From NCBI GenBank assembly GCA_963796685.1, contig CAWCMR010000025.1:1632001-1696000 (forward strand): DNA of 64,000 nt, given 5' to 3'. This stretch comes from an uncultured delta proteobacterium. Lineage in GTDB: Bacteria > Myxococcota_A > Polyangia > Fen-1088. Shown here piece after piece: positions 1-64,000 of the stretch (position 1 is its first letter; each line of letters opens with the position of its first letter). The position numbers were made by a program, and so were the translations under genes. The notes beneath the pieces are model-generated. The model was not told where the DNA came from. It searched no databases and saw only the letters and a program-made list of their open reading frames with translations.

Positions 1-1
1 C

Positions 2-136
2 CAAACCATTCAGACGCATATCTTCGAGGTCCGCCCCTCGGACGGCAAGGTTGTCTGGCAGATCACGCTCCCCGCGGGCGCCGGGTCCTATCAGGCCGAG
101 CGACTGTCGCCGCCCCCGCTCGTTCAACCGCTTTGA
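2..136 (+). CDS. 3' end of a gene entering the window (possibly beta-propeller/arylsulfotransferase-like)
   Basis: Open frame QTIQTHIFEVRPSDGKVVWQITLPAGAGSYQAERLSPPPLVQPL* ending TGA at 134-136. Confidence 0.45.
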   Translation, partial: QTIQTHIFEVRPSDGKVVWQITLPAGAGSYQAERLSPPPLVQPL

Positions 137-139
137 GCC

Positions 140-271
140 TCTAAGGAAGCCAGGAAGCCAGGAATGGATGATATGGGGGTTGGGGGGCGATGACGCGTTC
201 GAGTCCCATCTGCTTGTCCAGTTGGGAGTACTGCTTGCTCTCTTTCTTCCTGCTTTCCTGGCTTCCTTAGA
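140..271. repeat. Intergenic inverted-repeat (MITE-like) element
   Basis: 25-bp arms TCTAAGGAAGCCAGGAAGCCAGGAA (140-164) and TTCCTGCTTTCCTGGCTTCCTTAGA (247-271), 2 mismatches. Confidence 0.7.
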
Positions 272-338
272 CGTTATCGGTCCCCTTTGACGTCGCTCTT
301 GTCGACGCGTGGGCGCGGACTGCGGTAAAACCGCCACC

Positions 339-1595
<1,257 letters not shown>

Positions 1596-1601
1596 CCGGA
1601 T

Positions 1602-1699
1602 TTTCACCACAGAGAGCGCAGAGGAAGAAGTAGTTCAGAAACAGATCCGGAAACCCTTTCTTCTTCACCCTCTGCGCTCTCTGCGTCTCTGTGGTGAAA
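1602..1699. repeat. ACCACAGAG-type inverted-repeat element (MITE-like)
   Basis: Arms TTTCACCACAGAGA / TCTCTGTGGTGAAA with 9-bp subrepeats; shares internal GATCCGGA(A/G)ACCCTTTCT with the copy at 13641-13744. Confidence 0.75.
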
Positions 1700-1716
1700 T
1701 TCTTTCAACCTGCAAC

Positions 1717-4700
<2,984 letters not shown>

Positions 4701-4773
4701 TTGGAGCTAGTTAAGTGCTTGGAGCTATTGGCGAGCCATGCCATCATGGCCGCCGCCTGGGAGGAACCCGTCG

Positions 4774-5469
4774 ATGCGAAAAATCATTGGTCTCTGCTTC
4801 CTGACCGCAACCTTGTTCGCGAGCTCGGCCCGCGCGCAGAGCATTTTCATTGAGAAGGGCGATCCCAGCGCCATGGATGTCACGGTCGGCGGCGGCCTCA
4901 TCAAGGACGCTTGGGGGGCAGGCCTCGGCGCCGGCTACTCGTACCGCGGGGTCTTTGATGTCGGTGCCGACTTCGTGCGCTATGCATACACGGCCGGCCC
5001 GAACAACAAGCTCGCCGGCTACAGCGTGGCCCCGTTCGTGACCTGGCACGCCTTCCGCAGCGATGTGGACGAATTGCCGGTTTCCGTCGCCGTCACCTTT
5101 GCCATGCAGAGAATCGTCTACGCGGGCAACGGCCCGGTCGCCAACCCCGAAGGCTGGGGCCTGCTTCTCGGCCCGTCGGTCTACCGCCGCATGGAATTCG
5201 GCAGCAATCTGGTCTTCGTCCCCGAGCTGCTCGTTGCCTACGACCTGTCGCAAACCCGCTTCTACAGCGAGGCCGGCGACCAAACCTCCGGGAACACCGC
5301 CCAGTCCCAACTCGGTGTCGGCTATTCGACCACCACCAAGAACAACGTGCGCGCGCTCATCAGGCCGAACATCGTGTACAAGATGGGCAATACCAACTAC
5401 GTGGTCGTCCCCTACGTCGGCTACGAGGGCGCCTTCGCGGTGGGTGGAAACATCGGCGCGATGTTCTAG
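4774..5469 (+). CDS. Secreted/outer-membrane hypothetical protein
   Basis: Signal peptide (ARA-Q), amphipathic beta strands, C-terminal Phe. Confidence 0.7.
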   Translation: MRKIIGLCFLTATLFASSARAQSIFIEKGDPSAMDVTVGGGLIKDAWGAGLGAGYSYRGVFDVGADFVRYAYTAGPNNKLAGYSVAPFVTWHAFRSDVDELPVSVAVTFAMQRIVYAGNGPVANPEGWGLLLGPSVYRRMEFGSNLVFVPELLVAYDLSQTRFYSEAGDQTSGNTAQSQLGVGYSTTTKNNVRALIRPNIVYKMGNTNYVVVPYVGYEGAFAVGGNIGAMF

Positions 5470-5548
5470 CGTCTGCGGGCGCAATCGAATTTCCCCTGCT
5501 AGGTTTGCGGCTGGCATGTCCCCGGAGGGACGCCAGGAAGGGCTTTGC

Positions 5549-6487
5549 ATGTCTCAGCGGAAGAAGATCGCACTCGTAGGAGCAGGGAACATCGGCGGTG
5601 AGCTGGCGGCGCTGGCGGCTCGCCAGGAGCTTGGCGATGTCTGGTTGTTCGACATTCCCGAGAAGCTCGGCGTGGCTCAGGGCAAAGCCTTGGACCTGGA
5701 GCAGAACGGCGCCGTGCTGGGCTACGACGCCGCAATTCGCGGGACCGCCAATTGGGACGACCTGGCGGGCTCGGACGTGGTCATCGTGACCGCGGGGATC
5801 CCGCGCAAGCCGGGGATGTCGCGCGACGATCTGCTCAGCGTGAATCTCAAGATCATCCGCAGCGTGGCGGAAAACCTACGCACCCGCTGCCCGAACGCGT
5901 TCGTCATCGTGGTGTCGAACCCGCTCGATGCCATGGTGTACGCCATGAAAGAGGGCACCGGTTTCCCACCCGAGCGCGTGGTGGGCATGGCCGGCGTCCT
6001 CGATTCCTCCCGGCTCCAGCTCTTCCTGGCGCAGGCAGCGGGCGTGGCGGTGAAGGACGTGCGCGCCATGGTCCTGGGCGGGCACGGCGACACCATGGTG
6101 CCGGTGGCGAGCTACTGCACCATCAACGGCATCCCGGCGGGCCAGCTCATCCCCGCCGACAAGCTCGCCGCCATTTTCGAGCGCACGCGCAACGGTGGTG
6201 CCGAGGTCGTCAAGCTGATGGGGACCAGTGCCTACTACGCGCCGGCCGCTTCGGCCATCAAGATGGCCCGCGCCTTTCTGCACGACGAGAAGCGCCTGAT
6301 CCCTTGCGCCGCTTACCTGCGCGGCGAGTACGGGTACACCGACCTCTACATCGGGGTGCCGGTCGTCCTGGGCGGCAAGGGTGTCGAGAAGGTGGTCGAG
6401 ATCGCGCTCGCCCCCGGCGAAAAGCAGATGCTCGACAGCTCCGCCAAGGCCGTGCGCGAGCTCATCGAAGTGTCGAAACGCCTCTAG
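5549..6487 (+). CDS. mdh: Malate dehydrogenase (LDH-like)
   Basis: GAGNIG, TAGIPRKPGMSRDDL, SNPLDAM, GGHGD. Confidence 0.96.
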   Translation: MSQRKKIALVGAGNIGGELAALAARQELGDVWLFDIPEKLGVAQGKALDLEQNGAVLGYDAAIRGTANWDDLAGSDVVIVTAGIPRKPGMSRDDLLSVNLKIIRSVAENLRTRCPNAFVIVVSNPLDAMVYAMKEGTGFPPERVVGMAGVLDSSRLQLFLAQAAGVAVKDVRAMVLGGHGDTMVPVASYCTINGIPAGQLIPADKLAAIFERTRNGGAEVVKLMGTSAYYAPAASAIKMARAFLHDEKRLIPCAAYLRGEYGYTDLYIGVPVVLGGKGVEKVVEIALAPGEKQMLDSSAKAVRELIEVSKRL

Positions 6488-6546
6488 CGCAGCGCGGTTG
6501 CCGATCTACCGGCATCCTTGAGATCTGACGCTATAATCCGTACGCC

Positions 6547-7641
6547 TTGGATCTCCGATCATTCACCCTTGCCGAGCTTCGCGAGCGCGTTGCCAACGCG
6601 GGCGAGCCACCGTTTCGCGCCGAACAAGTCTTTCGCTGGCTTCACGGCCCGGGCGCGGGTGGCATGGGCGGCGTGCGCATTCCGCTTGCCCCGTCGACGG
6701 TTCCGCGCGCCCTGCGCGATGCCCTGCTGGCCGGTGCGCCGCTGACGCCGCTCATGCACGATGGGACGTTCGAATCGTCGGACGGCACCCGCAAGTTTCG
6801 CTTCCTGACCCATGACGGTCGTGCCATCGAGAGTGTCCTCATCCCCGACGACAAACAGGAGCGCAGCAAGCTGACTTTGTGCATCTCCAGCCAGGCCGGC
6901 TGTGCCTGGGGCTGCGCCTTCTGCGCCACCGCCACGCTGGGCTTTGGTCGCCATCTTTCCGCCGGCGAGATCGTCGAGCAGCTTTACTGGACCATGGAGA
7001 GTGTGGGACAAAAGCCGACCAATATCGTCTTCATGGGCATGGGCGAGCCTTTGCACAATCTCGAACAAGTCACACGCGCACTTTCCAACATCCAGCACCC
7101 GTGGGGCGCGGGCCTGTCCCCGCGGCGCATCACCGTGTCCACCTCGGGCGTGGTGACAGGCATCGACCTTCTGGCCAAGGTGCGGCCGCTGCCCAACCTC
7201 GCTATCTCGCTCAACGCGACCACCGACGAGGTTCGTGACCGACTCATGCCGGTCAACCGGCGCTGGAACCTCGCGGCCCTGCTCGCCGCCGCGCGCAGAT
7301 TTCCGCTCGGCCATCACCGCCGTATCACCTTCGAGTACGTGCTGTTCGCCGGCGTGAACGACAGCGATATGGACGCCGCCCGGATCCCGAGGTTGCTCGG
7401 GAACATCCCCAGCAAGGTCAATTTGATTCCCTGGAATCCCGTGCCTGGCCTTCCTTTCGAACGCCCGAGCGAGGGACGCATCTTGGCCTTCCAGAACCTG
7501 GTACGCAGACCCGATCTGCCGGTGTACATTCGCACCCCGCGCGGCGATGACACGGCGGCGGCATGCGGCCAGCTCGCGGCCCGGATCGGCGAAGGGTCGA
7601 CCGGCTTCTTCAACCTCAAAGCCACGAGGCGGGTATCATGA
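6547..7641 (+). CDS. rlmN: 23S rRNA/tRNA m2A methyltransferase (radical SAM)
   Basis: CISSQAGCAWGCAFCAT, FMGMGEP, AACGQL; TTG start. Confidence 0.93.
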   Translation: MDLRSFTLAELRERVANAGEPPFRAEQVFRWLHGPGAGGMGGVRIPLAPSTVPRALRDALLAGAPLTPLMHDGTFESSDGTRKFRFLTHDGRAIESVLIPDDKQERSKLTLCISSQAGCAWGCAFCATATLGFGRHLSAGEIVEQLYWTMESVGQKPTNIVFMGMGEPLHNLEQVTRALSNIQHPWGAGLSPRRITVSTSGVVTGIDLLAKVRPLPNLAISLNATTDEVRDRLMPVNRRWNLAALLAAARRFPLGHHRRITFEYVLFAGVNDSDMDAARIPRLLGNIPSKVNLIPWNPVPGLPFERPSEGRILAFQNLVRRPDLPVYIRTPRGDDTAAACGQLAARIGEGSTGFFNLKATRRVS

Positions 7642-8657
7642 CCCAGGCCGCTGTTCACATCGACGACCTGACCTCGCCTGTGCCGCCCTTGCGCCGGCGG
7701 GTCAGCGATCTGTGGTCGCTCGTGGAAGGGGACATGCACAAGGTGGAGACGCTTCTGTGCGAACAGATGGACAGCCCCATCGGGCGCATCCCCGAGGTCG
7801 GAACGCACCTGCTCGCGGCGGGCGGCAAACGCCTGCGCCCCCTGCTCGCGGTGCTGGTGGGACGCGCCAGCGAGGCCGACATGGAGCAGGCGGTGGCCGC
7901 GGGTTGTGCCGCCGAGCTCATTCACACCGCCACCCTCTTTCACGACGACGTGGTCGACACCGGCAATGTCCGCCGCGGGCGACCGGCCGCGCGCATGATC
8001 TACGGCAACGGCGTGGCCGTCCTGGTCGGCGACTTCTGCCTGGCCCGCGGGCTGGATCTGGTCGCCTCGACCGATTCCATCGCCATGGTGCGCTCGCTCG
8101 CGGCCACGGTCACCGAAATGGCCGAAGGCGAGGTCGCGCAACTGGAAGGAGCGGGCAATCCCGATGCGAGCATCGCCACCTACCTGCGCGTCGTCGACCG
8201 CAAGACGGCCTCGTTGATGGCCTGGTGCGCGCGCGTCGGCGGCGTTCTTCCCGGGGGACTGGATCTCGCGCTCGGGCGTTTCGGGCGCGCGCTCGGCCGC
8301 GCCTTTCAAATCGTCGATGATGTTCTCGACTGCTCGATGGACGAGGGCACCACTGGCAAATCGGTCGGTCGCGATCTGCAGGAAGGCAAGCTCACCCTGC
8401 CGGTCCTGCTCGCGTGCGAGGCCAACCCCGACCTGCGCGACCGCATTCGCGACGCCCTTGGCGAACAGGGGATTCCCGCCGACAAAGCCCACGCCATCCT
8501 TTCCACGGTGCGCGCCGCCGGTGGCGTCGAGCGTGCGCGCCGGCGTGCGCTGGCGTTCGCCGATGAGGCGGTGGCGGAGCTTGCGGCCCTGCCCGCCTCG
8601 CCGTACCGGGAGGCCCTGGCCGAGCTGCCCCGGCTCTCCGTTGACCGGGTGGCGTGA
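7638..8657 (+). CDS. Polyprenyl diphosphate synthase
   Basis: GGKRLRP, HDDVVD...RRG, FQIVDDVLD; ATGA overlap with rlmN. Confidence 0.92.
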   Translation: MTQAAVHIDDLTSPVPPLRRRVSDLWSLVEGDMHKVETLLCEQMDSPIGRIPEVGTHLLAAGGKRLRPLLAVLVGRASEADMEQAVAAGCAAELIHTATLFHDDVVDTGNVRRGRPAARMIYGNGVAVLVGDFCLARGLDLVASTDSIAMVRSLAATVTEMAEGEVAQLEGAGNPDASIATYLRVVDRKTASLMAWCARVGGVLPGGLDLALGRFGRALGRAFQIVDDVLDCSMDEGTTGKSVGRDLQEGKLTLPVLLACEANPDLRDRIRDALGEQGIPADKAHAILSTVRAAGGVERARRRALAFADEAVAELAALPASPYREALAELPRLSVDRVA

Positions 8658-9352
8658 TGTCCGTTTCCGCGTCGCAAGCCGACATCCGGGGGATGTTCGA
8701 CCGCATTGCCGACCGCTACGACCGCGCCAATCGCATCATGTCGGCCGGCGTGGACGTGCTGTGGCGGCGCAAGGCCATCGGGCAATTGTTGGCCGGCTTC
8801 GGCGACTCGTCGCGGGTGCTGGACCTTGGCGCGGGCACCCTGGACGGCGCCATCGAGATCCTGCGCAGGCGGCCCTTGGCGCAGGTCTTCGCCGCGGATT
8901 TTGCCCGCAACATGCTCGTGCTCGGGCGCAAGAAGCCGCGCGCGGCGAAGGTGCGGATTCAGGTTGCCGACGGCCACGCGCTGCCCTACCTGGACCAAGC
9001 CTTCGATGGCGCCTTCTCCGCTTTCTGCGTGCGCAACCTGCGCGTCCTCGACCAGGCCTTGGCGGAGTTGCGCCGTGTGGTGCGGCCCGGCGGACGCATC
9101 GCCATCCTGGAGTTCTTCCGTCCCCGCCGGCGACGGCCCTTCTGGGATGGCTTCTACAACGCACGCGTGCTGCCCCTGCTCGGACGCGCCGTGACCGGAG
9201 ACGAAGCCGCCTATCGGTACCTGCCCGAATCCATCGCGGGATTTCTCACCCGCGACGAATTCGAGGCGCGTCTGCGCGCGGCCGGATTCGCCGGAGTTCG
9301 AGGCAGCGACCTCTTCCCCGCCGGCGTCGCATCCTTGGTGGTGGCGGAATGA
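8657..9352 (+). CDS. menG: Demethylmenaquinone methyltransferase (UbiE/MenG family)
   Basis: MFDRIADRYDRAN, VLDLGAGT, AYRYLPESI. Confidence 0.88.
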   Translation: MSVSASQADIRGMFDRIADRYDRANRIMSAGVDVLWRRKAIGQLLAGFGDSSRVLDLGAGTLDGAIEILRRRPLAQVFAADFARNMLVLGRKKPRAAKVRIQVADGHALPYLDQAFDGAFSAFCVRNLRVLDQALAELRRVVRPGGRIAILEFFRPRRRRPFWDGFYNARVLPLLGRAVTGDEAAYRYLPESIAGFLTRDEFEARLRAAGFAGVRGSDLFPAGVASLVVAE

Positions 9353-9912
9353 AGATCCTCGTCGCCGTCACGGGTGCCTCCGGCGCCGTCTACGCCAAGC
9401 GGTTGCTCGACGCCCTGTCCGCCGCGCACAACACAGATTCGAGCCTGGAAATCGCCGTGTGCTTTTCCAACAACGGCCGCTTGGTGTGGCGGCACGAGAT
9501 CGGGGACGAGCCGAGCCACGGCTTTCGTGAGTTTGCCAACGACGACTTCGCCTGCTCGTTCGCCTCGGGCTCGGCCCTGTGGCACGCGGTGGTGGCGGTG
9601 CCTTGCTCGGTGGGACGCGTGGGTCGCATCGCCAGCGGCATGGCCGACGATCTCATCGCGCGCGCCGCCGACGTCGCGCTCAAGGAGCGGCGCAAGCTGA
9701 TCCTGGTCGTGCGCGAGACCCCGCTGTCCCTGATTCACCTCGAGAACCTGCTCACCGTCGCGCGCGCTGGCGCCATCGTGCTGCCCGCCGCACCGTCGTT
9801 CTACACGCGCCCGGCCACCGTCGACGCCGTGGTCGACACGGTGGTGGCCCGCGTGCTCGACCAGCTGGGCATCGGCGTATCGCTCGCGCCCCGTTGGGGG
9901 AAGACACCATGA
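9349..9912 (+). CDS. ubiX: Flavin prenyltransferase UbiX
   Basis: VAVTGASG, ASGS, RAADVALKERRKLILVVRETP, PSFY. Confidence 0.92.
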   Translation: MKILVAVTGASGAVYAKRLLDALSAAHNTDSSLEIAVCFSNNGRLVWRHEIGDEPSHGFREFANDDFACSFASGSALWHAVVAVPCSVGRVGRIASGMADDLIARAADVALKERRKLILVVRETPLSLIHLENLLTVARAGAIVLPAAPSFYTRPATVDAVVDTVVARVLDQLGIGVSLAPRWGKTP

Positions 9913-10619
9913 AGCAAGACCCGCAAGAACCAGACGATCCGGGACCGGACCTTTTCGACGTGGGCCGCGAGGCCTTGGCTGCCGCGCGCGCCGCTTTTGC
10001 CGGGCGCGCCTTCTTCGTTTCCGCTCGTCGGTTGCAGCAGGATGGCTCGTGGATCGGCCCGCGCGAAGCAACGCTGGCAATGGTCGAGGAGGCCGCACTG
10101 ACCAGTCTCGGCGGCCTGGCGGGAGCACGCGCGCTCGGGGCCAATGCCTTGCTGTGCAGCCTGACCGGCGCGCTCGCCTCCGAAGGGGTCGGTCTCGGCA
10201 TGCGCTGCCTGGTTTGCGCTCCCTTCGCGGCCGGCGAATCCGTCGACCAGCGCCGCGCGCGAATCGGCAAGCTCGGCGAGCTCGTTCGTCGCGTGCCCGG
10301 TATCGACGGCATTCTGCCCGTGCCCGAGGGAGAGGCCCAGGGTCTGGACACGTTGCAATTCTTTGCCGCGTGTCGCGTGGCCTGCCCGGCCATTCACCTG
10401 CTCGTGGATGTGGAGCTCTTCGGCCACAAGCTCGGCCAGCTGTGCCTGTCGTTCGGCGCCGACGAGATCCTGGGCACCATCACCAGCCAGCGCACGCTGC
10501 GGTTGGGCGCGAACGCCTCCAGCAACGCGCTCACGCGCGACGAGGCCGCGCTGCTGCTGCGCGCCTCGGGGTTCGCGCCGTGCGAACGCCTGCCCGAAGG
10601 GAAGGTGCAGGTCCTGTGA
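9909..10619 (+). CDS. Degenerate CofH/MqnE-like protein lacking the radical-SAM cysteine motif
   Basis: C-terminus LSFGADEILGTI...LTRDEAALLLRASGFAPCER parallels MqnE LWFGADDFDGTV...LTSAEIARLVRAAGRVPVER; no CxxxCxxC; coupled to both neighbours. Confidence 0.65.
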   Translation: MKQDPQEPDDPGPDLFDVGREALAAARAAFAGRAFFVSARRLQQDGSWIGPREATLAMVEEAALTSLGGLAGARALGANALLCSLTGALASEGVGLGMRCLVCAPFAAGESVDQRRARIGKLGELVRRVPGIDGILPVPEGEAQGLDTLQFFAACRVACPAIHLLVDVELFGHKLGQLCLSFGADEILGTITSQRTLRLGANASSNALTRDEAALLLRASGFAPCERLPEGKVQVL

Positions 10620-11713
10620 GCCTGGCCGGCATCGCGAGCAAGGTGCGCGAGGGCGTGCCGCTCTCGCACGCGGATGGGCTCGCGCTCTACCAGCATCCGA
10701 ATTTGATGGAAGTCGGGGCCCTGGCCAACGAGGCGCGCGAGCGCCTGCACGACGGTCGCACCTACTTCAATCGCAACCTGCACATCAACCCCACCAACGT
10801 GTGCGTGGCCTCGTGCAAGCTGTGCGCCTTCTCGCGGCGGCGGGCCGACGAGAAGGGGGCTTTCGTGCTGACGGTGGACCAGGCCGTGGACAAGCTGCGC
10901 GCCCGCCTCGCCGCGGGCGATCGGGTCACCGAGGTCCATGTCGTGGGCGGGTTGCACGACGGCCTGCCCCTCGACTACTTCACGTCGCTTTTGGCGGGTC
11001 TCAAGGCCGCGGCTCCCGGCATCAGGCTCAAGGCTTTCTCGGCGGTGGAGATCTTCTTCTTCCACGAGCTTTACCGCATGAGCATCGAGGACCTCTTGCG
11101 CCGCCTGCAGGCCGCTGGTCTCGACTCGCTGCCCGGCGGAGGGGCCGAGGTCTTCTCGTCGCGCGTGCGCAAGGCCATCTGCCCCAACAAGTGCGGAGCG
11201 GACGAATGGTTGGAGGTGCACAGCATCGCCCATCGGCTCGGCCTGAAATCCAATTGCACCATGCTCTTCGGTACCGTCGAGACGCTTGCCGAACGGGTCG
11301 ACCACCTCTTGCTCCTGCGCGCCCAGCAGGCCGAGTCGGGGGGATTCCTGGCGTTCATCCCGCTGCCCTTTCACCCCGAAAACAACGCCCTGGCCAATCG
11401 ACCCGCGCCCACCGCGGCCGAGAGCCTGCGCACCATCGCCGTCGCGCGCCTGCTGCTGCACAACGTGCCGCACATCAAGGCCTACTGGGTCAGCCTTGGC
11501 CTCGGCACGGCGCAGACCGCGCTGTGGTTCGGGGCCGACGATTTCGACGGCACGGTCAGCGAGGAGAAGATCTACCACCAAGCCGGTTCGCGTTCGCCGC
11601 AGGCCTTGACCAGCGCCGAAATCGCCCGCCTGGTGCGCGCGGCGGGCCGCGTTCCCGTGGAACGCGACACGTTCTACGCAAGCGTGCCGCAAGCGAGCGG
11701 AGAGGCGGTCTAG
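10616..11713 (+). CDS. mqnE: Aminofutalosine synthase (radical SAM)
   Basis: NPTNVCVASCKLCAF, EVHVVGG, PGGGAE, HIKAYW. Confidence 0.88.
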   Translation: MSLAGIASKVREGVPLSHADGLALYQHPNLMEVGALANEARERLHDGRTYFNRNLHINPTNVCVASCKLCAFSRRRADEKGAFVLTVDQAVDKLRARLAAGDRVTEVHVVGGLHDGLPLDYFTSLLAGLKAAAPGIRLKAFSAVEIFFFHELYRMSIEDLLRRLQAAGLDSLPGGGAEVFSSRVRKAICPNKCGADEWLEVHSIAHRLGLKSNCTMLFGTVETLAERVDHLLLLRAQQAESGGFLAFIPLPFHPENNALANRPAPTAAESLRTIAVARLLLHNVPHIKAYWVSLGLGTAQTALWFGADDFDGTVSEEKIYHQAGSRSPQALTSAEIARLVRAAGRVPVERDTFYASVPQASGEAV

Positions 11714-11715
11714 GC

Positions 11716-13632
11716 ATGCGCCGCCTGCGCCTCTCCACCATCTCGTTTCTGAACACGCGTCCCATCACCTACGGCATCGAGCGCGGCCTGGTCGGCAAGG
11801 ATCGCTTCGAGCTCAGCTTCGATTTGCCTTCGCGTTGCGCGGCAGCGGTGATGCGCGGCGAAGCCGATCTCGGCCTCATGCCCATCGCCAGCTACGGCGC
11901 ATCGACGACCGAGCTGCGCCTCGTGCCCGGCATCGCCATCGCGTCGCACGGACCGGTGCGCACCGTGATGCTGCTGGGGGAGGTGCCGCGCGAGGAGATG
12001 ACCAGCGTCGTTCTCGATGGCGCCTCGCGCACCTCGCAGCTCCTGGTCCAGCTTCTTCTGCGCCAACGCGGGCTGGCCCCGGCCTTCGAGCACGCCGAGC
12101 ACGACGGCGTTCTCGAACGCATCGGCGGCCGACGCGGCGGGCTCTTGATCGGCGATCTGTGCTTTGCCGCCACCTCCCGATTCCCCCATGTCTACGATCT
12201 CGGTGCCGAGTGGACAGAACACATCGGACTGCCCTTCGTCTACGCGGCGTGGATCGGCCGGCCGGATGTCCTTGCCGACGGCGATGTCGCGCTTCTGCAA
12301 GAGAGCCTTGCCCTGGGGCTGGGAAACCGGCCGGAGATCGCCCGCCTGTGGGCCCAGCAGAGCGGCGAGGATGCGGCCCTCGGCGAGCGCTATCTGACCG
12401 AGAACATCCACTACGGGCTCGGGTCGCGCGAGCTGTGCGGAGCCGCCGCGTTTCTGGAACGGGCCCACGCGGCTGGCCTGCTGGCCAAGAAGCCCGTCCT
12501 GCGCCTGTTTTCGAGCGCGGCTCGGCCGAGCGAAGCGGCGCGGAGGTCTCCGCCGAGTCCGCGCGCGCGTTCGCTCGACAGCTTGCTCTCCGACGGCGCG
12601 GCGGGCGCGCGTCTTTCGTTCGACGACGGCGCTCGATTGTACGAAGCTGCTTCGCTCTACGACCTCGGGCAGGCGGCGGACGCGCGCCGGCGGGCGTTGC
12701 ATCCGAGCGGCGTGGTCACCTACATCGTCGACCGCAACGTCAACTACACCAACGCCTGCACCACGGCCTGCCAATTCTGCAATTTCTACCACCCGCCCGG
12801 CGACGAACGCATCTACACCCTCACCCGCGATGAGCTCGGGCACAAGCTGCGCGAGACCGTCGAGCTGGGCGGCATCCAGGTGTTGCTCCAGGGCGGCGTC
12901 AATCCCGCGCTCGGTCTCGACTACTTCGAGGACCTCTTTCGCTGGATGAAGGCGAGCTTTCCCATCGCCATCCACGGTCTCTCGCCCGAAGAGGTGCGTC
13001 AGCTGGCCGAGCGGGAAGGGCTGACCATCGCGCACGTGCTCGAACGCCTGATTGCCGCCGGTCTCGATTCGGTGCCCGGCGGTGGGGCGGAGATCCTCGA
13101 CGACGAGATCCGGCGGCGCATCTCCCCGCACAAATGCTCTGTGGCCACCTGGCTCGAGGTCATGCGCCAGGCGCATCGCCTGGGCCTGCGCACCACCGCG
13201 ACGATGGTCTTCGGCTTCGGCGAAGAACCCCACCATGTGGTCGGACACCTCGACAAGGTGCGCGCCTTGCAGGATGAGACCGCGGGCTTCACCGCCTTCA
13301 TCTGCTGGAGCTTCCAGGCCGAGGGCACCAAGCTTCCCCTGCGCGACGACACCACGGCCACGCGCTACCTGCGCACCCTGGCCTTGGCGCGCCTTTACCT
13401 CGACAACTTCCCCAACCTGCAGGTGTCGTGGGTCACCATGGGACCGGCCGTGGGCCAGATCGGGCTGCGCTTCGGCGGCAACGATTTCGGCTCGGCCATG
13501 ATCGAGGAAAACGTGGTTGCGCAGGCGGGCGCCGTGTTCAAGTTGTCGGCCGCCGACATCGAAGGCTACGTGCGCGCGGCCGGCTTCACCCCCAAGCGGC
13601 GCAACATGAGATACGAGTGGCTTTCCGGATGA
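11716..13632 (+). CDS. mqnA-mqnC: Fused chorismate dehydratase (MqnA) and cyclic dehypoxanthine futalosine synthase (MqnC)
   Basis: N-part ISFLNTRP, SRTS, LLIGD, DLGAEW...LPFVYAAW; C-part YIVDRNVNYTNACTTACQFCNF, LLQGG, DFGSAMIEENVV; no stop between them. Confidence 0.88.
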   Translation: MRRLRLSTISFLNTRPITYGIERGLVGKDRFELSFDLPSRCAAAVMRGEADLGLMPIASYGASTTELRLVPGIAIASHGPVRTVMLLGEVPREEMTSVVLDGASRTSQLLVQLLLRQRGLAPAFEHAEHDGVLERIGGRRGGLLIGDLCFAATSRFPHVYDLGAEWTEHIGLPFVYAAWIGRPDVLADGDVALLQESLALGLGNRPEIARLWAQQSGEDAALGERYLTENIHYGLGSRELCGAAAFLERAHAAGLLAKKPVLRLFSSAARPSEAARRSPPSPRARSLDSLLSDGAAGARLSFDDGARLYEAASLYDLGQAADARRRALHPSGVVTYIVDRNVNYTNACTTACQFCNFYHPPGDERIYTLTRDELGHKLRETVELGGIQVLLQGGVNPALGLDYFEDLFRWMKASFPIAIHGLSPEEVRQLAEREGLTIAHVLERLIAAGLDSVPGGGAEILDDEIRRRISPHKCSVATWLEVMRQAHRLGLRTTATMVFGFGEEPHHVVGHLDKVRALQDETAGFTAFICWSFQAEGTKLPLRDDTTATRYLRTLALARLYLDNFPNLQVSWVTMGPAVGQIGLRFGGNDFGSAMIEENVVAQAGAVFKLSAADIEGYVRAAGFTPKRRNMRYEWLSG

Positions 13633-14588
13633 AGAAATTGACCACAGAGGACACAGAGAACACAGAGGGAAGGGAAAGGGTTCGGATCTCGGATCCGGAG
13701 ACCCTTTCTGCTCCGGCCTCTGTGTCCTCTGTGTTCTCTGTGGTGAAAACCTTTGGTCGCATGGTGAAGTTCAGCCATACGGTCTTTGCCTTGCCTTTTG
13801 CCCTGGCCGCGACCGCGCTGGCCGCGCGCGGACATGGCATCACCCTGGCGCAAGTGGCGGCGATTCTGGTGGCCATGGCCGGTGCGCGCACGGCCGCCAT
13901 GGGTTTCAACCGCATCGTGGATCGGCGTCTGGACGCAAAGAATCCACGCACCTCCGGGCGCGAGATCCCGACCGGCAAGGTGTCGGTGCCGTCCGCCGCG
14001 CTTCTGACCACGCTCAGCGCCGCGGCGTTCATCGCTGCCGCTGCCAGCCTGGGCCGGCTGTGCCTTGCGCTGTCGCCCGTCGTGCTCGGCCTCGTTCTCG
14101 GCTATTCCTTCACCAAGCGTTTCACCTGGCTGTGTCATCTCTTTCTCGGCCTAGCCATCGGTATCGCGCCCGCGGGCGCGTGGATCGCGGTGCGCGGCGA
14201 CCTGGCCGCACCGGCCATCTGGATGGTGGCGGCAGTGACCACCTGGATCGGAGGCTTCGACATCCTCTACGCTCTCTCCGATCGCGACTTCGATCGCACG
14301 GCAGGCATCCATTCGATCCCGTCGCGATTCGGCGTTCCGGCCGCCCTGGCGGCTTCGGCGGCCCTGCACCTTGGAACGATTGGCGCGCTGGTCGCGGTGG
14401 GCTCCAGCGCCGGAATGGGGACGATCTACTTCGTCGGCGTGGCCGCGGTCGTCGCCATCTTGGTCTACGAGCACGCCATCGTGAGACCATCCGATCTTTC
14501 GCGCGTCGACGTTGCGTTCTTCAACCTGAACGGCTACGTCTCGCTGGTCTACCTGCTGGCGACCCTCGCGCAGGTCTTCGCGGGCTAG
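13629..14588 (+). CDS. ubiA: UbiA-family prenyltransferase (MqnP-like)
   Basis: KFSHTVFALPF, NRIVDRRLDAKNPRT, YSFTKRFT, GFDILYA; start could alternatively be 13743 or 13761. Confidence 0.9.
   Translation: MKKLTTEDTENTEGRERVRISDPETLSAPASVSSVFSVVKTFGRMVKFSHTVFALPFALAATALAARGHGITLAQVAAILVAMAGARTAAMGFNRIVDRRLDAKNPRTSGREIPTGKVSVPSAALLTTLSAAAFIAAAASLGRLCLALSPVVLGLVLGYSFTKRFTWLCHLFLGLAIGIAPAGAWIAVRGDLAAPAIWMVAAVTTWIGGFDILYALSDRDFDRTAGIHSIPSRFGVPAALAASAALHLGTIGALVAVGSSAGMGTIYFVGVAAVVAILVYEHAIVRPSDLSRVDVAFFNLNGYVSLVYLLATLAQVFAG
13641..13744. repeat. ACCACAGAG-type inverted-repeat element at the 5' end of ubiA
   Basis: ACCACAGAGGACACAGAGAACACAGAGG (13641-13668) and CCTCTGTGTCCTCTGTGTTCTCTGTGGT (13717-13744). 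Confidence 0.8.
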
Positions 14589-14637
14589 CCGAGGATCGCG
14601 TGACATGGGACGAACCGGTTCTAGGGTTCTTCAGGAA

Positions 14638-14747
14638 ATGTTCGAGAGCGAACGGCCGGCCGGTCTGTCACCCTTCGCACGATTTGGAAGCTCGCGAAGG
14701 CCTTTAGGGTTTCGCCTCGGGACATCCTACCCGCGTCCGGACCGTAG
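14638..14747 (+). pseudogene. Remnant of an XRE-family HTH gene
   Basis: SVTLRTIWKLAKAFRVSPRDILP resembles an XRE C-terminus; no in-frame start codon. Confidence 0.4.
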
Positions 14748-14796
14748 CCGGTGGACATCGCCAGCGTGATGGAGCCAGCCAGATCGGTCGGCCTGA

Positions 14797-15162
14797 TCAC
14801 GGCGCGCCATCACACGTCTGGTCTGGCAATCCCGGCGTCGCGGACGCGTCGTTACGATCGCCCTCCTTGCGGAATCCCAGCATGAGCACGATCGCGATTT
14901 GCTTCTCTCGCGAAGCGAGGAAGAAGACCCTTTGCCGTCCGAGCTTTGCTCGTCTCACGCCCGCGAGATTGACCGGTCCGCGGCGTCCGAGCGCGGTGGC
15001 GGCGGCAAAGGCAAGGTCTTCGTTGGTGACGACTTCCTGTAAGAGCTTCTTGAGCGCACGCCAAACAGCATCGTGTGCCGAGTTGGGCCTTGCCTCGGCG
15101 TTGGCACGAGCTTGCTTGATTTGCTCCGCGGCGTACTGCGAGGCTTTGAGTTGCAGGGCCAC
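14797..15162 (-). CDS. Putative RelE/YhaV-like toxin
   Basis: VRRAKLGRQRVFFLASREKQIAIVLMLGFRKEGDRNDA resembles the RelE-fold RNase core. Confidence 0.55.
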   Translation of the reverse strand: MALQLKASQYAAEQIKQARANAEARPNSAHDAVWRALKKLLQEVVTNEDLAFAAATALGRRGPVNLAGVRRAKLGRQRVFFLASREKQIAIVLMLGFRKEGDRNDASATPGLPDQTCDGAP

Positions 15163-15163
15163 G

Positions 15164-15673
15164 TCAGTCGAGGTCCAGGGACACGCTTGGGGCAGGCGCG
15201 CGGACAGCCTCGTCGGTGGGCACTAGGCTGCGCTGAAGGTCGATTTCATCAACTTCGCTGAGTATGAAGGCCAGCCAGGCAATCATTTGTCGGTAGTGGG
15301 CGATCGATCGGTCCTGAAGCTGGATGAAGGCTGCGGCCCGCTCGGGAAGCCCGATCGCAACCCAACGGCGAAACACACGGGCCTTGGTCCCGCCAAGCAG
15401 CTCGAAGGTCTGGCGGCAGGTCTCCAGCGTGGCCTGCCATTCCTCGCGATCTCCCTCCAGCTTGACTTCGTCGACCGCGGTTTCGAGGAGCGGGTGGTCA
15501 AGCTCCAACGAGAGTGCCGCACGCGTGGTACGTTCGAGGCCGTCGACGACTTTGGCAAGGGCTTCTCTGTCGAGCGTCTCCGCCGGATTGATCGGCCCCA
15601 GCACAGACATCGGGCCGTAGAGGGTCGCGATGTCGATGTGCGGAACGGGCTTAACTTTTGCGGCCAGGGACAT
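15164..15673 (-). CDS. Hypothetical protein (possible partner/antitoxin)
   Basis: Helical ORF ending 1 bp before the toxin-like gene; start uncertain. Confidence 0.5.
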   Translation of the reverse strand: MSLAAKVKPVPHIDIATLYGPMSVLGPINPAETLDREALAKVVDGLERTTRAALSLELDHPLLETAVDEVKLEGDREEWQATLETCRQTFELLGGTKARVFRRWVAIGLPERAAAFIQLQDRSIAHYRQMIAWLAFILSEVDEIDLQRSLVPTDEAVRAPAPSVSLDLD

Positions 15674-15721
15674 GATTGTCATCTTACCCGAGGAGGTGGA
15701 CGAGCGCACGCCGCCCGGCTT

Positions 15722-16165
15722 GCGGGAGGTCTAAGGAACCCTCCCAGTACCGCCGGGCCGATGGCCCGGATTCTTCGGGCATGAAACGTGACAGCCCCTC
15801 ACCCGCCTCGCTGCGCTCGGCGACCTCTCCCCGCTTCGCTCCGCTACGCGGGGCGAGGTGGTTTCAGGTCAGGGTTCCTGGAGGAACGCGTAGGCGAAGC
15901 CGGGCTTTGCCCGACGGAGCCAGAGCGCGGGAGGTCTAAGGAACCCTCCCAGTACCGCCGGGCCGATGGCCCGGATTCTTCGGGCATGAAACGTGACAGC
16001 CCCTCACCCGCCTCGCTGCGCTCGGCGACCTCTCCCCGCTTCGCTCCGCTACGCGGGGCGAGGTGGTTTCAGGTCAGGGTTCCTGGAGGAACGCGTAGGC
16101 GAAGCCGGGCTTTGCCCGGCGGAGCCAGAGCGCGGGAGGTCTAAGGAACCCTCTCAGGGTTCCTT
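15722..16165. repeat. 205-bp tandem repeat (2 full copies plus a partial third) of nested hairpin modules
   Basis: Units start at 15722, 15927 and 16132; 1 mismatch seen between full copies; contains CCCTCACCC...CCTCTCCC...GGGGCGAGG module. Confidence 0.9.
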
Positions 16166-16167
16166 TT
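16143..16167. terminator. Hairpin downstream of tRNA-Lys
   Basis: AAGGAACCCT-CTC-AGGGTTCCTT(TT), 10-bp stem. Confidence 0.55.
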
Positions 16168-16174
16168 AGAATCG

Positions 16175-16247
16175 TGGGCACAGTAGGAATCGAACCTACA
16201 ACAAACGGATTAAGAGTCCGCTGCTCTGCCAATTGAGCTATGCGCCC
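16175..16247 (-). tRNA. tRNA-Lys(CTT), CCA not encoded
   Basis: GGGCGCATAGCTCAATTGGCAGAGC...GCGGA-CTCTTAA-TCCGT...GGTTCGATTCC...GTGCCCA cloverleaf. Confidence 0.95.
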
Positions 16248-16300
16248 GTGCTGATTTTTGGAAGCGAATGTATGCCTTCGGTGTGCGGATAAGTCAAGAG

Positions 16301-16345
16301 CAGCGCGCCCGGAGGGAATCGAACCCCCAGCCCTCGGCTTCGAAG
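16301..16345 (-). repeat. att site: displaced 3' fragment of tRNA-Arg
   Basis: Identical to 23618-23662; identity stops just past the anticodon loop. Confidence 0.92.
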
Positions 16346-16527
16346 ATCTCGACGATACATCGCAAAGCGTATCCGACAGTAGCAAATTGTTGGAAAATCA
16401 ACGGGTTACGCAGGGAGACCTTAGCCGCGAGTCGCCACAAGTTGCACCGAATAGCCAACCGTTTGGTGCAATAGTGGTACAAGAAATTTCGGGAGCCGAG
16501 GGTAGGGGGTCCGCGACTGTCGGCCCC

Positions 16528-16693
16528 TTTCTGACCGTTCGTGGTGGCGGCGAGGCTGCGCGTGTGCACGGCTACCGTATACAGCCTGTGCGAGTCCGGC
16601 GGGCTAACGCACGTGCGCCTGAACAACGCGATCCGGGTGGCCGAGGGGGACTTGCGGCACTACTTGGAGAAGGTCTCGAAAGGTCCACGATGA
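16528..16693 (+). pseudogene. Excisionase-like HTH_17 protein, frameshifted at the 5' end
   Basis: FLTVR / VAARLRVCTATVYSLCESGGLTHVRLNNAIRV... with a frame break at ~16543. Confidence 0.65.
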
Positions 16694-16856
16694 GGATCGA
16701 GGTCGGAGTCTCGCCGAAGGCGACAGACGCCTCGATCAGCATTATCGTTTGGGTGAAGATGATCAAGGCCATGGTGTTCGCTGTGAACGATGTCGATGCC
16801 CAGCCTGCCGAGAGGGTGCGGGTGCCCATGCCCGATAGGTCACGAGAGGTAGCTGT

Positions 16857-18356
16857 ATGAGCCCGACCCGCTCGGCCGAGTACATGGCCGGCCTCGTCCG
16901 CGAGGTGTGCAAACTCCCTCGCGAGACCGAATGGGTGGAGTTCAAGGAGAACAAGGCCGAGCCGCAGGAGATCGGTGAGTACCTCTCGGCTCTCGCCAAC
17001 GCTGCTGCCCTGGCGGGCAAGGCTTTCGCCTATCTCGCGTGGGGCGTGAATGATGAGTCTCACCATGTTGGCGGCACGCATTTCGTACCGACGGCCACGA
17101 AGGTGGGCAACGAAGAACTTGAAAGCTGGCTGCTTCGACTGCTCACGCCCAAGATCCAATTTCGATTCTTCGATGTCGACATGGACGGCAAGCGCGTCGT
17201 TCTCCTGGAGATCGAGCGCGCCTCCCGGCAACCTGTTCAGTTCCAGGGCCAGGAGTACATTCGCGTTGGCACCTACAAGAAGAAGCTCAAGGACTTCCCC
17301 GAGAAGGAACGAACGCTTTGGCGCATCTTTGACCGAATACCCTTCGAGGATGGAATCGCCCGAGAGCATGTGAGCGATGACGAAGTCTTGAGGATCATCG
17401 ACTACCCGAGCTACTTCGATCTGCTTGACCGACCTCTCCCCGACGGCAAACAAGGTGTCCTCGGTGCGCTGGAAGAGGACACCTTGATCCGCAGATGTGA
17501 TGCCGGCGGCTGGAACATAACCAACCTTGGCGCCGCGCTGTTCGCGAGACGCCTGGACGACTTCGCGGGGCTTGGTCGCAAGGCCGTTCGCGTGATCGTC
17601 TACCAGGGCAACAACCGAATCGAGACGGTCAAGGAACAGATCGGCGGCAAGGGCTATGGGAGCGGCTTCGAGGGGCTCATCGCGTTCATCAACGATCTGG
17701 TTCCGTCCAACGAGGTGATCGGGCAAGCGTTGCGCAAGACCGTGCCGATGTACCCGGAGCTCGCGGTTCGCGAGCTCGTCGCCAATGCCCTCATCCACCA
17801 GGATTTCTTCGTCACCGGGGCGGGACCCACGGTGGAGATCTTCGCCGACCGAATGGAGGTCACGAATCCAGGTGAGCCACTGGTAGCGGCAGATCGATTC
17901 TTGGACACGCCCCCCAAGTCTCGCAACGAGGCACTGGCTTCTCTGATGAGGCGCATGGGCGTCTGTGAGGAGCGCGGAAGCGGCGTCGACAAGGTTGTGT
18001 CTCAGACGGAGTTGTTCCAGCTCCCCGCACCGCTCTTTGAAGTGACGGGGGAATCGACGCGCGCGGTGCTCTTTGCACACCGTCCACTGACCAAGATGGA
18101 CAAGGATGACCGCGTGCGCGCCTGCTATCTCCACGCTTGCCTGAAGTACGTCAGCCGCGATTGCCTGACGAACACCTCTCTTCGCGAGCGGTTCGGGATC
18201 GACCCGCAGAACAGCGCCACGGCATCTCGCATCATCAAGGAAGCAGTGGAGGCGCGCGCCATTGCGCCGGTTGATGAAGACGCCGCGAAGAAGCTCATGA
18301 AATACGTTCCGTGGTGGGCCGCGGGGCGGCGACCGGTGGAAGGAAGGGCGCCGTGA
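16857..18356 (+). CDS. AlbA_2 (Schlafen-like) + HATPase_c_4 + wHTH protein
   Basis: ETEWVEFKEN, SALANAA...WGV, YIRVG, RELVANALIHQD, NPG, RN...EERGSG. Confidence 0.88.
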   Translation: MSPTRSAEYMAGLVREVCKLPRETEWVEFKENKAEPQEIGEYLSALANAAALAGKAFAYLAWGVNDESHHVGGTHFVPTATKVGNEELESWLLRLLTPKIQFRFFDVDMDGKRVVLLEIERASRQPVQFQGQEYIRVGTYKKKLKDFPEKERTLWRIFDRIPFEDGIAREHVSDDEVLRIIDYPSYFDLLDRPLPDGKQGVLGALEEDTLIRRCDAGGWNITNLGAALFARRLDDFAGLGRKAVRVIVYQGNNRIETVKEQIGGKGYGSGFEGLIAFINDLVPSNEVIGQALRKTVPMYPELAVRELVANALIHQDFFVTGAGPTVEIFADRMEVTNPGEPLVAADRFLDTPPKSRNEALASLMRRMGVCEERGSGVDKVVSQTELFQLPAPLFEVTGESTRAVLFAHRPLTKMDKDDRVRACYLHACLKYVSRDCLTNTSLRERFGIDPQNSATASRIIKEAVEARAIAPVDEDAAKKLMKYVPWWAAGRRPVEGRAP

Positions 18357-18603
18357 CTTCATTTGATGGCCGCGCCGATAGCGAACCTGCTATGGCAAAA
18401 AACATGTGTTTCTGCAGTAGGTTAGCTCATTTGATGGGTATTTGATCGGGAAGAGTTTGGCTTGTTGCAGCTTGACCAGTTGGGCGAGTCGACGCGAGAT
18501 CATCGCAGATGTGACATTGGGCGACATAACACAAGGTCGGCAAGAAGCTCACCCATCAATGGGTCCCTAGTGCGTGGCGCCTGAACCTGGCCGAACCCAA
18601 CCA

Positions 18604-20410
18604 TCAAGCCTTTGAGGCGCGGGCTCCTCGGACACCGGGTGGAATCGGAAAGCCCCGCTGGGCGAGGTCGCGCCAGAGGTTGCGTTTGAGGTGGTAGACG
18701 GTCGCCCAGCTCGCGCGCAACTTGCTGGCTGCTGCGGGGTTGATTTCGTGGACCGCGGCCAGCCAGTCGGCGGATTCCGAGTACTCCGCGGTTGAGGCCC
18801 CAGGATCGGGCACGAAACGAACCGCATCTTCCCGCCAGAAAGCGACAATCTTGGGAATGAGGGCCTTCCCCCCGAGGGACTTGCACCAGTTTCTTCGGGT
18901 TGTCGAAACGCGCTTCCGTGCATCGGAATCTACCTTGGAGAGGAGATGCCAAAGCCTTGGTGCCAACTTCTTCGTCGTTGGCAATGTCGCGTCCAAGTCG
19001 CGCGTCAAGATTGCAAGCGCTCGCAGGGACTTCTCTTGGCCTGTGGGGTGAGCCCAACGCGGGTTCCAGGCTGCCTTCGGCACGGTGGTCGTCTTCTTTC
19101 GCGACTCATCCAGCGCGACGCGCACGGCGGTGTGGAACATCGCTGCGCCGTTGGGACCGGCCCAGGCCGCGTCGACCAGGGCAGACACCCAGCCACCACA
19201 TGGCACCGGATCGCTATCTTTCCAGGTGTCGAGCGTTCGCCTGACAATCAACTCGCGCCAGGCGGCGAAGAGTCGGTCACGGATCGCGTGGAACTGCGCC
19301 GGAAAGGCATGGAATGCCTTGAGCATGGTCTCGCCAGACTTCGCGCTCCACGAGAAGCTCTTTGCACGGGTTCCATCGCTCGGTCCCATCGAGTCGCAGG
19401 CGCGAGCGCAGAGCCTCGTCGATGATGTCGATTGCCTCGGCGAATGCCTTGCGCTTAACCGCGTCCTCGACCAGCGGCAAGGCCAAGGTCCAGTCCTGTG
19501 CGATGTTTGCACGGGAGATCTCAACGTGAAGCTCGGGTTTCCAGCGTTTCGAAAGACCGCGCAAGATCTCCGCCCAGCAGCCGAACGCACGCGTGAATGC
19601 CTCCGTCCAACGCGCCGACAAACGCTGGCGCTCCATGCTCGCGAGAACGCTTTGACGTTGCTCGTGGGACAGCCCACGAACGAAAGTCTTGATGGCTTGG
19701 CCATCAAGCCCGACTTTCTGAAGACCGGTCTCGAGATCGCGAACTTCGTCGAGGAATGCGGCTGCATCGCGACCTTTACCTTGTGCAGCCTTCCACTCCC
19801 ACTCGAGCAGGCACTTTGTCGCCTTGGGACCGAGACAACAGTCTTCACCGATGCCCTCCACGACCCAGTCGGGCTGGCCCGCATACAGTCCCTCGTCCAT
19901 CTCGCGAATCGCCTGGGTAAAGCTGAAGCCAGGATCGATGCCCTCGGCGATGACCCTCGGAATCAGGCTGTGCATCTTCGCCGCGACAGCGTCCAGATCC
20001 AGTCCGATGGAATACGTGTCGATGTACGGTGGTTCCCAGTCGGCGTCCTGATGAACGTAGTCGCCGGTTTCGGCGGCGGATTCGTCAACGATGCGAGTCC
20101 ATTCTTGCCAAAGCCGGTCCCATTCCTGCCGGAGCTTTCCCTTCCCCGCTGCGGGCACGGTGGCCTTTTGACTTCGAGCGGGCTTGCGCGGCGGATCGAG
20201 CGCGGGGATCAACGCCGCCGCGGTTTCTGGGGCGACTCGGGCGAGTAGTCGTTTTCGGGAAGCGTTGTCCAGAACCAGGAGTGATGACGCGACCACGCGG
20301 CGAATCTCTTCCTCGGAGAGCGCTTCCTCGAGACGTCGAAGCAATGCGTCCTCCTCCGGCAAAGCCCCGAATGACTTCTTGTGGGAGGACCGCCTAGAAC
20401 GCTGGAACAT
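18604..20410 (-). pseudogene. Large helical hypothetical protein split into two frames (~19330)
   Basis: ORF 19277-20410 reads as protein up to EREVWRD; protein-like text continues in the frame of 18604-19884 (MLKAF...LKRNLWRDL). Confidence 0.55.
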
Positions 20411-20497
20411 AGGTGCAGAGTATCTTGTCTAGTCTATGGCGGATCAAGCTCACATGCAAGTACCGAAAGCGACATCCTCCATGTACGATCCCACCGC

Positions 20498-22996
20498 TTG
20501 GGAGAAAATGATCAGCAGGATCTTTTCGCCAAGGCGATCGACGAAGCCGAGGCGGAACTTGAGCGCCTGACCCGCACCGGGGCCGAGGCGCGCGCGAAGG
20601 TTATGGCCCTGCGACAATCGCTGACTGATGTCGCACCGATTCGCTCGGACGTAACCCCAATGGCCCAGTCCATGCCGCCGCGGAAATCCATGGGGAAGGT
20701 CCGTATCTTCGGGGAACGCTTCCGTGGTCGTTCCGATGTCTTCCCGCGACGGTGGGAAAACGCCAAGTCGCACAAGTCTGGTTACTCGCCAGCCTGCGGA
20801 AACGAATGGGTCCACGGTCTCTGCGGCAAGCCGAAAATTAGGTGCTCTGAATGTCCGAATCAGGCATTCCTGCCTCTGGATGATCACGCATTGCTCGGTC
20901 ATCTGACGGGCAAGCATACCATCGGCGTGTACGCGCTGTTGCCCGGTGACACATGCTGGTTTGTCGCAGCAGACTTCGACGAAGCCGGCTGGAAAGACGA
21001 TGTCTCCGCTTTTTCTGAGACATGTAGGAAGGCGGGCCTTCCAGTCGCCATCGAACGTTCGCGCTCCGGCAATGGAGCGCACGCCTGGTTCTTCTTCGCC
21101 GAGCCGATTCCGGCCTGTCATGCGCGGCAAATGGCTTCCTTCCTTCTGACAGAAACCATGTCCCGGCGGCACGAACTGAGTCTCCAGTCCTACGATCGGT
21201 TGTTCCCTTCGCAGGACACCCTGCCGCGGGGCGGGTTCGGAAACCTTATAGCCTTGCCGTTCCAACACCAACCTCGCCAAAATGGAAATTCCCTATTCCT
21301 CGACGACGATTTGGAGCCCTTCGGCTGGGAAGAACAGTGGCGGTTCCTGGCGTCGGTGCCACTGCTGGCCGCAGACCAGGTGCGAAGGATCGCCGACGAA
21401 GCTTCTCGCAGCGGTCGCGCACTCGGAGTCCGCGCGCCCGAGTCCGAAGACGAGGACCTGCTACCGCCTGCGCGCAAAGGCCGGGATGGAGCCCCACCGA
21501 TCACAGTCCCGTTGCCACCCGAAATCCCCGCCAGCTTGGCCGAACGGATAGTTGTCGTGAAAGCCGGCCTTCCTTCGGCTCTGATAAGCCGTCTCAAGCG
21601 TTTGGCCGCCTTCCAGAATCCAGAATTCTACAAGCGACAGCGCTTCCGGCTCTCGACGGCACTCGTGCCCCGCGTGATCTCGTGCGCCGAGGAGTCCTCA
21701 ACAAACCTAATGCTGCCGCGAGGGTGTCGTGGTGACATTGAGGCGCTGCTCCTCGCCAACAACTCCCGTCTGGTCCTCGATGATCGACGGCAATCAGGAT
21801 CGCCAGCGCCATTCTCATTCCGCGGCGAGCTGACGGCTCGACAACGCGAGGCCGCCGATGCGGTGTTGGGCCAGGACTTTGGCGTTCTCGTCGCCCCACC
21901 AGGTGCCGGCAAGACGGTGATCGGGACCTACCTCATCGCCGCGCGTAGGGTGAATTCCCTCGTCCTTGTGCACCGATGGCCATTGCTGGATCAGTGGGTA
22001 AGCAAGCTCGCCATGTTCCTGGGCCTCCCCATCAACGAGATTGGCCAGCTCGCCGGTGGAAGGAAGAAGGGAAATGGGCGACTGGACGTTGCCATGATTC
22101 AGAGCCTGTCTCGCGACGACGACGCGGGAGAGCGCCTGGCAGGCTACGGCCAAGTCATCGTTGACGAGTGTCACCATGTGCCGGCTTTCTCGTTCGAGCG
22201 CGTGATCAAAAAGGTAAAGGCTCGATTTCTGGTCGGGCTGACCGCTACGCCCCGAAGGCGGGATGGACATCATCCAATCTGCGAGATGCAACTCGGCCCT
22301 GTCGTATTCGCATTCGACGCCAAGGCCGAGGCAGCGGCGCGACCCTTCGAGCACAAACTGATTCCACGCGAAACCGCATTCACCAATTCGAAACCGGATC
22401 TCAGCATTCAGGAGATCTGCCGGGAATTGGCCAGCGACCAGTCCCGCAACGAAATGATTGTCCGTGACGTCGCTCATGCCCTCGATGGAGGCCGTGTTCC
22501 TCTCGTCCTCACTGAACGAAAGGACCACATCAACCTGCTCGCCGAGTTGCTTCGGAGTGTCAGTCGTCATGTCATCGTCATGCGCGGCGGGATGGTTGCC
22601 AGCGAGAATCGCGCCGTTTTCGAACGCCTGACAAGACAAGCCGCTTCTGGTGAACGAGTCATCATCGCCACGGGCCGCTACATCGGGGAGGGCTTCGACG
22701 ATGCCAGACTTGACACCCTGTTTTTGACCATGCCGATTTCAGGGAGGGGAACCTTGATTCAGTACACGGGTCGGATCCACCGGCTGCACCCAGCCAAGCA
22801 AGAGGTCCGCATCTACGACTACGTTGATGTTCAGGTGCCTGTGTTCACCCGAATGTTTGCCAAGCGTCTGCGTGGCTATCGCTCGCTCGGCTACGCCCAA
22901 GATGAAGCGCCATTGGGTTTCGGTGAGATCGACGACGACTTCGTTCTCGGCCGGGATTGGGCAGAAACGGACGGCGACGACGATGAGCTGGCGTAG
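20498..22996 (+). CDS. TOTE-type archaeo-eukaryotic primase domain fused to an SF2 (XPB/ResIII-like) helicase
   Basis: FRGRSDVF, GYSPAC, WFVAADFD, ERSRSGNGAHAWFFF, GNLIALP; PGAGKT, DECHH, GLTATP, EGFD, QYTGRIHR; start uncertain. Confidence 0.85.
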   Translation: MGENDQQDLFAKAIDEAEAELERLTRTGAEARAKVMALRQSLTDVAPIRSDVTPMAQSMPPRKSMGKVRIFGERFRGRSDVFPRRWENAKSHKSGYSPACGNEWVHGLCGKPKIRCSECPNQAFLPLDDHALLGHLTGKHTIGVYALLPGDTCWFVAADFDEAGWKDDVSAFSETCRKAGLPVAIERSRSGNGAHAWFFFAEPIPACHARQMASFLLTETMSRRHELSLQSYDRLFPSQDTLPRGGFGNLIALPFQHQPRQNGNSLFLDDDLEPFGWEEQWRFLASVPLLAADQVRRIADEASRSGRALGVRAPESEDEDLLPPARKGRDGAPPITVPLPPEIPASLAERIVVVKAGLPSALISRLKRLAAFQNPEFYKRQRFRLSTALVPRVISCAEESSTNLMLPRGCRGDIEALLLANNSRLVLDDRRQSGSPAPFSFRGELTARQREAADAVLGQDFGVLVAPPGAGKTVIGTYLIAARRVNSLVLVHRWPLLDQWVSKLAMFLGLPINEIGQLAGGRKKGNGRLDVAMIQSLSRDDDAGERLAGYGQVIVDECHHVPAFSFERVIKKVKARFLVGLTATPRRRDGHHPICEMQLGPVVFAFDAKAEAAARPFEHKLIPRETAFTNSKPDLSIQEICRELASDQSRNEMIVRDVAHALDGGRVPLVLTERKDHINLLAELLRSVSRHVIVMRGGMVASENRAVFERLTRQAASGERVIIATGRYIGEGFDDARLDTLFLTMPISGRGTLIQYTGRIHRLHPAKQEVRIYDYVDVQVPVFTRMFAKRLRGYRSLGYAQDEAPLGFGEIDDDFVLGRDWAETDGDDDELA

Positions 22997-23620
22997 GTTT
23001 ATCCCCAGTTCGGCAACGGCCATCGTTTCGTAGCTTCCCATCGGCCCCGCCGGTGGGTCGCGAGCCTACGTGAGAGCCGATACTAAGGGATACTAAGGGA
23101 GTCACATGTGGTCGAGAATTCGAGGATCTCGTGGGCGGACCGCGGGGCTAATTTGACACATGGTTCTGCCACCTCGGCCGCCTGCGTTCCACCGTGCCAT
23201 CGGATGTCCTTTCTCTCGACCAAGAACGAGATCCGTTTGCTGCAATAGTGGTCTTGGCCTGCGCGCCTGATCCATTAGTGGCGTCGTGGCCAACCGCAAT
23301 CCGATCCACTCTGATCGCGCGCAATCCCGCGCGCACTTTGCCTGGGTTCAGCTGGCCCCGCCCTTGAAATTTCCGCCAGGCATCTGTGCGTCCATTCCAT
23401 CGCGAAACGAGATTCGTTTGGTGCAATAGTGGTACAGAGAGCTGGCTATCCCCTGTTCGAACCGTCTGATAAGCTCGAGATTCTCTAGCAGAATCAGCAG
23501 GTTGCGAATGGAATCCTGGGGAACGAGAACCTACCACCCTCGGCCAGCACGACTTCGGGTTAGCTTCACTCGCTGCCCTGAAATTTGCACGAATTCACGA
23601 ATGAAACCGGGAAGTTACAG

Positions 23621-23694
23621 CGCGCCCGGAGGGAATCGAACCCCCAGCCCTCGGCTTCGAAGGCCGATGCTCTATCCAGTTGAGCTACGGGCGC
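23621..23694 (-). tRNA. tRNA-Arg(TCG), CCA not encoded
   Basis: GCGCCCGTAGCTCAACTGGATAGAGC-A-TCGGC-CTTCGAA-GCCGA...GTTCGATT...CGGGCGCG. Confidence 0.95.
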
Positions 23695-23923
23695 AAGCGG
23701 AAGGATCGCAGTGATACCACTGTCGCGCTGGGTGGGGAAGCGGGGAAGGTGAGCTCGCGACGGGCGAACTCCTCGTGGACAGTCGCGGACGGTCGCGACC
23801 GGTTAACGCATAATGCTACCGAGGAGGGCAGGGGTCGTCGCCCGGAATGAACCCGACACCAAAAGGGTTGGAAATGGGTGCGTCTTGTGAGAATGATTCA
23901 CCCGTGTTAAACGACCGGCCCAC

Positions 23924-23999
<76 letters not shown>

Positions 24000-24043
24000 T
24001 CGAAGACTTCCTTCGAAAATGTTGAAACGGTTGTCTTTGATCG

Positions 24044-24073
24044 GTGCCGGTCGTGTCTCACCACGACCGGCAC
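24044..24073. terminator. 12-bp perfect hairpin between convergent tRNA-Phe and integrase
   Basis: GTGCCGGTCGTG-TCTCAC-CACGACCGGCAC. Confidence 0.6.
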
Positions 24074-24076
24074 TTC

Positions 24077-25009
24077 CTATTTGCGGCTTGCACCTCCCGC
24101 GTTATCGTTGGCTTCCATGCTGTCGAGGGCTTCAGTCACCTCCCCGAGCTGAGCTGGAAGGGCATGGGCGTAGGTTCTGGCCATCATCTCGGGTGAGCTG
24201 TGGCCGGCAAATCTGCATGCCGCCGGCGTGATGCCCGTCTTGCGGACGATCCACGAAAGACAGGTGTGACGGAGCGCGGTTGCATTGAGATCGGGCAGCC
24301 CGCAGCGTCGGCAGTGGCGGGGCAACGTGGTTTTCCTCGAGGGCCAGGGCCGCACCATGTGGTCGAGAGGCCGCGGGCGATCCCGCTGGAACATCTCCCG
24401 AAGCACTTCAAGTAGCGGGCGCGGAATTTTGACCTTGAGGCCTTCGCTGAGCTTGTTTTTCGTGTTGCGGATCAACATCGTCTCTTCCTGCAAATCAACG
24501 TCGGACCAGGTCATTCGCTCGACGTCGCTGGCATGCTGGCCAGTCCAGAGCGCCAACCAATACCACTCAGCCCGGTGCTTCGGAAGAGACTCGTAGAGGT
24601 TCCGAGCCTGCGATGCCGAAATCAAGATCTTCGGCTGCGGCGGCCGCGGGCAAAGGAGGCGAGGAAAAGCGGGCACGCGTGCCAGTCGTCTCCGACGATG
24701 CTGCAACTCGATGGCGGCCTTTAGGGTGGACATGCGCTTGCGCAACGTCTCAGGCCCGGCGGGCGAACGTGCATGAATCGCCTTTTCCCGCGGCTTCGTG
24801 GCCAAGTTGTCGAGCACGAGCTCGTCGACTTGCTCGAGCGGGGTCATGGGGCCGAGGGTCACTTCCCAATACCGGCGGTGTGCTTCCTGCATTTCTAGGG
24901 TCGCTGGCGACCTGACGCCGTCGCGAACTCGCTGGGTGGTCACCTGGATGAGATCGCTGATGGCTTCGGCGATGGTGACGCTCCTGGGTGCCGATGATAG
25001 TTTGTTCAT
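24077..25009 (-). CDS. int: Tyrosine recombinase/integrase with atypical catalytic residues
   Basis: LWTGQHASDV..MTWSDVD, TKN, ALRHT, AGHSS..M...Y; RBS AGGAG; adjacent to attL. Confidence 0.88.
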   Translation of the reverse strand: MNKLSSAPRSVTIAEAISDLIQVTTQRVRDGVRSPATLEMQEAHRRYWEVTLGPMTPLEQVDELVLDNLATKPREKAIHARSPAGPETLRKRMSTLKAAIELQHRRRRLARVPAFPRLLCPRPPQPKILISASQARNLYESLPKHRAEWYWLALWTGQHASDVERMTWSDVDLQEETMLIRNTKNKLSEGLKVKIPRPLLEVLREMFQRDRPRPLDHMVRPWPSRKTTLPRHCRRCGLPDLNATALRHTCLSWIVRKTGITPAACRFAGHSSPEMMARTYAHALPAQLGEVTEALDSMEANDNAGGASRK

Positions 25010-25368
25010 GCGGTTCTCCTGGTCGTTTCGGGAGATGTTGGGCTCCGGGCGGGGAGCTCGGCCGCCCCTTCCTCGAGCTCGCAACTCTTGGGAGGGGTGC
25101 GCATCCGCCTTTGAGGGATGCTGCACGAGGCATTAAAGCACTTGCTGTGCCATCGCACAAGACCATCGCACAAGGCGGCGCGCATGTAGGTGTGACAGCT
25201 CGGCACGCTCAGATGGGCGCCATCCGCACGATCCCGTGAGGATCGCGGCGCCTGGCCTGGTGCCTGGCCCGGAGAGCGATTTGTGCGATGTTCATGGACC
25301 GCAGGTGCTCGGCGCCGCGCGCGCCTCTGGCGCGTTCCTGTGTTGCATCCCTCGAGAGCAGTTTCGCG

Positions 25369-25920
25369 TCACGGCACGGGTGAGGCGGAATGAGCGATGA
25401 AGGTCCCGTCGGATTTGAAGCAACCGATCACAGCCGCGCCCATGCCGGTGGGTGCCGACGTTTCGAGCTGGCAGGCAAGATAGCTCGTGCCGGTGTTCAC
25501 GCTCAGGCTGTTGCCGGTTTTGCTGTAGGTCCAAGCCCCAGCATTTCCCGAGAAGGAGATCACACCCTGGCAGCTCGAAGACATCAGTCGGACGTTGATG
25601 GTGCTCGTCGCGGGGGTGAGCGTGTACGTCCCCTGGTCGATGCGCATTCCGTAGGTGCCGTCCGTCAGCAGCTCGAGAATGTCCATTTCGAAATTGGTTC
25701 CGTCGAACTTGAACCGGATGGTCGTGTTCCCGCTGGAGTCCACTTGGTCGATCCAAGTCCCCAGCAGAGGATCGACGAATGTGTCGGGCGCAGCATCTGG
25801 AATCGCCGGCGCAACGTCTGGAAGTGCCGAGGCATCTGGAGTGAAGGGTGGGGAGCTTGAGCCGTTCGAACCACAAGCCACGAGCGCCAATAGGACCAAC
25901 GAAGCGATGAGGATTTTCAT
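25369..25920 (-). CDS. Lipoprotein
   Basis: MKILIASLVLLALVAC lipobox, Ser/Pro linker, LLGTW beta-rich domain. Confidence 0.75.
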   Translation of the reverse strand: MKILIASLVLLALVACGSNGSSSPPFTPDASALPDVAPAIPDAAPDTFVDPLLGTWIDQVDSSGNTTIRFKFDGTNFEMDILELLTDGTYGMRIDQGTYTLTPATSTINVRLMSSSCQGVISFSGNAGAWTYSKTGNSLSVNTGTSYLACQLETSAPTGMGAAVIGCFKSDGTFIAHSASPVP

Positions 25921-26085
25921 CGCCCCCATTGTCGCCCCGAATCACCTTTTCGGCAACTGAGGCGCGAAACGATCTGTGGCCTCGGATGGCCACATTTCCC
26001 CACCCTTTCGGGAGGTTCGTTTCGCTCCGACATGCGAGCGACCAATGTGGCCATCCCAGGCCACGATCCGAAGTCTACACCGCAG

Positions 26086-26271
26086 TCACGGAAGAAACCG
26101 GCCGTAGTAGGTCCAGGCGCATGCGCTCCACGCGTCTCCCTTGGCGTCGATGCAAATCGTGGTGGCCGGTCGGTCCCGCACGCATGGTGGAAAAGCAGGG
26201 GGGTGGCGATCCGCGAGCTCGGGCGCGCATCCGATGGCAGTTGCGAGCATCGCCGCGAGCAGCAGCCTCAT
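26086..26271 (-). CDS. Small Cys/Pro-rich lipoprotein
   Basis: MRLLLAAMLATAIGC lipobox, 61 aa, coupled to the upstream ORF. Confidence 0.6.
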   Translation of the reverse strand: MRLLLAAMLATAIGCAPELADRHPPAFPPCVRDRPATTICIDAKGDAWSACAWTYYGRFLP

Positions 26272-26272
26272 T

Positions 26273-26467
26273 TTAGGCTTTCGGCAGCTCGTCTGTGACT
26301 GGGCGGCGATCCGCAGAGATCTTGAAGATCCGCGATACCTGGGGCAGGCCCGCGCAGATGAGCGAGGTGCCGACCGGGATGGCGAAGACGGCCGTGCCTG
26401 GCAGGAGTACTCCAAGTGCGACTGCGGCCAGGCCGAGGGCCACGGTAACGAGATCGATGGGATGCAT
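26273..26467 (-). CDS. Small 2-TM protein (holin-like)
   Basis: Two hydrophobic segments, charged C-terminus, RBS GGAGGT. Confidence 0.6.
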   Translation of the reverse strand: MHPIDLVTVALGLAAVALGVLLPGTAVFAIPVGTSLICAGLPQVSRIFKISADRRPVTDELPKA

Positions 26468-26483
26468 GGGTCACCTCCGAGTC

Positions 26484-26711
26484 TTATCGCCGCTTTTTCA
26501 CGACCGTGGTGGTGTCGGTTGCGCTCGACGTGTGCACGATGCCCGACTCCTCGTCCTTGGCGTGTTTCTTCAGAAAGGACCGGTTCACTTGGCTGTGGTT
26601 TCCCACCATGCCCCGCGTTGTGTTGCGCACGTGGGCGAGCCGCCAGATGACCACGCACGTCGCGATGAACAGTAGGATCGAGCCAACCAGGAAGAAAAGG
26701 GTGAGGCTCAA
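26484..26711 (-). CDS. Small single-TM protein
   Basis: TTG start overlapping the upstream stop; SLTLFFLVGSILLFIATCVVIW then basic tail. Confidence 0.55.
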   Translation of the reverse strand: MSLTLFFLVGSILLFIATCVVIWRLAHVRNTTRGMVGNHSQVNRSFLKKHAKDEESGIVHTSSATDTTTVVKKRR

Positions 26712-27074
26712 AGGCCGACCTGGGCAACGCCATCGTGAACGGGAAGACGTTGTGCGTGGATCAGACCTTGCTCGATGAGTACTTCGCGTACGGCCTGTCT
26801 GAACACGGCCTTTGCAGCCACAGCCCCCGCCACATTCAAGACGAGCACCATTCCTGAGATGACGAGCGCAGCCACGGCCAGCCGGCGGAGGATGAACAGC
26901 GCCGGACACCAACGGGAATGTGTGTCCACGTATCGCTTGACCCACCCCACCGAAGCATTCTTTTTCCACTCCTTGAGCAATTCCTCGGGCGGCGGCGTCC
27001 GATCGAGGGCGTCGTATTCTGCCCGCTCGGCGGCAGTCAGTCTGCTCTACGATGCCCAGCGGGTTGTTGCTCAT
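26708..27074 (-). CDS. Single-TM protein, possibly frameshifted near 27045
   Basis: MSNNPLGIV in one frame, SRLTAAERAEYDALDRTPPPEELLKEW...TM in the next; alternatively a TTG start at 26980. Confidence 0.45.
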
Positions 27075-27115
27075 AGATCATCTCAGATGCTACTAGCCGA
27101 AGCTCAGATCCACCC

Positions 27116-27601
27116 CTATTGGATGGGCAAACGTGGCGAGAAATAGACCATTCCGTGCCAGACGAGCGATCCTTTGACCTGCGTGCCCATGGTGCCGAAC
27201 CCAAAGGACGCGTAATCTGCGGCGTTCAGCATCAGGGCAAATCCGACCTGGTTTGGCAACGAGGAGGCGAGACGAGTCTGCACGCAGATGTCAGCGCCGG
27301 AGGCATACCACTGCGTGGGCTTGTACGTCATCCCGTAGCAGAATCCGGCGGGAACCACATCTATCCCTGCAGCCATCTGTCCCGTCTTCAGGTCGATGAC
27401 AAGCGAGGGCAAGACGGCGCTCCCATGGGCATTGAGCTTGCAAGTGCAGACGTGCGCGGCGCTGGGCACGCAGATCGAACCATCGACATTCGGCTCATAG
27501 GAAACGCAGCCTCCCCCCCACGGATTGTTCGCATCCGCTTTAGCCGCGGGGGTGCTGGTGATGGCAAGGGCGAGAATCAGGATTGAGAACAGCGTGCGCA
27601 T
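27116..27601 (-). CDS. Secreted Cys-rich beta protein
   Basis: Signal peptide (AKA-D), 6 Cys, RBS AAGGAG. Confidence 0.7.
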   Translation of the reverse strand: MRTLFSILILALAITSTPAAKADANNPWGGGCVSYEPNVDGSICVPSAAHVCTCKLNAHGSAVLPSLVIDLKTGQMAAGIDVVPAGFCYGMTYKPTQWYASGADICVQTRLASSLPNQVGFALMLNAADYASFGFGTMGTQVKGSLVWHGMVYFSPRLPIQ

Positions 27602-27611
27602 GTGGGGCTCC

Positions 27612-27854
27612 TTACGTGGCATAGGGATCACCGACCCATCCGGTGTTGTGCATGAACTGCGTCTTCCCGTCGGGGCTCACCTCGAGCCATCCGGTCACTC
27701 CGGCCTGGTAGACCGACCACCCATAGGAGATCGCGTCTTGCGGGCTGGTGTGCCCAGCAGAGGCTGCACCCTTCATCGCCCGATAGGCGATCCAGGCCGC
27801 GGCCAGGCCGAGAACGATCGCCAGTGCCGTGTGAGCCTTGAGCCATGCTTTCAT
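27612..27854 (-). CDS. Small N-terminal TM protein (virion membrane candidate)
   Basis: MKAWLKAHTALAIVLGLAAAWIAYR; ATGA overlap. Confidence 0.65.
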   Translation of the reverse strand: MKAWLKAHTALAIVLGLAAAWIAYRAMKGAASAGHTSPQDAISYGWSVYQAGVTGWLEVSPDGKTQFMHNTGWVGDPYAT

Positions 27855-28012
27855 GCGCAGCCTCGAGTCCGCGAGCTCGTGGGAGTCCCCGATGCGAAGC
27901 TGGAGCTCGCCGCCACCGGCCCGCGCTTGTGGCGAGGCTTGCCTTGCTCGAGCCACCACCAGGCGATCGCGCCGCCGAGCAGAAGCCAGAAAATGCGCTG
28001 CCAGTTGCCCAT
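27851..28012 (-). CDS. 53-aa N-terminal TM protein (not in the ORF track)
   Basis: MGNWQRIFWLLLGGAIAWWWLEQGKPRHKR...; fills the gap between coupled genes. Confidence 0.65.
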   Translation of the reverse strand: MGNWQRIFWLLLGGAIAWWWLEQGKPRHKRGPVAASSSFASGTPTSSRTRGCA

Positions 28013-28013
28013 G

Positions 28014-28454
28014 TCAGTAAATCACGTAGCCGTTGGAGGGCAGGTCCGGGTTGTTCGGATTGGCCGCGACTGCGGCAGCGGCGGCCGCGGCACCCTGCGC
28101 GGCGACGTCGGCCAGGTCGAAGGTAACAAGCTGGGCCTGACCTGTACTGTAGGCGCCATATTGCGCGGCCGCGACGGGCGAGCTGCCTGCGCTGTAGAAG
28201 TCGCCCGTGCTGGGGTTGTACCAGCTGCCATCGACCTTCGAGCGGTACCAGCCGGGATAGTTTGGATCCGTCACCGCCACGTAGTTGGACGGGTTCGTGT
28301 CGAACTGCGCAGCGTTGCCCGGATCTTGGCTCATCACGATTTGCGTGATCTTCGGCCCGGCGGAAGCTGGGAGCGTGTTGGAGACCAGGCTCTTCTTGCG
28401 GAAGAAGATCAGGTAGACGCCGATGGCAATTCCGAGCCAGTGATACCACTTCAT
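28014..28454 (-). CDS. N-terminal TM protein with aromatic-rich domain
   Basis: MKWYHWLGIAIGVYLIFFRKK...; ATGA overlap. Confidence 0.7.
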   Translation of the reverse strand: MKWYHWLGIAIGVYLIFFRKKSLVSNTLPASAGPKITQIVMSQDPGNAAQFDTNPSNYVAVTDPNYPGWYRSKVDGSWYNPSTGDFYSAGSSPVAAAQYGAYSTGQAQLVTFDLADVAAQGAAAAAAAVAANPNNPDLPSNGYVIY

Positions 28455-28615
28455 TGCAGGAGTCCTTTCAGCTGGTCGATCCCCGATCCGATGTCCGCAG
28501 CCTCCTTGATGGTCGCTCGGTTCTTCCAGGCCCACTTGATCTCGTCCCAGTACGCGATCGTCGCGGCCACCACTACCACCGTTACGATCCAGGCGATGCC
28601 GTTGAGGTACTTCAT
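28451..28615 (-). CDS. 54-aa N-terminal TM protein
   Basis: MKYLNGIAWIVTVVVVAATIAYW...; overlaps both neighbours. Confidence 0.65.
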   Translation of the reverse strand: MKYLNGIAWIVTVVVVAATIAYWDEIKWAWKNRATIKEAADIGSGIDQLKGLLQ

Positions 28616-29184
28616 CGGGTTTTCCCCCACTTGCGCCACGCCCAGATCCCGAGGATTGCCAGGACCAAGATCCACCAGATGCCGCCGAGGAAGTTGCCGA
28701 GGAACTTGGAGACGACGTTCGCGATCTTGTCGCCCAGGTCACCGACCACGGGCACCACTGCGTCGGACACCTGGGCCGCCACGGAAGTGTGGAAGAGGCT
28801 ATCGTTGAGCTCGATGGCGCTCGATGCGGTTTGTACGCTGCCAGCGACCACCGAGCGAAGATCGTTCGGCGCCACGCTGGGCAGGGGCGAATCCCAGCCC
28901 GCAGAATTCCCCGCGTCCTGCACGAGGCTGTCGACGGCGTACAGATGAGCAAGCTCGGTGTCGAGCGTGTCCTTCATCGCGGCGGCGTCGTCGGGGGAAA
29001 TGGCGCTCAGGACCGCCAGGTTGATCGTGTCCAGCGCGCCGTTCGCTTTCCAGTTGTTGTAAAGGGTCAGGCTCGAGTAGCAGTCCAGGATCGCGTGTTG
29101 CATCGTACTGAGGACATCCGTCGCCTGCTGGCACGTGGTGCCCGGACCGATCGTCTTCGCGAGATTTGCGCCATAGAGAGCCAC
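28612..29184 (-). CDS. Helical protein with C-terminal TM anchor
   Basis: Ends GGIWWILVLAILGIWAWRKWGKTR. Confidence 0.7.
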   Translation of the reverse strand: MALYGANLAKTIGPGTTCQQATDVLSTMQHAILDCYSSLTLYNNWKANGALDTINLAVLSAISPDDAAAMKDTLDTELAHLYAVDSLVQDAGNSAGWDSPLPSVAPNDLRSVVAGSVQTASSAIELNDSLFHTSVAAQVSDAVVPVVGDLGDKIANVVSKFLGNFLGGIWWILVLAILGIWAWRKWGKTR

Positions 29185-29664
29185 TCAGAACCCTCCCCCC
29201 GCTCGATTGGCCGAGTAGTTTGAGAGGACTCGCTGGATCTCGGCCTTGGCGGCCGTCGTATCCATGCCGTTCTTTGTGGCATCCGCGTACCAGTCGTAAA
29301 GGTTCACGCCTCCACTCATGCCCGCATAGTACGTGTGCCGATTGAGCATCGCGATCGTGTCCGGCGACAAGACCGAGGCCGAAAGCGCAGCGTCGCTGAC
29401 GTCCCCGGGCGCGAACCCCTCCATCGTCAGTGAGCTGCCCGTAACCACTGCAGGAGGGGCAGGCGGATCGAGAATGGAAGGCCCGCTCGAGGCGATGTCG
29501 ATCGCCGGCGGCGGAGGCGCAGGAGCTGGCGCAGGAGGCGGAGGAGCCGGCGCGGCGGCTGGCGGCACCGACGGCTTTCGCTTGGTCCACCACACGATCG
29601 CGATCAGCAGTACGGCTCCAAGGCCCCACAGCCATTCGCGATCGGTGTTCGCCGCAGCAGCCAT
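29185..29664 (-). CDS. N-terminal TM, Pro/Ala-rich linker protein
   Basis: WLWGLGAVLLIAIVWW then PAAAPAPPPPAPAP. Confidence 0.7.
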   Translation of the reverse strand: MAAAANTDREWLWGLGAVLLIAIVWWTKRKPSVPPAAAPAPPPPAPAPAPPPPAIDIASSGPSILDPPAPPAVVTGSSLTMEGFAPGDVSDAALSASVLSPDTIAMLNRHTYYAGMSGGVNLYDWYADATKNGMDTTAAKAEIQRVLSNYSANRAGGGF

Positions 29665-29670
29665 GGTTCT

Positions 29671-30519
29671 CTACGCGTACAGCATCTCGACGTGCAGAGC
29701 GCCAGCGGTGAGATCGGCGATCGTCGCCGGTCCAGTCACCTGCAGCTGCACATAGATATCGGCCGTCCAGGTCGCTGGATCGAGCTGGCCTCCGCCGTCG
29801 AACAAGAGCGCGATGCCCGGCGTGATTCCCAAGTCGACGCGTCCACCAGCACAGAGCGCGCCGGCGCCCGATCCGCTGCCATCGCCGATCGAGGCATAGA
29901 TAGCCCCGGCCGCGGGCTCCGCAAATGGCGTGCGGCGGACGAGGCGAAAGCCCACCCAGCGGTGAAACCCGAGTGGCGGATAGGCGCCCATCTGCAGGAC
30001 CAATTTCGAGCCCTGGTCACCGCCTTGCCCACCGTCCGCGAAGGCGGCAAATCCGAAATCGGCGAAGGCGGTCTTGATCAAGCCTTGTGGCGACGCCGGG
30101 CCTTCGTTCAGGTTCACCAAGTTGAGCAGCTGGTGGAAGTCGATCCATTCCTTGTCGCCGCTGCCCAGCTTGAGCCACCAGTACCCACCCCCCGGATCTC
30201 CGGGGCTCTTGAGCACGGCGATCGATCCCACCGGGCGAGCGAGGCCAGGATCCACCGTCGGCGCCGCAGTGACAGGCTCTGCCACGCTGGTCAGATCGAG
30301 CCACTGGATATCGTTCGCGGCGGTCAGGTGCACGAACAGGTGTCCGTCGTAGACGCCCTGCTGCCCCAGTGCTGCGAGGGTCGGCGTCACACGGGGATCC
30401 GCAGTCAGTGTCAAGATTTGCATGTCTTCTTCTCCTTCTTGGGCTTTGACGATCTGGCCGGCGAGCACCAGCGAGAGCCGATCCCAGTTCACGAGGCCGC
30501 CAAGTGGTGTCGTGCTCAT
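29671..30519 (-). CDS. Hypothetical structural protein (spike/vertex candidate)
   Basis: 282 aa, beta-rich C-terminal domain, within the structural operon. Confidence 0.6.
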   Translation of the reverse strand: MSTTPLGGLVNWDRLSLVLAGQIVKAQEGEEDMQILTLTADPRVTPTLAALGQQGVYDGHLFVHLTAANDIQWLDLTSVAEPVTAAPTVDPGLARPVGSIAVLKSPGDPGGGYWWLKLGSGDKEWIDFHQLLNLVNLNEGPASPQGLIKTAFADFGFAAFADGGQGGDQGSKLVLQMGAYPPLGFHRWVGFRLVRRTPFAEPAAGAIYASIGDGSGSGAGALCAGGRVDLGITPGIALLFDGGGQLDPATWTADIYVQLQVTGPATIADLTAGALHVEMLYA

Positions 30520-31163
30520 GCTGCCTCCGCTTGGATCTGGTCGGCTACGGACTGGGGAACGAAGATGCGGAGCGAGCTCACTCCGCCGACATCGATGGGC
30601 ACGATGCCCATGCTCTCGAACCAGCTGTCACAGACATTCTGGTAGTCGGTCAGCGTCTTGAAGCCCGTCTTGTGCACCCAGTGCTTTGCGCCGTACGAAT
30701 AGTCCTCGGCCGTGCCGGCGCGATTTGCCTCGGAGTACTTGAGATCGTCTTCCCAGGGACCGTTGGCCGTTGAACAGTAGCGTCCTGGCTGCGTGCCCAT
30801 GCCATGCCCACCGGTGACGGCCTGCTCGATGCTCACGCCCTCGGCCGCGGCGTAGTTCATGACGATGCGCTGGATCAGCGTCTTTTCCTTTTCGCCGGCG
30901 TGGGCGTGTTCGCTCGCTGACACGGCAGCTAGAATGTAGGCCTCGCGTGCAACCGGCCGGCCGACGATGGCCGCGGCGCCGGCGACCAGGTCGTCCACGG
31001 ACTCGATGTTGTTGCCTTTGTCGTCCTGGTTATGAGTCCCGAGGCGCCGGCCGCGGCCGATGAAGTTGGTAATCAGCATGATGGGCGTGTCTCCCGTGAA
31101 GAACCACCAGGCGCCGAAACCGCCGAGCAGCAGCCACAGCCAGTTTTTCTTGAGGAAGTCCAT
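30516..31163 (-). CDS. Membrane-anchored cell-wall hydrolase (SleB/Hydrolase_2-like)
   Basis: N-terminal TM; ILAAVSASE...GEKEK...IVMN...SIEQAV...DYSYGAKHW matches the SleB motif order. Confidence 0.6.
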   Translation of the reverse strand: MDFLKKNWLWLLLGGFGAWWFFTGDTPIMLITNFIGRGRRLGTHNQDDKGNNIESVDDLVAGAAAIVGRPVAREAYILAAVSASEHAHAGEKEKTLIQRIVMNYAAAEGVSIEQAVTGGHGMGTQPGRYCSTANGPWEDDLKYSEANRAGTAEDYSYGAKHWVHKTGFKTLTDYQNVCDSWFESMGIVPIDVGGVSSLRIFVPQSVADQIQAEAA

Positions 31164-31173
31164 TGCATGAGCT

Positions 31174-31770
31174 CTACCCAGCGGAGGGAACGAACACGAT
31201 CTCCTTGCCGTGCTTGATTTCGAGCTGCGCACACAGATCGGTGGCGAGCTGCCTGCATCCCAGGGGGAAGGCCTGCTTGGCCTGGATGCTGGACACTACC
31301 TCGTAGTCGTTGCCCTCCGGGCCGGTTGTCTGCGCGGTGATCTCGAATTCGACGCCTTGCAGTCCGCAACCGAGCTCGCACCCATCGTCCAGCACGCCGC
31401 CGGCGAGGAAGATGGCGGCCGGCAACGGATTGGTCAGCCTTCGATAGGGCTGATTCGGGTTGCCGGTTTTCACGAGAGGCCACGCAACGATCGTGCCCTG
31501 CACGTTCGTGGCGGGCTCAGGCGTGAGGGGTCCTGATTCACCGTCGCCCCAGAAGAAATCCAGCCGCAGCCGTCGGTGGAAGGTCACGATAACCTTGAGC
31601 AGTGGGTGCAAGCCCCAGATGGTCAGGGTTGTGATGTCCGGAAAGGACGGAGCCCACAGGTCCGGGCAGGCGTGCGCCAGGAGAATTTCTGCAGGCGTGT
31701 CCACTGGGAGATCCAGAGGGCGGACGCCCCCGAGATCCCAGCCGATGATGCTCCGTGAATTTTCCTCCAT
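31174..31770 (-). CDS. Beta-rich hypothetical protein (minor capsid/penton candidate)
   Basis: 198 aa, alternating beta strands, no TM, downstream of the capsid candidate. Confidence 0.55.
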   Translation of the reverse strand: MEENSRSIIGWDLGGVRPLDLPVDTPAEILLAHACPDLWAPSFPDITTLTIWGLHPLLKVIVTFHRRLRLDFFWGDGESGPLTPEPATNVQGTIVAWPLVKTGNPNQPYRRLTNPLPAAIFLAGGVLDDGCELGCGLQGVEFEITAQTTGPEGNDYEVVSSIQAKQAFPLGCRQLATDLCAQLEIKHGKEIVFVPSAG

Positions 31771-31773
31771 CGC

Positions 31774-31992
31774 CTAGTCTCCCGTGGCATCCGTCGACGG
31801 CGAGATCGAACCAGCCACCGTGTGCCAGAGGTTCGAGAGCCCCGTCGTGAGTACTCCGAGGCCGGTCAGCGTGGCCGCGGTGCCCGACGCCGGCGTTTGT
31901 GGCTTGAGCATCGTCGCCTTGGGCGACAGCATCTCGTAGAGGATGAAGACGCCGAGCGGGATCGCGACGTAGTACCACTTGAACCACTTCAT
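31774..31992 (-). CDS. 72-aa N-terminal TM protein
   Basis: MKWFKWYYVAIPLGVFILYEML; RBS AGGAGG. Confidence 0.7.
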   Translation of the reverse strand: MKWFKWYYVAIPLGVFILYEMLSPKATMLKPQTPASGTAATLTGLGVLTTGLSNLWHTVAGSISPSTDATGD

Positions 31993-32004
31993 TTTGCGAA
32001 CCTC

Positions 32005-32160
32005 CTAGAGAAAACCGATGCCGGCGCCGATCTTCAGAGCGTCCGACCAGCTCAGATCGCCCGATGGGGCCGGCGCGGGCTTGGCCAACACGACCACCAG
32101 CACGAGCAAGGCCGCGGCCGCGGCCACAACGATGAGCGTGATTTCAGTACCCTTGGCCAT
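32005..32160 (-). CDS. 51-aa TM protein (not in the ORF track)
   Basis: MAKGTEITLIVVAAAAALLVLVVVLAKPAPAPSGDLSWSDALKIGAGIGFL; TGATG overlap. Confidence 0.7.
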   Translation of the reverse strand: MAKGTEITLIVVAAAAALLVLVVVLAKPAPAPSGDLSWSDALKIGAGIGFL

Positions 32161-32411
32161 CACCAGTTCCAGGGCATGGCGTCCTTCACGATCGACGTCG
32201 TGCCTTTGACCACGCTCTGTCCAATTCCGAGCGTGGTGTTCACGGCGCCGCCCGCGAGACCGAAGACCGAGCTCGCGCCCGCGCTGACGGTGCCAAATAC
32301 GCCCGTGCTTTGCGGCGCCGCCTTCTTCCCGCGGATGAAAAGCCAGACCAGGACGCCAACGAGGGCGACGGCGCCGACGATGAGCAGCGTCCTGGTGGTG
32401 TTGTCTTTCAT
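32160..32411 (-). CDS. 83-aa N-terminal TM protein
   Basis: MKDNTTRTLLIVGAVALVGVLVWLFIRGKK...; TAATG overlap with the capsid candidate. Confidence 0.7.
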   Translation of the reverse strand: MKDNTTRTLLIVGAVALVGVLVWLFIRGKKAAPQSTGVFGTVSAGASSVFGLAGGAVNTTLGIGQSVVKGTTSIVKDAMPWNW

Positions 32412-34048
32412 TAGGTCACGTCGATGAGGGTCGACGGGTTCCGGAAGTGCTTTGCCTTGCGGTAGGTGGACGGCATGAGGCCGCCGGAGAGCGCGACCTG
32501 TTCCTTGATCTTCGCGGACGAGAGCTCGCGGAGGGATAGGGTCAGGAAGGCGTCGGGTCCGGTGCGAGGAACAGAGAACACCCCGCGCAGCTTCGGCTTG
32601 GTGTCGGCGTTGAACTTCGGCAACGCCATCGGAACCATTTCGAGGCTCGGCTGTCGGAGCCACAGCATGAGCAGCTTGTCGAGCGAGGCGCCGTTGGCCA
32701 CGGTGCCCTGCACGTAGTTGCCGTCGTTGGCGTAGTCGTAGGCACCGATGCGGCCCACGCTCTGCGCTTGCCGGCGCGCGAGCACCAGCATGTCGATCGC
32801 CTTCACGTCCTCGAGGCCGAAGTCGGGCCCGATGATGTTGGTCAGGGTGTCGAAGGTCAGGTTGCCAGGCAACCCAGCCAGCTTCGAGAGCCAGGCCAAT
32901 CCGAGCACCATGTCCTCGGCCTTGCTGGCCGCGGGGCCGGTGCCGCCGAAGTTCTGGAAGATCAGACCGTCTTCGCCGGAGGCCGGCGTGTCGAGCCGGG
33001 CGTAGGGCAAATAGTTCTGCCGCCACAGCGGGCTGATCGCGTAGCTCGTGCCGAGACGGACCGTGCTCGGATTCTTGGTGTTGGCGTCGGTCGAAACCGC
33101 CGCCAGAGCCGTGCTGGCCGCGATCCCGATCTGGAATCGCATGTTGTCCAGCGTGCGTAGCCACGGGCACGTGGCCGAGGGGTCGCCCAGGGTGCGCTGT
33201 GCCCACGGAAATACGAAGTACTTCGTCAACGGGACGTCGTTCGGATCCGTCGTGGGTACGGTGATCGTCACCGACGGGGCGTCTCCCCACCGGCTGAAGC
33301 CCTGGCCGACGAAGGAGATCCCGCTCTCGAGGATGGGCCCGGTCCCCGTCACCTTGTCCAGGATGGTTCCATGGAACAGGCTGGAGATCTGCAGGTAGTC
33401 GAGCAACCGTGCCAGGTCCTGGCTCAAGATCGGGTTCGTTCCGGTCGAGACCTGTTCGACGGTGGTATCGACGGCGACGATGCTATCGACGCCGATCAGC
33501 GGCTGCCCGCCAGCCGTCTTGTTCTTCGTCGTCGTCTGCATGTAGAGCGAGAGCTCTTGGGTCGCACCAGGCGTGTACGCGAGGCTCTTGCCCTGCCCTG
33601 GCATGGTGACGCCGTCGAGCGTGTCCGGCGCTGAAAGATGGCTGATACCGAAAGCGACGCCGAGGCCTAGCAGGCCTCCCAAGAATCCCAAGACTTGACC
33701 AAGCCAACCGCTCGAGCTCTGCACAAAGCAAGGAACGCTCCCAGCGCATGCGGCGAAGGCGTAGTCAGCGCCGAGCAACACGAAGCCCACGGGCAGCAGC
33801 AAGCCGCTGATGCGCAGCAAGCTCCGCAGGACGCTGGGCAGCTTGTCGCCGTTTCCGGCCGCGGTGATCGTACCGTCGGCGGCCTTGGTAGTCGTCAAGC
33901 TGGTGAACCAGGGCTTGAGCGCCATGCCCACGCCCACCAGCACCAGCACGATGATCGGGCCCATGAACCAGTACTTTTTGCAAAAGTCGATGAAGGCCAT
34001 CGGGGCTTTTGTGACCTGCTCGGTGACGGTGGGGGACGCATCGGCCAT
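32411..34048 (-). CDS. Candidate major capsid protein (double-jelly-roll-like) with N-terminal TM extension
   Basis: 545 aa, largest gene, directly downstream of the ATPase; ~135 aa with three hydrophobic segments then ~410 aa beta-rich body; the CDS is secure, the fold is inferred. Confidence 0.6.
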   Translation of the reverse strand: MADASPTVTEQVTKAPMAFIDFCKKYWFMGPIIVLVLVGVGMALKPWFTSLTTTKAADGTITAAGNGDKLPSVLRSLLRISGLLLPVGFVLLGADYAFAACAGSVPCFVQSSSGWLGQVLGFLGGLLGLGVAFGISHLSAPDTLDGVTMPGQGKSLAYTPGATQELSLYMQTTTKNKTAGGQPLIGVDSIVAVDTTVEQVSTGTNPILSQDLARLLDYLQISSLFHGTILDKVTGTGPILESGISFVGQGFSRWGDAPSVTITVPTTDPNDVPLTKYFVFPWAQRTLGDPSATCPWLRTLDNMRFQIGIAASTALAAVSTDANTKNPSTVRLGTSYAISPLWRQNYLPYARLDTPASGEDGLIFQNFGGTGPAASKAEDMVLGLAWLSKLAGLPGNLTFDTLTNIIGPDFGLEDVKAIDMLVLARRQAQSVGRIGAYDYANDGNYVQGTVANGASLDKLLMLWLRQPSLEMVPMALPKFNADTKPKLRGVFSVPRTGPDAFLTLSLRELSSAKIKEQVALSGGLMPSTYRKAKHFRNPSTLIDVT

Positions 34049-34313
34049 AGGAAACACCTTTCTCGGCGCTGGGCGCTGTTGACGTTGTGTCCAGTCTCAG
34101 GCCAATCGCCGTCGACGTCCGCTGAGGATCTGTCTCCGTCGCTGGCGATGGCGTCTAGCGATGAGGGATAGGCGCGGGACCGACGGTGGTCAGTTTCCCG
34201 CACGTGTTGCATCGGTAGGCTCTCATCAATACCCCGTCGCTCCAGTAGGCGTCGGAGCGGCAGGCGTTGAGCCGGAACAAATGCGCAAGGCTGTGCAGAA
34301 TCTTCCGCAGCAT

Positions 34314-35114
34314 TCACGCCGGACCGTAGATCACACCGTCCCAGGCGCGATCGGTGAAGAGGACGATGCATTCGCCCCGCTCCATCCGAGTGAGCAACAT
34401 CGCCGCCTCTTTCGGGATGAGCCGCAGATCGAGGGAGTAGTCGAGCGAGCGGCCACCGAGGCCAAAGAAAATGTAAGCCGTGGCGTTGTCCAGCGCCGAG
34501 CCGGGCATGTGGCTCGGCAGCTGCAGCAGGATGATCGAGCTCGCCCCGGGCCCGCGTCCTTGGAGCTGCAGCCAGACGAGCGCCGGGCCAGCAAACACGC
34601 GCGGTGTGGGCTCGAGCGTGTCTTGGTTCACCCGCAGAAGCGGCGTCAGCTCGTCACCGAGGAACGCGAAGTGCTCCCCTGATTCGGCCGCGTCCCGGAC
34701 GAGTGAGGCCGCATCGTCGCCGCCGATGCCGGGCCGGCAGACGATGAAGGCCGGCGCATCCTCGACGATCGCGCGCCTGGCCTCCGTCATCGAATGGACC
34801 AGCTTCCCCTTGTACTGCGGTCGCTCGGGATCCTTCACGTCGTGGATAACGGCCGTCGAGCAGATGTGCCGGCGCTGCATCTCCTCGACGAACTTCACCG
34901 TGAACCAGGTCTTCCCCTTGCCGCTGGCACCGCCGATCACGAACCGGCCGCCCTCGCCCTCGGGGACGGCGTCGAGAGCAAGCGCAATCGCAGCGCTCTG
35001 AGTGCCGCGAGGCTGGCCGGCCGGGCGAGCCTCGGCTTTTTGAGGCCCCAGTAGTGGTTTCGGCTGTTGTACGCGTTTCGGAATCTTCGCCAGACTTCGT
35101 GATGTACCAGACAT
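34314..35114 (-). CDS. FtsK/HerA-superfamily ATPase (A32/P9-like genome packaging ATPase)
   Basis: Walker A GASGKGKT, HDVK, Walker B FAFLGDE, QGRGPG Arg finger, LLQLP sensor; 266 aa, no TM. Confidence 0.8.
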   Translation of the reverse strand: MSGTSRSLAKIPKRVQQPKPLLGPQKAEARPAGQPRGTQSAAIALALDAVPEGEGGRFVIGGASGKGKTWFTVKFVEEMQRRHICSTAVIHDVKDPERPQYKGKLVHSMTEARRAIVEDAPAFIVCRPGIGGDDAASLVRDAAESGEHFAFLGDELTPLLRVNQDTLEPTPRVFAGPALVWLQLQGRGPGASSIILLQLPSHMPGSALDNATAYIFFGLGGRSLDYSLDLRLIPKEAAMLLTRMERGECIVLFTDRAWDGVIYGPA

Positions 35115-35127
35115 AGACGATCCTTTG

Positions 35128-35943
35128 TCACTCGACCGAGGAGGAGGGCGCCGCACCAGTCGCAGCACCATCGTTTGGCACTACGGACAGCCGCGGAGGA
35201 AGGGCGGAGCTCGGCGGGGATCGCGGCTGGTCCTCGCTCTCGGAAGTATCGTGGGCATGCGGCGGGACGCTCTCCTCGGTGGTACTGGGCGCACCAGGAT
35301 CGCGCTCCGCAGGTGGCACACGGCGCTTGGGCCGCAGCGGCTCTCCCGTCATGTACATCTGGATCCACATCACGATGCCCAGGAGGAGCGAGGCCGGGCC
35401 GGGCGCGAGCTCTATCTTCGGCATCTTGCCCTTGCCCTTCGTCCACTTCTCGAATGCCTCGTCGAACTTGTCCTTGATCTCCTCGTTCGGTTCGTCGGGG
35501 TTCCGGCCGCACCACTTGATCGTCTTCTGCTCTCCCGCGACGATCAGCTCGGGCGCGCCCTTGCGGAAGAGTTGCCCGATATCGACCTTCTCCGACTCCT
35601 CCGCCGGCGGCGGCTGCGCTGGTTGCGGGGTGGCTTGCTGCGCTTGCTGCGCTTGCTGCGGCTGCTGCGCCTGCTGTGCGGTGAATCCCCACTTTGCGCG
35701 CAGGGCTTCGTTTGGCGCCCGGCTTGGCGTCGCCGGCGCCGCCGGTTGGCTGGTTGCCGAGCTCGCCGAGGCCTCGGCCGAGCTCGCCGGCGGCTGACCA
35801 GATGCCACCGCCCGCGGTTTGAGTGGGCGATCGCCGCATTTCTTGTCGCAATCCAGGCACTTCGAGATCCCCGAGATGCCCTTGCCGTTGGCGTCCTTCT
35901 TGTCCCAGCGGTGGTTTCGCGTTTCGCATCCTGGTCTACCCAT
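35128..35943 (-). CDS. Hypothetical protein with Cys/His N-terminus, Gln/Ala repeats and one hydrophobic segment
   Basis: C....H...CLDC...C; AQQAQQPQQAQQAQQA; ASLLLGIVMWIQMYM. Confidence 0.65.
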   Translation of the reverse strand: MGRPGCETRNHRWDKKDANGKGISGISKCLDCDKKCGDRPLKPRAVASGQPPASSAEASASSATSQPAAPATPSRAPNEALRAKWGFTAQQAQQPQQAQQAQQATPQPAQPPPAEESEKVDIGQLFRKGAPELIVAGEQKTIKWCGRNPDEPNEEIKDKFDEAFEKWTKGKGKMPKIELAPGPASLLLGIVMWIQMYMTGEPLRPKRRVPPAERDPGAPSTTEESVPPHAHDTSESEDQPRSPPSSALPPRLSVVPNDGAATGAAPSSSVE

Positions 35944-36382
35944 TTTTCATCGGCTCCAGCAGTTTCGGTCCTACAAGCTCCGCCTCGATCACGTTCGTGC
36001 GCCCGTCCGCAGCCTCGAGTTTGAGGGTGGTCAGCTGCGCCCGCTCTCGCTTGTATCGCTCGACTTGCGCAAGGAAGATCCGTTGGATGTTCGGTGCGTG
36101 CGTCTCGACGGCGACTAGGATCGCCTTCACGCAGTCGACCGGCGAGAGCGCTCGCCAGAGGAGCTTTTTGCCCTCCTTCATGATCGTATCCTTCACTTCC
36201 ACGAGGAAGGGCGACGTCGGACGGGAGGCGTGAGCGATCAGGAGGGGGATGTAGTCGAAGATCCAATCCGAGAATTCCTCAACTTGCGGCTCGGCCGCTC
36301 TCGCAACCACCGCGTCGAGCTTCGCTACGAACTTCTCTTCGAGGGTCAGCTTCCGTTCTTCGCTCCGCGTGAAGATGCCCAT
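35936..36382 (-). CDS. Hypothetical helical protein
   Basis: 148-aa ORF overlapping the downstream start. Confidence 0.6.
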   Translation of the reverse strand: MGIFTRSEERKLTLEEKFVAKLDAVVARAAEPQVEEFSDWIFDYIPLLIAHASRPTSPFLVEVKDTIMKEGKKLLWRALSPVDCVKAILVAVETHAPNIQRIFLAQVERYKRERAQLTTLKLEAADGRTNVIEAELVGPKLLEPMKNG

Positions 36383-36429
36383 GCGCAGAGGGTAACACGT
36401 TTCTGCGCAATCGTGCTACCATCCTCACC

Positions 36430-36900
36430 ATGGAGCTCCTGCTCAACCGGACGAGGGATCGGCCGCCGACGCCGCGAGAGGTACAAACGGACATCCGCAA
36501 GCTGGGCTACGTGAACGGGGGAGCGCTTCACGGCAGCTTCAACCGCGATCTCGGGATCTGGCTCTGCATGGTCGTAGCCTTCTGTGATCAGGACGATCTC
36601 TACGCGGCCAACCACTTTTCCGGCGCGCAAGCCGAGCTCGAGTGGTGGCAGCGCGATCACGTTCTCACGGGCCTGGCCTTCGATCGCAGCGAACCGGATT
36701 CGCACTGGGAAGCGCTGGCCTGCGCAAAGCGCGGTCAGCTCGAGCGGGCACGGATCTGCGCATGGTTCGACCGCGGCTCGCTGCCCCGCCTGATCCCTCA
36801 CTTCGAATTCTTCCGGCGGGCGCCTCGAGATCGCGAAAGGTTCCGGCCGCGTGGTGAACCGATCGACGTCCGAGAGATGCGCCGAATGCTCGGCGTTTGA
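36430..36900 (+). CDS. Hypothetical protein (divergent orientation)
   Basis: 156-aa ORF with protein-like composition. Confidence 0.5.
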   Translation: MELLLNRTRDRPPTPREVQTDIRKLGYVNGGALHGSFNRDLGIWLCMVVAFCDQDDLYAANHFSGAQAELEWWQRDHVLTGLAFDRSEPDSHWEALACAKRGQLERARICAWFDRGSLPRLIPHFEFFRRAPRDRERFRPRGEPIDVREMRRMLGV

Positions 36901-36922
36901 ATCCCCCACAAAAAGGAGTCCC

Positions 36923-37354
36923 ATGGATCTGCAGAAGCTCTTCGTCGCCCTCGAACAAGCAGGAGTCACCACGATCGGACAGGCGCGCAGCGCACTGGTG
37001 TCCCTCGGCATCCAGCCCGCATCGCTGGCCCTCAACCACTCCGATTTGCCGAAAGCGCTCTCGACTCTCAAGCCGGTGACAGCGAAGCCTGGAACCGCGG
37101 CCGCGGCCACTGCCGTACCGGCGCCCGCCTCGCCAAAGCCATCGGACGTTGCCGTCAGCCAGGCCGCCGAGCTCGCCGTGAAGATCGTGGCTCCCCAGCT
37201 CGAGCACCTCCTCGAGGTTGCGATCAACCAGATCCACTCCTCGATCGCGCAGCACATGGATCCCGTGCACGCGACTCTGACCCAGGTTCAGACCACGCTG
37301 GCGGCCGCCGCAGCCAAGGCGTCCGCGCCCGCGGCCGCACCGGCGCAAACGTAA
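36923..37354 (+). CDS. Ala-rich hypothetical protein
   Basis: RBS AAGGAG, GC3-rich codons. Confidence 0.65.
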   Translation: MDLQKLFVALEQAGVTTIGQARSALVSLGIQPASLALNHSDLPKALSTLKPVTAKPGTAAAATAVPAPASPKPSDVAVSQAAELAVKIVAPQLEHLLEVAINQIHSSIAQHMDPVHATLTQVQTTLAAAAAKASAPAAAPAQT

Positions 37355-37371
37355 TCCTACGGAAGGGCCGG

Positions 37372-37587
37372 CTATGTCCGGCCCGCCATATCCGTTGAGT
37401 GGCAGTCCGGCCCGCCCCTGGTTTTGGTTGATTTCCCAGGGGCGGGCCGTTTTGCTGGCTTGAGCCTTGACGGCGGGCACCAGCTCCACCAGAGCTCGAA
37501 GAGCTCGCGGCTGATCTCGGTGCACCTCGAGATCCTTGGGAGATCCACCACGTCGCGGACCTTTCGGTCTGTCACTTCTTTTCCCAT
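37372..37587 (-). CDS. Hypothetical protein
   Basis: 71-aa ORF overlapping the end of the replication gene. Confidence 0.35.
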   Translation of the reverse strand: MGKEVTDRKVRDVVDLPRISRCTEISRELFELWWSWCPPSRLKPAKRPAPGKSTKTRGGPDCHSTDMAGRT

Positions 37588-38510
37588 GGCCGATCGCCGT
37601 AGGTCTTTTCCCAGTGGTCCTTTGCCTCCTGCTGCTTCCGGTGCAAGCGCTTGAGCTCGTGCGCGTCCAGGCCAGCTCCGAGATCTGCCAGAAGCGAATC
37701 CAGGTACCTCCGCGCGAAGGCCTTCGGATTTTCCTCCGCGGCCTTCTTGGTCTCTGCTTTCGTGGCCGGCTTCGCAGGCGCAACTTTTCGTTCAGCGATG
37801 AACATCTGCTTTTCGAGGTAAACGTCGGCCCACGGACGCCATCTCTCACTCCGCGACATATATCTAGGGACCTGCAGTGGTAACGCATACTGCAATTGCT
37901 CCCACTCTTCCGTGGTCAGCTTGGCCAGCAGGCGCTTGCATTTAGGCGGATCTCTCAGCTTCCAGTGCAGGTTCTTGAACCACTCCCACCGCGTCAGCGC
38001 TACCTTTCCACCCCCCTTCAGGGGGGCCCCGGGGGGCGCGTCCACGGGACGCCCTTTATTACTTTCTGCAGAATGTCTCTGAGACGTCCCGTTGATGTCC
38101 CGTGGACGTCCCGTGGACGTCCCGTTTTCACTTCTCGCTTCCTCCAAGGCATCTTCGTGGAGCTGCTCGCGGAATTTCGCCTTTGCCTTCTTCCAGCGGA
38201 GCCGCTCCTTCTCGTAGCTGCCCATCGGCGTCTTGTCCCAATCGGGGTAGTACCAGGTCCGTCGCCGACGGCGGAGAAAGTGATTCGAGCCCAAGGCCTT
38301 GACCAGCGTTCGAGTGGATGCCCTCACGCGCATCCGGGATCGGATGTGTTCGATCTGGTACTTCTTGGGCAACTTTCCGTCGCTGCCCTCGAGCATGACA
38401 AACTCCCGCAAGCGCATGATCGCCTCGGCGCCCGCACAGTCCTTGATTTGCTCGGCGAAGGTTTTGGTGAAGACGTCGTCCCAGAATCCGATCTCACAGG
38501 GGACGTACAT
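37572..38510 (-). CDS. Putative replication initiator (lambda O / replisome-organiser architecture)
   Basis: N-terminal wHTH-like domain ending YYPDW, basic helix, iteron-encoded linker, helical C-domain. Confidence 0.65.
   Translation of the reverse strand: MYVPCEIGFWDDVFTKTFAEQIKDCAGAEAIMRLREFVMLEGSDGKLPKKYQIEHIRSRMRVRASTRTLVKALGSNHFLRRRRRTWYYPDWDKTPMGSYEKERLRWKKAKAKFREQLHEDALEEARSENGTSTGRPRDINGTSQRHSAESNKGRPVDAPPGAPLKGGGKVALTRWEWFKNLHWKLRDPPKCKRLLAKLTTEEWEQLQYALPLQVPRYMSRSERWRPWADVYLEKQMFIAERKVAPAKPATKAETKKAAEENPKAFARRYLDSLLADLGAGLDAHELKRLHRKQQEAKDHWEKTYGDRPWEKK
38040..38126. promoter_or_regulatory. Putative replication origin (iterons)
   Basis: Four tandem 11-mers GA(C/T)GTCCCGT(G/T) at 38083-38126, AT-rich 38054-38067, inverted copy at 38040-38051. 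Confidence 0.7.
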
Positions 38511-38817
38511 CTGTACCCCACTTCGCCAAGCAAGTTTCTGCGTGCCTGGACCATCGATCGCCCTTGTAGTCCAGGTGTTCAAGGATCTCCCGGAACCACT
38601 GCGGTCCGATGGTCTTGTGCTTGGCCGTGACCTCGTACCACAGCACGATGGTTCCCGTCTTGTCGGGGTTCGGTTCGACGTTAATGAGATCCCCAATGTT
38701 CTTTTCCGGGAACCGATCGTCCCTGGCCCAGATGATCTTGGCCTTGCAACCGAGACACACAGTGAAGTGCCCCGGCTGCGATCCTTTTACCTGGGCCCTC
38801 TGCACCTTCTTTTCCAT
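38494..38817 (-). CDS. Phage Zn-binding protein (CxxC...HxxxC)
   Basis: CLGCKAKIIW...RHAETC. Confidence 0.65.
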   Translation of the reverse strand: MEKKVQRAQVKGSQPGHFTVCLGCKAKIIWARDDRFPEKNIGDLINVEPNPDKTGTIVLWYEVTAKHKTIGPQWFREILEHLDYKGDRWSRHAETCLAKWGTDVRPL

Positions 38818-38819
38818 CT

Positions 38820-39035
38820 TCACCGCCGCACCGCCTTTCTTCGCAAGCACAGCCGGCGGATAGTTGCCGGATCCGGTGGCCACGTCTCACCTGCAGGCCG
38901 CGAGAACACCTTACCCAGGTGCGCGGAGATCTGCCGGAAGTTCATGCCCTGGCCACGTGCGCGGATCGCCTCGTCGGTGGCCGCCGGCGTCCAGGGGAAC
39001 TTGTGCGGAGCTCCGATCTTGCGTCCGCCGCTCAT
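38820..39035 (-). CDS. Small HTH DNA-binding protein
   Basis: WT...RARGQGMNFRQISAHLG...ATIRRL; RBS GGAGGT. Confidence 0.65.
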   Translation of the reverse strand: MSGGRKIGAPHKFPWTPAATDEAIRARGQGMNFRQISAHLGKVFSRPAGETWPPDPATIRRLCLRRKAVRR

Positions 39036-39367
39036 GCTGCACCTCCGGAGTTGGCGAGAAGGATCCGATCGATGTGAACCTTCAACGCACTGGTGAGAAC
39101 CTCGGAAACATTGACTGGCAGTAGAACCTGCCGGACGTCGGGACGTAGACGCGTACACGCGACGGTGAACTCTCCCGAGATGAAACCCACGAAGAAGAGC
39201 TCAGGCCGGAGGCTGCGTTGATCGAATTCTCGCGCAACCGCGTTCGAGAGCTCGTGGACCAGTTGATCGCGGTAGGCGGTCGAATCGAAACAAACGGGCA
39301 CCCTGCGCAGTTGCTGCGGCGGCCGCGGCCGGCGGAGGATGTTACGGAACCACGCGAGGCCGATCAT
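39032..39367 (-). CDS. Hypothetical protein
   Basis: ATGA overlaps at both ends. Confidence 0.55.
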   Translation of the reverse strand: MIGLAWFRNILRRPRPPQQLRRVPVCFDSTAYRDQLVHELSNAVAREFDQRSLRPELFFVGFISGEFTVACTRLRPDVRQVLLPVNVSEVLTSALKVHIDRILLANSGGAA

Positions 39368-39645
39368 CGGAGATCTCCGGCCGCGAGCTCCCACATGGTG
39401 ACCTCGTCATCGGTCATTGCTCGGGCGATCGTCGAGCCGCAGTTGCGACACGTGCCAAGCTCGAGGACCTGGGCGCCGGCGTCTTTCGGGTCATCCGGCT
39501 TGTCATCGCCGGCGCGGCAATCCTGGAAACCGCAGGGTGAGGTCAGAGTACGGAATAAAGCGACGCTGCGCTTGATTGCTTCATGGGACTGTGGTGTGCA
39601 GGCGCGTTGTGGCTTGCCATCGCGGTCCAGCTGAGATAGATGCAT
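39364..39645 (-). CDS. Zn-ribbon-like hypothetical protein
   Basis: LELGTCRNCGSTI; RBS GGAGGAAG; first gene inside attR. Confidence 0.6.
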   Translation of the reverse strand: MHLSQLDRDGKPQRACTPQSHEAIKRSVALFRTLTSPCGFQDCRAGDDKPDDPKDAGAQVLELGTCRNCGSTIARAMTDDEVTMWELAAGDLR

Positions 39646-39711
39646 GTGAACTTCCTCCGAGGAGGAAGGCAGCGATGGAAGCGACGAGGGATGAAAGGCA
39701 GCCTACAACCG

Positions 39712-39757
39712 GGACTGAAAATCCGTGTGTAGACAGTTCGACTCTGTCCCTGGGCAC
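39712..39757 (+). repeat. attR: displaced 3' half of tRNA-Phe
   Basis: 44/46 identical to 23952-23997. Confidence 0.92.
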
Positions 39758-39820
39758 TGCCAGAGTAAATACCTCGTACGTAAAGAGGACGCTTGCTTAG
39801 AGCGTCGAAGGAGACATTCA

Positions 39821-42433
39821 ATGGCTCGTAAAGTCATCATTTTCATTTTAGCCATCGGGGCCGTCACCGGCGGGTACTTCCTGGGGCGAAAGAACTGGAA
39901 CCTGGGCGGCGGCAACGCCGTTGCCAAGTTCACTTGTCCCAATCCCGGCGCCGCGGTGGCGGGTGATGACGTCGAGCGCAAGTGCGTTCCCTTCGACGGC
40001 AAGGCCGAGGGCTCGAGCAAGGCGATGGTCACCATCGTCGAGTTCTCCGACTTTCAGTGCCCGTTCTGCAGCAGGGTCCTGCCCACCCTGGACAAGCTGC
40101 TCAAGGAATACCCGGACAAGGTTCGGATCTTCTTCAAGAACAACCCGCTGCCCTTCCATAGCGACGCACCGCTGGCAGCCCAGGCCGCCGTGGCCGCCGA
40201 GGACCAGGGCAAGTTCTGGCAGATGCACGACATCCTGTTCAAGAACCAGCAGAACCTCAAGCGCCCTGATCTCGAGAAGTACGCCAAGGAAATCGGCCTG
40301 GACGTCGAGAAATTCAAGAAGGACATCGATTCGCCCGCCACCAAGAAGCACGTCGCGGACGACATGGAGCTTGCCAAGAAGCTGGGCGTGCAGGGCACCC
40401 CGAACTTCTTCATCGATGGTCGCCCCATCCGCGGCGCCGTGCCCTACGAACAGTTCAAGTCGGCGGTGGATGACGAGCTCGCCCGTGGCAAGAAGCTGAT
40501 GGCCAAGGGCGTCGCGTCCGGCAAGGTGTTCGCCGCGCTCATGAAGGGCGAGGGCAAGGGCCTCGGCACCCCGACGCCGCCTGCGCCGCCACCGCACATT
40601 CCAATCGGTTCCGAAGTCTACAAGGTCGAACCCGGAGACGCGCCGCAGGTGGGCGGCAAGGAGCCCAAGGTTACCCTCATCGAGTTCTCGGACTTCCAGT
40701 GCCCCTACTGCTCTCGCGCCAAGGGCACGCTGGACGAGCTGCAGAAGATCTACAAGGACGACCTGCAGATCACTTTCCGGAACTTCCCGCTTCCCTTCCA
40801 CCAGAACGCCATGCCCGCGGCCATCGCCGCCAAGGCCGCCGAGGAGCAGGGCAAGTTCTGGCCGATGTATGACAAGCTGTTCGCCAACCAGCAGGCGCTT
40901 TCATCGGCGGATCTCGAGAAGTACGCCTCCGAGATCGGCCTGGACATGGCCAAGTACAAGGCTGCCATCGCGAACCCCAAGACCAAGGCCGCCGTAGAAG
41001 CCGACGCGAAGATGGGCAGCAACTTCGGCGTGGGAGGAACGCCTTCGTTCTTCATCAACGGCCACGCTTTCAGCGGTGCCTATCCTCTCGAAAGCTTCAA
41101 GATGGCCATCGACGACGAGATCAAGAAGGTCGATGCCAAGATCGCGTCCGGTACACCGCGCGCGGGTCTGTACGCCGCGCTCGTCAAGGACGGCCTTACC
41201 AAGGCCGAGCCCAAGAAGGAGCAGGCGCGCCCCGGCGAGCCGCAGGCCGGCGAGGTCTACAAGGCTGATATCAAGGGCGCGCCGATCAAGGGCGCCAAGG
41301 ACGCCCTCGTCACCATCGTGCAGTTCTCGGACTTCCAGTGCCCGTTCTGCTCGCGCGTCGAGCCCACCATCGACCAGGTCATGAAAGAGTACGCCGGCAA
41401 GGTCCGCGTGGCGTGGCGCAACCTGCCGCTTCCCTTCCACAACAACGCCAAGCCGGCCGCCATCGCGGCCATGGCCGCCAACGAGCAGGGCAAGTTCTGG
41501 CAGATGCACGACATCCTGTTCAAGAACCAGCAGGCCCTTTCCGCCGCCGATCTCGACAAGTACGCCAAGGAGATCGGCCTCAACATGACCAAGTTCAAGG
41601 CCGCCCTCGAAGACAAGAAGCTCGCGGAGCGGGTCGAAGCCGATGCGGCCATGGGGGCCAAGATCGGCGCGCGCGGCACGCCGGCTTTCTTCATCAACGG
41701 CACCTTCCTGTCGGGTGCTCAGCCGTTCGAGCAGTTCAAGGCTCGCATCGATGAGGAGCTCAAGAAGGCCGAAGCGCTGGCCAAGAAGGTTGGCGGCAAG
41801 GCGAAAGTCTATGACGCCCTCATGAAGACGGCCAAGGCCGAGGTCGGCGGTGCACCGGCGCCCTCGGCTGACAACGAGGCGGCCCCTGGTCCGGCCAAGA
41901 AGGTCGAAGTGGGCAATGCGCCGGTTCGCGGCCCCAAGAATGCACCCATCACCGTGGTGCTCTTCTCGGACTTCCAGTGCCCGTTCTGTAGCCGCGTCGA
42001 GCCCTCGATTGCCGAGCTACAGAAGCTGTACCCCGGCAAGGTGCGCGTGGCATGGAAGAACTACCCGCTTCCGTTCCACAACAACGCCAAGCCCGCGGCC
42101 GAGGCCGCCTTGGCCGCCAACGAGCAGGGCAAGTTCTGGGAGATGCACGACATCCTGTTCAAGAACCAGCAGGCCCTGACTGCCGACGACCTCGAGAAGT
42201 ACGCCAAGGAAATCGGTCTCGACATGACCAAGTTCAAGGCCGCCATCGACAGCCACAAGTTCGCGGCTCAGATCGAGGCGGACACGAAGCAGGGTTCGGC
42301 GCTGGGGGTGCAGGGAACCCCGGCGGCGTTCGTCAATGGACAGCTGGTCTCGGGCGCGCAGCCCGTCGATGCCTTCAAGAAGATCGTCGAGGCCGATCTC
42401 AAGGGCGGCAAAGCCAAGGCCAAGGCCAACTAG
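39821..42433 (+). CDS. Membrane-anchored/secreted protein with four tandem DsbA-like thioredoxin domains
   Basis: Four FSDFQCP(F/Y)C motifs, each followed by LPFH, GKFW and GTP; N-terminal hydrophobic segment; RBS AAGGAG. Confidence 0.92.
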   Translation: MARKVIIFILAIGAVTGGYFLGRKNWNLGGGNAVAKFTCPNPGAAVAGDDVERKCVPFDGKAEGSSKAMVTIVEFSDFQCPFCSRVLPTLDKLLKEYPDKVRIFFKNNPLPFHSDAPLAAQAAVAAEDQGKFWQMHDILFKNQQNLKRPDLEKYAKEIGLDVEKFKKDIDSPATKKHVADDMELAKKLGVQGTPNFFIDGRPIRGAVPYEQFKSAVDDELARGKKLMAKGVASGKVFAALMKGEGKGLGTPTPPAPPPHIPIGSEVYKVEPGDAPQVGGKEPKVTLIEFSDFQCPYCSRAKGTLDELQKIYKDDLQITFRNFPLPFHQNAMPAAIAAKAAEEQGKFWPMYDKLFANQQALSSADLEKYASEIGLDMAKYKAAIANPKTKAAVEADAKMGSNFGVGGTPSFFINGHAFSGAYPLESFKMAIDDEIKKVDAKIASGTPRAGLYAALVKDGLTKAEPKKEQARPGEPQAGEVYKADIKGAPIKGAKDALVTIVQFSDFQCPFCSRVEPTIDQVMKEYAGKVRVAWRNLPLPFHNNAKPAAIAAMAANEQGKFWQMHDILFKNQQALSAADLDKYAKEIGLNMTKFKAALEDKKLAERVEADAAMGAKIGARGTPAFFINGTFLSGAQPFEQFKARIDEELKKAEALAKKVGGKAKVYDALMKTAKAEVGGAPAPSADNEAAPGPAKKVEVGNAPVRGPKNAPITVVLFSDFQCPFCSRVEPSIAELQKLYPGKVRVAWKNYPLPFHNNAKPAAEAALAANEQGKFWEMHDILFKNQQALTADDLEKYAKEIGLDMTKFKAAIDSHKFAAQIEADTKQGSALGVQGTPAAFVNGQLVSGAQPVDAFKKIVEADLKGGKAKAKAN

Positions 42434-42505
42434 CGCAAGAGCACCGTCGGGCGTGCCTGACGGTGCTGATCGCGCGATTGGGAGGCGCAGGCCATCGATC
42501 CGAAA

Positions 42506-43084
42506 TTGGCGCAAATCAAGAAGCAGCGAACGCGAAGGTTGCTGGCGGCGTGCATGGCCGCTGCCGTGACCGTCGCCGCGGGTGCGCTGCTCATCGAGGG
42601 TGCGGCCTCGACGGTGAAATCCGCCGAGGAGGTTGCTTGTGCCGCACTTCGCCCTGATCCGCTTTCGGCCAAGCTGCGTGCGTTGGTGCCGGACTTTCAA
42701 CTGCCCGATCTCACCGGTAGGAAGGTGTCGCTGCGTAGCTTGCTCGGCCGGCCGGTACTGGTCAGCTTCTTCGCCACGTGGTGCCCGCCTTGTGTCGCGG
42801 AAGCGCCGACGCTCGAAATCCTGGCCGGGCGCCTCGGCGACAAGGGCACCGTGGCCGTCGTCAGCGTGGACGAGGATCTGGAGGCGCTCAAGAAGTTCTA
42901 CGCCAAGGGATCGCAGACCCTCGTGCTTCGCGACGAGAGCCGCGGGGTCCCGTCGAGCTTCGGCACCACCCAGTTTCCCGAGTCGTTCCTCCTCGATGCC
43001 AGGGGCAAGGTCCGCTACGCCTTTCTCAACCGGCGCGACTGGTCGCTGCCCGAAGCCGTCGCTTGCGTCGAAGGCTTGCGGTAA
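42506..43084 (+). CDS. TlpA/ResA-family thiol:disulfide oxidoreductase
   Basis: PDFQLPDL, FFATWCPPC, FPESFLLD. Confidence 0.85.
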   Translation: MAQIKKQRTRRLLAACMAAAVTVAAGALLIEGAASTVKSAEEVACAALRPDPLSAKLRALVPDFQLPDLTGRKVSLRSLLGRPVLVSFFATWCPPCVAEAPTLEILAGRLGDKGTVAVVSVDEDLEALKKFYAKGSQTLVLRDESRGVPSSFGTTQFPESFLLDARGKVRYAFLNRRDWSLPEAVACVEGLR

Positions 43085-43235
43085 GGGCGTCGGAAGCCCA
43101 CGACCGACGGCGCACTGTCACGCACGACGAGACGACTGCCGTGGTCGCGCAACGCGACCGCCCTCACTACGAGAGCGCCCGGTGCCCTGACGCCTGTTGA
43201 CTGGCGGCGCTCCTCGCACGTAGGTTCTTGCTGAA

Positions 43236-45614
43236 ATGTCCTTCTCAAACGTCGTGCTTTCCATCACACCGGCGCGCGGCAGCGCGCGCCGGGTAGGTCC
43301 GTGGCTGCTCGGTGCTTTGGTCTTGCTCGTGGCGAGTATCTTCGCCCCGTCGGCCATGGCGCAGCCGGAAGATCTGTTGGTCGGCCGCCGCCCCGTGCAC
43401 AGCGAAGGGGTAAAGAATGCCGTCCGCCTCACCGATGGCCTCCTGAGCAACGAGGGAGACGAGTGGTTGACCGACGTGACCTCGCGCTTCTCGTCGGCGC
43501 GATCCTTCGTCGAGTACGACCTGGGCCAGCCGCGATCGTTGCGCTGCGTGATGGTCCAGGCGGACAACAACGATGTCTATTTCATGGCCGGCTCGCTCGA
43601 CGGGCACGAATGGCAGCAACTTTGGCGGGTGGGCGCGGAATCCGGCGCGGGCATGCGCGTGCGCGCCACCAAGCTCGACACCACGGCTCGCTACCTTCGC
43701 CTGTCGGCCACCGGCGGCGACGCGCTCTACAGCGTGGCCGAGATCGCGGTCTACTCGGAATGCCCCGTGCCCTGGCCGGCGGACTTGCCCCGCGCGCACG
43801 GCATTCCGGTGGACGACGCCCTCAACGTCAAGGTGCTCGCGTTCGGAATCCTGGCCGGCCTCTTCGTGCTGGTTCATCGTCGCAAGGGGCCGAAGCTGCA
43901 ATACGTGCTGGTCATGCCGGTGCTCGGGGCGCTATGGATGCTCACCTCGGATCTGGTCGACCTGTATCCCTTCTTCAACCAGGAGCCGCCCTTGCGCGCG
44001 CTGGTGGCCGGGCTGGCAGCCTTGGTGGTGATCAAAGAGGCGTTCCTGTCGAAACGCTGGGAGCCCCATCGCGCGGTGTCCTTGGCGACGCTAGCGTTTT
44101 GCGCCATCACCGCCTTCGGCACCTACTACCACTTCGGCATGCCGCAGTTCTTCGACCAGGCCAAGGGACGCCGAACCTTCGTGCACACCTGGGACATGCG
44201 CCACTACTATCCGGTCGCGAAGTACTTTCCCGAGCTGCGCTTCGACGGGCTCTACCTGGCCAGCCTGGCCGCCTACATCGACAACACGCCGGGTTTCACG
44301 AAGGAGCAACTCGCCCACGTGCGCTTGCGCGATTTGCGCACCGCCGAGATCGTTACCGGCACCGAGGCGGAGGCCGAGCTTCCCGCGATCCGCGCGCGTT
44401 TCACGCCCGAGCGCTGGGAAGAGTTCAAGCGCGACATGAAGTACTTCTCGGACACCATGGGCGGCGCCGACTACCTGGGCAGCATGCAGGACCACGGCGG
44501 CAACGCCACGCCGGTGTGGATCCTGCCGGCGTACTTCATGTTCAACGCCGCACCGGCCAGCGAGCTCGTCATCTCGCTGGCTGGTCTCATCGATCCCATC
44601 CTGGTGCTCTTCCTGTTCTGGATGCTGTATCGCACGTTCGGGCTGCGCATCATGCTCTACGTGGTGGTCATCTGGGGGGCCACCGATTTCTACAACTTCG
44701 GCTCGAACCTGATGGGCTCGACCCTGCGCCAGGATTGGTTGGTGGCGCTGGGGTTGGGGGCGTGCGCGCTCAAACGGGGCCGCTATGCCCTGGGCGGCGT
44801 GCTCATCGCCTATGGCGGGTTGATTCGCGCCTTCCCGGCCATGGCCACCTTCTTTTTCCTGGTGCCCATGGGGTGGTTCGCCTTCGATTCTTGGTGGTCG
44901 AGGCGAAGGCTGCCGACCCGCGCCGAGTGGCGAGCGGGTCAGCGCCCGGCCCTACGCGCGTTCACCGCCGCCGCCATCTGCGTGGTCGTGTTGGTCGCCG
45001 CCACCAGCGCGCTCTTCGGCTTCCGTGGCTCGTGGATCGCGTGGAAGGACAAAATCGAGATTCACGCCACCGGTCCCAGCACCAACAACGTGGGGCTGCG
45101 CAACGTGTTGGCCTTCGACCCCAATTTTTCGGCCAAGTCTCTGGCCGAGCATCACCGGGCCGGGATGTGGGGCGACTGGGGCTACGCGCAGAAGATGACC
45201 TTTGCGGCGCGGCGGCCACTGTTCTACGCCATCCTCCTGCTGGCCACGGCCCTGGCCCTGCTCGCTTGCCGCGGGCGCACCCTCGAGGAAGTTTCGCTCA
45301 TCGGCCTCCTGCTGATCCCGTTCTACTTCTATCCATCGAACTACTACTGCCACTTCGTGTTCCTGTTACCCTTGGCCGTGGTGCGCCCGAGTCTGGACCG
45401 CGACAAGACCTTCGCCATCGTGTTTCTCGTGCTCGCGGGCATGTGTATCGGGCAGTACTTCACCCTGGCCGAGGGCTGGACCGATCTCCGCTACACCTAC
45501 CAGAGCTTCCTGCTCCTCATCGGGTTCGGTATCATCCTGGCATACCTCGCCTGGGAATCCCTGAAGCTGGCGCCCTTCACCAAGCGTGGCGAAGTCGCAG
45601 CCGACGGCGGGTAG
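43236..45614 (+). CDS. Polytopic membrane protein with discoidin-like N-domain (GT-C-like)
   Basis: LTDG...YDLG...ARYLRL...VAEIAVY domain followed by many TM segments. Confidence 0.7.
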   Translation: MSFSNVVLSITPARGSARRVGPWLLGALVLLVASIFAPSAMAQPEDLLVGRRPVHSEGVKNAVRLTDGLLSNEGDEWLTDVTSRFSSARSFVEYDLGQPRSLRCVMVQADNNDVYFMAGSLDGHEWQQLWRVGAESGAGMRVRATKLDTTARYLRLSATGGDALYSVAEIAVYSECPVPWPADLPRAHGIPVDDALNVKVLAFGILAGLFVLVHRRKGPKLQYVLVMPVLGALWMLTSDLVDLYPFFNQEPPLRALVAGLAALVVIKEAFLSKRWEPHRAVSLATLAFCAITAFGTYYHFGMPQFFDQAKGRRTFVHTWDMRHYYPVAKYFPELRFDGLYLASLAAYIDNTPGFTKEQLAHVRLRDLRTAEIVTGTEAEAELPAIRARFTPERWEEFKRDMKYFSDTMGGADYLGSMQDHGGNATPVWILPAYFMFNAAPASELVISLAGLIDPILVLFLFWMLYRTFGLRIMLYVVVIWGATDFYNFGSNLMGSTLRQDWLVALGLGACALKRGRYALGGVLIAYGGLIRAFPAMATFFFLVPMGWFAFDSWWSRRRLPTRAEWRAGQRPALRAFTAAAICVVVLVAATSALFGFRGSWIAWKDKIEIHATGPSTNNVGLRNVLAFDPNFSAKSLAEHHRAGMWGDWGYAQKMTFAARRPLFYAILLLATALALLACRGRTLEEVSLIGLLLIPFYFYPSNYYCHFVFLLPLAVVRPSLDRDKTFAIVFLVLAGMCIGQYFTLAEGWTDLRYTYQSFLLLIGFGIILAYLAWESLKLAPFTKRGEVAADGG

Positions 45615-45639
45615 GGGCGGGTTTCAAACCCGCCCCTAC
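45611..45639. repeat. GTAG-family REP palindrome
   Basis: GTAGGGGCGGGTTT-C-AAACCCGCCCCTAC perfect 14-bp arms. Confidence 0.85.
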
Positions 45640-46730
45640 GGTTTCTCGAGATCGGCCAGGATCTGCTTGATGGTCATGGCTGCCGGTTTACCGCGCGGGG
45701 TGTAACTGGTGGTTCCCGGTCCCCCGTAGCCGTACCAGTTCCAGATGTATAGGCCGTCCAGTCGCGTCCGGGCCGCGAGCGGCTCGGTCCACGCCAGGCG
45801 GAAGGCCTCGAAGCCGCGTTGTTGTTCGCCGAGATCGGGGGTTCCCCCCGAGGATTCGTCCCAGGGCGAGGCCGTGGCGCCCGCGCGCGAACGGTAGCCG
45901 ACCTCGGTGAAGAGGAAGGGCTTGTCGTACTTTGCCAGGTCGGATTCGATGGTGCGGCCGATACGCCGCCAGCTCGCGGCCAAGGCTTGCACGTCGGACG
46001 GCGCGGAGGGTTCGCGCAGGTTGAAGTATGCGGTAATGCCGATCTCGTCGACCAAGTCGAACAGCCGGGCGTCGCGGTAGTGATCCCAGTTGGCCGAGTA
46101 GACGAGGGTGCCCGTAAAGACGGCGCGAACGAAGGTGATGAGCTTGCCCCAACGGTCGAGATCGCCGTCGAGCGAGGACAGCTCGCTACCGATGACCAGC
46201 CGGGTGGCGCCGGTCAAGGTCGCCAGCGAGGCCAGATCGCCGACCATTTGTCCGTAGCTTGCAAACCAGGCGTCGGGATCGGCCGGGTGCAGGGTGCCGC
46301 GCCACTCGTCGGACGAGCGCGGAGCAGACAGCCGGACAATCGGGAACAGCGTGACCTCCAGGCCAGCGCGACGTGCGTCGCGAATGGCGTCGGCGACGGC
46401 CTCCAGGGTCGGCGAATACCGGGTGTGAAGGTAGAGTCGGTTGGAGGCAGCGTCGGTCTGATAGAGCGGGACTACCAGCGCGACGTGGCTCGCGCCGAGC
46501 GCGGCAATTTCCTCGAGCAACGGCGCGTACGAAAAACTCACGTCCTCGGCAAACAGCCCGAGCGCCACGCCTCGCTGCACGGGATCGCGGTTCACGCGGC
46601 GGCGCGACGGCAGCGGCGGCGCAGACGATTGCGGCGAGGCGGTGGGTTGCTCCGGCAGGGACGAGGCATGCGCGGCCAAAATGCCCACGGTCGCGAACAC
46701 GAGGAGCCCGATGGCAAGGCGGCGATACAT
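45636..46730 (-). CDS. Secreted glycoside hydrolase (GH113-like TIM barrel)
   Basis: Signal peptide, WRG, IGSEL, YSANWD, AYF, FTEVGYRS. Confidence 0.75.
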   Translation of the reverse strand: MYRRLAIGLLVFATVGILAAHASSLPEQPTASPQSSAPPLPSRRRVNRDPVQRGVALGLFAEDVSFSYAPLLEEIAALGASHVALVVPLYQTDAASNRLYLHTRYSPTLEAVADAIRDARRAGLEVTLFPIVRLSAPRSSDEWRGTLHPADPDAWFASYGQMVGDLASLATLTGATRLVIGSELSSLDGDLDRWGKLITFVRAVFTGTLVYSANWDHYRDARLFDLVDEIGITAYFNLREPSAPSDVQALAASWRRIGRTIESDLAKYDKPFLFTEVGYRSRAGATASPWDESSGGTPDLGEQQRGFEAFRLAWTEPLAARTRLDGLYIWNWYGYGGPGTTSYTPRGKPAAMTIKQILADLEKP

Positions 46731-46948
46731 CGAAGGAAGTTAACCATAGGGAACACAGGGAGCCCAGAGGTCCCGGACGAATCGGACGACCCCAAGCCCG
46801 CGATAGCCGCAGAAGGTCTTGGTCGTGGCCGTGACCGTGGCCGGTTGCAATTACCGTCGGCCATGGCCACGGCCACGGTAAGCCGTCTACGTCCACGACC
46901 ACCGTCATGGCTTCGATTGCGTGCGTACGTCCTTCGTGGAAAGGTGTA

Positions 46949-48242
46949 TCACTCGCCGAGCGCACGGGACAGGCGGATTCGGGCCAGGGCGTACTCGTAG
47001 CGGGCGCGCGCGAAGTTGAGACGGGCCTGGGTCAGGGCCGACTGCGCGTCGAGCAGATCGGTCGTGTTGGCGCTGCCGGCTGCGAGGAGGACGGTGGTCA
47101 CGCGGTAGGCCTCCTCGGCGCTGCCGATGGTGGTGCGGCCCGTTTCGAGGGCGCTGGCCGTGGCGCGTACGTTGGCAAGCTTGGCCGCCACGTCGGTCTC
47201 GATCCTACGACGGGCGTCATCGGCCTGCGCTTGGGCTGCCACGGCGTGCGATTCGGCGGCGCGGTGCTGGAACCAGCGCGCGCCCCAGTCCCAGATTTGC
47301 CAGGCCGCCTTGAGGCCGATGAAGGCCGAGTCCGTCTTCACGAACGCTTGTCCTGTCATGTGCATGTAGCCCGCTTCCAGATCGACATCGGGAAGCAGAT
47401 CGTAGGTGCGCGCACGCGACGTGGTGCTTGCCGCCTTCGCGGCAAGAGCAGCGCTGTGAATCTCGCTGCGGTCGCGCAGGGCCTTGGCCACGAGAGGCGC
47501 CAGATCGGTTTCGACGGTTGCCGCGCTTTCCGGTGTCGCGGGCTCGACGAAATCCACGCTTCGATCGTCGGAGTCGTGGCCGATGGCCACGAGCAGGCTG
47601 GCGCGCGACACTTGCTCCGCCGCGCTCGCCTGGATCTCCTGTTGCTTGGCATTGGCGGCAGCCACGTTCAGGCGCAGCACGTCCGCCGGGGTGAGCACCC
47701 CGGCCGAGAGTTTCTCCTTGGCGACGGCGATCTGTTCGGCCAGCTCGATCCTGCGATGCATGCGCTACGCCGGCCAGGGTGCGCGCCTCGAACATGCGTA
47801 AGTATTCCGCGCGGACCTCGTCGCGCAGATTGGCCTCGACGGTCTTCGCATCGAAGGTTGCAGCCTCGGCCGCCGTGGAAAGTGCGCTGTGATCGGAGGA
47901 CAGATGCAAGAGCCCGAGCAAGGGTTGCCCGGCCGCGACGACGAAGGCATTGGTGGAGGCATCGCGGGCGCTGAGTGCTGGATAGTCGGGTGGAATGGGA
48001 AAGGTAACCTTGAACGGCGAATCCCAGCGCTGATACTCATCCGACACATTCACCGACGGTAGCAGTCTCCCGCGCAGGCTCTTGGCCTGTTCCTCGTCGC
48101 CGCGGGCACGCGCACGCGCGGCCTCGAGCGCGGGGCTGGAGGCGACCGCCATTTGCACGACCTCCTCCATGGTCAGCCGCTGCGACGCCGGCGCATCCGC
48201 GGCGTCGAGCGCGAGCAAAGCCAGCAGCGCGATGGCATGCAT
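46949..48242 (-). pseudogene. TolC-family outer-membrane efflux protein, frameshifted near 47750 (or sequencing indel)
   Basis: N-half to AHASQ in one frame; IELAEQ...YRV...G...DLLDAQ in the other. Confidence 0.85.
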
Positions 48243-48245
48243 GGT

Positions 48246-49466
48246 CTAGTTCTCCTTGCTCACGTAGACCGTGACGTCGGTGGAAAGGCCGGCCTGCAGC
48301 GGTAGATCCGGACGCTTGCTCCAGGCGATGCGGACCGGAACGCGCTGCACGACCTTGACGAAGTTGCCCGAGGCATTGTCGGGTGGCAGCAGGGAGAAGC
48401 GCGCGCCCGTGCCGCCCGAAAGGCTCTCGACCTTGGCTTCGAGCTCGACGCCCGGGAAGGCGTCGATGCGCACCTTCGCCCGCTGCCCCGGCCGCATGCG
48501 TCCCACCTGGGTCTCCTTGAAATTCGCCACCACGTAGGTTCGGTCGGGCACCAATTCGGCCAGCGGCTGGCCAATCTGGATCATCTGGCCCGGCTGGACC
48601 GTGAGCCTTGTGACCAGTCCGTCTTCACTGGCCGTCACCTTGGTGTAGCTGAGTTGTAGGCGAGCGAGCTCCAGGGTCGCCTCGGCGACCTTGATACGGG
48701 CGTGGGCCAGATTGGCGTTGGCCGTGGCCGCGGCGATTTGGGACGCTATCGGCGTACTTTGGTCGAGCCGGCCGCGCGCTTCGCCCACCCGCGTGCCGGC
48801 AAGACGCCGCATCTCGTTCGCGGCGGCGACCTGCGCCTCGGCCTGGGCCAGCGCGGCCTGCGAGGCATCGTAGGCCACCTGGGCGTTGTCCAGGCGCTCG
48901 CGCGGCAGGGCATTGCCGAGGACAAGTTGCTTGGTTCGTTGTAGATCCAGCTCGCCCTTGCGGGCCTCTGCCTTGGCCCGTTCCAGGGCGGCACGCGAAG
49001 CCGCCAATTGGGCCTCGGCGTTGGCCACGCCGAGCGACGATCCCGAGTAGTTGGCGCGCGCGTACTGCAGCCCGCCCTTGGCGCTGGCCTCGACCACGTG
49101 CACCTGGGCGTCGGCTGCCTCGGCCTGCGCGCGGGCGGTGTCGAGCTCGGCCTCGGCCTGCTTCACGCGCGCGGCGAAGTCCGCATCGTCGATCTGGATG
49201 AGCACGTCGCCCTTCTTTACCCGCTGGTTGTCCTCGACCAGGCGCTTGGCGATCTGGCCGTTCACGCGCGCGGCAATGGGCACCACGTCGGCCTCGACCT
49301 GGGCATCGTCGGTGGCTTCCTGATTCGCCGTCAGCAGCAGGTAGACGCCGGTGATCGCGGCCAACACAATCACCGCAGCACCCAGAATGAGAAACGGTTT
49401 CTTGCCTCGCCTAGGCGCGCTGGGCACGATTTCCGGTTTGAGCGTCGGGGCTGTATTCGATTCCAT
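48246..49466 (-). CDS. emrA: HlyD/EmrA-family membrane fusion protein
   Basis: TDDAQV, ANFKETQ, FSLLPPDNASGNFVKVVQRVPVRI. Confidence 0.9.
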   Translation of the reverse strand: MESNTAPTLKPEIVPSAPRRGKKPFLILGAAVIVLAAITGVYLLLTANQEATDDAQVEADVVPIAARVNGQIAKRLVEDNQRVKKGDVLIQIDDADFAARVKQAEAELDTARAQAEAADAQVHVVEASAKGGLQYARANYSGSSLGVANAEAQLAASRAALERAKAEARKGELDLQRTKQLVLGNALPRERLDNAQVAYDASQAALAQAEAQVAAANEMRRLAGTRVGEARGRLDQSTPIASQIAAATANANLAHARIKVAEATLELARLQLSYTKVTASEDGLVTRLTVQPGQMIQIGQPLAELVPDRTYVVANFKETQVGRMRPGQRAKVRIDAFPGVELEAKVESLSGGTGARFSLLPPDNASGNFVKVVQRVPVRIAWSKRPDLPLQAGLSTDVTVYVSKEN

Positions 49467-49469
49467 GAG

Positions 49470-51047
49470 CTACTCCAAATGAAGGGGACCCGTGGGCTTG
49501 CGTGCGAGCTTGAGAAAGTACAGAAGCGGCAGGACGGTGAGGAACACGATTCCCGCCAGGTAGAACGTGCGTTCGAAGGCCAAGGTCATGCCCTGGCCGA
49601 AGACCAGCCCGTGCAGAGCCTGGAGAGCGCCATCGCGCGCCGAAGCGGGATCGAGCCCACGCGCGCGAAGCCCCGCCGTGATTTGGGCGAGACGCGTGAC
49701 GACCTCGGGGCGGAACGCGGTGATGTGCACGCCGAGACTGGCGCGCGCAACGGTTCCGGAGCGCGTGAGCAGGGTGGCGAAGATGGCGAGGCCGATGGAG
49801 CCGCCGAGCTGGCGAAACAGCGAGTTGAGCCCGGCCGCATCGGCAAGGCGGGGCTTGGGAATATTCGAAAGAGCCGCAGCCGCGAGAGGAATGAAGAGAC
49901 ACGAGAAGCCCACGCCTTGAACGAGCGTGGCCAGGATGATTTGCGCCAAGCTCGTCTGCAGGGTGAAGGTGGCCATGGCGAACGAGCCCACCGAGACCCA
50001 AACCACGCCGTTGCCCACGAGCACGCGCAGCGGCACCTTGTTGTACAGCTTGCCCACGATGGGGTTGACCACGAACATGATGCCTGCACGCGGGAGCAGC
50101 GCGAGGCCCGTGTCGATGGCCGAGTAGCCGAGCAATTCCTGCATGAAGACGGGCAGGAGAAAGAGGTTGGCCATGAGGACGGCGAATTGCACGGCGCCGA
50201 TGAGCGTGGCGGACATGAAGGTCTTGTCCTTGAACAGCCGCAGATCCACCGCGGGCACGGCGGCGGTGAATTCCCGAATGACGAACGCGACCAGCGCGAT
50301 GATGCCGATGGACAGGAAGGCGCAAATAGTGCGCGATTCGAACCAGTCGTCGCGCGTGCCTTCTTCGAGCACATACTGGATGAGCGCCAGCCCGACGGCC
50401 ATCATGGCGATGCCGATCCAATCGACGTTCTTCTTTTCGCGCGCGGCCTGGGCGTGGTTGGCGTGCAGGGTTTCCTCGTCTTCGTGGACGAAGGTCGAGA
50501 CCATCAGCATGCCGAGGGCACCTACCGGCAGGTTGATGAAGAAGATCCACTCCCAGCTGTAGTGGTCGACGATGAATCCCCCGAGCGTCGGCCCGATCGC
50601 CGGCCCCAGCACGACCGCCATGCCGAACACGGCCATGGCCATGCCCTGCTCGTGCGGCGGGAAGGTTCGGCGCAGGATGGCCTGCTCGGTGGGCTGCAAG
50701 GCGCCGGCACCCAGACCTTGCAGGATTCGGAAGACCGTCAGGGTCGTCAGCGTGTGCGCCGTCCCGCACAAAGCCGAGCCGAGCAGAAAGATCATCAGTG
50801 AAGTGAGGTACACGCGCTTCTGGCCGAACATGCGCGAGAGGAACCCCGTCAGCGGCATCACGATGACGTTGGCCACCACGAAGCCCGTCGTGATCCAGGT
50901 GATTTCCTCCAGCGTGGCGCCGACCGAGCCGCGGATGTGCGGCAAGGCCACGTTCACGATGGAGGCATCGATGGTGCCCATCAAGGTGCCGAAGGTAACC
51001 GACAGGGTGACCAGCCACTTGTTGACTGGCGGGTGTTTGACCGTCAT
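49470..51047 (-). CDS. emrB: DHA2/EmrB-family MFS efflux permease
   Basis: IDASIVNVALP, FRILQG, GPAIGPTLGG, WIFFINLP. Confidence 0.9.
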   Translation of the reverse strand: MTVKHPPVNKWLVTLSVTFGTLMGTIDASIVNVALPHIRGSVGATLEEITWITTGFVVANVIVMPLTGFLSRMFGQKRVYLTSLMIFLLGSALCGTAHTLTTLTVFRILQGLGAGALQPTEQAILRRTFPPHEQGMAMAVFGMAVVLGPAIGPTLGGFIVDHYSWEWIFFINLPVGALGMLMVSTFVHEDEETLHANHAQAAREKKNVDWIGIAMMAVGLALIQYVLEEGTRDDWFESRTICAFLSIGIIALVAFVIREFTAAVPAVDLRLFKDKTFMSATLIGAVQFAVLMANLFLLPVFMQELLGYSAIDTGLALLPRAGIMFVVNPIVGKLYNKVPLRVLVGNGVVWVSVGSFAMATFTLQTSLAQIILATLVQGVGFSCLFIPLAAAALSNIPKPRLADAAGLNSLFRQLGGSIGLAIFATLLTRSGTVARASLGVHITAFRPEVVTRLAQITAGLRARGLDPASARDGALQALHGLVFGQGMTLAFERTFYLAGIVFLTVLPLLYFLKLARKPTGPLHLE

Positions 51048-51643
51048 CAGGAGGTCCTTGCCGGCGTCGACGGCACCGCCGGGGCGATGCCCTGCCAAAG
51101 CCCGGCGATGAGCCGCTCGGCGAATACCTTCGCCGACATGGAGCGGTCGCCGGCCACGGTTTGCAGAAAACAGTAGTTCCACACCGACCCCATGAACATG
51201 CGCGCGATGATGGGCGGATCGCCGCCGACCCGGCCGAGGGCCTTTTCGGCCTTGAAGAAGGCGGTCAGGGCACGCAAAACCTCGCGCGGTCGGTCGCAAA
51301 CCTTGGCGTGGGCGGCGCGCTCGCGCTCGGACCAGCGCAACATCAGCTTGGGTAAGAGGCTGTTCAGGTAGTGCACGCTCTCGATGGTGATGCGCATGAG
51401 GTTCTTGCGTAGGTCGCCCTGTCCGGTGTAGCGGTCCAACCCGAAGGCTGGCGGCTGGGCGTCGTCCATGGCCGCGCGGAAGAGATCGTCCTTGGTCGCG
51501 AAGCGATTGAAGACGCTGCCCTCGGATACGCCGGCGCGCCGGGCGATGTCCACCGTGCTGGCCTTGGTGAAACCATGGGTAAAGAACTCGGCGCGCGCGG
51601 CGTCGAGGATCTGCTGATTCGAGATGGTGGAAGGCCGGGCCAT
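51047..51643 (-). CDS. TetR-family regulator
   Basis: ILDAA...HGF...IARRAGVSEGSVFNRFATKDDL. Confidence 0.9.
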   Translation of the reverse strand: MARPSTISNQQILDAARAEFFTHGFTKASTVDIARRAGVSEGSVFNRFATKDDLFRAAMDDAQPPAFGLDRYTGQGDLRKNLMRITIESVHYLNSLLPKLMLRWSERERAAHAKVCDRPREVLRALTAFFKAEKALGRVGGDPPIIARMFMGSVWNYCFLQTVAGDRSMSAKVFAERLIAGLWQGIAPAVPSTPARTS

Positions 51644-51646
51644 TTA

Positions 51647-51660
51647 TGAGTAGTGACTCA
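51647..51660. promoter_or_regulatory. Putative TetR operator
   Basis: TGAGT-AGTG-ACTCA palindrome 3 bp upstream of the tetR start. Confidence 0.6.
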
Positions 51661-51799
51661 AATATGATGAGTGCAGGGCCGCTCGGCAAGACCAAAAATA
51701 GAGGAATTCCATCCGAAAACCCGGTCTGCGAAAGTTACTTTCGCGTTACAAGGATTCTAACTATGCTGAATCCGTGACCTCTTACCGATCACGGATGGC

Positions 51800-53206
51800 A
51801 TGCTGACGCGAACCCGAATCGCCCTGGTCGCCGTGGCCGCGGCCCTGGCGGTCGGCCTGCCGACCTTGCGCAACGGATTCGCCATCGACGACATCTATGT
51901 CTTCGTCGACCAGCCGGCGGCGCACAGCCTGGGCAACCTTCCCAAGTTCTTCGTGGGCGGATGGGGCATGGAAACCACCAACGCCCAAGAGCGCGCGCTC
52001 AACACCCGCTACTACCGCCCGGTCGCTACAACCCTGGGGGCGCTGGAGTACACCCTCTTCGGCTTGCATCCGGCCGGCTACCATCTCACGAGCATGCTCT
52101 TGCACGCGGCCACGGCGGCCCTGGTGGCGCTCCTGCTCTGGCAGCTCACCGGGGGCGCTGCGCTCGCCGCACTTTTCGGCGGCGTTCTGTTCGCGATTCA
52201 CCCTGCGCAAAGCGAGGCCTTCTGCGCGGCATGCTACCAGACGACCTTGCTGGCGGGGTTCTTCGGCACGCTGACGCTGGTCGTTTTTGGGCGCGTGCTC
52301 GAGCGCGGGCCGCGCCCGCTCGAGTTGGCTCTGCTCGGCACCAGCCTGCTCTTCGCGCTCCTCTCCAAGGAAGAATCGTTCGCCATTCCCTTGTTCGCGG
52401 TGGCCTGGGCGGTGCTGCTGCGGCCGGCGGGTTGGCGGAGAGCGCTTGCATCCAGCGCCATCGCGATGGGCATACCCTTGATCCTGGTGTTGCTGCTGCG
52501 CAACGCCTTTCTCACCCCATCCAGGGTGACTTATTTCGCCGACGAGCCTGCGCGCGTGGTCGTGCTGACCATGGTGCGCGTGGCCGGGCTCTACGCAGAG
52601 CTCCTGTTGGCGCCGCTTCGCTTCTGCCCGTTCTACGACTGGTTCATCATCGGCTACGAAACCACGCTTTCCTCGGGCGTGCTGACGGGCGCGGCCGTTC
52701 TTTGCCTCGCCGTGGTCGCGGCGCTGTACTGCGTGCGACGTGCTCCGCTCGTCGCGCTGGGCATCGCCTGGATCCTGCTCGGGCTCGCGCCGGTCAGCCA
52801 AGCCATCCCCATCATCGTGGTGGCCGCCGAACGCTTCCTCTACATTCCCATGCTCGGCTGGGTCTTGCTGGTGGGGCTGTTGCTCGAACGCGCACTCCAC
52901 CGTGCGCGAACGGCCGGCTGGAACAAGCTGCCGGCAGCCGTCGTCGCGCTCTTGTTTCTCGCGTACGCGGTCCGCACCGTGACCCGTGTACCCGACTGGC
53001 GCAACGACGAAACGCTGAACCTCGCCACCGCCGAATTCTTTCCCGAAACCCCGGCGCCGTTCCTCAATCTGGCGACCTACTACGAACGGGTGGAAAGGGA
53101 TCCCGCCAAAGCCCTCGAGGCCCTCGCCGAGGCCGACCGTCGTGCGCCCGGCTGGCGCCCCGCCCGCGAACGAGCGGCTCGGCTGAGGATGGAAATCGCG
53201 CCGTAG
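51800..53206 (+). CDS. TMTC-like GT-C membrane protein with C-terminal TPR
   Basis: FAIDD, YYRP, YHLTSMLLH, FAIHP..SEA, SKE, AERFLYIP. Confidence 0.8.
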   Translation: MLTRTRIALVAVAAALAVGLPTLRNGFAIDDIYVFVDQPAAHSLGNLPKFFVGGWGMETTNAQERALNTRYYRPVATTLGALEYTLFGLHPAGYHLTSMLLHAATAALVALLLWQLTGGAALAALFGGVLFAIHPAQSEAFCAACYQTTLLAGFFGTLTLVVFGRVLERGPRPLELALLGTSLLFALLSKEESFAIPLFAVAWAVLLRPAGWRRALASSAIAMGIPLILVLLLRNAFLTPSRVTYFADEPARVVVLTMVRVAGLYAELLLAPLRFCPFYDWFIIGYETTLSSGVLTGAAVLCLAVVAALYCVRRAPLVALGIAWILLGLAPVSQAIPIIVVAAERFLYIPMLGWVLLVGLLLERALHRARTAGWNKLPAAVVALLFLAYAVRTVTRVPDWRNDETLNLATAEFFPETPAPFLNLATYYERVERDPAKALEALAEADRRAPGWRPARERAARLRMEIAP

Positions 53207-53245
53207 ACGGGATTCGAATCCCTATTTCCATGAACGTCCTCGCGC

Positions 53246-54511
53246 CTACAGCTTCTGGAAGACGCGCACGTAGTCGACCTCGTACTGCACCGGGAAGGTG
53301 GTGCCCGACGGATCGCCGCCGTTGTCGCCGCCGATGGCGAGGTTCAGGATCATGTAGACCTTCTGTTTGAAGGGACTCGACCCGTCGGAGTTGAGCATGT
53401 TCGCCAGCGCCACTCCGTTCATCAAGGTGTCGTCGAGATAGAGGTTGATGTTCTGGTCGTCCCAGTCCATGCGCCAGACGTGGAAATTGGATGCCCAGTC
53501 GGCGCCCAGCGAGGAGATGGCCTTGGACGACGAATCCCACTTGGCGGTCCAGCGCGTGGCCGTGCCGCAGGCCACGTTGGCCAGCACGTTGCCCTTGTAG
53601 AACTCCATGATGTCGATCTCGCCGTTCGACGGCCATTCGCCGCTGACCCCGAGGGTCCACCAGGCCGGCCACATTCCGGTGCTGGTGGGAATGCGGGCGC
53701 GCATTTCGAAGCGGCCGTATTGCCAGGTCTGCAGGCCGGAGGTGGTCATGCTGGAGGACGTGTACTGGGCGTACTGTCGACTGGTCTTCCAGTCCGAGCT
53801 GCCCGCGGAATAGTTGGGATTGGCGACCTGCTCCTTGCGGCCTTCGATGACGAGCACGCCGCCTTTCACGGTGGCGTTGTCGGGCTGGTACCACTGCAGC
53901 TCGTTGTTGCGCACGAAGCCCTTCTCGTAGTTCCAGTTCTTGGGGTCGGGCGTGCCATCGGTGTTGAACTCGTCGGACCAGACCAGCTTGTAACCGTCGG
54001 GGACATTGATGCCGCCATCGCCGGCCGAGCCATCACCCGGTGTAGCTCCGGCGTCGAGGGGAGCATCCTTGGGCGGCTGCGCGTCGGCTTTACCGTCCTT
54101 GGCCGATCCCGCGTCGCCGATGGCTCCGCCCGTGGCAACCGGGCCGCCGTCGCTCTTTCCGCCACCCATGCCAGAGGTCGATCCGCCCGTGCCGGTCGTG
54201 CTGCCCCCCGCGGAAGTGCCTCCGTTGCCCGTGCCTGTCGTCGCTCCCCCGGTGCCGGGTGTGCTGCCTCCCGTGGAAGTGGTCCGGCCGCCCGTTCCGC
54301 CGGTGACGCCGCCAGTGCTGGTCGTGCCGCCGCTCGCGCCAGTCGTGGATCCACCGCCGCCGCCATTCCCACCGGCGGAGACCTCTGCGGCGTCTGCCTT
54401 CATCGCCGGCAGGTCGCTCGTCGTGCCCTTTCCACAACCAAACAATCCCAGCACGGCCGCCGGAGCGAGCCACACGAAGAACCACGCGTGACGCATTGAA
54501 GGTGCTGCCAT
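53246..54511 (-). CDS. GH16 glycoside hydrolase lipoprotein with Gly/Thr linker
   Basis: LFGC lipobox, LVWSDEF, WPAWW, GEIDIME, VDYVRVF. Confidence 0.9.
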   Translation of the reverse strand: MAAPSMRHAWFFVWLAPAAVLGLFGCGKGTTSDLPAMKADAAEVSAGGNGGGGGSTTGASGGTTSTGGVTGGTGGRTTSTGGSTPGTGGATTGTGNGGTSAGGSTTGTGGSTSGMGGGKSDGGPVATGGAIGDAGSAKDGKADAQPPKDAPLDAGATPGDGSAGDGGINVPDGYKLVWSDEFNTDGTPDPKNWNYEKGFVRNNELQWYQPDNATVKGGVLVIEGRKEQVANPNYSAGSSDWKTSRQYAQYTSSSMTTSGLQTWQYGRFEMRARIPTSTGMWPAWWTLGVSGEWPSNGEIDIMEFYKGNVLANVACGTATRWTAKWDSSSKAISSLGADWASNFHVWRMDWDDQNINLYLDDTLMNGVALANMLNSDGSSPFKQKVYMILNLAIGGDNGGDPSGTTFPVQYEVDYVRVFQKL

Positions 54512-54608
54512 GTCTTCCCTCCGGCTGGTATGACGCGGCCAGGTCGGTTGGCCCGTGGACAGAATGTTAGCGCCTTATACGGCGGTCGCAGGTAGCACTT
54601 TCGTGCTG

Positions 54609-57050
54609 CTACGCGAACGGCCAAGTCCAGTCGGATTCGCTCGGCCGGTCGATGCCCTCGGCGTGCGCGTGGGCGCGACATTCGAGCTGGATGTTGCGGA
54701 AGCGCTCGCGCGCGTGGGCGCCGATGGCGCTCAGGCGAGGCACGCGATCGATGACGTCGATGGCCAGGCTGAAGCGGTCGACCTCGTTCTGGATGGCCAG
54801 CTCCAGCGGGGTGTTGATGTTGCCCTTCTCTTTGTAGCCGCGCACGTGCAGGTTCTTGTGGTTGGTGCGGCGGTAGGCCAGGCGGTGGATCAGCCAAGGG
54901 TAGCCGTGGAACGCGAAAATGACCGGCCGGTCGACGGTGAACAGGCTGTCGAAATCGCGGTTCGAGAGCCCGTGCGGGTGCTCGGTGTCGGGTTGCAGGC
55001 GGAACAGATCCACGACGTTGATGAAGCGCAGCTTGATGTCGGGGAATTCCTGGCGCAGCAAGGCCGAGGCAGCCAGGGCTTCCTTCGTGGGCACGTCGCC
55101 CGCCGAGACCAGGACCACGTCCGGCTCCTGTCCGCCGTCGGTGCTGGCCCATTCCCAGATCCCTACCCCCTTGGTGCAGTGGCGGATGGCCGCGTCCATG
55201 TCCAGGTACTGCAAGTGCTTCTGCTTGTCGGCCACGATCACGTTGACGTAGTTGCGGCTGCGCAGACAATGGTCGGCGACCGACAGGAGGCAATTGGCGT
55301 CGGGTGGCAAGTAGATGCGCGTGACGGACGCGCTCTTGTTGACCACCAAATCGAGGAAGCCCGGATCCTGGTGGGTGAAGCCGTTGTGATCCTGACGCCA
55401 CACCGTCGAGGTGATGAGCAGATTGAGCGACGCCAGATCGGCCCGCCAGGGCAGGTGGCTGCAGATCTCCAGCCACTTGGCGTGTTGGTTGAACATGGAA
55501 TCGATGACGTGGGCGAAGGCTTCGTAGGTCGAGAAGAAACCGTGCCGGCCGGTGAGCAGGTAACCTTCCAGCCAACCTTCCAGGGTGTGCTCGGACAGCA
55601 TCTCCATCACGCGGCCGTCGGGGCTAAGCTCGGTCCCGTCGCTGTCGTCGGGCAAGGGCTCGGCCATCCAGCACTTCTTGGTGACCTCGTAGACCGCATC
55701 GAGCTTGTTCGAGGTGTTCTCGTCGGGGCCGAACACCCGGAAGCTCACCGGGTTGGCGGCCAGGGTGTCGCGCAAAAGCGCGCCCAAGGGCCGCGTGTTC
55801 TCGGCCGTGGTCTGGCCCGGCACCACGTCCTTGATGGCGTAGGCGCAGAAGTCGGGCAGGCGCAGATCCTTGCGCAGAAGCCCGCCGTTGGCGTGCGGGT
55901 TGGAACCCATGCGCCGCGCTCCCTTGGGCGCGAGGTCGCGGAGCTCGGGCGCCAGGCGTCCGTCACGGTCGAACAGCTCGTCGGGTTTGTAACTGTTGAG
56001 CCAATTCTCGAGCAGCTTCAGGTTCTCGGGTTTGGTGGCGACCTCGGTCAGCGGCACTTGATGCGCGCGCCACGTGCCCGCGATCTTGTGCCCGCCCACC
56101 ATGGCCGGCCCGGTCCATCCCTTGGGCGAGCGCAAGACGATCATGGGCCAGCGCGGACGCACCACCGCGCCCGAACCGCGCGCCTCGGCCTGGATGCGGT
56201 TGATCTCCTCGACCGCGTGGTTGAGCGTGGCCGCCATCGCCTGGTGCATGCTCGCCGGCTCCGAGCCCTCGACGAAAAGTGGCTCCCAGCCGTAGCCGCG
56301 CATGAGGCTCGCCAGCTCGTCCCGGGCGATGCGCGCGAGGATGGTCGGGTTGTTGATCTTGTAGCCGTTCAAATTGAGGATGGGCAGCACGGCCCCGTCG
56401 CGTGCGGGGTTGAGGAACTTGTTGCCGTGCCAAGAGGTGGCCAGGGGGCCGGTCTCGGCCTCGCCGTCGCCCACCACCACGGCGACCAGCAGGTCGGGAT
56501 TGTCGAACGCCGCACCGAAGGCGTGCGAGAGGCTGTAGCCGAGCTCGCCGCCCTCGTGAATCGAGCCGGGCGTTTCCGGGGTGCAGTGGCTGCCGATGCC
56601 GCCGGGGAAGGAAAACTGTTGGAAGAAGAGCTGCAGCCCGCGCAGATCCTGGCTCCGATCGGGATAGATCTCGCTGTACGAGCCTTCGAGATAGATGGGC
56701 GCGAGCACGCCGGGCGCGCCGTGGCCCGGCCCGGCCAGGAAGATGGCGTTCAAGTCGTATTCGCGGATCACGCGATTCATGTGCGTGTAGACGAAGCTGA
56801 GACCCGGGCTCGAGCCCCAGTGGCCGAGCAGGCGCTTCTTGATGTGCTCGGGTTTGAGGGGCTCGTGCAAGAGCGGGTTGTCGCGCAGATAGATCATACC
56901 GGCCGCCAGGTAGTTGCAGGCGCGCCAGAATCCATCGGTGCGCGCCAGCGCCTCGGGCGACAGCGGCGTGCCGCTGATGGTGGATTTGGCCGGGCCGAAG
57001 GCGCGCGTTCCGACCAGTTCGTCGTTCGTGTGTCCCATGATGGGGGCCAT
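54609..57050 (-). CDS. xfp: Phosphoketolase
   Basis: [36 protein letters not shown]. Confidence 0.96.
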
Positions 57051-57109
57051 GATAGCAGCCTCCTTTGTCCGTGGCGCGTCGGGTTCTCGCTGCGTAGACT
57101 AGCGCCGTC

Positions 57110-57748
57110 ATGAACAGAAAAGCCCTTCTTGCACTCTGTGCGCTGTCATTCGGTCTCGGCTGCAAACAAGACCAGCCCAGGATCCTGCGGACCCCGCCGC
57201 AGCCCATGGCCCAGTCCGCGCAGCCGCTAAATCAGGAATTGCCCCCAGGGCACCCGCCCATTCCCAGCGAACCTCAAGGCAACGGGCCGAGCATGCCCAT
57301 GCCGCCGCCGTCCATGCCGGCTGGCGCCGAGGCGATTGCGTGGGATCTGCCCAAGGGCTGGACCGAGGCCCGCGCGGGCGGCATGCGCCTGGCCACGCTG
57401 AAACCGCCGGCCGCGGGAAAGATAGACGTCAGCGTGATCGTGTTGCCGGGCACGGCGGGCGGCGAGCTTGCCAACGTGAATCGCTGGCGCGGTCAGATCG
57501 GCTTGCCACCCGTCGATGAAGCCACCCGCGCGCACATGCGCAAGGAGGTCAAGTCCAAGGCCGGCTCCATCTCGCTGTACGATTTCTCCGGGCAGGGCGC
57601 GAACAAGGAGCGAATGATCGCCGGTCTACTGTTTGCCGATGGCCGCTCCTGGTTCGTGAAGATGGTGGGCGACGAAGGTCCGGTCGCGGCGTCGCGCGCG
57701 GATTTGGTGAAGCTGCTCGAAAGCTTGCACTTCCCCCCGGGCAAGTAG
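57110..57748 (+). CDS. Lipoprotein
   Basis: GLGC lipobox, [20 protein letters not shown]. Confidence 0.75.
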
Positions 57749-57753
57749 CCCCG

Positions 57754-58137
57754 ATGGAAGCCGAGGATCTCGAGCAGCAACGTTCTGTCGCCCAGTCGAT
57801 GGGCGTGATGAACGCCCGCCGGCACATTTTTCTGTGCTGCGACCAGACCGTTCCCAAGTGCTGCGACGCAGTCCGTGGCAACCAGGCATGGGACTACTTG
57901 AAGAGGCGTCTGCGGGAGCTGGGGCTGTCGGAGAAAGGCGGCATCCAGCGCACCAAGGCCAATTGCCTGCGCATCTGCCAGGGCGGACCCATCGCCGTGG
58001 TCTATCCCGAGGGTGCCTGGTACCACTCGTGCGATCCGCCCGTGCTCGAGCGCATCATCCAAGAGCACCTCATCGGCGGCAAGCTCGTCGAGGATTTCCT
58101 GATTACCCAGAAGACGCTTCAGGGCGCCGCCGGTTAG
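57754..58137 (+). CDS. Thioredoxin-like [2Fe-2S] ferredoxin
   Basis: HIFLC...CC...[17 protein letters not shown]. Confidence 0.88.
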
Positions 58138-58601
58138 CCGAGTGCCTTGTCGACGGCGCGGAGCAGTCGCTTGCTGTCGGGCGAGGTGACCGACACGAAA
58201 TAGTCCGCCACCTCGCCATCGCGTCCGACGAGGTATTTGTAGAAGTTCCACTTCGGCTTGGGGTGTTTCGCGGTCAGGAAAGCAAACACCGGGGACTGGC
58301 CGTCGCCCCTGGTGACCACCTTGGCGAACATGGGGAAGGTCACGTGGAAGTTGAGATCGCAGAAGGTGCGGATCTCTTCGGCCGTTCCCGGCTCCTGGTG
58401 GCCAAAGTCGTTCGACGGAAACCCCAGCACCACCAGGCCGCGCTCGCGGTAGGACTGCCAAAGGTTTTCGAGCTCGGCGTACTGGGGCGTGAAGCCGCAC
58501 TGCGAGGCGGTGTTGACGGCCAGCACCACCTTGCCCTGATAGGCGGTCATGGGCTGCTCGCGCCCGTCGAGCATGGGCACCGACAGATCGAAGAAAGTCA
58601 T
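58134..58601 (-). CDS. Glutathione peroxidase family
   Basis: [28 protein letters not shown]. Confidence 0.92.
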
Positions 58602-58692
58602 GGCACGACTTGGATGCTCGCGCGGCCTCCGAGGTGCCGGTGTTTCTGTCGACCTGCCCAGGTCATGGACAGGTCAACAGAAACGATTCCTC

Positions 58693-59103
58693 CTAACTTG
58701 CCCTGACCGTGATCTGTCTCGGTCGGGCGCGTTCGAGCTTGGGCAGCTCCAGCTTCAGCACGCCGTCGGTGAGCTTGGCGTCGATCTTGGCCTGGTCGAT
58801 GACCTCCGAGAGGGTGAACTGTCTGAAGAACGTTCCCGTCTCGTATTCGCGCAGGACATGCGTCTCCTTCGCGGACTCGGGTGTGGCCACGTGCCCGCTC
58901 AGGGTCAGCACGTTCTCGCGCAGATCGATCTTGAGGTCTTGCGCCTTCACGCCCGGCATGTCGGCCAGCAGCGAAATGCGGTCGTCGCTCTCGAAGATAT
59001 CGACGGCCGGTGAATAGGTCGGGCCGGGCCGGGTTTGCTCGGGCGCGGCAGGCAAATTTCCCTGCTCAGCTTTCTGCATCTCTCTCGTGGATTCCTTCAA
59101 CAT
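58693..59103 (-). CDS. Hsp20 small heat-shock protein
   Basis: PAVDIFE, DMPGV, DGVLKLELPK. Confidence 0.9.
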   Translation of the reverse strand: MLKESTREMQKAEQGNLPAAPEQTRPGPTYSPAVDIFESDDRISLLADMPGVKAQDLKIDLRENVLTLSGHVATPESAKETHVLREYETGTFFRQFTLSEVIDQAKIDAKLTDGVLKLELPKLERARPRQITVRAS

Positions 59104-59136
59104 GGCGACTCTCCTCCTGCATGGGTCCAATCGTGA

Positions 59137-59598
59137 TCAGGATTTCACCGCGATCTGCCTCGGCTTGGCCTCTTCGGCCTTGGGCAGCGTGAGGGTGATG
59201 ATGCCGTCGGCGAAACGCGCCTCGACGCGATCCGCGGCGATCTCGCCGGGCAGGGTGACGGTGCGGCTGAATTCTCCTTCGGCGCGCTCCTTGCGGTGGT
59301 AGCTGACGTGTCCGTTCTCCTGCGGGATCTCGCGCTTGCCCGAGATGGATACCCGGTTGCGCAGCGCCGAGACGGACAGATCCTTGGCGCCGATCCCCGG
59401 CACTTCCGCCCGCAGGTAGAAGTTGTTGTCGTCCTGGGTGATGTTCATGGGCGGGAAGACCCCGGCCGAGAGATCGTGACCGCTGTCGTTGCCGGTGACT
59501 GTGTCGAACACGCGCAGCATCTCGCGACGCAGTTGATCGAATTCGGCGAAGGGGCTTTCGAACGCTGGCCTCGAGGGCCAGACTCTCCTGAGAAGCAT
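59137..59598 (-). CDS. Hsp20 small heat-shock protein
   Basis: FPPMNI, AEVPG, ER..GEFSR, DGIITLTLPK. Confidence 0.9.
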   Translation of the reverse strand: MLLRRVWPSRPAFESPFAEFDQLRREMLRVFDTVTGNDSGHDLSAGVFPPMNITQDDNNFYLRAEVPGIGAKDLSVSALRNRVSISGKREIPQENGHVSYHRKERAEGEFSRTVTLPGEIAADRVEARFADGIITLTLPKAEEAKPRQIAVKS

Positions 59599-59739
59599 GG
59601 CGTTCCTCCTTGGTTGTTGTTTCGAATGGGCTGTCGACAACCGCTTCGATGATGGGTCCATTATTCACCCCAGGGTGGCCGTCAAGCGGGGCGCAGGGGC
59701 ACGGCGATTGCCCCGGGAATTGGCGCCCCTGGGCTCCTT

Positions 59740-59763
59740 GACATCATGACATCACAGCATCAT
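59740..59763. promoter_or_regulatory. Putative vapBC operator
   Basis: Three CATCA repeats (GACATCATGACATCACAGCATCAT) just upstream of the antitoxin. Confidence 0.45.
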
Positions 59764-59772
59764 AGTTTGTCC

Positions 59773-60012
59773 ATGGGAGCAGTCGTTCGGACCACCCTTC
59801 ACCTCGACGGCGACGTCTACCGGGCCGCACGCAGCTTGGCCGGGGCCGGGGGCAAGGGACTGGGCGCCGTGATATCCGATTTGGCGCGCAAAGGACTGCG
59901 GGCGCCGCTTCCGACCGGATGCACGCGACGCGGTTTTCCGACGTTCGATGTGCCCGCCAAGGCTGCTCCCATCACGGCCGAGATGGTTCGCTTCGCACTC
60001 GAGGACGAATGA
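59773..60012 (+). CDS. vapB: VapB-type antitoxin (RHH)
   Basis: RTTLHLDGDV...LGAVISDLARKGL...GFPTF; overlaps the PIN gene. Confidence 0.82.
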   Translation: MGAVVRTTLHLDGDVYRAARSLAGAGGKGLGAVISDLARKGLRAPLPTGCTRRGFPTFDVPAKAAPITAEMVRFALEDE

Positions 60013-60512
60013 CCGAGCCGAGTCGAAGATCGGCGCTGCATCGTGGACCGGGCGCAAGGCGTCGTTCCAAGGAGCAGCCAATCCTTCTCGACGTCAACAT
60101 CTTGGTGGCCTTGGCCTGGCCGAATCACGTGCACCATTCCGCCGCGCATGCCTGGTTCGACCAGGTCGGCCGGGCCGGGTTCGCCACTTGCTCGGTCACC
60201 CAATCAGGATTCGTGCGAGTCTCCTCGAACGCGCGCGCCATTCCCGACGCGCGCTCGCCCCGCGAGGCGAGCGAAATCCTGCGACGGATCACGGCCCTGC
60301 CGGGCCATGTCTTCTGGAGTGACGACGTCGAGATCGCCAGCAGCGTGCACATCGCCTGGGAGCGGCTGGGCAGCCATAACCGGGTGGCGGACGCGCACCT
60401 GCTGGCCCTTGCGCTTCAGCGCGGCGCTCGATTGGCGACCTTCGACCGTGCAATGCCCGACCTGGCGCCAGAGGGAAAGGCCGAACGCGTCGTCGTCCTC
60501 GGTGGCGGCTAG
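60009..60512 (+). CDS. vapC: VapC PIN-domain toxin
   Basis: LLDVNILVAL...H.HH, DAHLLALA, LATFD. Confidence 0.88.
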   Translation: MTEPSRRSALHRGPGARRRSKEQPILLDVNILVALAWPNHVHHSAAHAWFDQVGRAGFATCSVTQSGFVRVSSNARAIPDARSPREASEILRRITALPGHVFWSDDVEIASSVHIAWERLGSHNRVADAHLLALALQRGARLATFDRAMPDLAPEGKAERVVVLGGG

Positions 60513-60529
60513 AGGCTGGACAGGGCCGG

Positions 60530-60871
60530 CTACGAGCCCATCTGCAGGACCTTGGTCAGCTTGGTGATGAGCGCGGGATCGCCGGTGATCTTGAGCTTCC
60601 CCGCGAACAAGATCTGCATCGCGGCCTGCATGCCGCCGTCGATCATCGTGCAAAAATCCTGGTCCGCGACCTCGATGGTGCACTGGGGCTGGCCGGTTGC
60701 GCCGGGGGTGCAAGTGGGGGGGGTGGCCAGCAAGTCGGCGGTCCAGGTACCGCCCTCGCTGCCGCTGATCTTGAACAAATAGATCGCCGCAACCTCCTTG
60801 GCCCGGCCGGGATTGGCCAGCAAGGCTTCGGGTACGCGTTTGTCGAAAAATTCCCTTGCCGTAGTGGCCAT
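60530..60871 (-). CDS. SCP2 sterol-binding domain protein
   Basis: GGTWTAD, FAGKLKITGD. Confidence 0.85.
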   Translation of the reverse strand: MATTAREFFDKRVPEALLANPGRAKEVAAIYLFKISGSEGGTWTADLLATPPTCTPGATGQPQCTIEVADQDFCTMIDGGMQAAMQILFAGKLKITGDPALITKLTKVLQMGS

Positions 60872-60903
60872 CCAGTCCTCCGATGCGTCCTTCCGGGACG
60901 TTC

Positions 60904-62325
60904 CTAGCGTGTCGCCTTCTTCTTGCCGCCATAACGATCGGCCAGACGGTCGGCGTAGCCGTCGACTTGCTTGCATGGAGCGCGAGAAATGGCCAGGGCG
61001 CCATCGCGCACATCCTCGGTGATGGTCGCGCCCGCCGCGATCACCGCGCGCTTGCCCACGCGCACCGGTGCCACGAGCTGCGTGTCCGAGCCGATGAACG
61101 CGCCATCCTCGATGATGGTCTGGCGCTTTTCGAAGCCGTTGTAGTTGCAGGTGATGGTGCCGGCGCCCACGTTCACCTTCTCGCCCACGATGGTGTCGCC
61201 GAGATAGGTCAGGTGATTGGCCTTGCTGCCGCGCCCGAGGGTGGTCTTCTTTGTCTCGACGAAATTGCCCACGTGCACGTCCGGACCGAGCCTGGTGCCC
61301 GGGCGCAGATGGGCGAAGGGACCGATCTTGTTGTTCTCGCCGATGGTCGAATCGCTGGCCACGCAGTAGGGCAGGACGTGCGTGCCTTTGCCCACCACGG
61401 TGTCGGTCAGGATGCTGCCGTCGTCGATGCGCGCGCAGGCGCCGATATGCGTGCGTCCGCGCAAAACCACATGGCGGCCGATCTCCGCGTCGGGCTCGAT
61501 GGTCACCGAAGCCTCGACCACGACCTCGTCCGGAGCGCGGAAGGTGGCGTGCTTCATGTGCTCGTGCACGATGCGGCCGGCGAGGATCCGCTCCGCGGCG
61601 ACCAGTTGCTCGCGGTCGTTCACCCCCGACACTTCCTCGGCCGAAACGTCGACGGAAACCACACCGATGGTGGCCGCCGCCCGCGCCACGATATCCGTCA
61701 GGTAGTACTCGGCCTGGGCGTTGCGCACCGATAGCTTGGCCGTGGCCTTGCGCAGGAACTCGGCCGGGGCGGCGTAGATGCCGGCGTTCACCTCGACGAT
61801 GCGGCGCTGGACGAGGGTCGTGTCCTTGTGCTCGACCACCTCGAGGATCTTTCCCGCATCGTTGCGGACGATGCGCCCGTAGCCCGTGGGATCGCGCATC
61901 ACCGACGTCAGCATGGCCAGTCCGCGGGTCTTCTTCGCCTGCTCGATCAAGGCGGCCACGGTCTCGGCGCGCAAAAGCGGCACATCGCCGTACAGGATCA
62001 CCACCAGCCCGTCGAAATCGGCCAGCGGCCTAAGCCCCAAGCGCACGGCGTGGCCCGTGCCCTTCTGCACCTTCTGCTCGACCACGGTGACGCTGCCCGG
62101 GCCAAAGCGCTCGGCCAGCACCTTGCCGACCTCGTCGATCTGGTGGCCGAGCACGGCCACGATGGGAGTAGCGCCCAAAGCACGCGCGTTCTCGACCGCA
62201 TAGGCCACCATGGGGACCCCGAGCAGCGTGTGAAGCACCTTGTTCTTGGCCGAGGCCATCCGGGTTCCCTTCCCGGCAGCCAGGATCATGCAGGCGGTTG
62301 TGGACTTGCGGCGGCGACTGGTCAC
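60904..62325 (-). CDS. glmU: Bifunctional UDP-GlcNAc pyrophosphorylase/acetyltransferase
   Basis: ILAAGKGTRM, GTGHAV, EYYLTD, GPFAHLRP, GNFVE, GAGTITCNY. Confidence 0.96.
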   Translation of the reverse strand: MTSRRRKSTTACMILAAGKGTRMASAKNKVLHTLLGVPMVAYAVENARALGATPIVAVLGHQIDEVGKVLAERFGPGSVTVVEQKVQKGTGHAVRLGLRPLADFDGLVVILYGDVPLLRAETVAALIEQAKKTRGLAMLTSVMRDPTGYGRIVRNDAGKILEVVEHKDTTLVQRRIVEVNAGIYAAPAEFLRKATAKLSVRNAQAEYYLTDIVARAAATIGVVSVDVSAEEVSGVNDREQLVAAERILAGRIVHEHMKHATFRAPDEVVVEASVTIEPDAEIGRHVVLRGRTHIGACARIDDGSILTDTVVGKGTHVLPYCVASDSTIGENNKIGPFAHLRPGTRLGPDVHVGNFVETKKTTLGRGSKANHLTYLGDTIVGEKVNVGAGTITCNYNGFEKRQTIIEDGAFIGSDTQLVAPVRVGKRAVIAAGATITEDVRDGALAISRAPCKQVDGYADRLADRYGGKKKATR

Positions 62326-62416
62326 TGAGGAAGCTCCTTCATGGGATGGGGCATTCTACGTCAAAGAACTCGTCAGGCGTCTTTTCCGCACGAATACGGT
62401 ATACAATCCCTCGCCC

Positions 62417-64000
62417 ATGTCGCCCTACGTGCTCGTGGTCGAAAGTGACCCCGAAATGCAGCGTCGCATCGGGGATACCCTCTCCGAGGCGCACTACGCG
62501 CTTGCGTCCGAGGCCGAAATCGGCTGGGCCAAGCGCAGCATGCTGATCCAGCCTCCTGACGCGGTGGTCATCGACACCAGGCTGTCCGATGGCACCGGTT
62601 TCGCGCTGGCTGAGGAAATCCGTCGCACCCCCGAGACCGAGCACGCCCCCATCTTTTTCGTGGCCAGCACCCACCGCGGGGCCAGCCACGCCTCCGAGGC
62701 CAGGCGCCGTTTCGCCCCGGCCGAGTACCTGCCCACCCCCCTTGACGTGTCGCGCCTTTTGGCCTTGCTGCTGGAAATGGTTCCACCCAAGGAAGTCACC
62801 CTAGAGCCGCTGGTTCCCAATTACCCTGGGTCGGCCATCCTCGATCTCGAGGAGAAGCGCGAACGTCGCTACGTCGAGAGCGCGGCCAAGTCCATGGGCA
62901 CGGGCGATCCCGATTTGCGCGGCTCGCTGGCGCGCCAGCCGTTCGCCCACCTGCTCCAGCGTGTCTACGCCGGTCGCCTGACCGGTGCGCTCTTGCTCAC
63001 CAGCGACAAGGTCAAGAAGATCGTCTACGTCGAAGACGGATATCCCGTCGCCGTGCGCTCCAACGATCCCCGCGAGTGCCTCGGCCAGATTCTCCTCGAA
63101 CAAAGGATGATCTCGGCGGAGACCCTGGCCGAATCCCTGCGCCAGATGAAGGCCAGCAAAAAGCGCCAAGGCGAGCTGCTGGTCGAGATGGGGGCGCTGT
63201 CGCCCTACAACCTGTCGCGTGCCCTGGTGCTGCAGATGGAGGCCAAGCTGCTCGAGGTCTTCTCCTGGCGCGAGGGCCGCTTTGCCTTCAAGAAGGGCCA
63301 GCCCGCGCACGACCAGCCGGTGCGCCTCGATCGCACGCCCGCGGCGCTCATTCTCGAAGGCATCCGGCGTTCGTACGATGCCGAGCGCATGCGCAGCGTG
63401 CTGGATCCGTACACCGGACAATACCTCATGCCCTCGCCCGAGCGCCGGCAGCGTCTGCAGGACATCACCGCCGATCCCAACGAGCAGCGCTTCGTCGACA
63501 GCCTGGACGGTACCGTGAAATACGAGGCCGCGCTGGCCACGACCATGATTCCCACCGACCGCGCCCGGCTCCTCCTCGTCGCCATGGCCGAGGCCGGTAT
63601 GATCGTCCCGTCCCATCAGCCCGCGACGAAAGCCGGGGATGCGGTCGAAGATTTGCAACCGTTGGTGGACTCGCAGCCCCATCTGGCCGCGGGTGGGCGC
63701 ACCCGCGAGGATCTGGTGGCCATTCTCGAAGTCATGCACCATCAGACCCACTTCGAGGTCCTGGCGCTCGATCGCGAGGCCACCGAAACCGAGGTCGATA
63801 CCGCCTACGAGGTGCGGGCGCGCGATTTTCACCCCGACCGCTTCCGCATGCGTACCGAGGCCGTGCGCGTGGTGGCCGAGCGCATCTTCGAGAGGTTGGA
63901 AGAGGCGCACGCGGTACTGTCCGACCCCACTGCGCGGAGGCGCTATGTCGCCCAGCTCGACAAGAACCCTTCGAAATCTCCCGGTGCCGACGAGGAGGCA
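62417..64000 (+). CDS. Receiver + DUF4388-like + DnaJ-domain protein (runs off the window; not in the ORF track)
   Basis: MSPYVLVVESD...PDAVVID; GSLARQPFAHLL...TGAL; HFEVL...FHPDRF...AVLSDP. Confidence 0.82.
   Translation, partial: MSPYVLVVESDPEMQRRIGDTLSEAHYALASEAEIGWAKRSMLIQPPDAVVIDTRLSDGTGFALAEEIRRTPETEHAPIFFVASTHRGASHASEARRRFAPAEYLPTPLDVSRLLALLLEMVPPKEVTLEPLVPNYPGSAILDLEEKRERRYVESAAKSMGTGDPDLRGSLARQPFAHLLQRVYAGRLTGALLLTSDKVKKIVYVEDGYPVAVRSNDPRECLGQILLEQRMISAETLAESLRQMKASKKRQGELLVEMGALSPYNLSRALVLQMEAKLLEVFSWREGRFAFKKGQPAHDQPVRLDRTPAALILEGIRRSYDAERMRSVLDPYTGQYLMPSPERRQRLQDITADPNEQRFVDSLDGTVKYEAALATTMIPTDRARLLLVAMAEAGMIVPSHQPATKAGDAVEDLQPLVDSQPHLAAGGRTREDLVAILEVMHHQTHFEVLALDREATETEVDTAYEVRARDFHPDRFRMRTEAVRVVAERIFERLEEAHAVLSDPTARRRYVAQLDKNPSKSPGADEEA

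What the first reader, a model, noticed from the sequence alone, without database searches (positions are those of the whole stretch)
37572..38510. Iteron origin embedded in a lambda-O-style initiator gene within a tailless-type provirus
Seen: four perfectly phased 11-bp repeats (GACGTCCCGTT, GATGTCCCGTG, GACGTCCCGTG, GACGTCCCGTT; 38083-38126), a degenerate fifth (38072-38082), an AT-rich patch (38054-38067) and an inverted copy (38040-38051), all in the interdomain linker. Established: lambdoid and Firmicute phage initiators carry their origin in this position. Inference: theta replication using host helicase, a module typical of tailed phages joined to a non-tailed morphogenesis module. No helicase loader is recognisable.
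Basis: partly seen in the sequence, partly recalled or inferred. Interest (0 to 1): 0.7.

Follow-up and report, generated by a model that had tools for sequence, protein, structure and literature searches.

The report
Replication origin inside tailless-virus initiator gene
A small tailless virus integrated in a bacterial chromosome carries 11-base DNA repeats beside an AT-rich patch in the middle of a gene predicted to start DNA copying, so this is likely its replication origin, an arrangement well known from tailed phages, with the same class of initiator already reported in other tailless viruses.

Summary
Four 11-bp repeats (38083-38126), an AT patch and a distal copy lie in the disordered linker of a 312-aa gene. 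The array is unique in the 7.3-Mb genome, and the patch is the most AT-rich 20-mer of the provirus. The unit is better read as a dyad, GTCC-N3-GGAC, tiled one per helical turn, so the 'inverted copy' is one more dyad across the AT patch. Four homologous genes keep the phased repeats, and 34 of 85 further homologous proteins can encode them at period 11 (shuffles 1.2). The protein is a winged-helix replisome-organiser/DnaD-like initiator (PHROG 9474 in 60 of 89 family members). It works like lambda O but is not a member of that family. The 15.8-kb provirus has a double-jelly-roll capsid fold (PRD1 P3, Z 20.5). No helicase or loader was found; the host has DciA. Theta replication with the host helicase is inferred, not shown. 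DnaD-like initiators are already reported in tailless Vinavirales, so the combination is known; the mapped origin and this subfamily appear undescribed. Earlier scan notes cover this same provirus; none found this origin on other DNA.

The parts
37572..38510 (-). Initiator gene (P0001, 312 aa): predicted N-terminal winged helix (about 9-98) with a long helix (95-127), disordered linker (128-168), helical C-terminal domain of the DnaD_C/Phg_2220_C type (169-240) and a C-terminal helical hairpin
38075..38129 (.).
38055..38074 (.). AT-rich patch (15 of 20 A/T), likely the unwinding element
38040..38050 (.).
38010..38038 (.). C-run/G-run box that encodes PPGAPLKGGG; conserved in the family, role unknown
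38494..38883 (-). 129-aa ORF overlapping the initiator start, with a CxxC motif; also upstream of the initiator in L003 (30% identity); no family hit
23952..23997 (+). attL, inside the 3' part of tRNA-Phe (23924-23999)
39712..39757 (+). attR, 44 of 46 identical to attL, 15,760 bp downstream
24077..25003 (-). Tyrosine integrase
   Evidence: (PF00589, E 5.8e-11)
32411..34057 (-). Major capsid protein, predicted double jelly-roll from residue about 135, with a helical hydrophobic N-terminal extension
34314..35171 (-). P-loop ATPase just upstream of the capsid gene, likely the packaging ATPase (FtsK-HerA type not firmly shown)

Best explanation
The repeats are likely the lytic replication origin of the provirus, and the gene that contains them encodes a predicted winged-helix initiator that would bind them. 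After the integrase excises the 15.8-kb element as a circle (inferred), initiator dimers would bind the 11-bp GTCC-N3-GGAC dyads, one per helical turn and so on one face of the DNA, with one more dimer across the AT patch. The wrapped DNA would melt at the 13-20-bp AT patch, the C-terminal DnaD_C-like domain would hold the single strand, and the host DnaB helicase, probably with the host loader DciA, would be loaded for theta replication by host primase and polymerase. The origin can sit inside the gene because it is written into an unstructured linker. Shown: the repeats, their dyad structure, phase and conservation, the AT patch, the provirus ends, the family link of the protein. Predicted: the folds. 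Inferred: binding, dimer state, melting, helicase route, theta mode.
For: Family link: 60 of 89 family members hit phrog_9474 'replication initiation protein' (best E 1.1e-16); 38 of the 42 distant hits I scanned (of 48 rows below E 1e-10) hit it too, and four carry DnaB_2 (three over the cut-off), one DnaT and one Phage_rep_org_N. Family profile against 18 of those distant proteins: probability 99.6%, 234 columns, both domains. Atlas: homologue P0007 scores 0.96 to replisome-organiser clusters; its C-domain scores 0.93 to Phg_2220_C and TM 0.70-0.80 to initiator C-domains. Model pLDDT 88.5; named viral fold hits are DUF1376 proteins, replisome organisers and replication initiators (best E 5.4e-6). 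DNA-level selection: period 11 is not a codon multiple; GGAC stands at gene positions 389, 400, 411, 422 in both the window and L003 (43% protein identity); L005 and L006 have three phased GGAC, G160 a chain of five CCGA at 10-11 bp. 34 of 85 other homologues can encode three or more phased [GC]GAC at period 11 (shuffles 1.2, sd 1.1, max 3); other periods 7-15 give 0-6. Dyads with 2- or 3-base centres are enriched in those linkers (116 vs 48.9; 84 vs 31.6). In lambda the origin is iterons plus an AT-rich tract in the middle of gene O, bound by dimers (PMC7466680, passages). Host has DciA over the Pfam cut-off and DnaB-like genes. L003 and L005 have one att core between integrase and initiator and no tRNA gene, the excised arrangement.
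Against: No experiment. P0001 alone has no Pfam, PHROG, NCBIfam or PDB sequence hit; the link is transitive. PDB fold matches are weak (best Z 6.0, rmsd 2.6 over 70 residues; no Foldseek hit under E 0.001), so they show a winged helix and no more. The AT patch is short, and in L005 and L006 it is not the most AT-rich 13-mer of the gene. In L006 the phased-word chain is not significant (335 of 1000 recodings), and its period-11 score is reached by 27 of 1000 (L005: 9 of 1000). 51 of 85 homologues fail the strict period-11 test; the N-domain control also gave 5 against 0.3 at period 11, and homologues are related, so counts overstate independence. The count of three GTCC-N3-GGAC in the window is not above chance (mean 1.74); only their clustering in 79 bp is. 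The C/G box does not fold better than shuffles in the window (z -0.7). No DnaA box with up to 1 mismatch lies between 34850 and 54427.
Confidence: 0.85

Rival explanations
1. The dyads are operators: the protein is a winged-helix regulator that binds inside its own gene as a transcription roadblock, and replication starts elsewhere.
For: Best PDB matches of the N-domain are CRP-, MarR- and ArsR-type regulators; tiled palindromes suit a dimeric regulator.
Against: Both domains align with phage replication initiators; no other replication gene was found among 32 provirus ORFs scanned; the sites flank the most AT-rich 20-mer of the provirus. Autoregulation could still be a side effect.
Confidence: 0.06
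2. The repeats are slippage products tolerated in an unconstrained linker and have no DNA-level function.
For: The linker is disordered and variable; 9 other non-triplet arrays of similar score exist in the genome; L006 is weak on one statistic.
Against: A gain or loss of one 11-bp unit shifts the frame; one unit has both arms changed together (GTCT-N3-AGAC); phase and position persist in homologues of 28-43% identity and show in 34 of 85 proteins only at period 11.
Confidence: 0.03
3. It is the origin, but helicase loading does not use DciA: the initiator's C-terminal part or one of the small unassigned ORFs (38494-38883, 37372-37587, 36430-36900, 36851-37354) recruits DnaB directly, or initiation goes through host restart proteins.
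For: No DnaC/IstB- or lambda-P-like gene in the provirus or in 102 ORFs of three relatives; the family has an extra conserved C-terminal helical hairpin; several small ORFs are conserved in L003. This is a variant of the best explanation, not an alternative to the origin itself.
Against: The upstream ORF was not detected in L005 or L006; no interaction data; DciA is present in the host.
Confidence: 0.4
4. The virus replicates by rolling circle or protein priming like PM2 or PRD1, and this locus is secondary.
For: These are the usual modes among double-jelly-roll viruses (PMC5894146 and PMC9502842, passages).
Against: No HUH or Rep_trans endonuclease and no family B polymerase among 32 ORFs scanned; no ORF is long enough for a polymerase except the capsid gene; the element has att sites and an integrase.
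Confidence: 0.03

Closest known systems
Phage replisome organisers / DnaD-like winged-helix initiators (PHROG 9474, 2447, 13246; neighbours Pfam Phage_rep_org_N, DUF1376, DnaB_2, Phg_2220_C)
   Same: Two-domain layout with a variable linker, N-terminal winged helix plus long helix, DnaD_C-type C-domain.
   Different: A distinct subfamily: no Pfam model of these families hits any of 89 members; extra C-terminal helical hairpin; no loader gene beside it; found on double-jelly-roll viruses and on one capsid-less island.
Phage lambda O protein and ori-lambda
   Same: Iterons and an AT-rich tract in the middle of the initiator gene; iterons are inverted repeats (PMC7466680, passages). One cluster with Phage_rep_O aligns to the C-domain (TM 0.70).
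   Different: 11-bp units instead of 19-bp; a site on both sides of a short AT patch; no PF04492 hit; no P gene in the genome.
Vinavirales proviruses with DnaD-like winged-HTH initiators (PMC9502842) and phage Jorvik Gp2 (PMC10589892)
   Same: Double-jelly-roll capsid and packaging ATPase joined to a non-rolling-circle, host-dependent initiator.
   Different: The passages I read map no origin or iterons; the genome here is 15.8 kb (relatives on 15-18-kb contigs) against 9-12 kb; the 545-aa capsid protein is nearest to PRD1 P3 in fold (Z 20.5, rmsd 3.8, 310 aligned; PM2 P2 Z 16.6) and has an N-terminal extension; it encodes its own tyrosine integrase.
RepA_N plasmid initiators (PDB 4pta, 4pt7, 5kbj)
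   Same: Winged-helix initiator; weak fold match to the N-domain (Z 4.9, rmsd 3.0, 82 aligned). That their origins lie inside repA is recalled, not checked here.
   Different: Match is not above unrelated winged helices; no sequence hit.

Membership tests
Lambda O family | N-terminal Phage_rep_O (PF04492) sequence domain | tested here: not met
   0 of 89 members hit it at E 0.05; P0001 none
Lambda O family | Iterons plus AT-rich tract in the middle of the gene | tested here: met
Lambda O family | 19-bp inverted-repeat iterons | tested here: not met
   units are 11-bp dyads; 19 bp from PMC7466680
Lambda O family | Adjacent P-type helicase loader | tested here: not met
   PF06992 not found in G000 (88.6% complete; control rings in E. 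coli); the provirus itself is fully assembled
Lambda O family | Same N-domain fold as a solved O protein | tested here: inconclusive
   generic winged-helix matches only
Replisome-organiser / DnaD-like phage initiators | N-terminal domain homologous to PHROG replication initiation families | tested here: met
   60 of 89 members hit phrog_9474; profile-profile 99.6%; P0001 alone does not hit
Replisome-organiser / DnaD-like phage initiators | Winged-helix fold in the N-domain | tested here: met
   three helices plus beta hairpin at pLDDT over 95; Z 5.5-6.0 to winged helices, a predicted model
Replisome-organiser / DnaD-like phage initiators | DnaD_C / DnaB_2 / Phg_2220_C-type C-terminal domain | tested here: met
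   (on homologue P0007, 50% identical)
Replisome-organiser / DnaD-like phage initiators | Repeats and AT-rich tract in the linker, kept in homologues | tested here: met
Replisome-organiser / DnaD-like phage initiators | Specific binding to the repeats and origin activity | not testable with these tools
   needs gel shift and minireplicon
Double-jelly-roll viruses (Bamfordvirae) | Double-jelly-roll major capsid protein | tested here: met
   PRD1 P3 E 5.5e-11 to 1e-9; Z 20.5, first unrelated row 8.9; predicted model, pLDDT 73.5
Double-jelly-roll viruses (Bamfordvirae) | FtsK-HerA-type packaging ATPase | tested here: inconclusive
   Walker A/B conserved in four relatives; HerA hits only at E 0.014-0.4 and other ATPases score as well; one weak terminase PHROG hit (E 6e-4)
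Order Vinavirales | PM2-like capsid protein and the 12 core genes | not tested
   no tree or core-gene profiles run; fold is closer to PRD1 than PM2, size differs; not filed here

The most novel reading that the evidence does not exclude
This is the first origin mapped by sequence in a double-jelly-roll virus that replicates in theta mode: an undescribed lineage of 15-18-kb temperate tailless viruses uses its own initiator subfamily, which coats gap-free 11-bp dyads one dimer per helical turn, brackets a very short AT patch, and loads the host DnaB with no viral loader at all, either through DciA or through its own C-terminal hairpin. The arms of the dyad vary between members (GGAC, CGAC; 2- or 3-base centre), giving a natural series of incompatibility groups.
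Probability: 0.3. Interest if true: 0.55.

Novelty: new member of a known kind. Interest (0 to 1): 0.33.

Why it matters
It gives a base-level, testable origin for a group of tailless viruses whose replication has only been guessed from protein names, and a one-gene replicon of under 1 kb that could serve as a vector origin for a GC-rich, uncultured host group. It is also a simple system for asking how a phage without a loader gene gets the helicase in a DciA host. It does not overturn anything: in-gene iteron origins are textbook, and swapping of replication modules, including DnaD-like initiators, among tailless viruses is published.

Tried and rejected
Homodimer prediction of residues 1-128 gave no verdict (score 0.32, mark 0.42) and is not used. 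Single-sequence searches of P0001 found nothing in Pfam, PHROG, NCBIfam, PDB or 50,697 phage records; profiles A3 and A4 found no meaningful PDB sequence. No lambda O, DnaD or DnaT chain is listed in the fold searches, which does not exclude them. No relative was found in viral contigs or in the species-genome scan. Genome searches: 0 of 60 relatives with P0001; 4 of 400 class genomes with the profile, of which only G160 is a close member (only 5 candidates scored per genome); 0 of 400 phylum genomes at E 1e-12; the capsid profile hit 0 of 88 family genomes, G160 included. One public run held 7% of the words, covered only fragments of the capsid region, not the initiator, and showed no att joint; no RNA holder listed. 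Sigma-70 scan of 36000-40000 found no promoter; its terminator-like hits at 38038 and 38104 are the dyads themselves. No DnaA box near the origin. The C/G box as a special hairpin is not supported in the window (z -0.7) though it is in L006 and G160 (z -2.8, -3.3). The capsid profile found no hit in the held part of L006 (2,688 bases of that contig not held). Ten homologues looked up by cluster carried no useful names. The one supplement held for PMC9502842 has no 'DnaD' string, so I could not see which contigs carry those initiators or compare them; other supplements may bear on novelty. The host's taxon was not determined here.

Full report
Observation. The finding's coordinates are an intact 312-codon ORF on the minus strand. 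TRF calls 38083-38125 a period-11 array of 3.9 copies. It is beyond chance: 0 of 1000 synonymous recodings and 0 of 1000 codon shuffles reach its period-11 score, three or four GGGAC at 11-bp phase occur only here in the 7.3-Mb genome, and only 4 of 1245 TRF rows have period 10-11 with comparable size and score. The patch 38055-38074 is the most AT-rich 20-mer of the provirus.

A better reading of the unit. Shifted by three bases, the units are dyads: GTCC-N3-GGAC at 38097 and 38108, GTCT-N3-AGAC at 38075 (both arms changed together), a degenerate unit at 38086 and a half site at 38119. The 'inverted copy' at 38040-38050 is one more perfect dyad across the AT patch. These are the only three GTCC-N3-GGAC of the 64-kb window; three is not above chance as a count (mean 1.74), but they lie within 79 bp. 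A C-run/G-run box follows (38010-38038).

Conservation. The metagenome scan gave five loci with three distinct genes (L002-L004 identical over their shared length), and the class search gave G160. L003 (43% identity) has GGAC at the same gene positions 389, 400, 411, 422 and the distal dyad at 462 against 461; L005 has three phased GGAC and dyads at 410 and 467; L006 has three phased GGAC with 2-base centres; G160 (28%) has five GTC-N4/5-GAC dyads at 10-11 bp. Period-11 scores were reached by 0, 9, 27 and 0 of 1000 recodings for L003, L005, L006 and G160; the chain statistic was not significant for L006. For homologues without DNA I asked whether the linker peptide can encode three phased [GC]GAC words. 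After dropping the four family members used to choose the motif, 34 of 85 can at period 11, against 1.2 (sd 1.1) in shuffles, while periods 7-15 otherwise give 0-6; an N-domain control gave 5 against 0.3. Dyads with 2- or 3-base centres are enriched; so is a 6-base spacing (99 vs 32) that I cannot explain. This test shows compatibility only, and the proteins are related. A loose proline-glycine pattern for the C/G box is met by 84 of 89.

The protein. Alone it has no family hit. The first search gave 14 homologues; their profile gave 142 representatives, 94 under E 1e-10. Of the 89 full-length members aligned, 60 hit phrog_9474, replication initiation protein; none hit an initiator Pfam model. 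Of 42 distant hits scanned, 38 hit phrog_9474. The family profile aligns to 18 of these over both domains with probability 99.6%. The AlphaFold model (pLDDT 88.5) has a winged-helix N-domain, a 33-residue helix, no structure at 128-168 and a helical C-domain. PDB matches are weak winged helices; viral matches with names are DUF1376 proteins, replisome organisers and initiators. The Atlas places homologue P0007 with replisome organisers and its C-domain with Phg_2220_C and other initiator C-domains. So it works like lambda O but belongs to the replisome-organiser/DnaD-like group.

The element. A 46-bp repeat (44 identical) bounds 23952-39757 and restores tRNA-Phe. It has a tyrosine integrase, a P-loop ATPase and a 545-aa protein whose model matches double-jelly-roll capsid proteins, PRD1 P3 first. 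No portal, tail or tailed-capsid family was hit in 32 ORFs; two weak head-and-packaging PHROG hits appeared (terminase E 6e-4 on the ATPase, protease E 0.097). L003 and L005 share integrase, initiator, ATPase and capsid gene, and hold one att core and no tRNA between integrase and initiator, the excised arrangement; L006 shares integrase, initiator and ATPase. Three more initiator/capsid pairs have equal longest-contig lengths (15,942; 17,287; 16,404), which suggests shared contigs. The family is not confined to these viruses: in G160 it sits between an excisionase-like HTH gene and an integrase in a 15.5-kb tRNA-Glu island with defence-type cargo, and no capsid match was found in that genome (88% complete).

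Helicase route. No helicase, primase, DnaC/IstB or lambda P family was found in the provirus or in 102 ORFs of 150 aa or more from L003, L005 and L006; the only convincing Walker A motif in each is the ATPase. The host has one DciA over cut-off and DnaB-like genes; its one strong PF01695 match lies on another contig and was not examined. DciA is the loader-type gene of most phyla that lack DnaC/DnaI (PMC5109545, passages). Whether DciA or a viral part recruits DnaB is open.

Mechanism. Excision to a circle, dimers on tiled dyads, melting of the AT patch, single-strand binding by the C-domain and host helicase loading, by analogy with ori-lambda (PMC7466680, passages). Shown here: sequence anatomy, conservation, family link, provirus ends. 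Predicted: folds. Inferred: every biochemical step. Confidence 0.85 that this is the origin with its initiator.

What is known. DnaD-like winged-HTH initiators are listed among the exchangeable replication proteins of Vinavirales (PMC9502842, passages and one supplement searched). Jorvik's Gp2 resembles the P1 lytic replication protein and is thought to need host factors (PMC10589892, passages). Replication modules are recurrently replaced among double-jelly-roll viruses (PMC5894146, passages). PMC11630473 had nothing on this (passages). Searches listed no paper that maps an in-gene iteron origin in such a virus or describes this lineage; the library lacks most subscription papers. Earlier scan notes describe this same provirus and its capsid extension; none matched the initiator on other DNA.

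Verdict. A real, conserved and now well-defined origin in a known kind of initiator gene, on a true tailless provirus. New member of a known kind; interest 0.33.

Noticed in passing
window 32411-34057 (-): The double-jelly-roll capsid protein has about 135 extra N-terminal residues, modelled as hydrophobic helices, in all 19 aligned relatives, with an invariant Ala at 99 after a hydrophobic stretch. Already noted by the scan (e1-6637268); probably the more unusual feature of this virus.
   Followed up: partly
L012 4432-19946 (G160:C17): Capsid-less 15.5-kb island at tRNA-Glu (25-bp direct repeat) with a member of this initiator family, HTH_17 gene, integrase, AAA ATPase plus S8 protease pair, Gp49/HTH pair, S41 peptidase and a transposase.
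   Followed up: partly
L003 408-454; L005 8061-8105: Both relatives carry the same tRNA-Phe att core (43 of 45 identical) once, between integrase and initiator, so they were assembled in the excised arrangement.
   Followed up: yes
L006 11061-11777, 3369-4742, 9170-9685: This relative has a resolvase-family gene right after the initiator, a glycosyltransferase and a weak nucleoside 2-deoxyribosyltransferase hit.
   Followed up: no
L005 13234-14997 (-): 587-aa protein with a pectate-lyase-like domain, possibly the receptor-binding spike.
   Followed up: no
G000:C19:17424-18766 (L017, L019): The best dnaB match is split over two reading frames, perhaps an assembly error; a second DnaB-like gene on C13 is unbroken.
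   Followed up: partly
window 20381-22996 (+): 871-aa protein with a primase-polymerase-like region and an XPB-like helicase region, outside the provirus, between tRNA-Lys and tRNA-Arg (both below cut-off).
   Followed up: no
window 15722-16157: Two near-identical 205-bp tandem copies just before tRNA-Lys (16174-16247).
   Followed up: no
window 23225-23252 and 23406-23433: 28-bp direct repeat (93%) 181 bp apart, upstream of tRNA-Arg.
   Followed up: no
window 39725-42433 (+): Host protein with four thioredoxin/DsbA-like stretches (NF041057 over cut-off) right after attR.
   Followed up: no
window 37408-37449 and 25976-26064: Strong intergenic inverted repeats (14 bp perfect; 21 bp at 95%) between convergent or adjacent viral genes, likely terminators or regulatory sites.
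   Followed up: no
L014, L015, L016: Distant initiators in three other genomes also have repeats or a C/G box in the linker (25-bp and 11-bp periods) with no match to this virus's other genes.
   Followed up: partly
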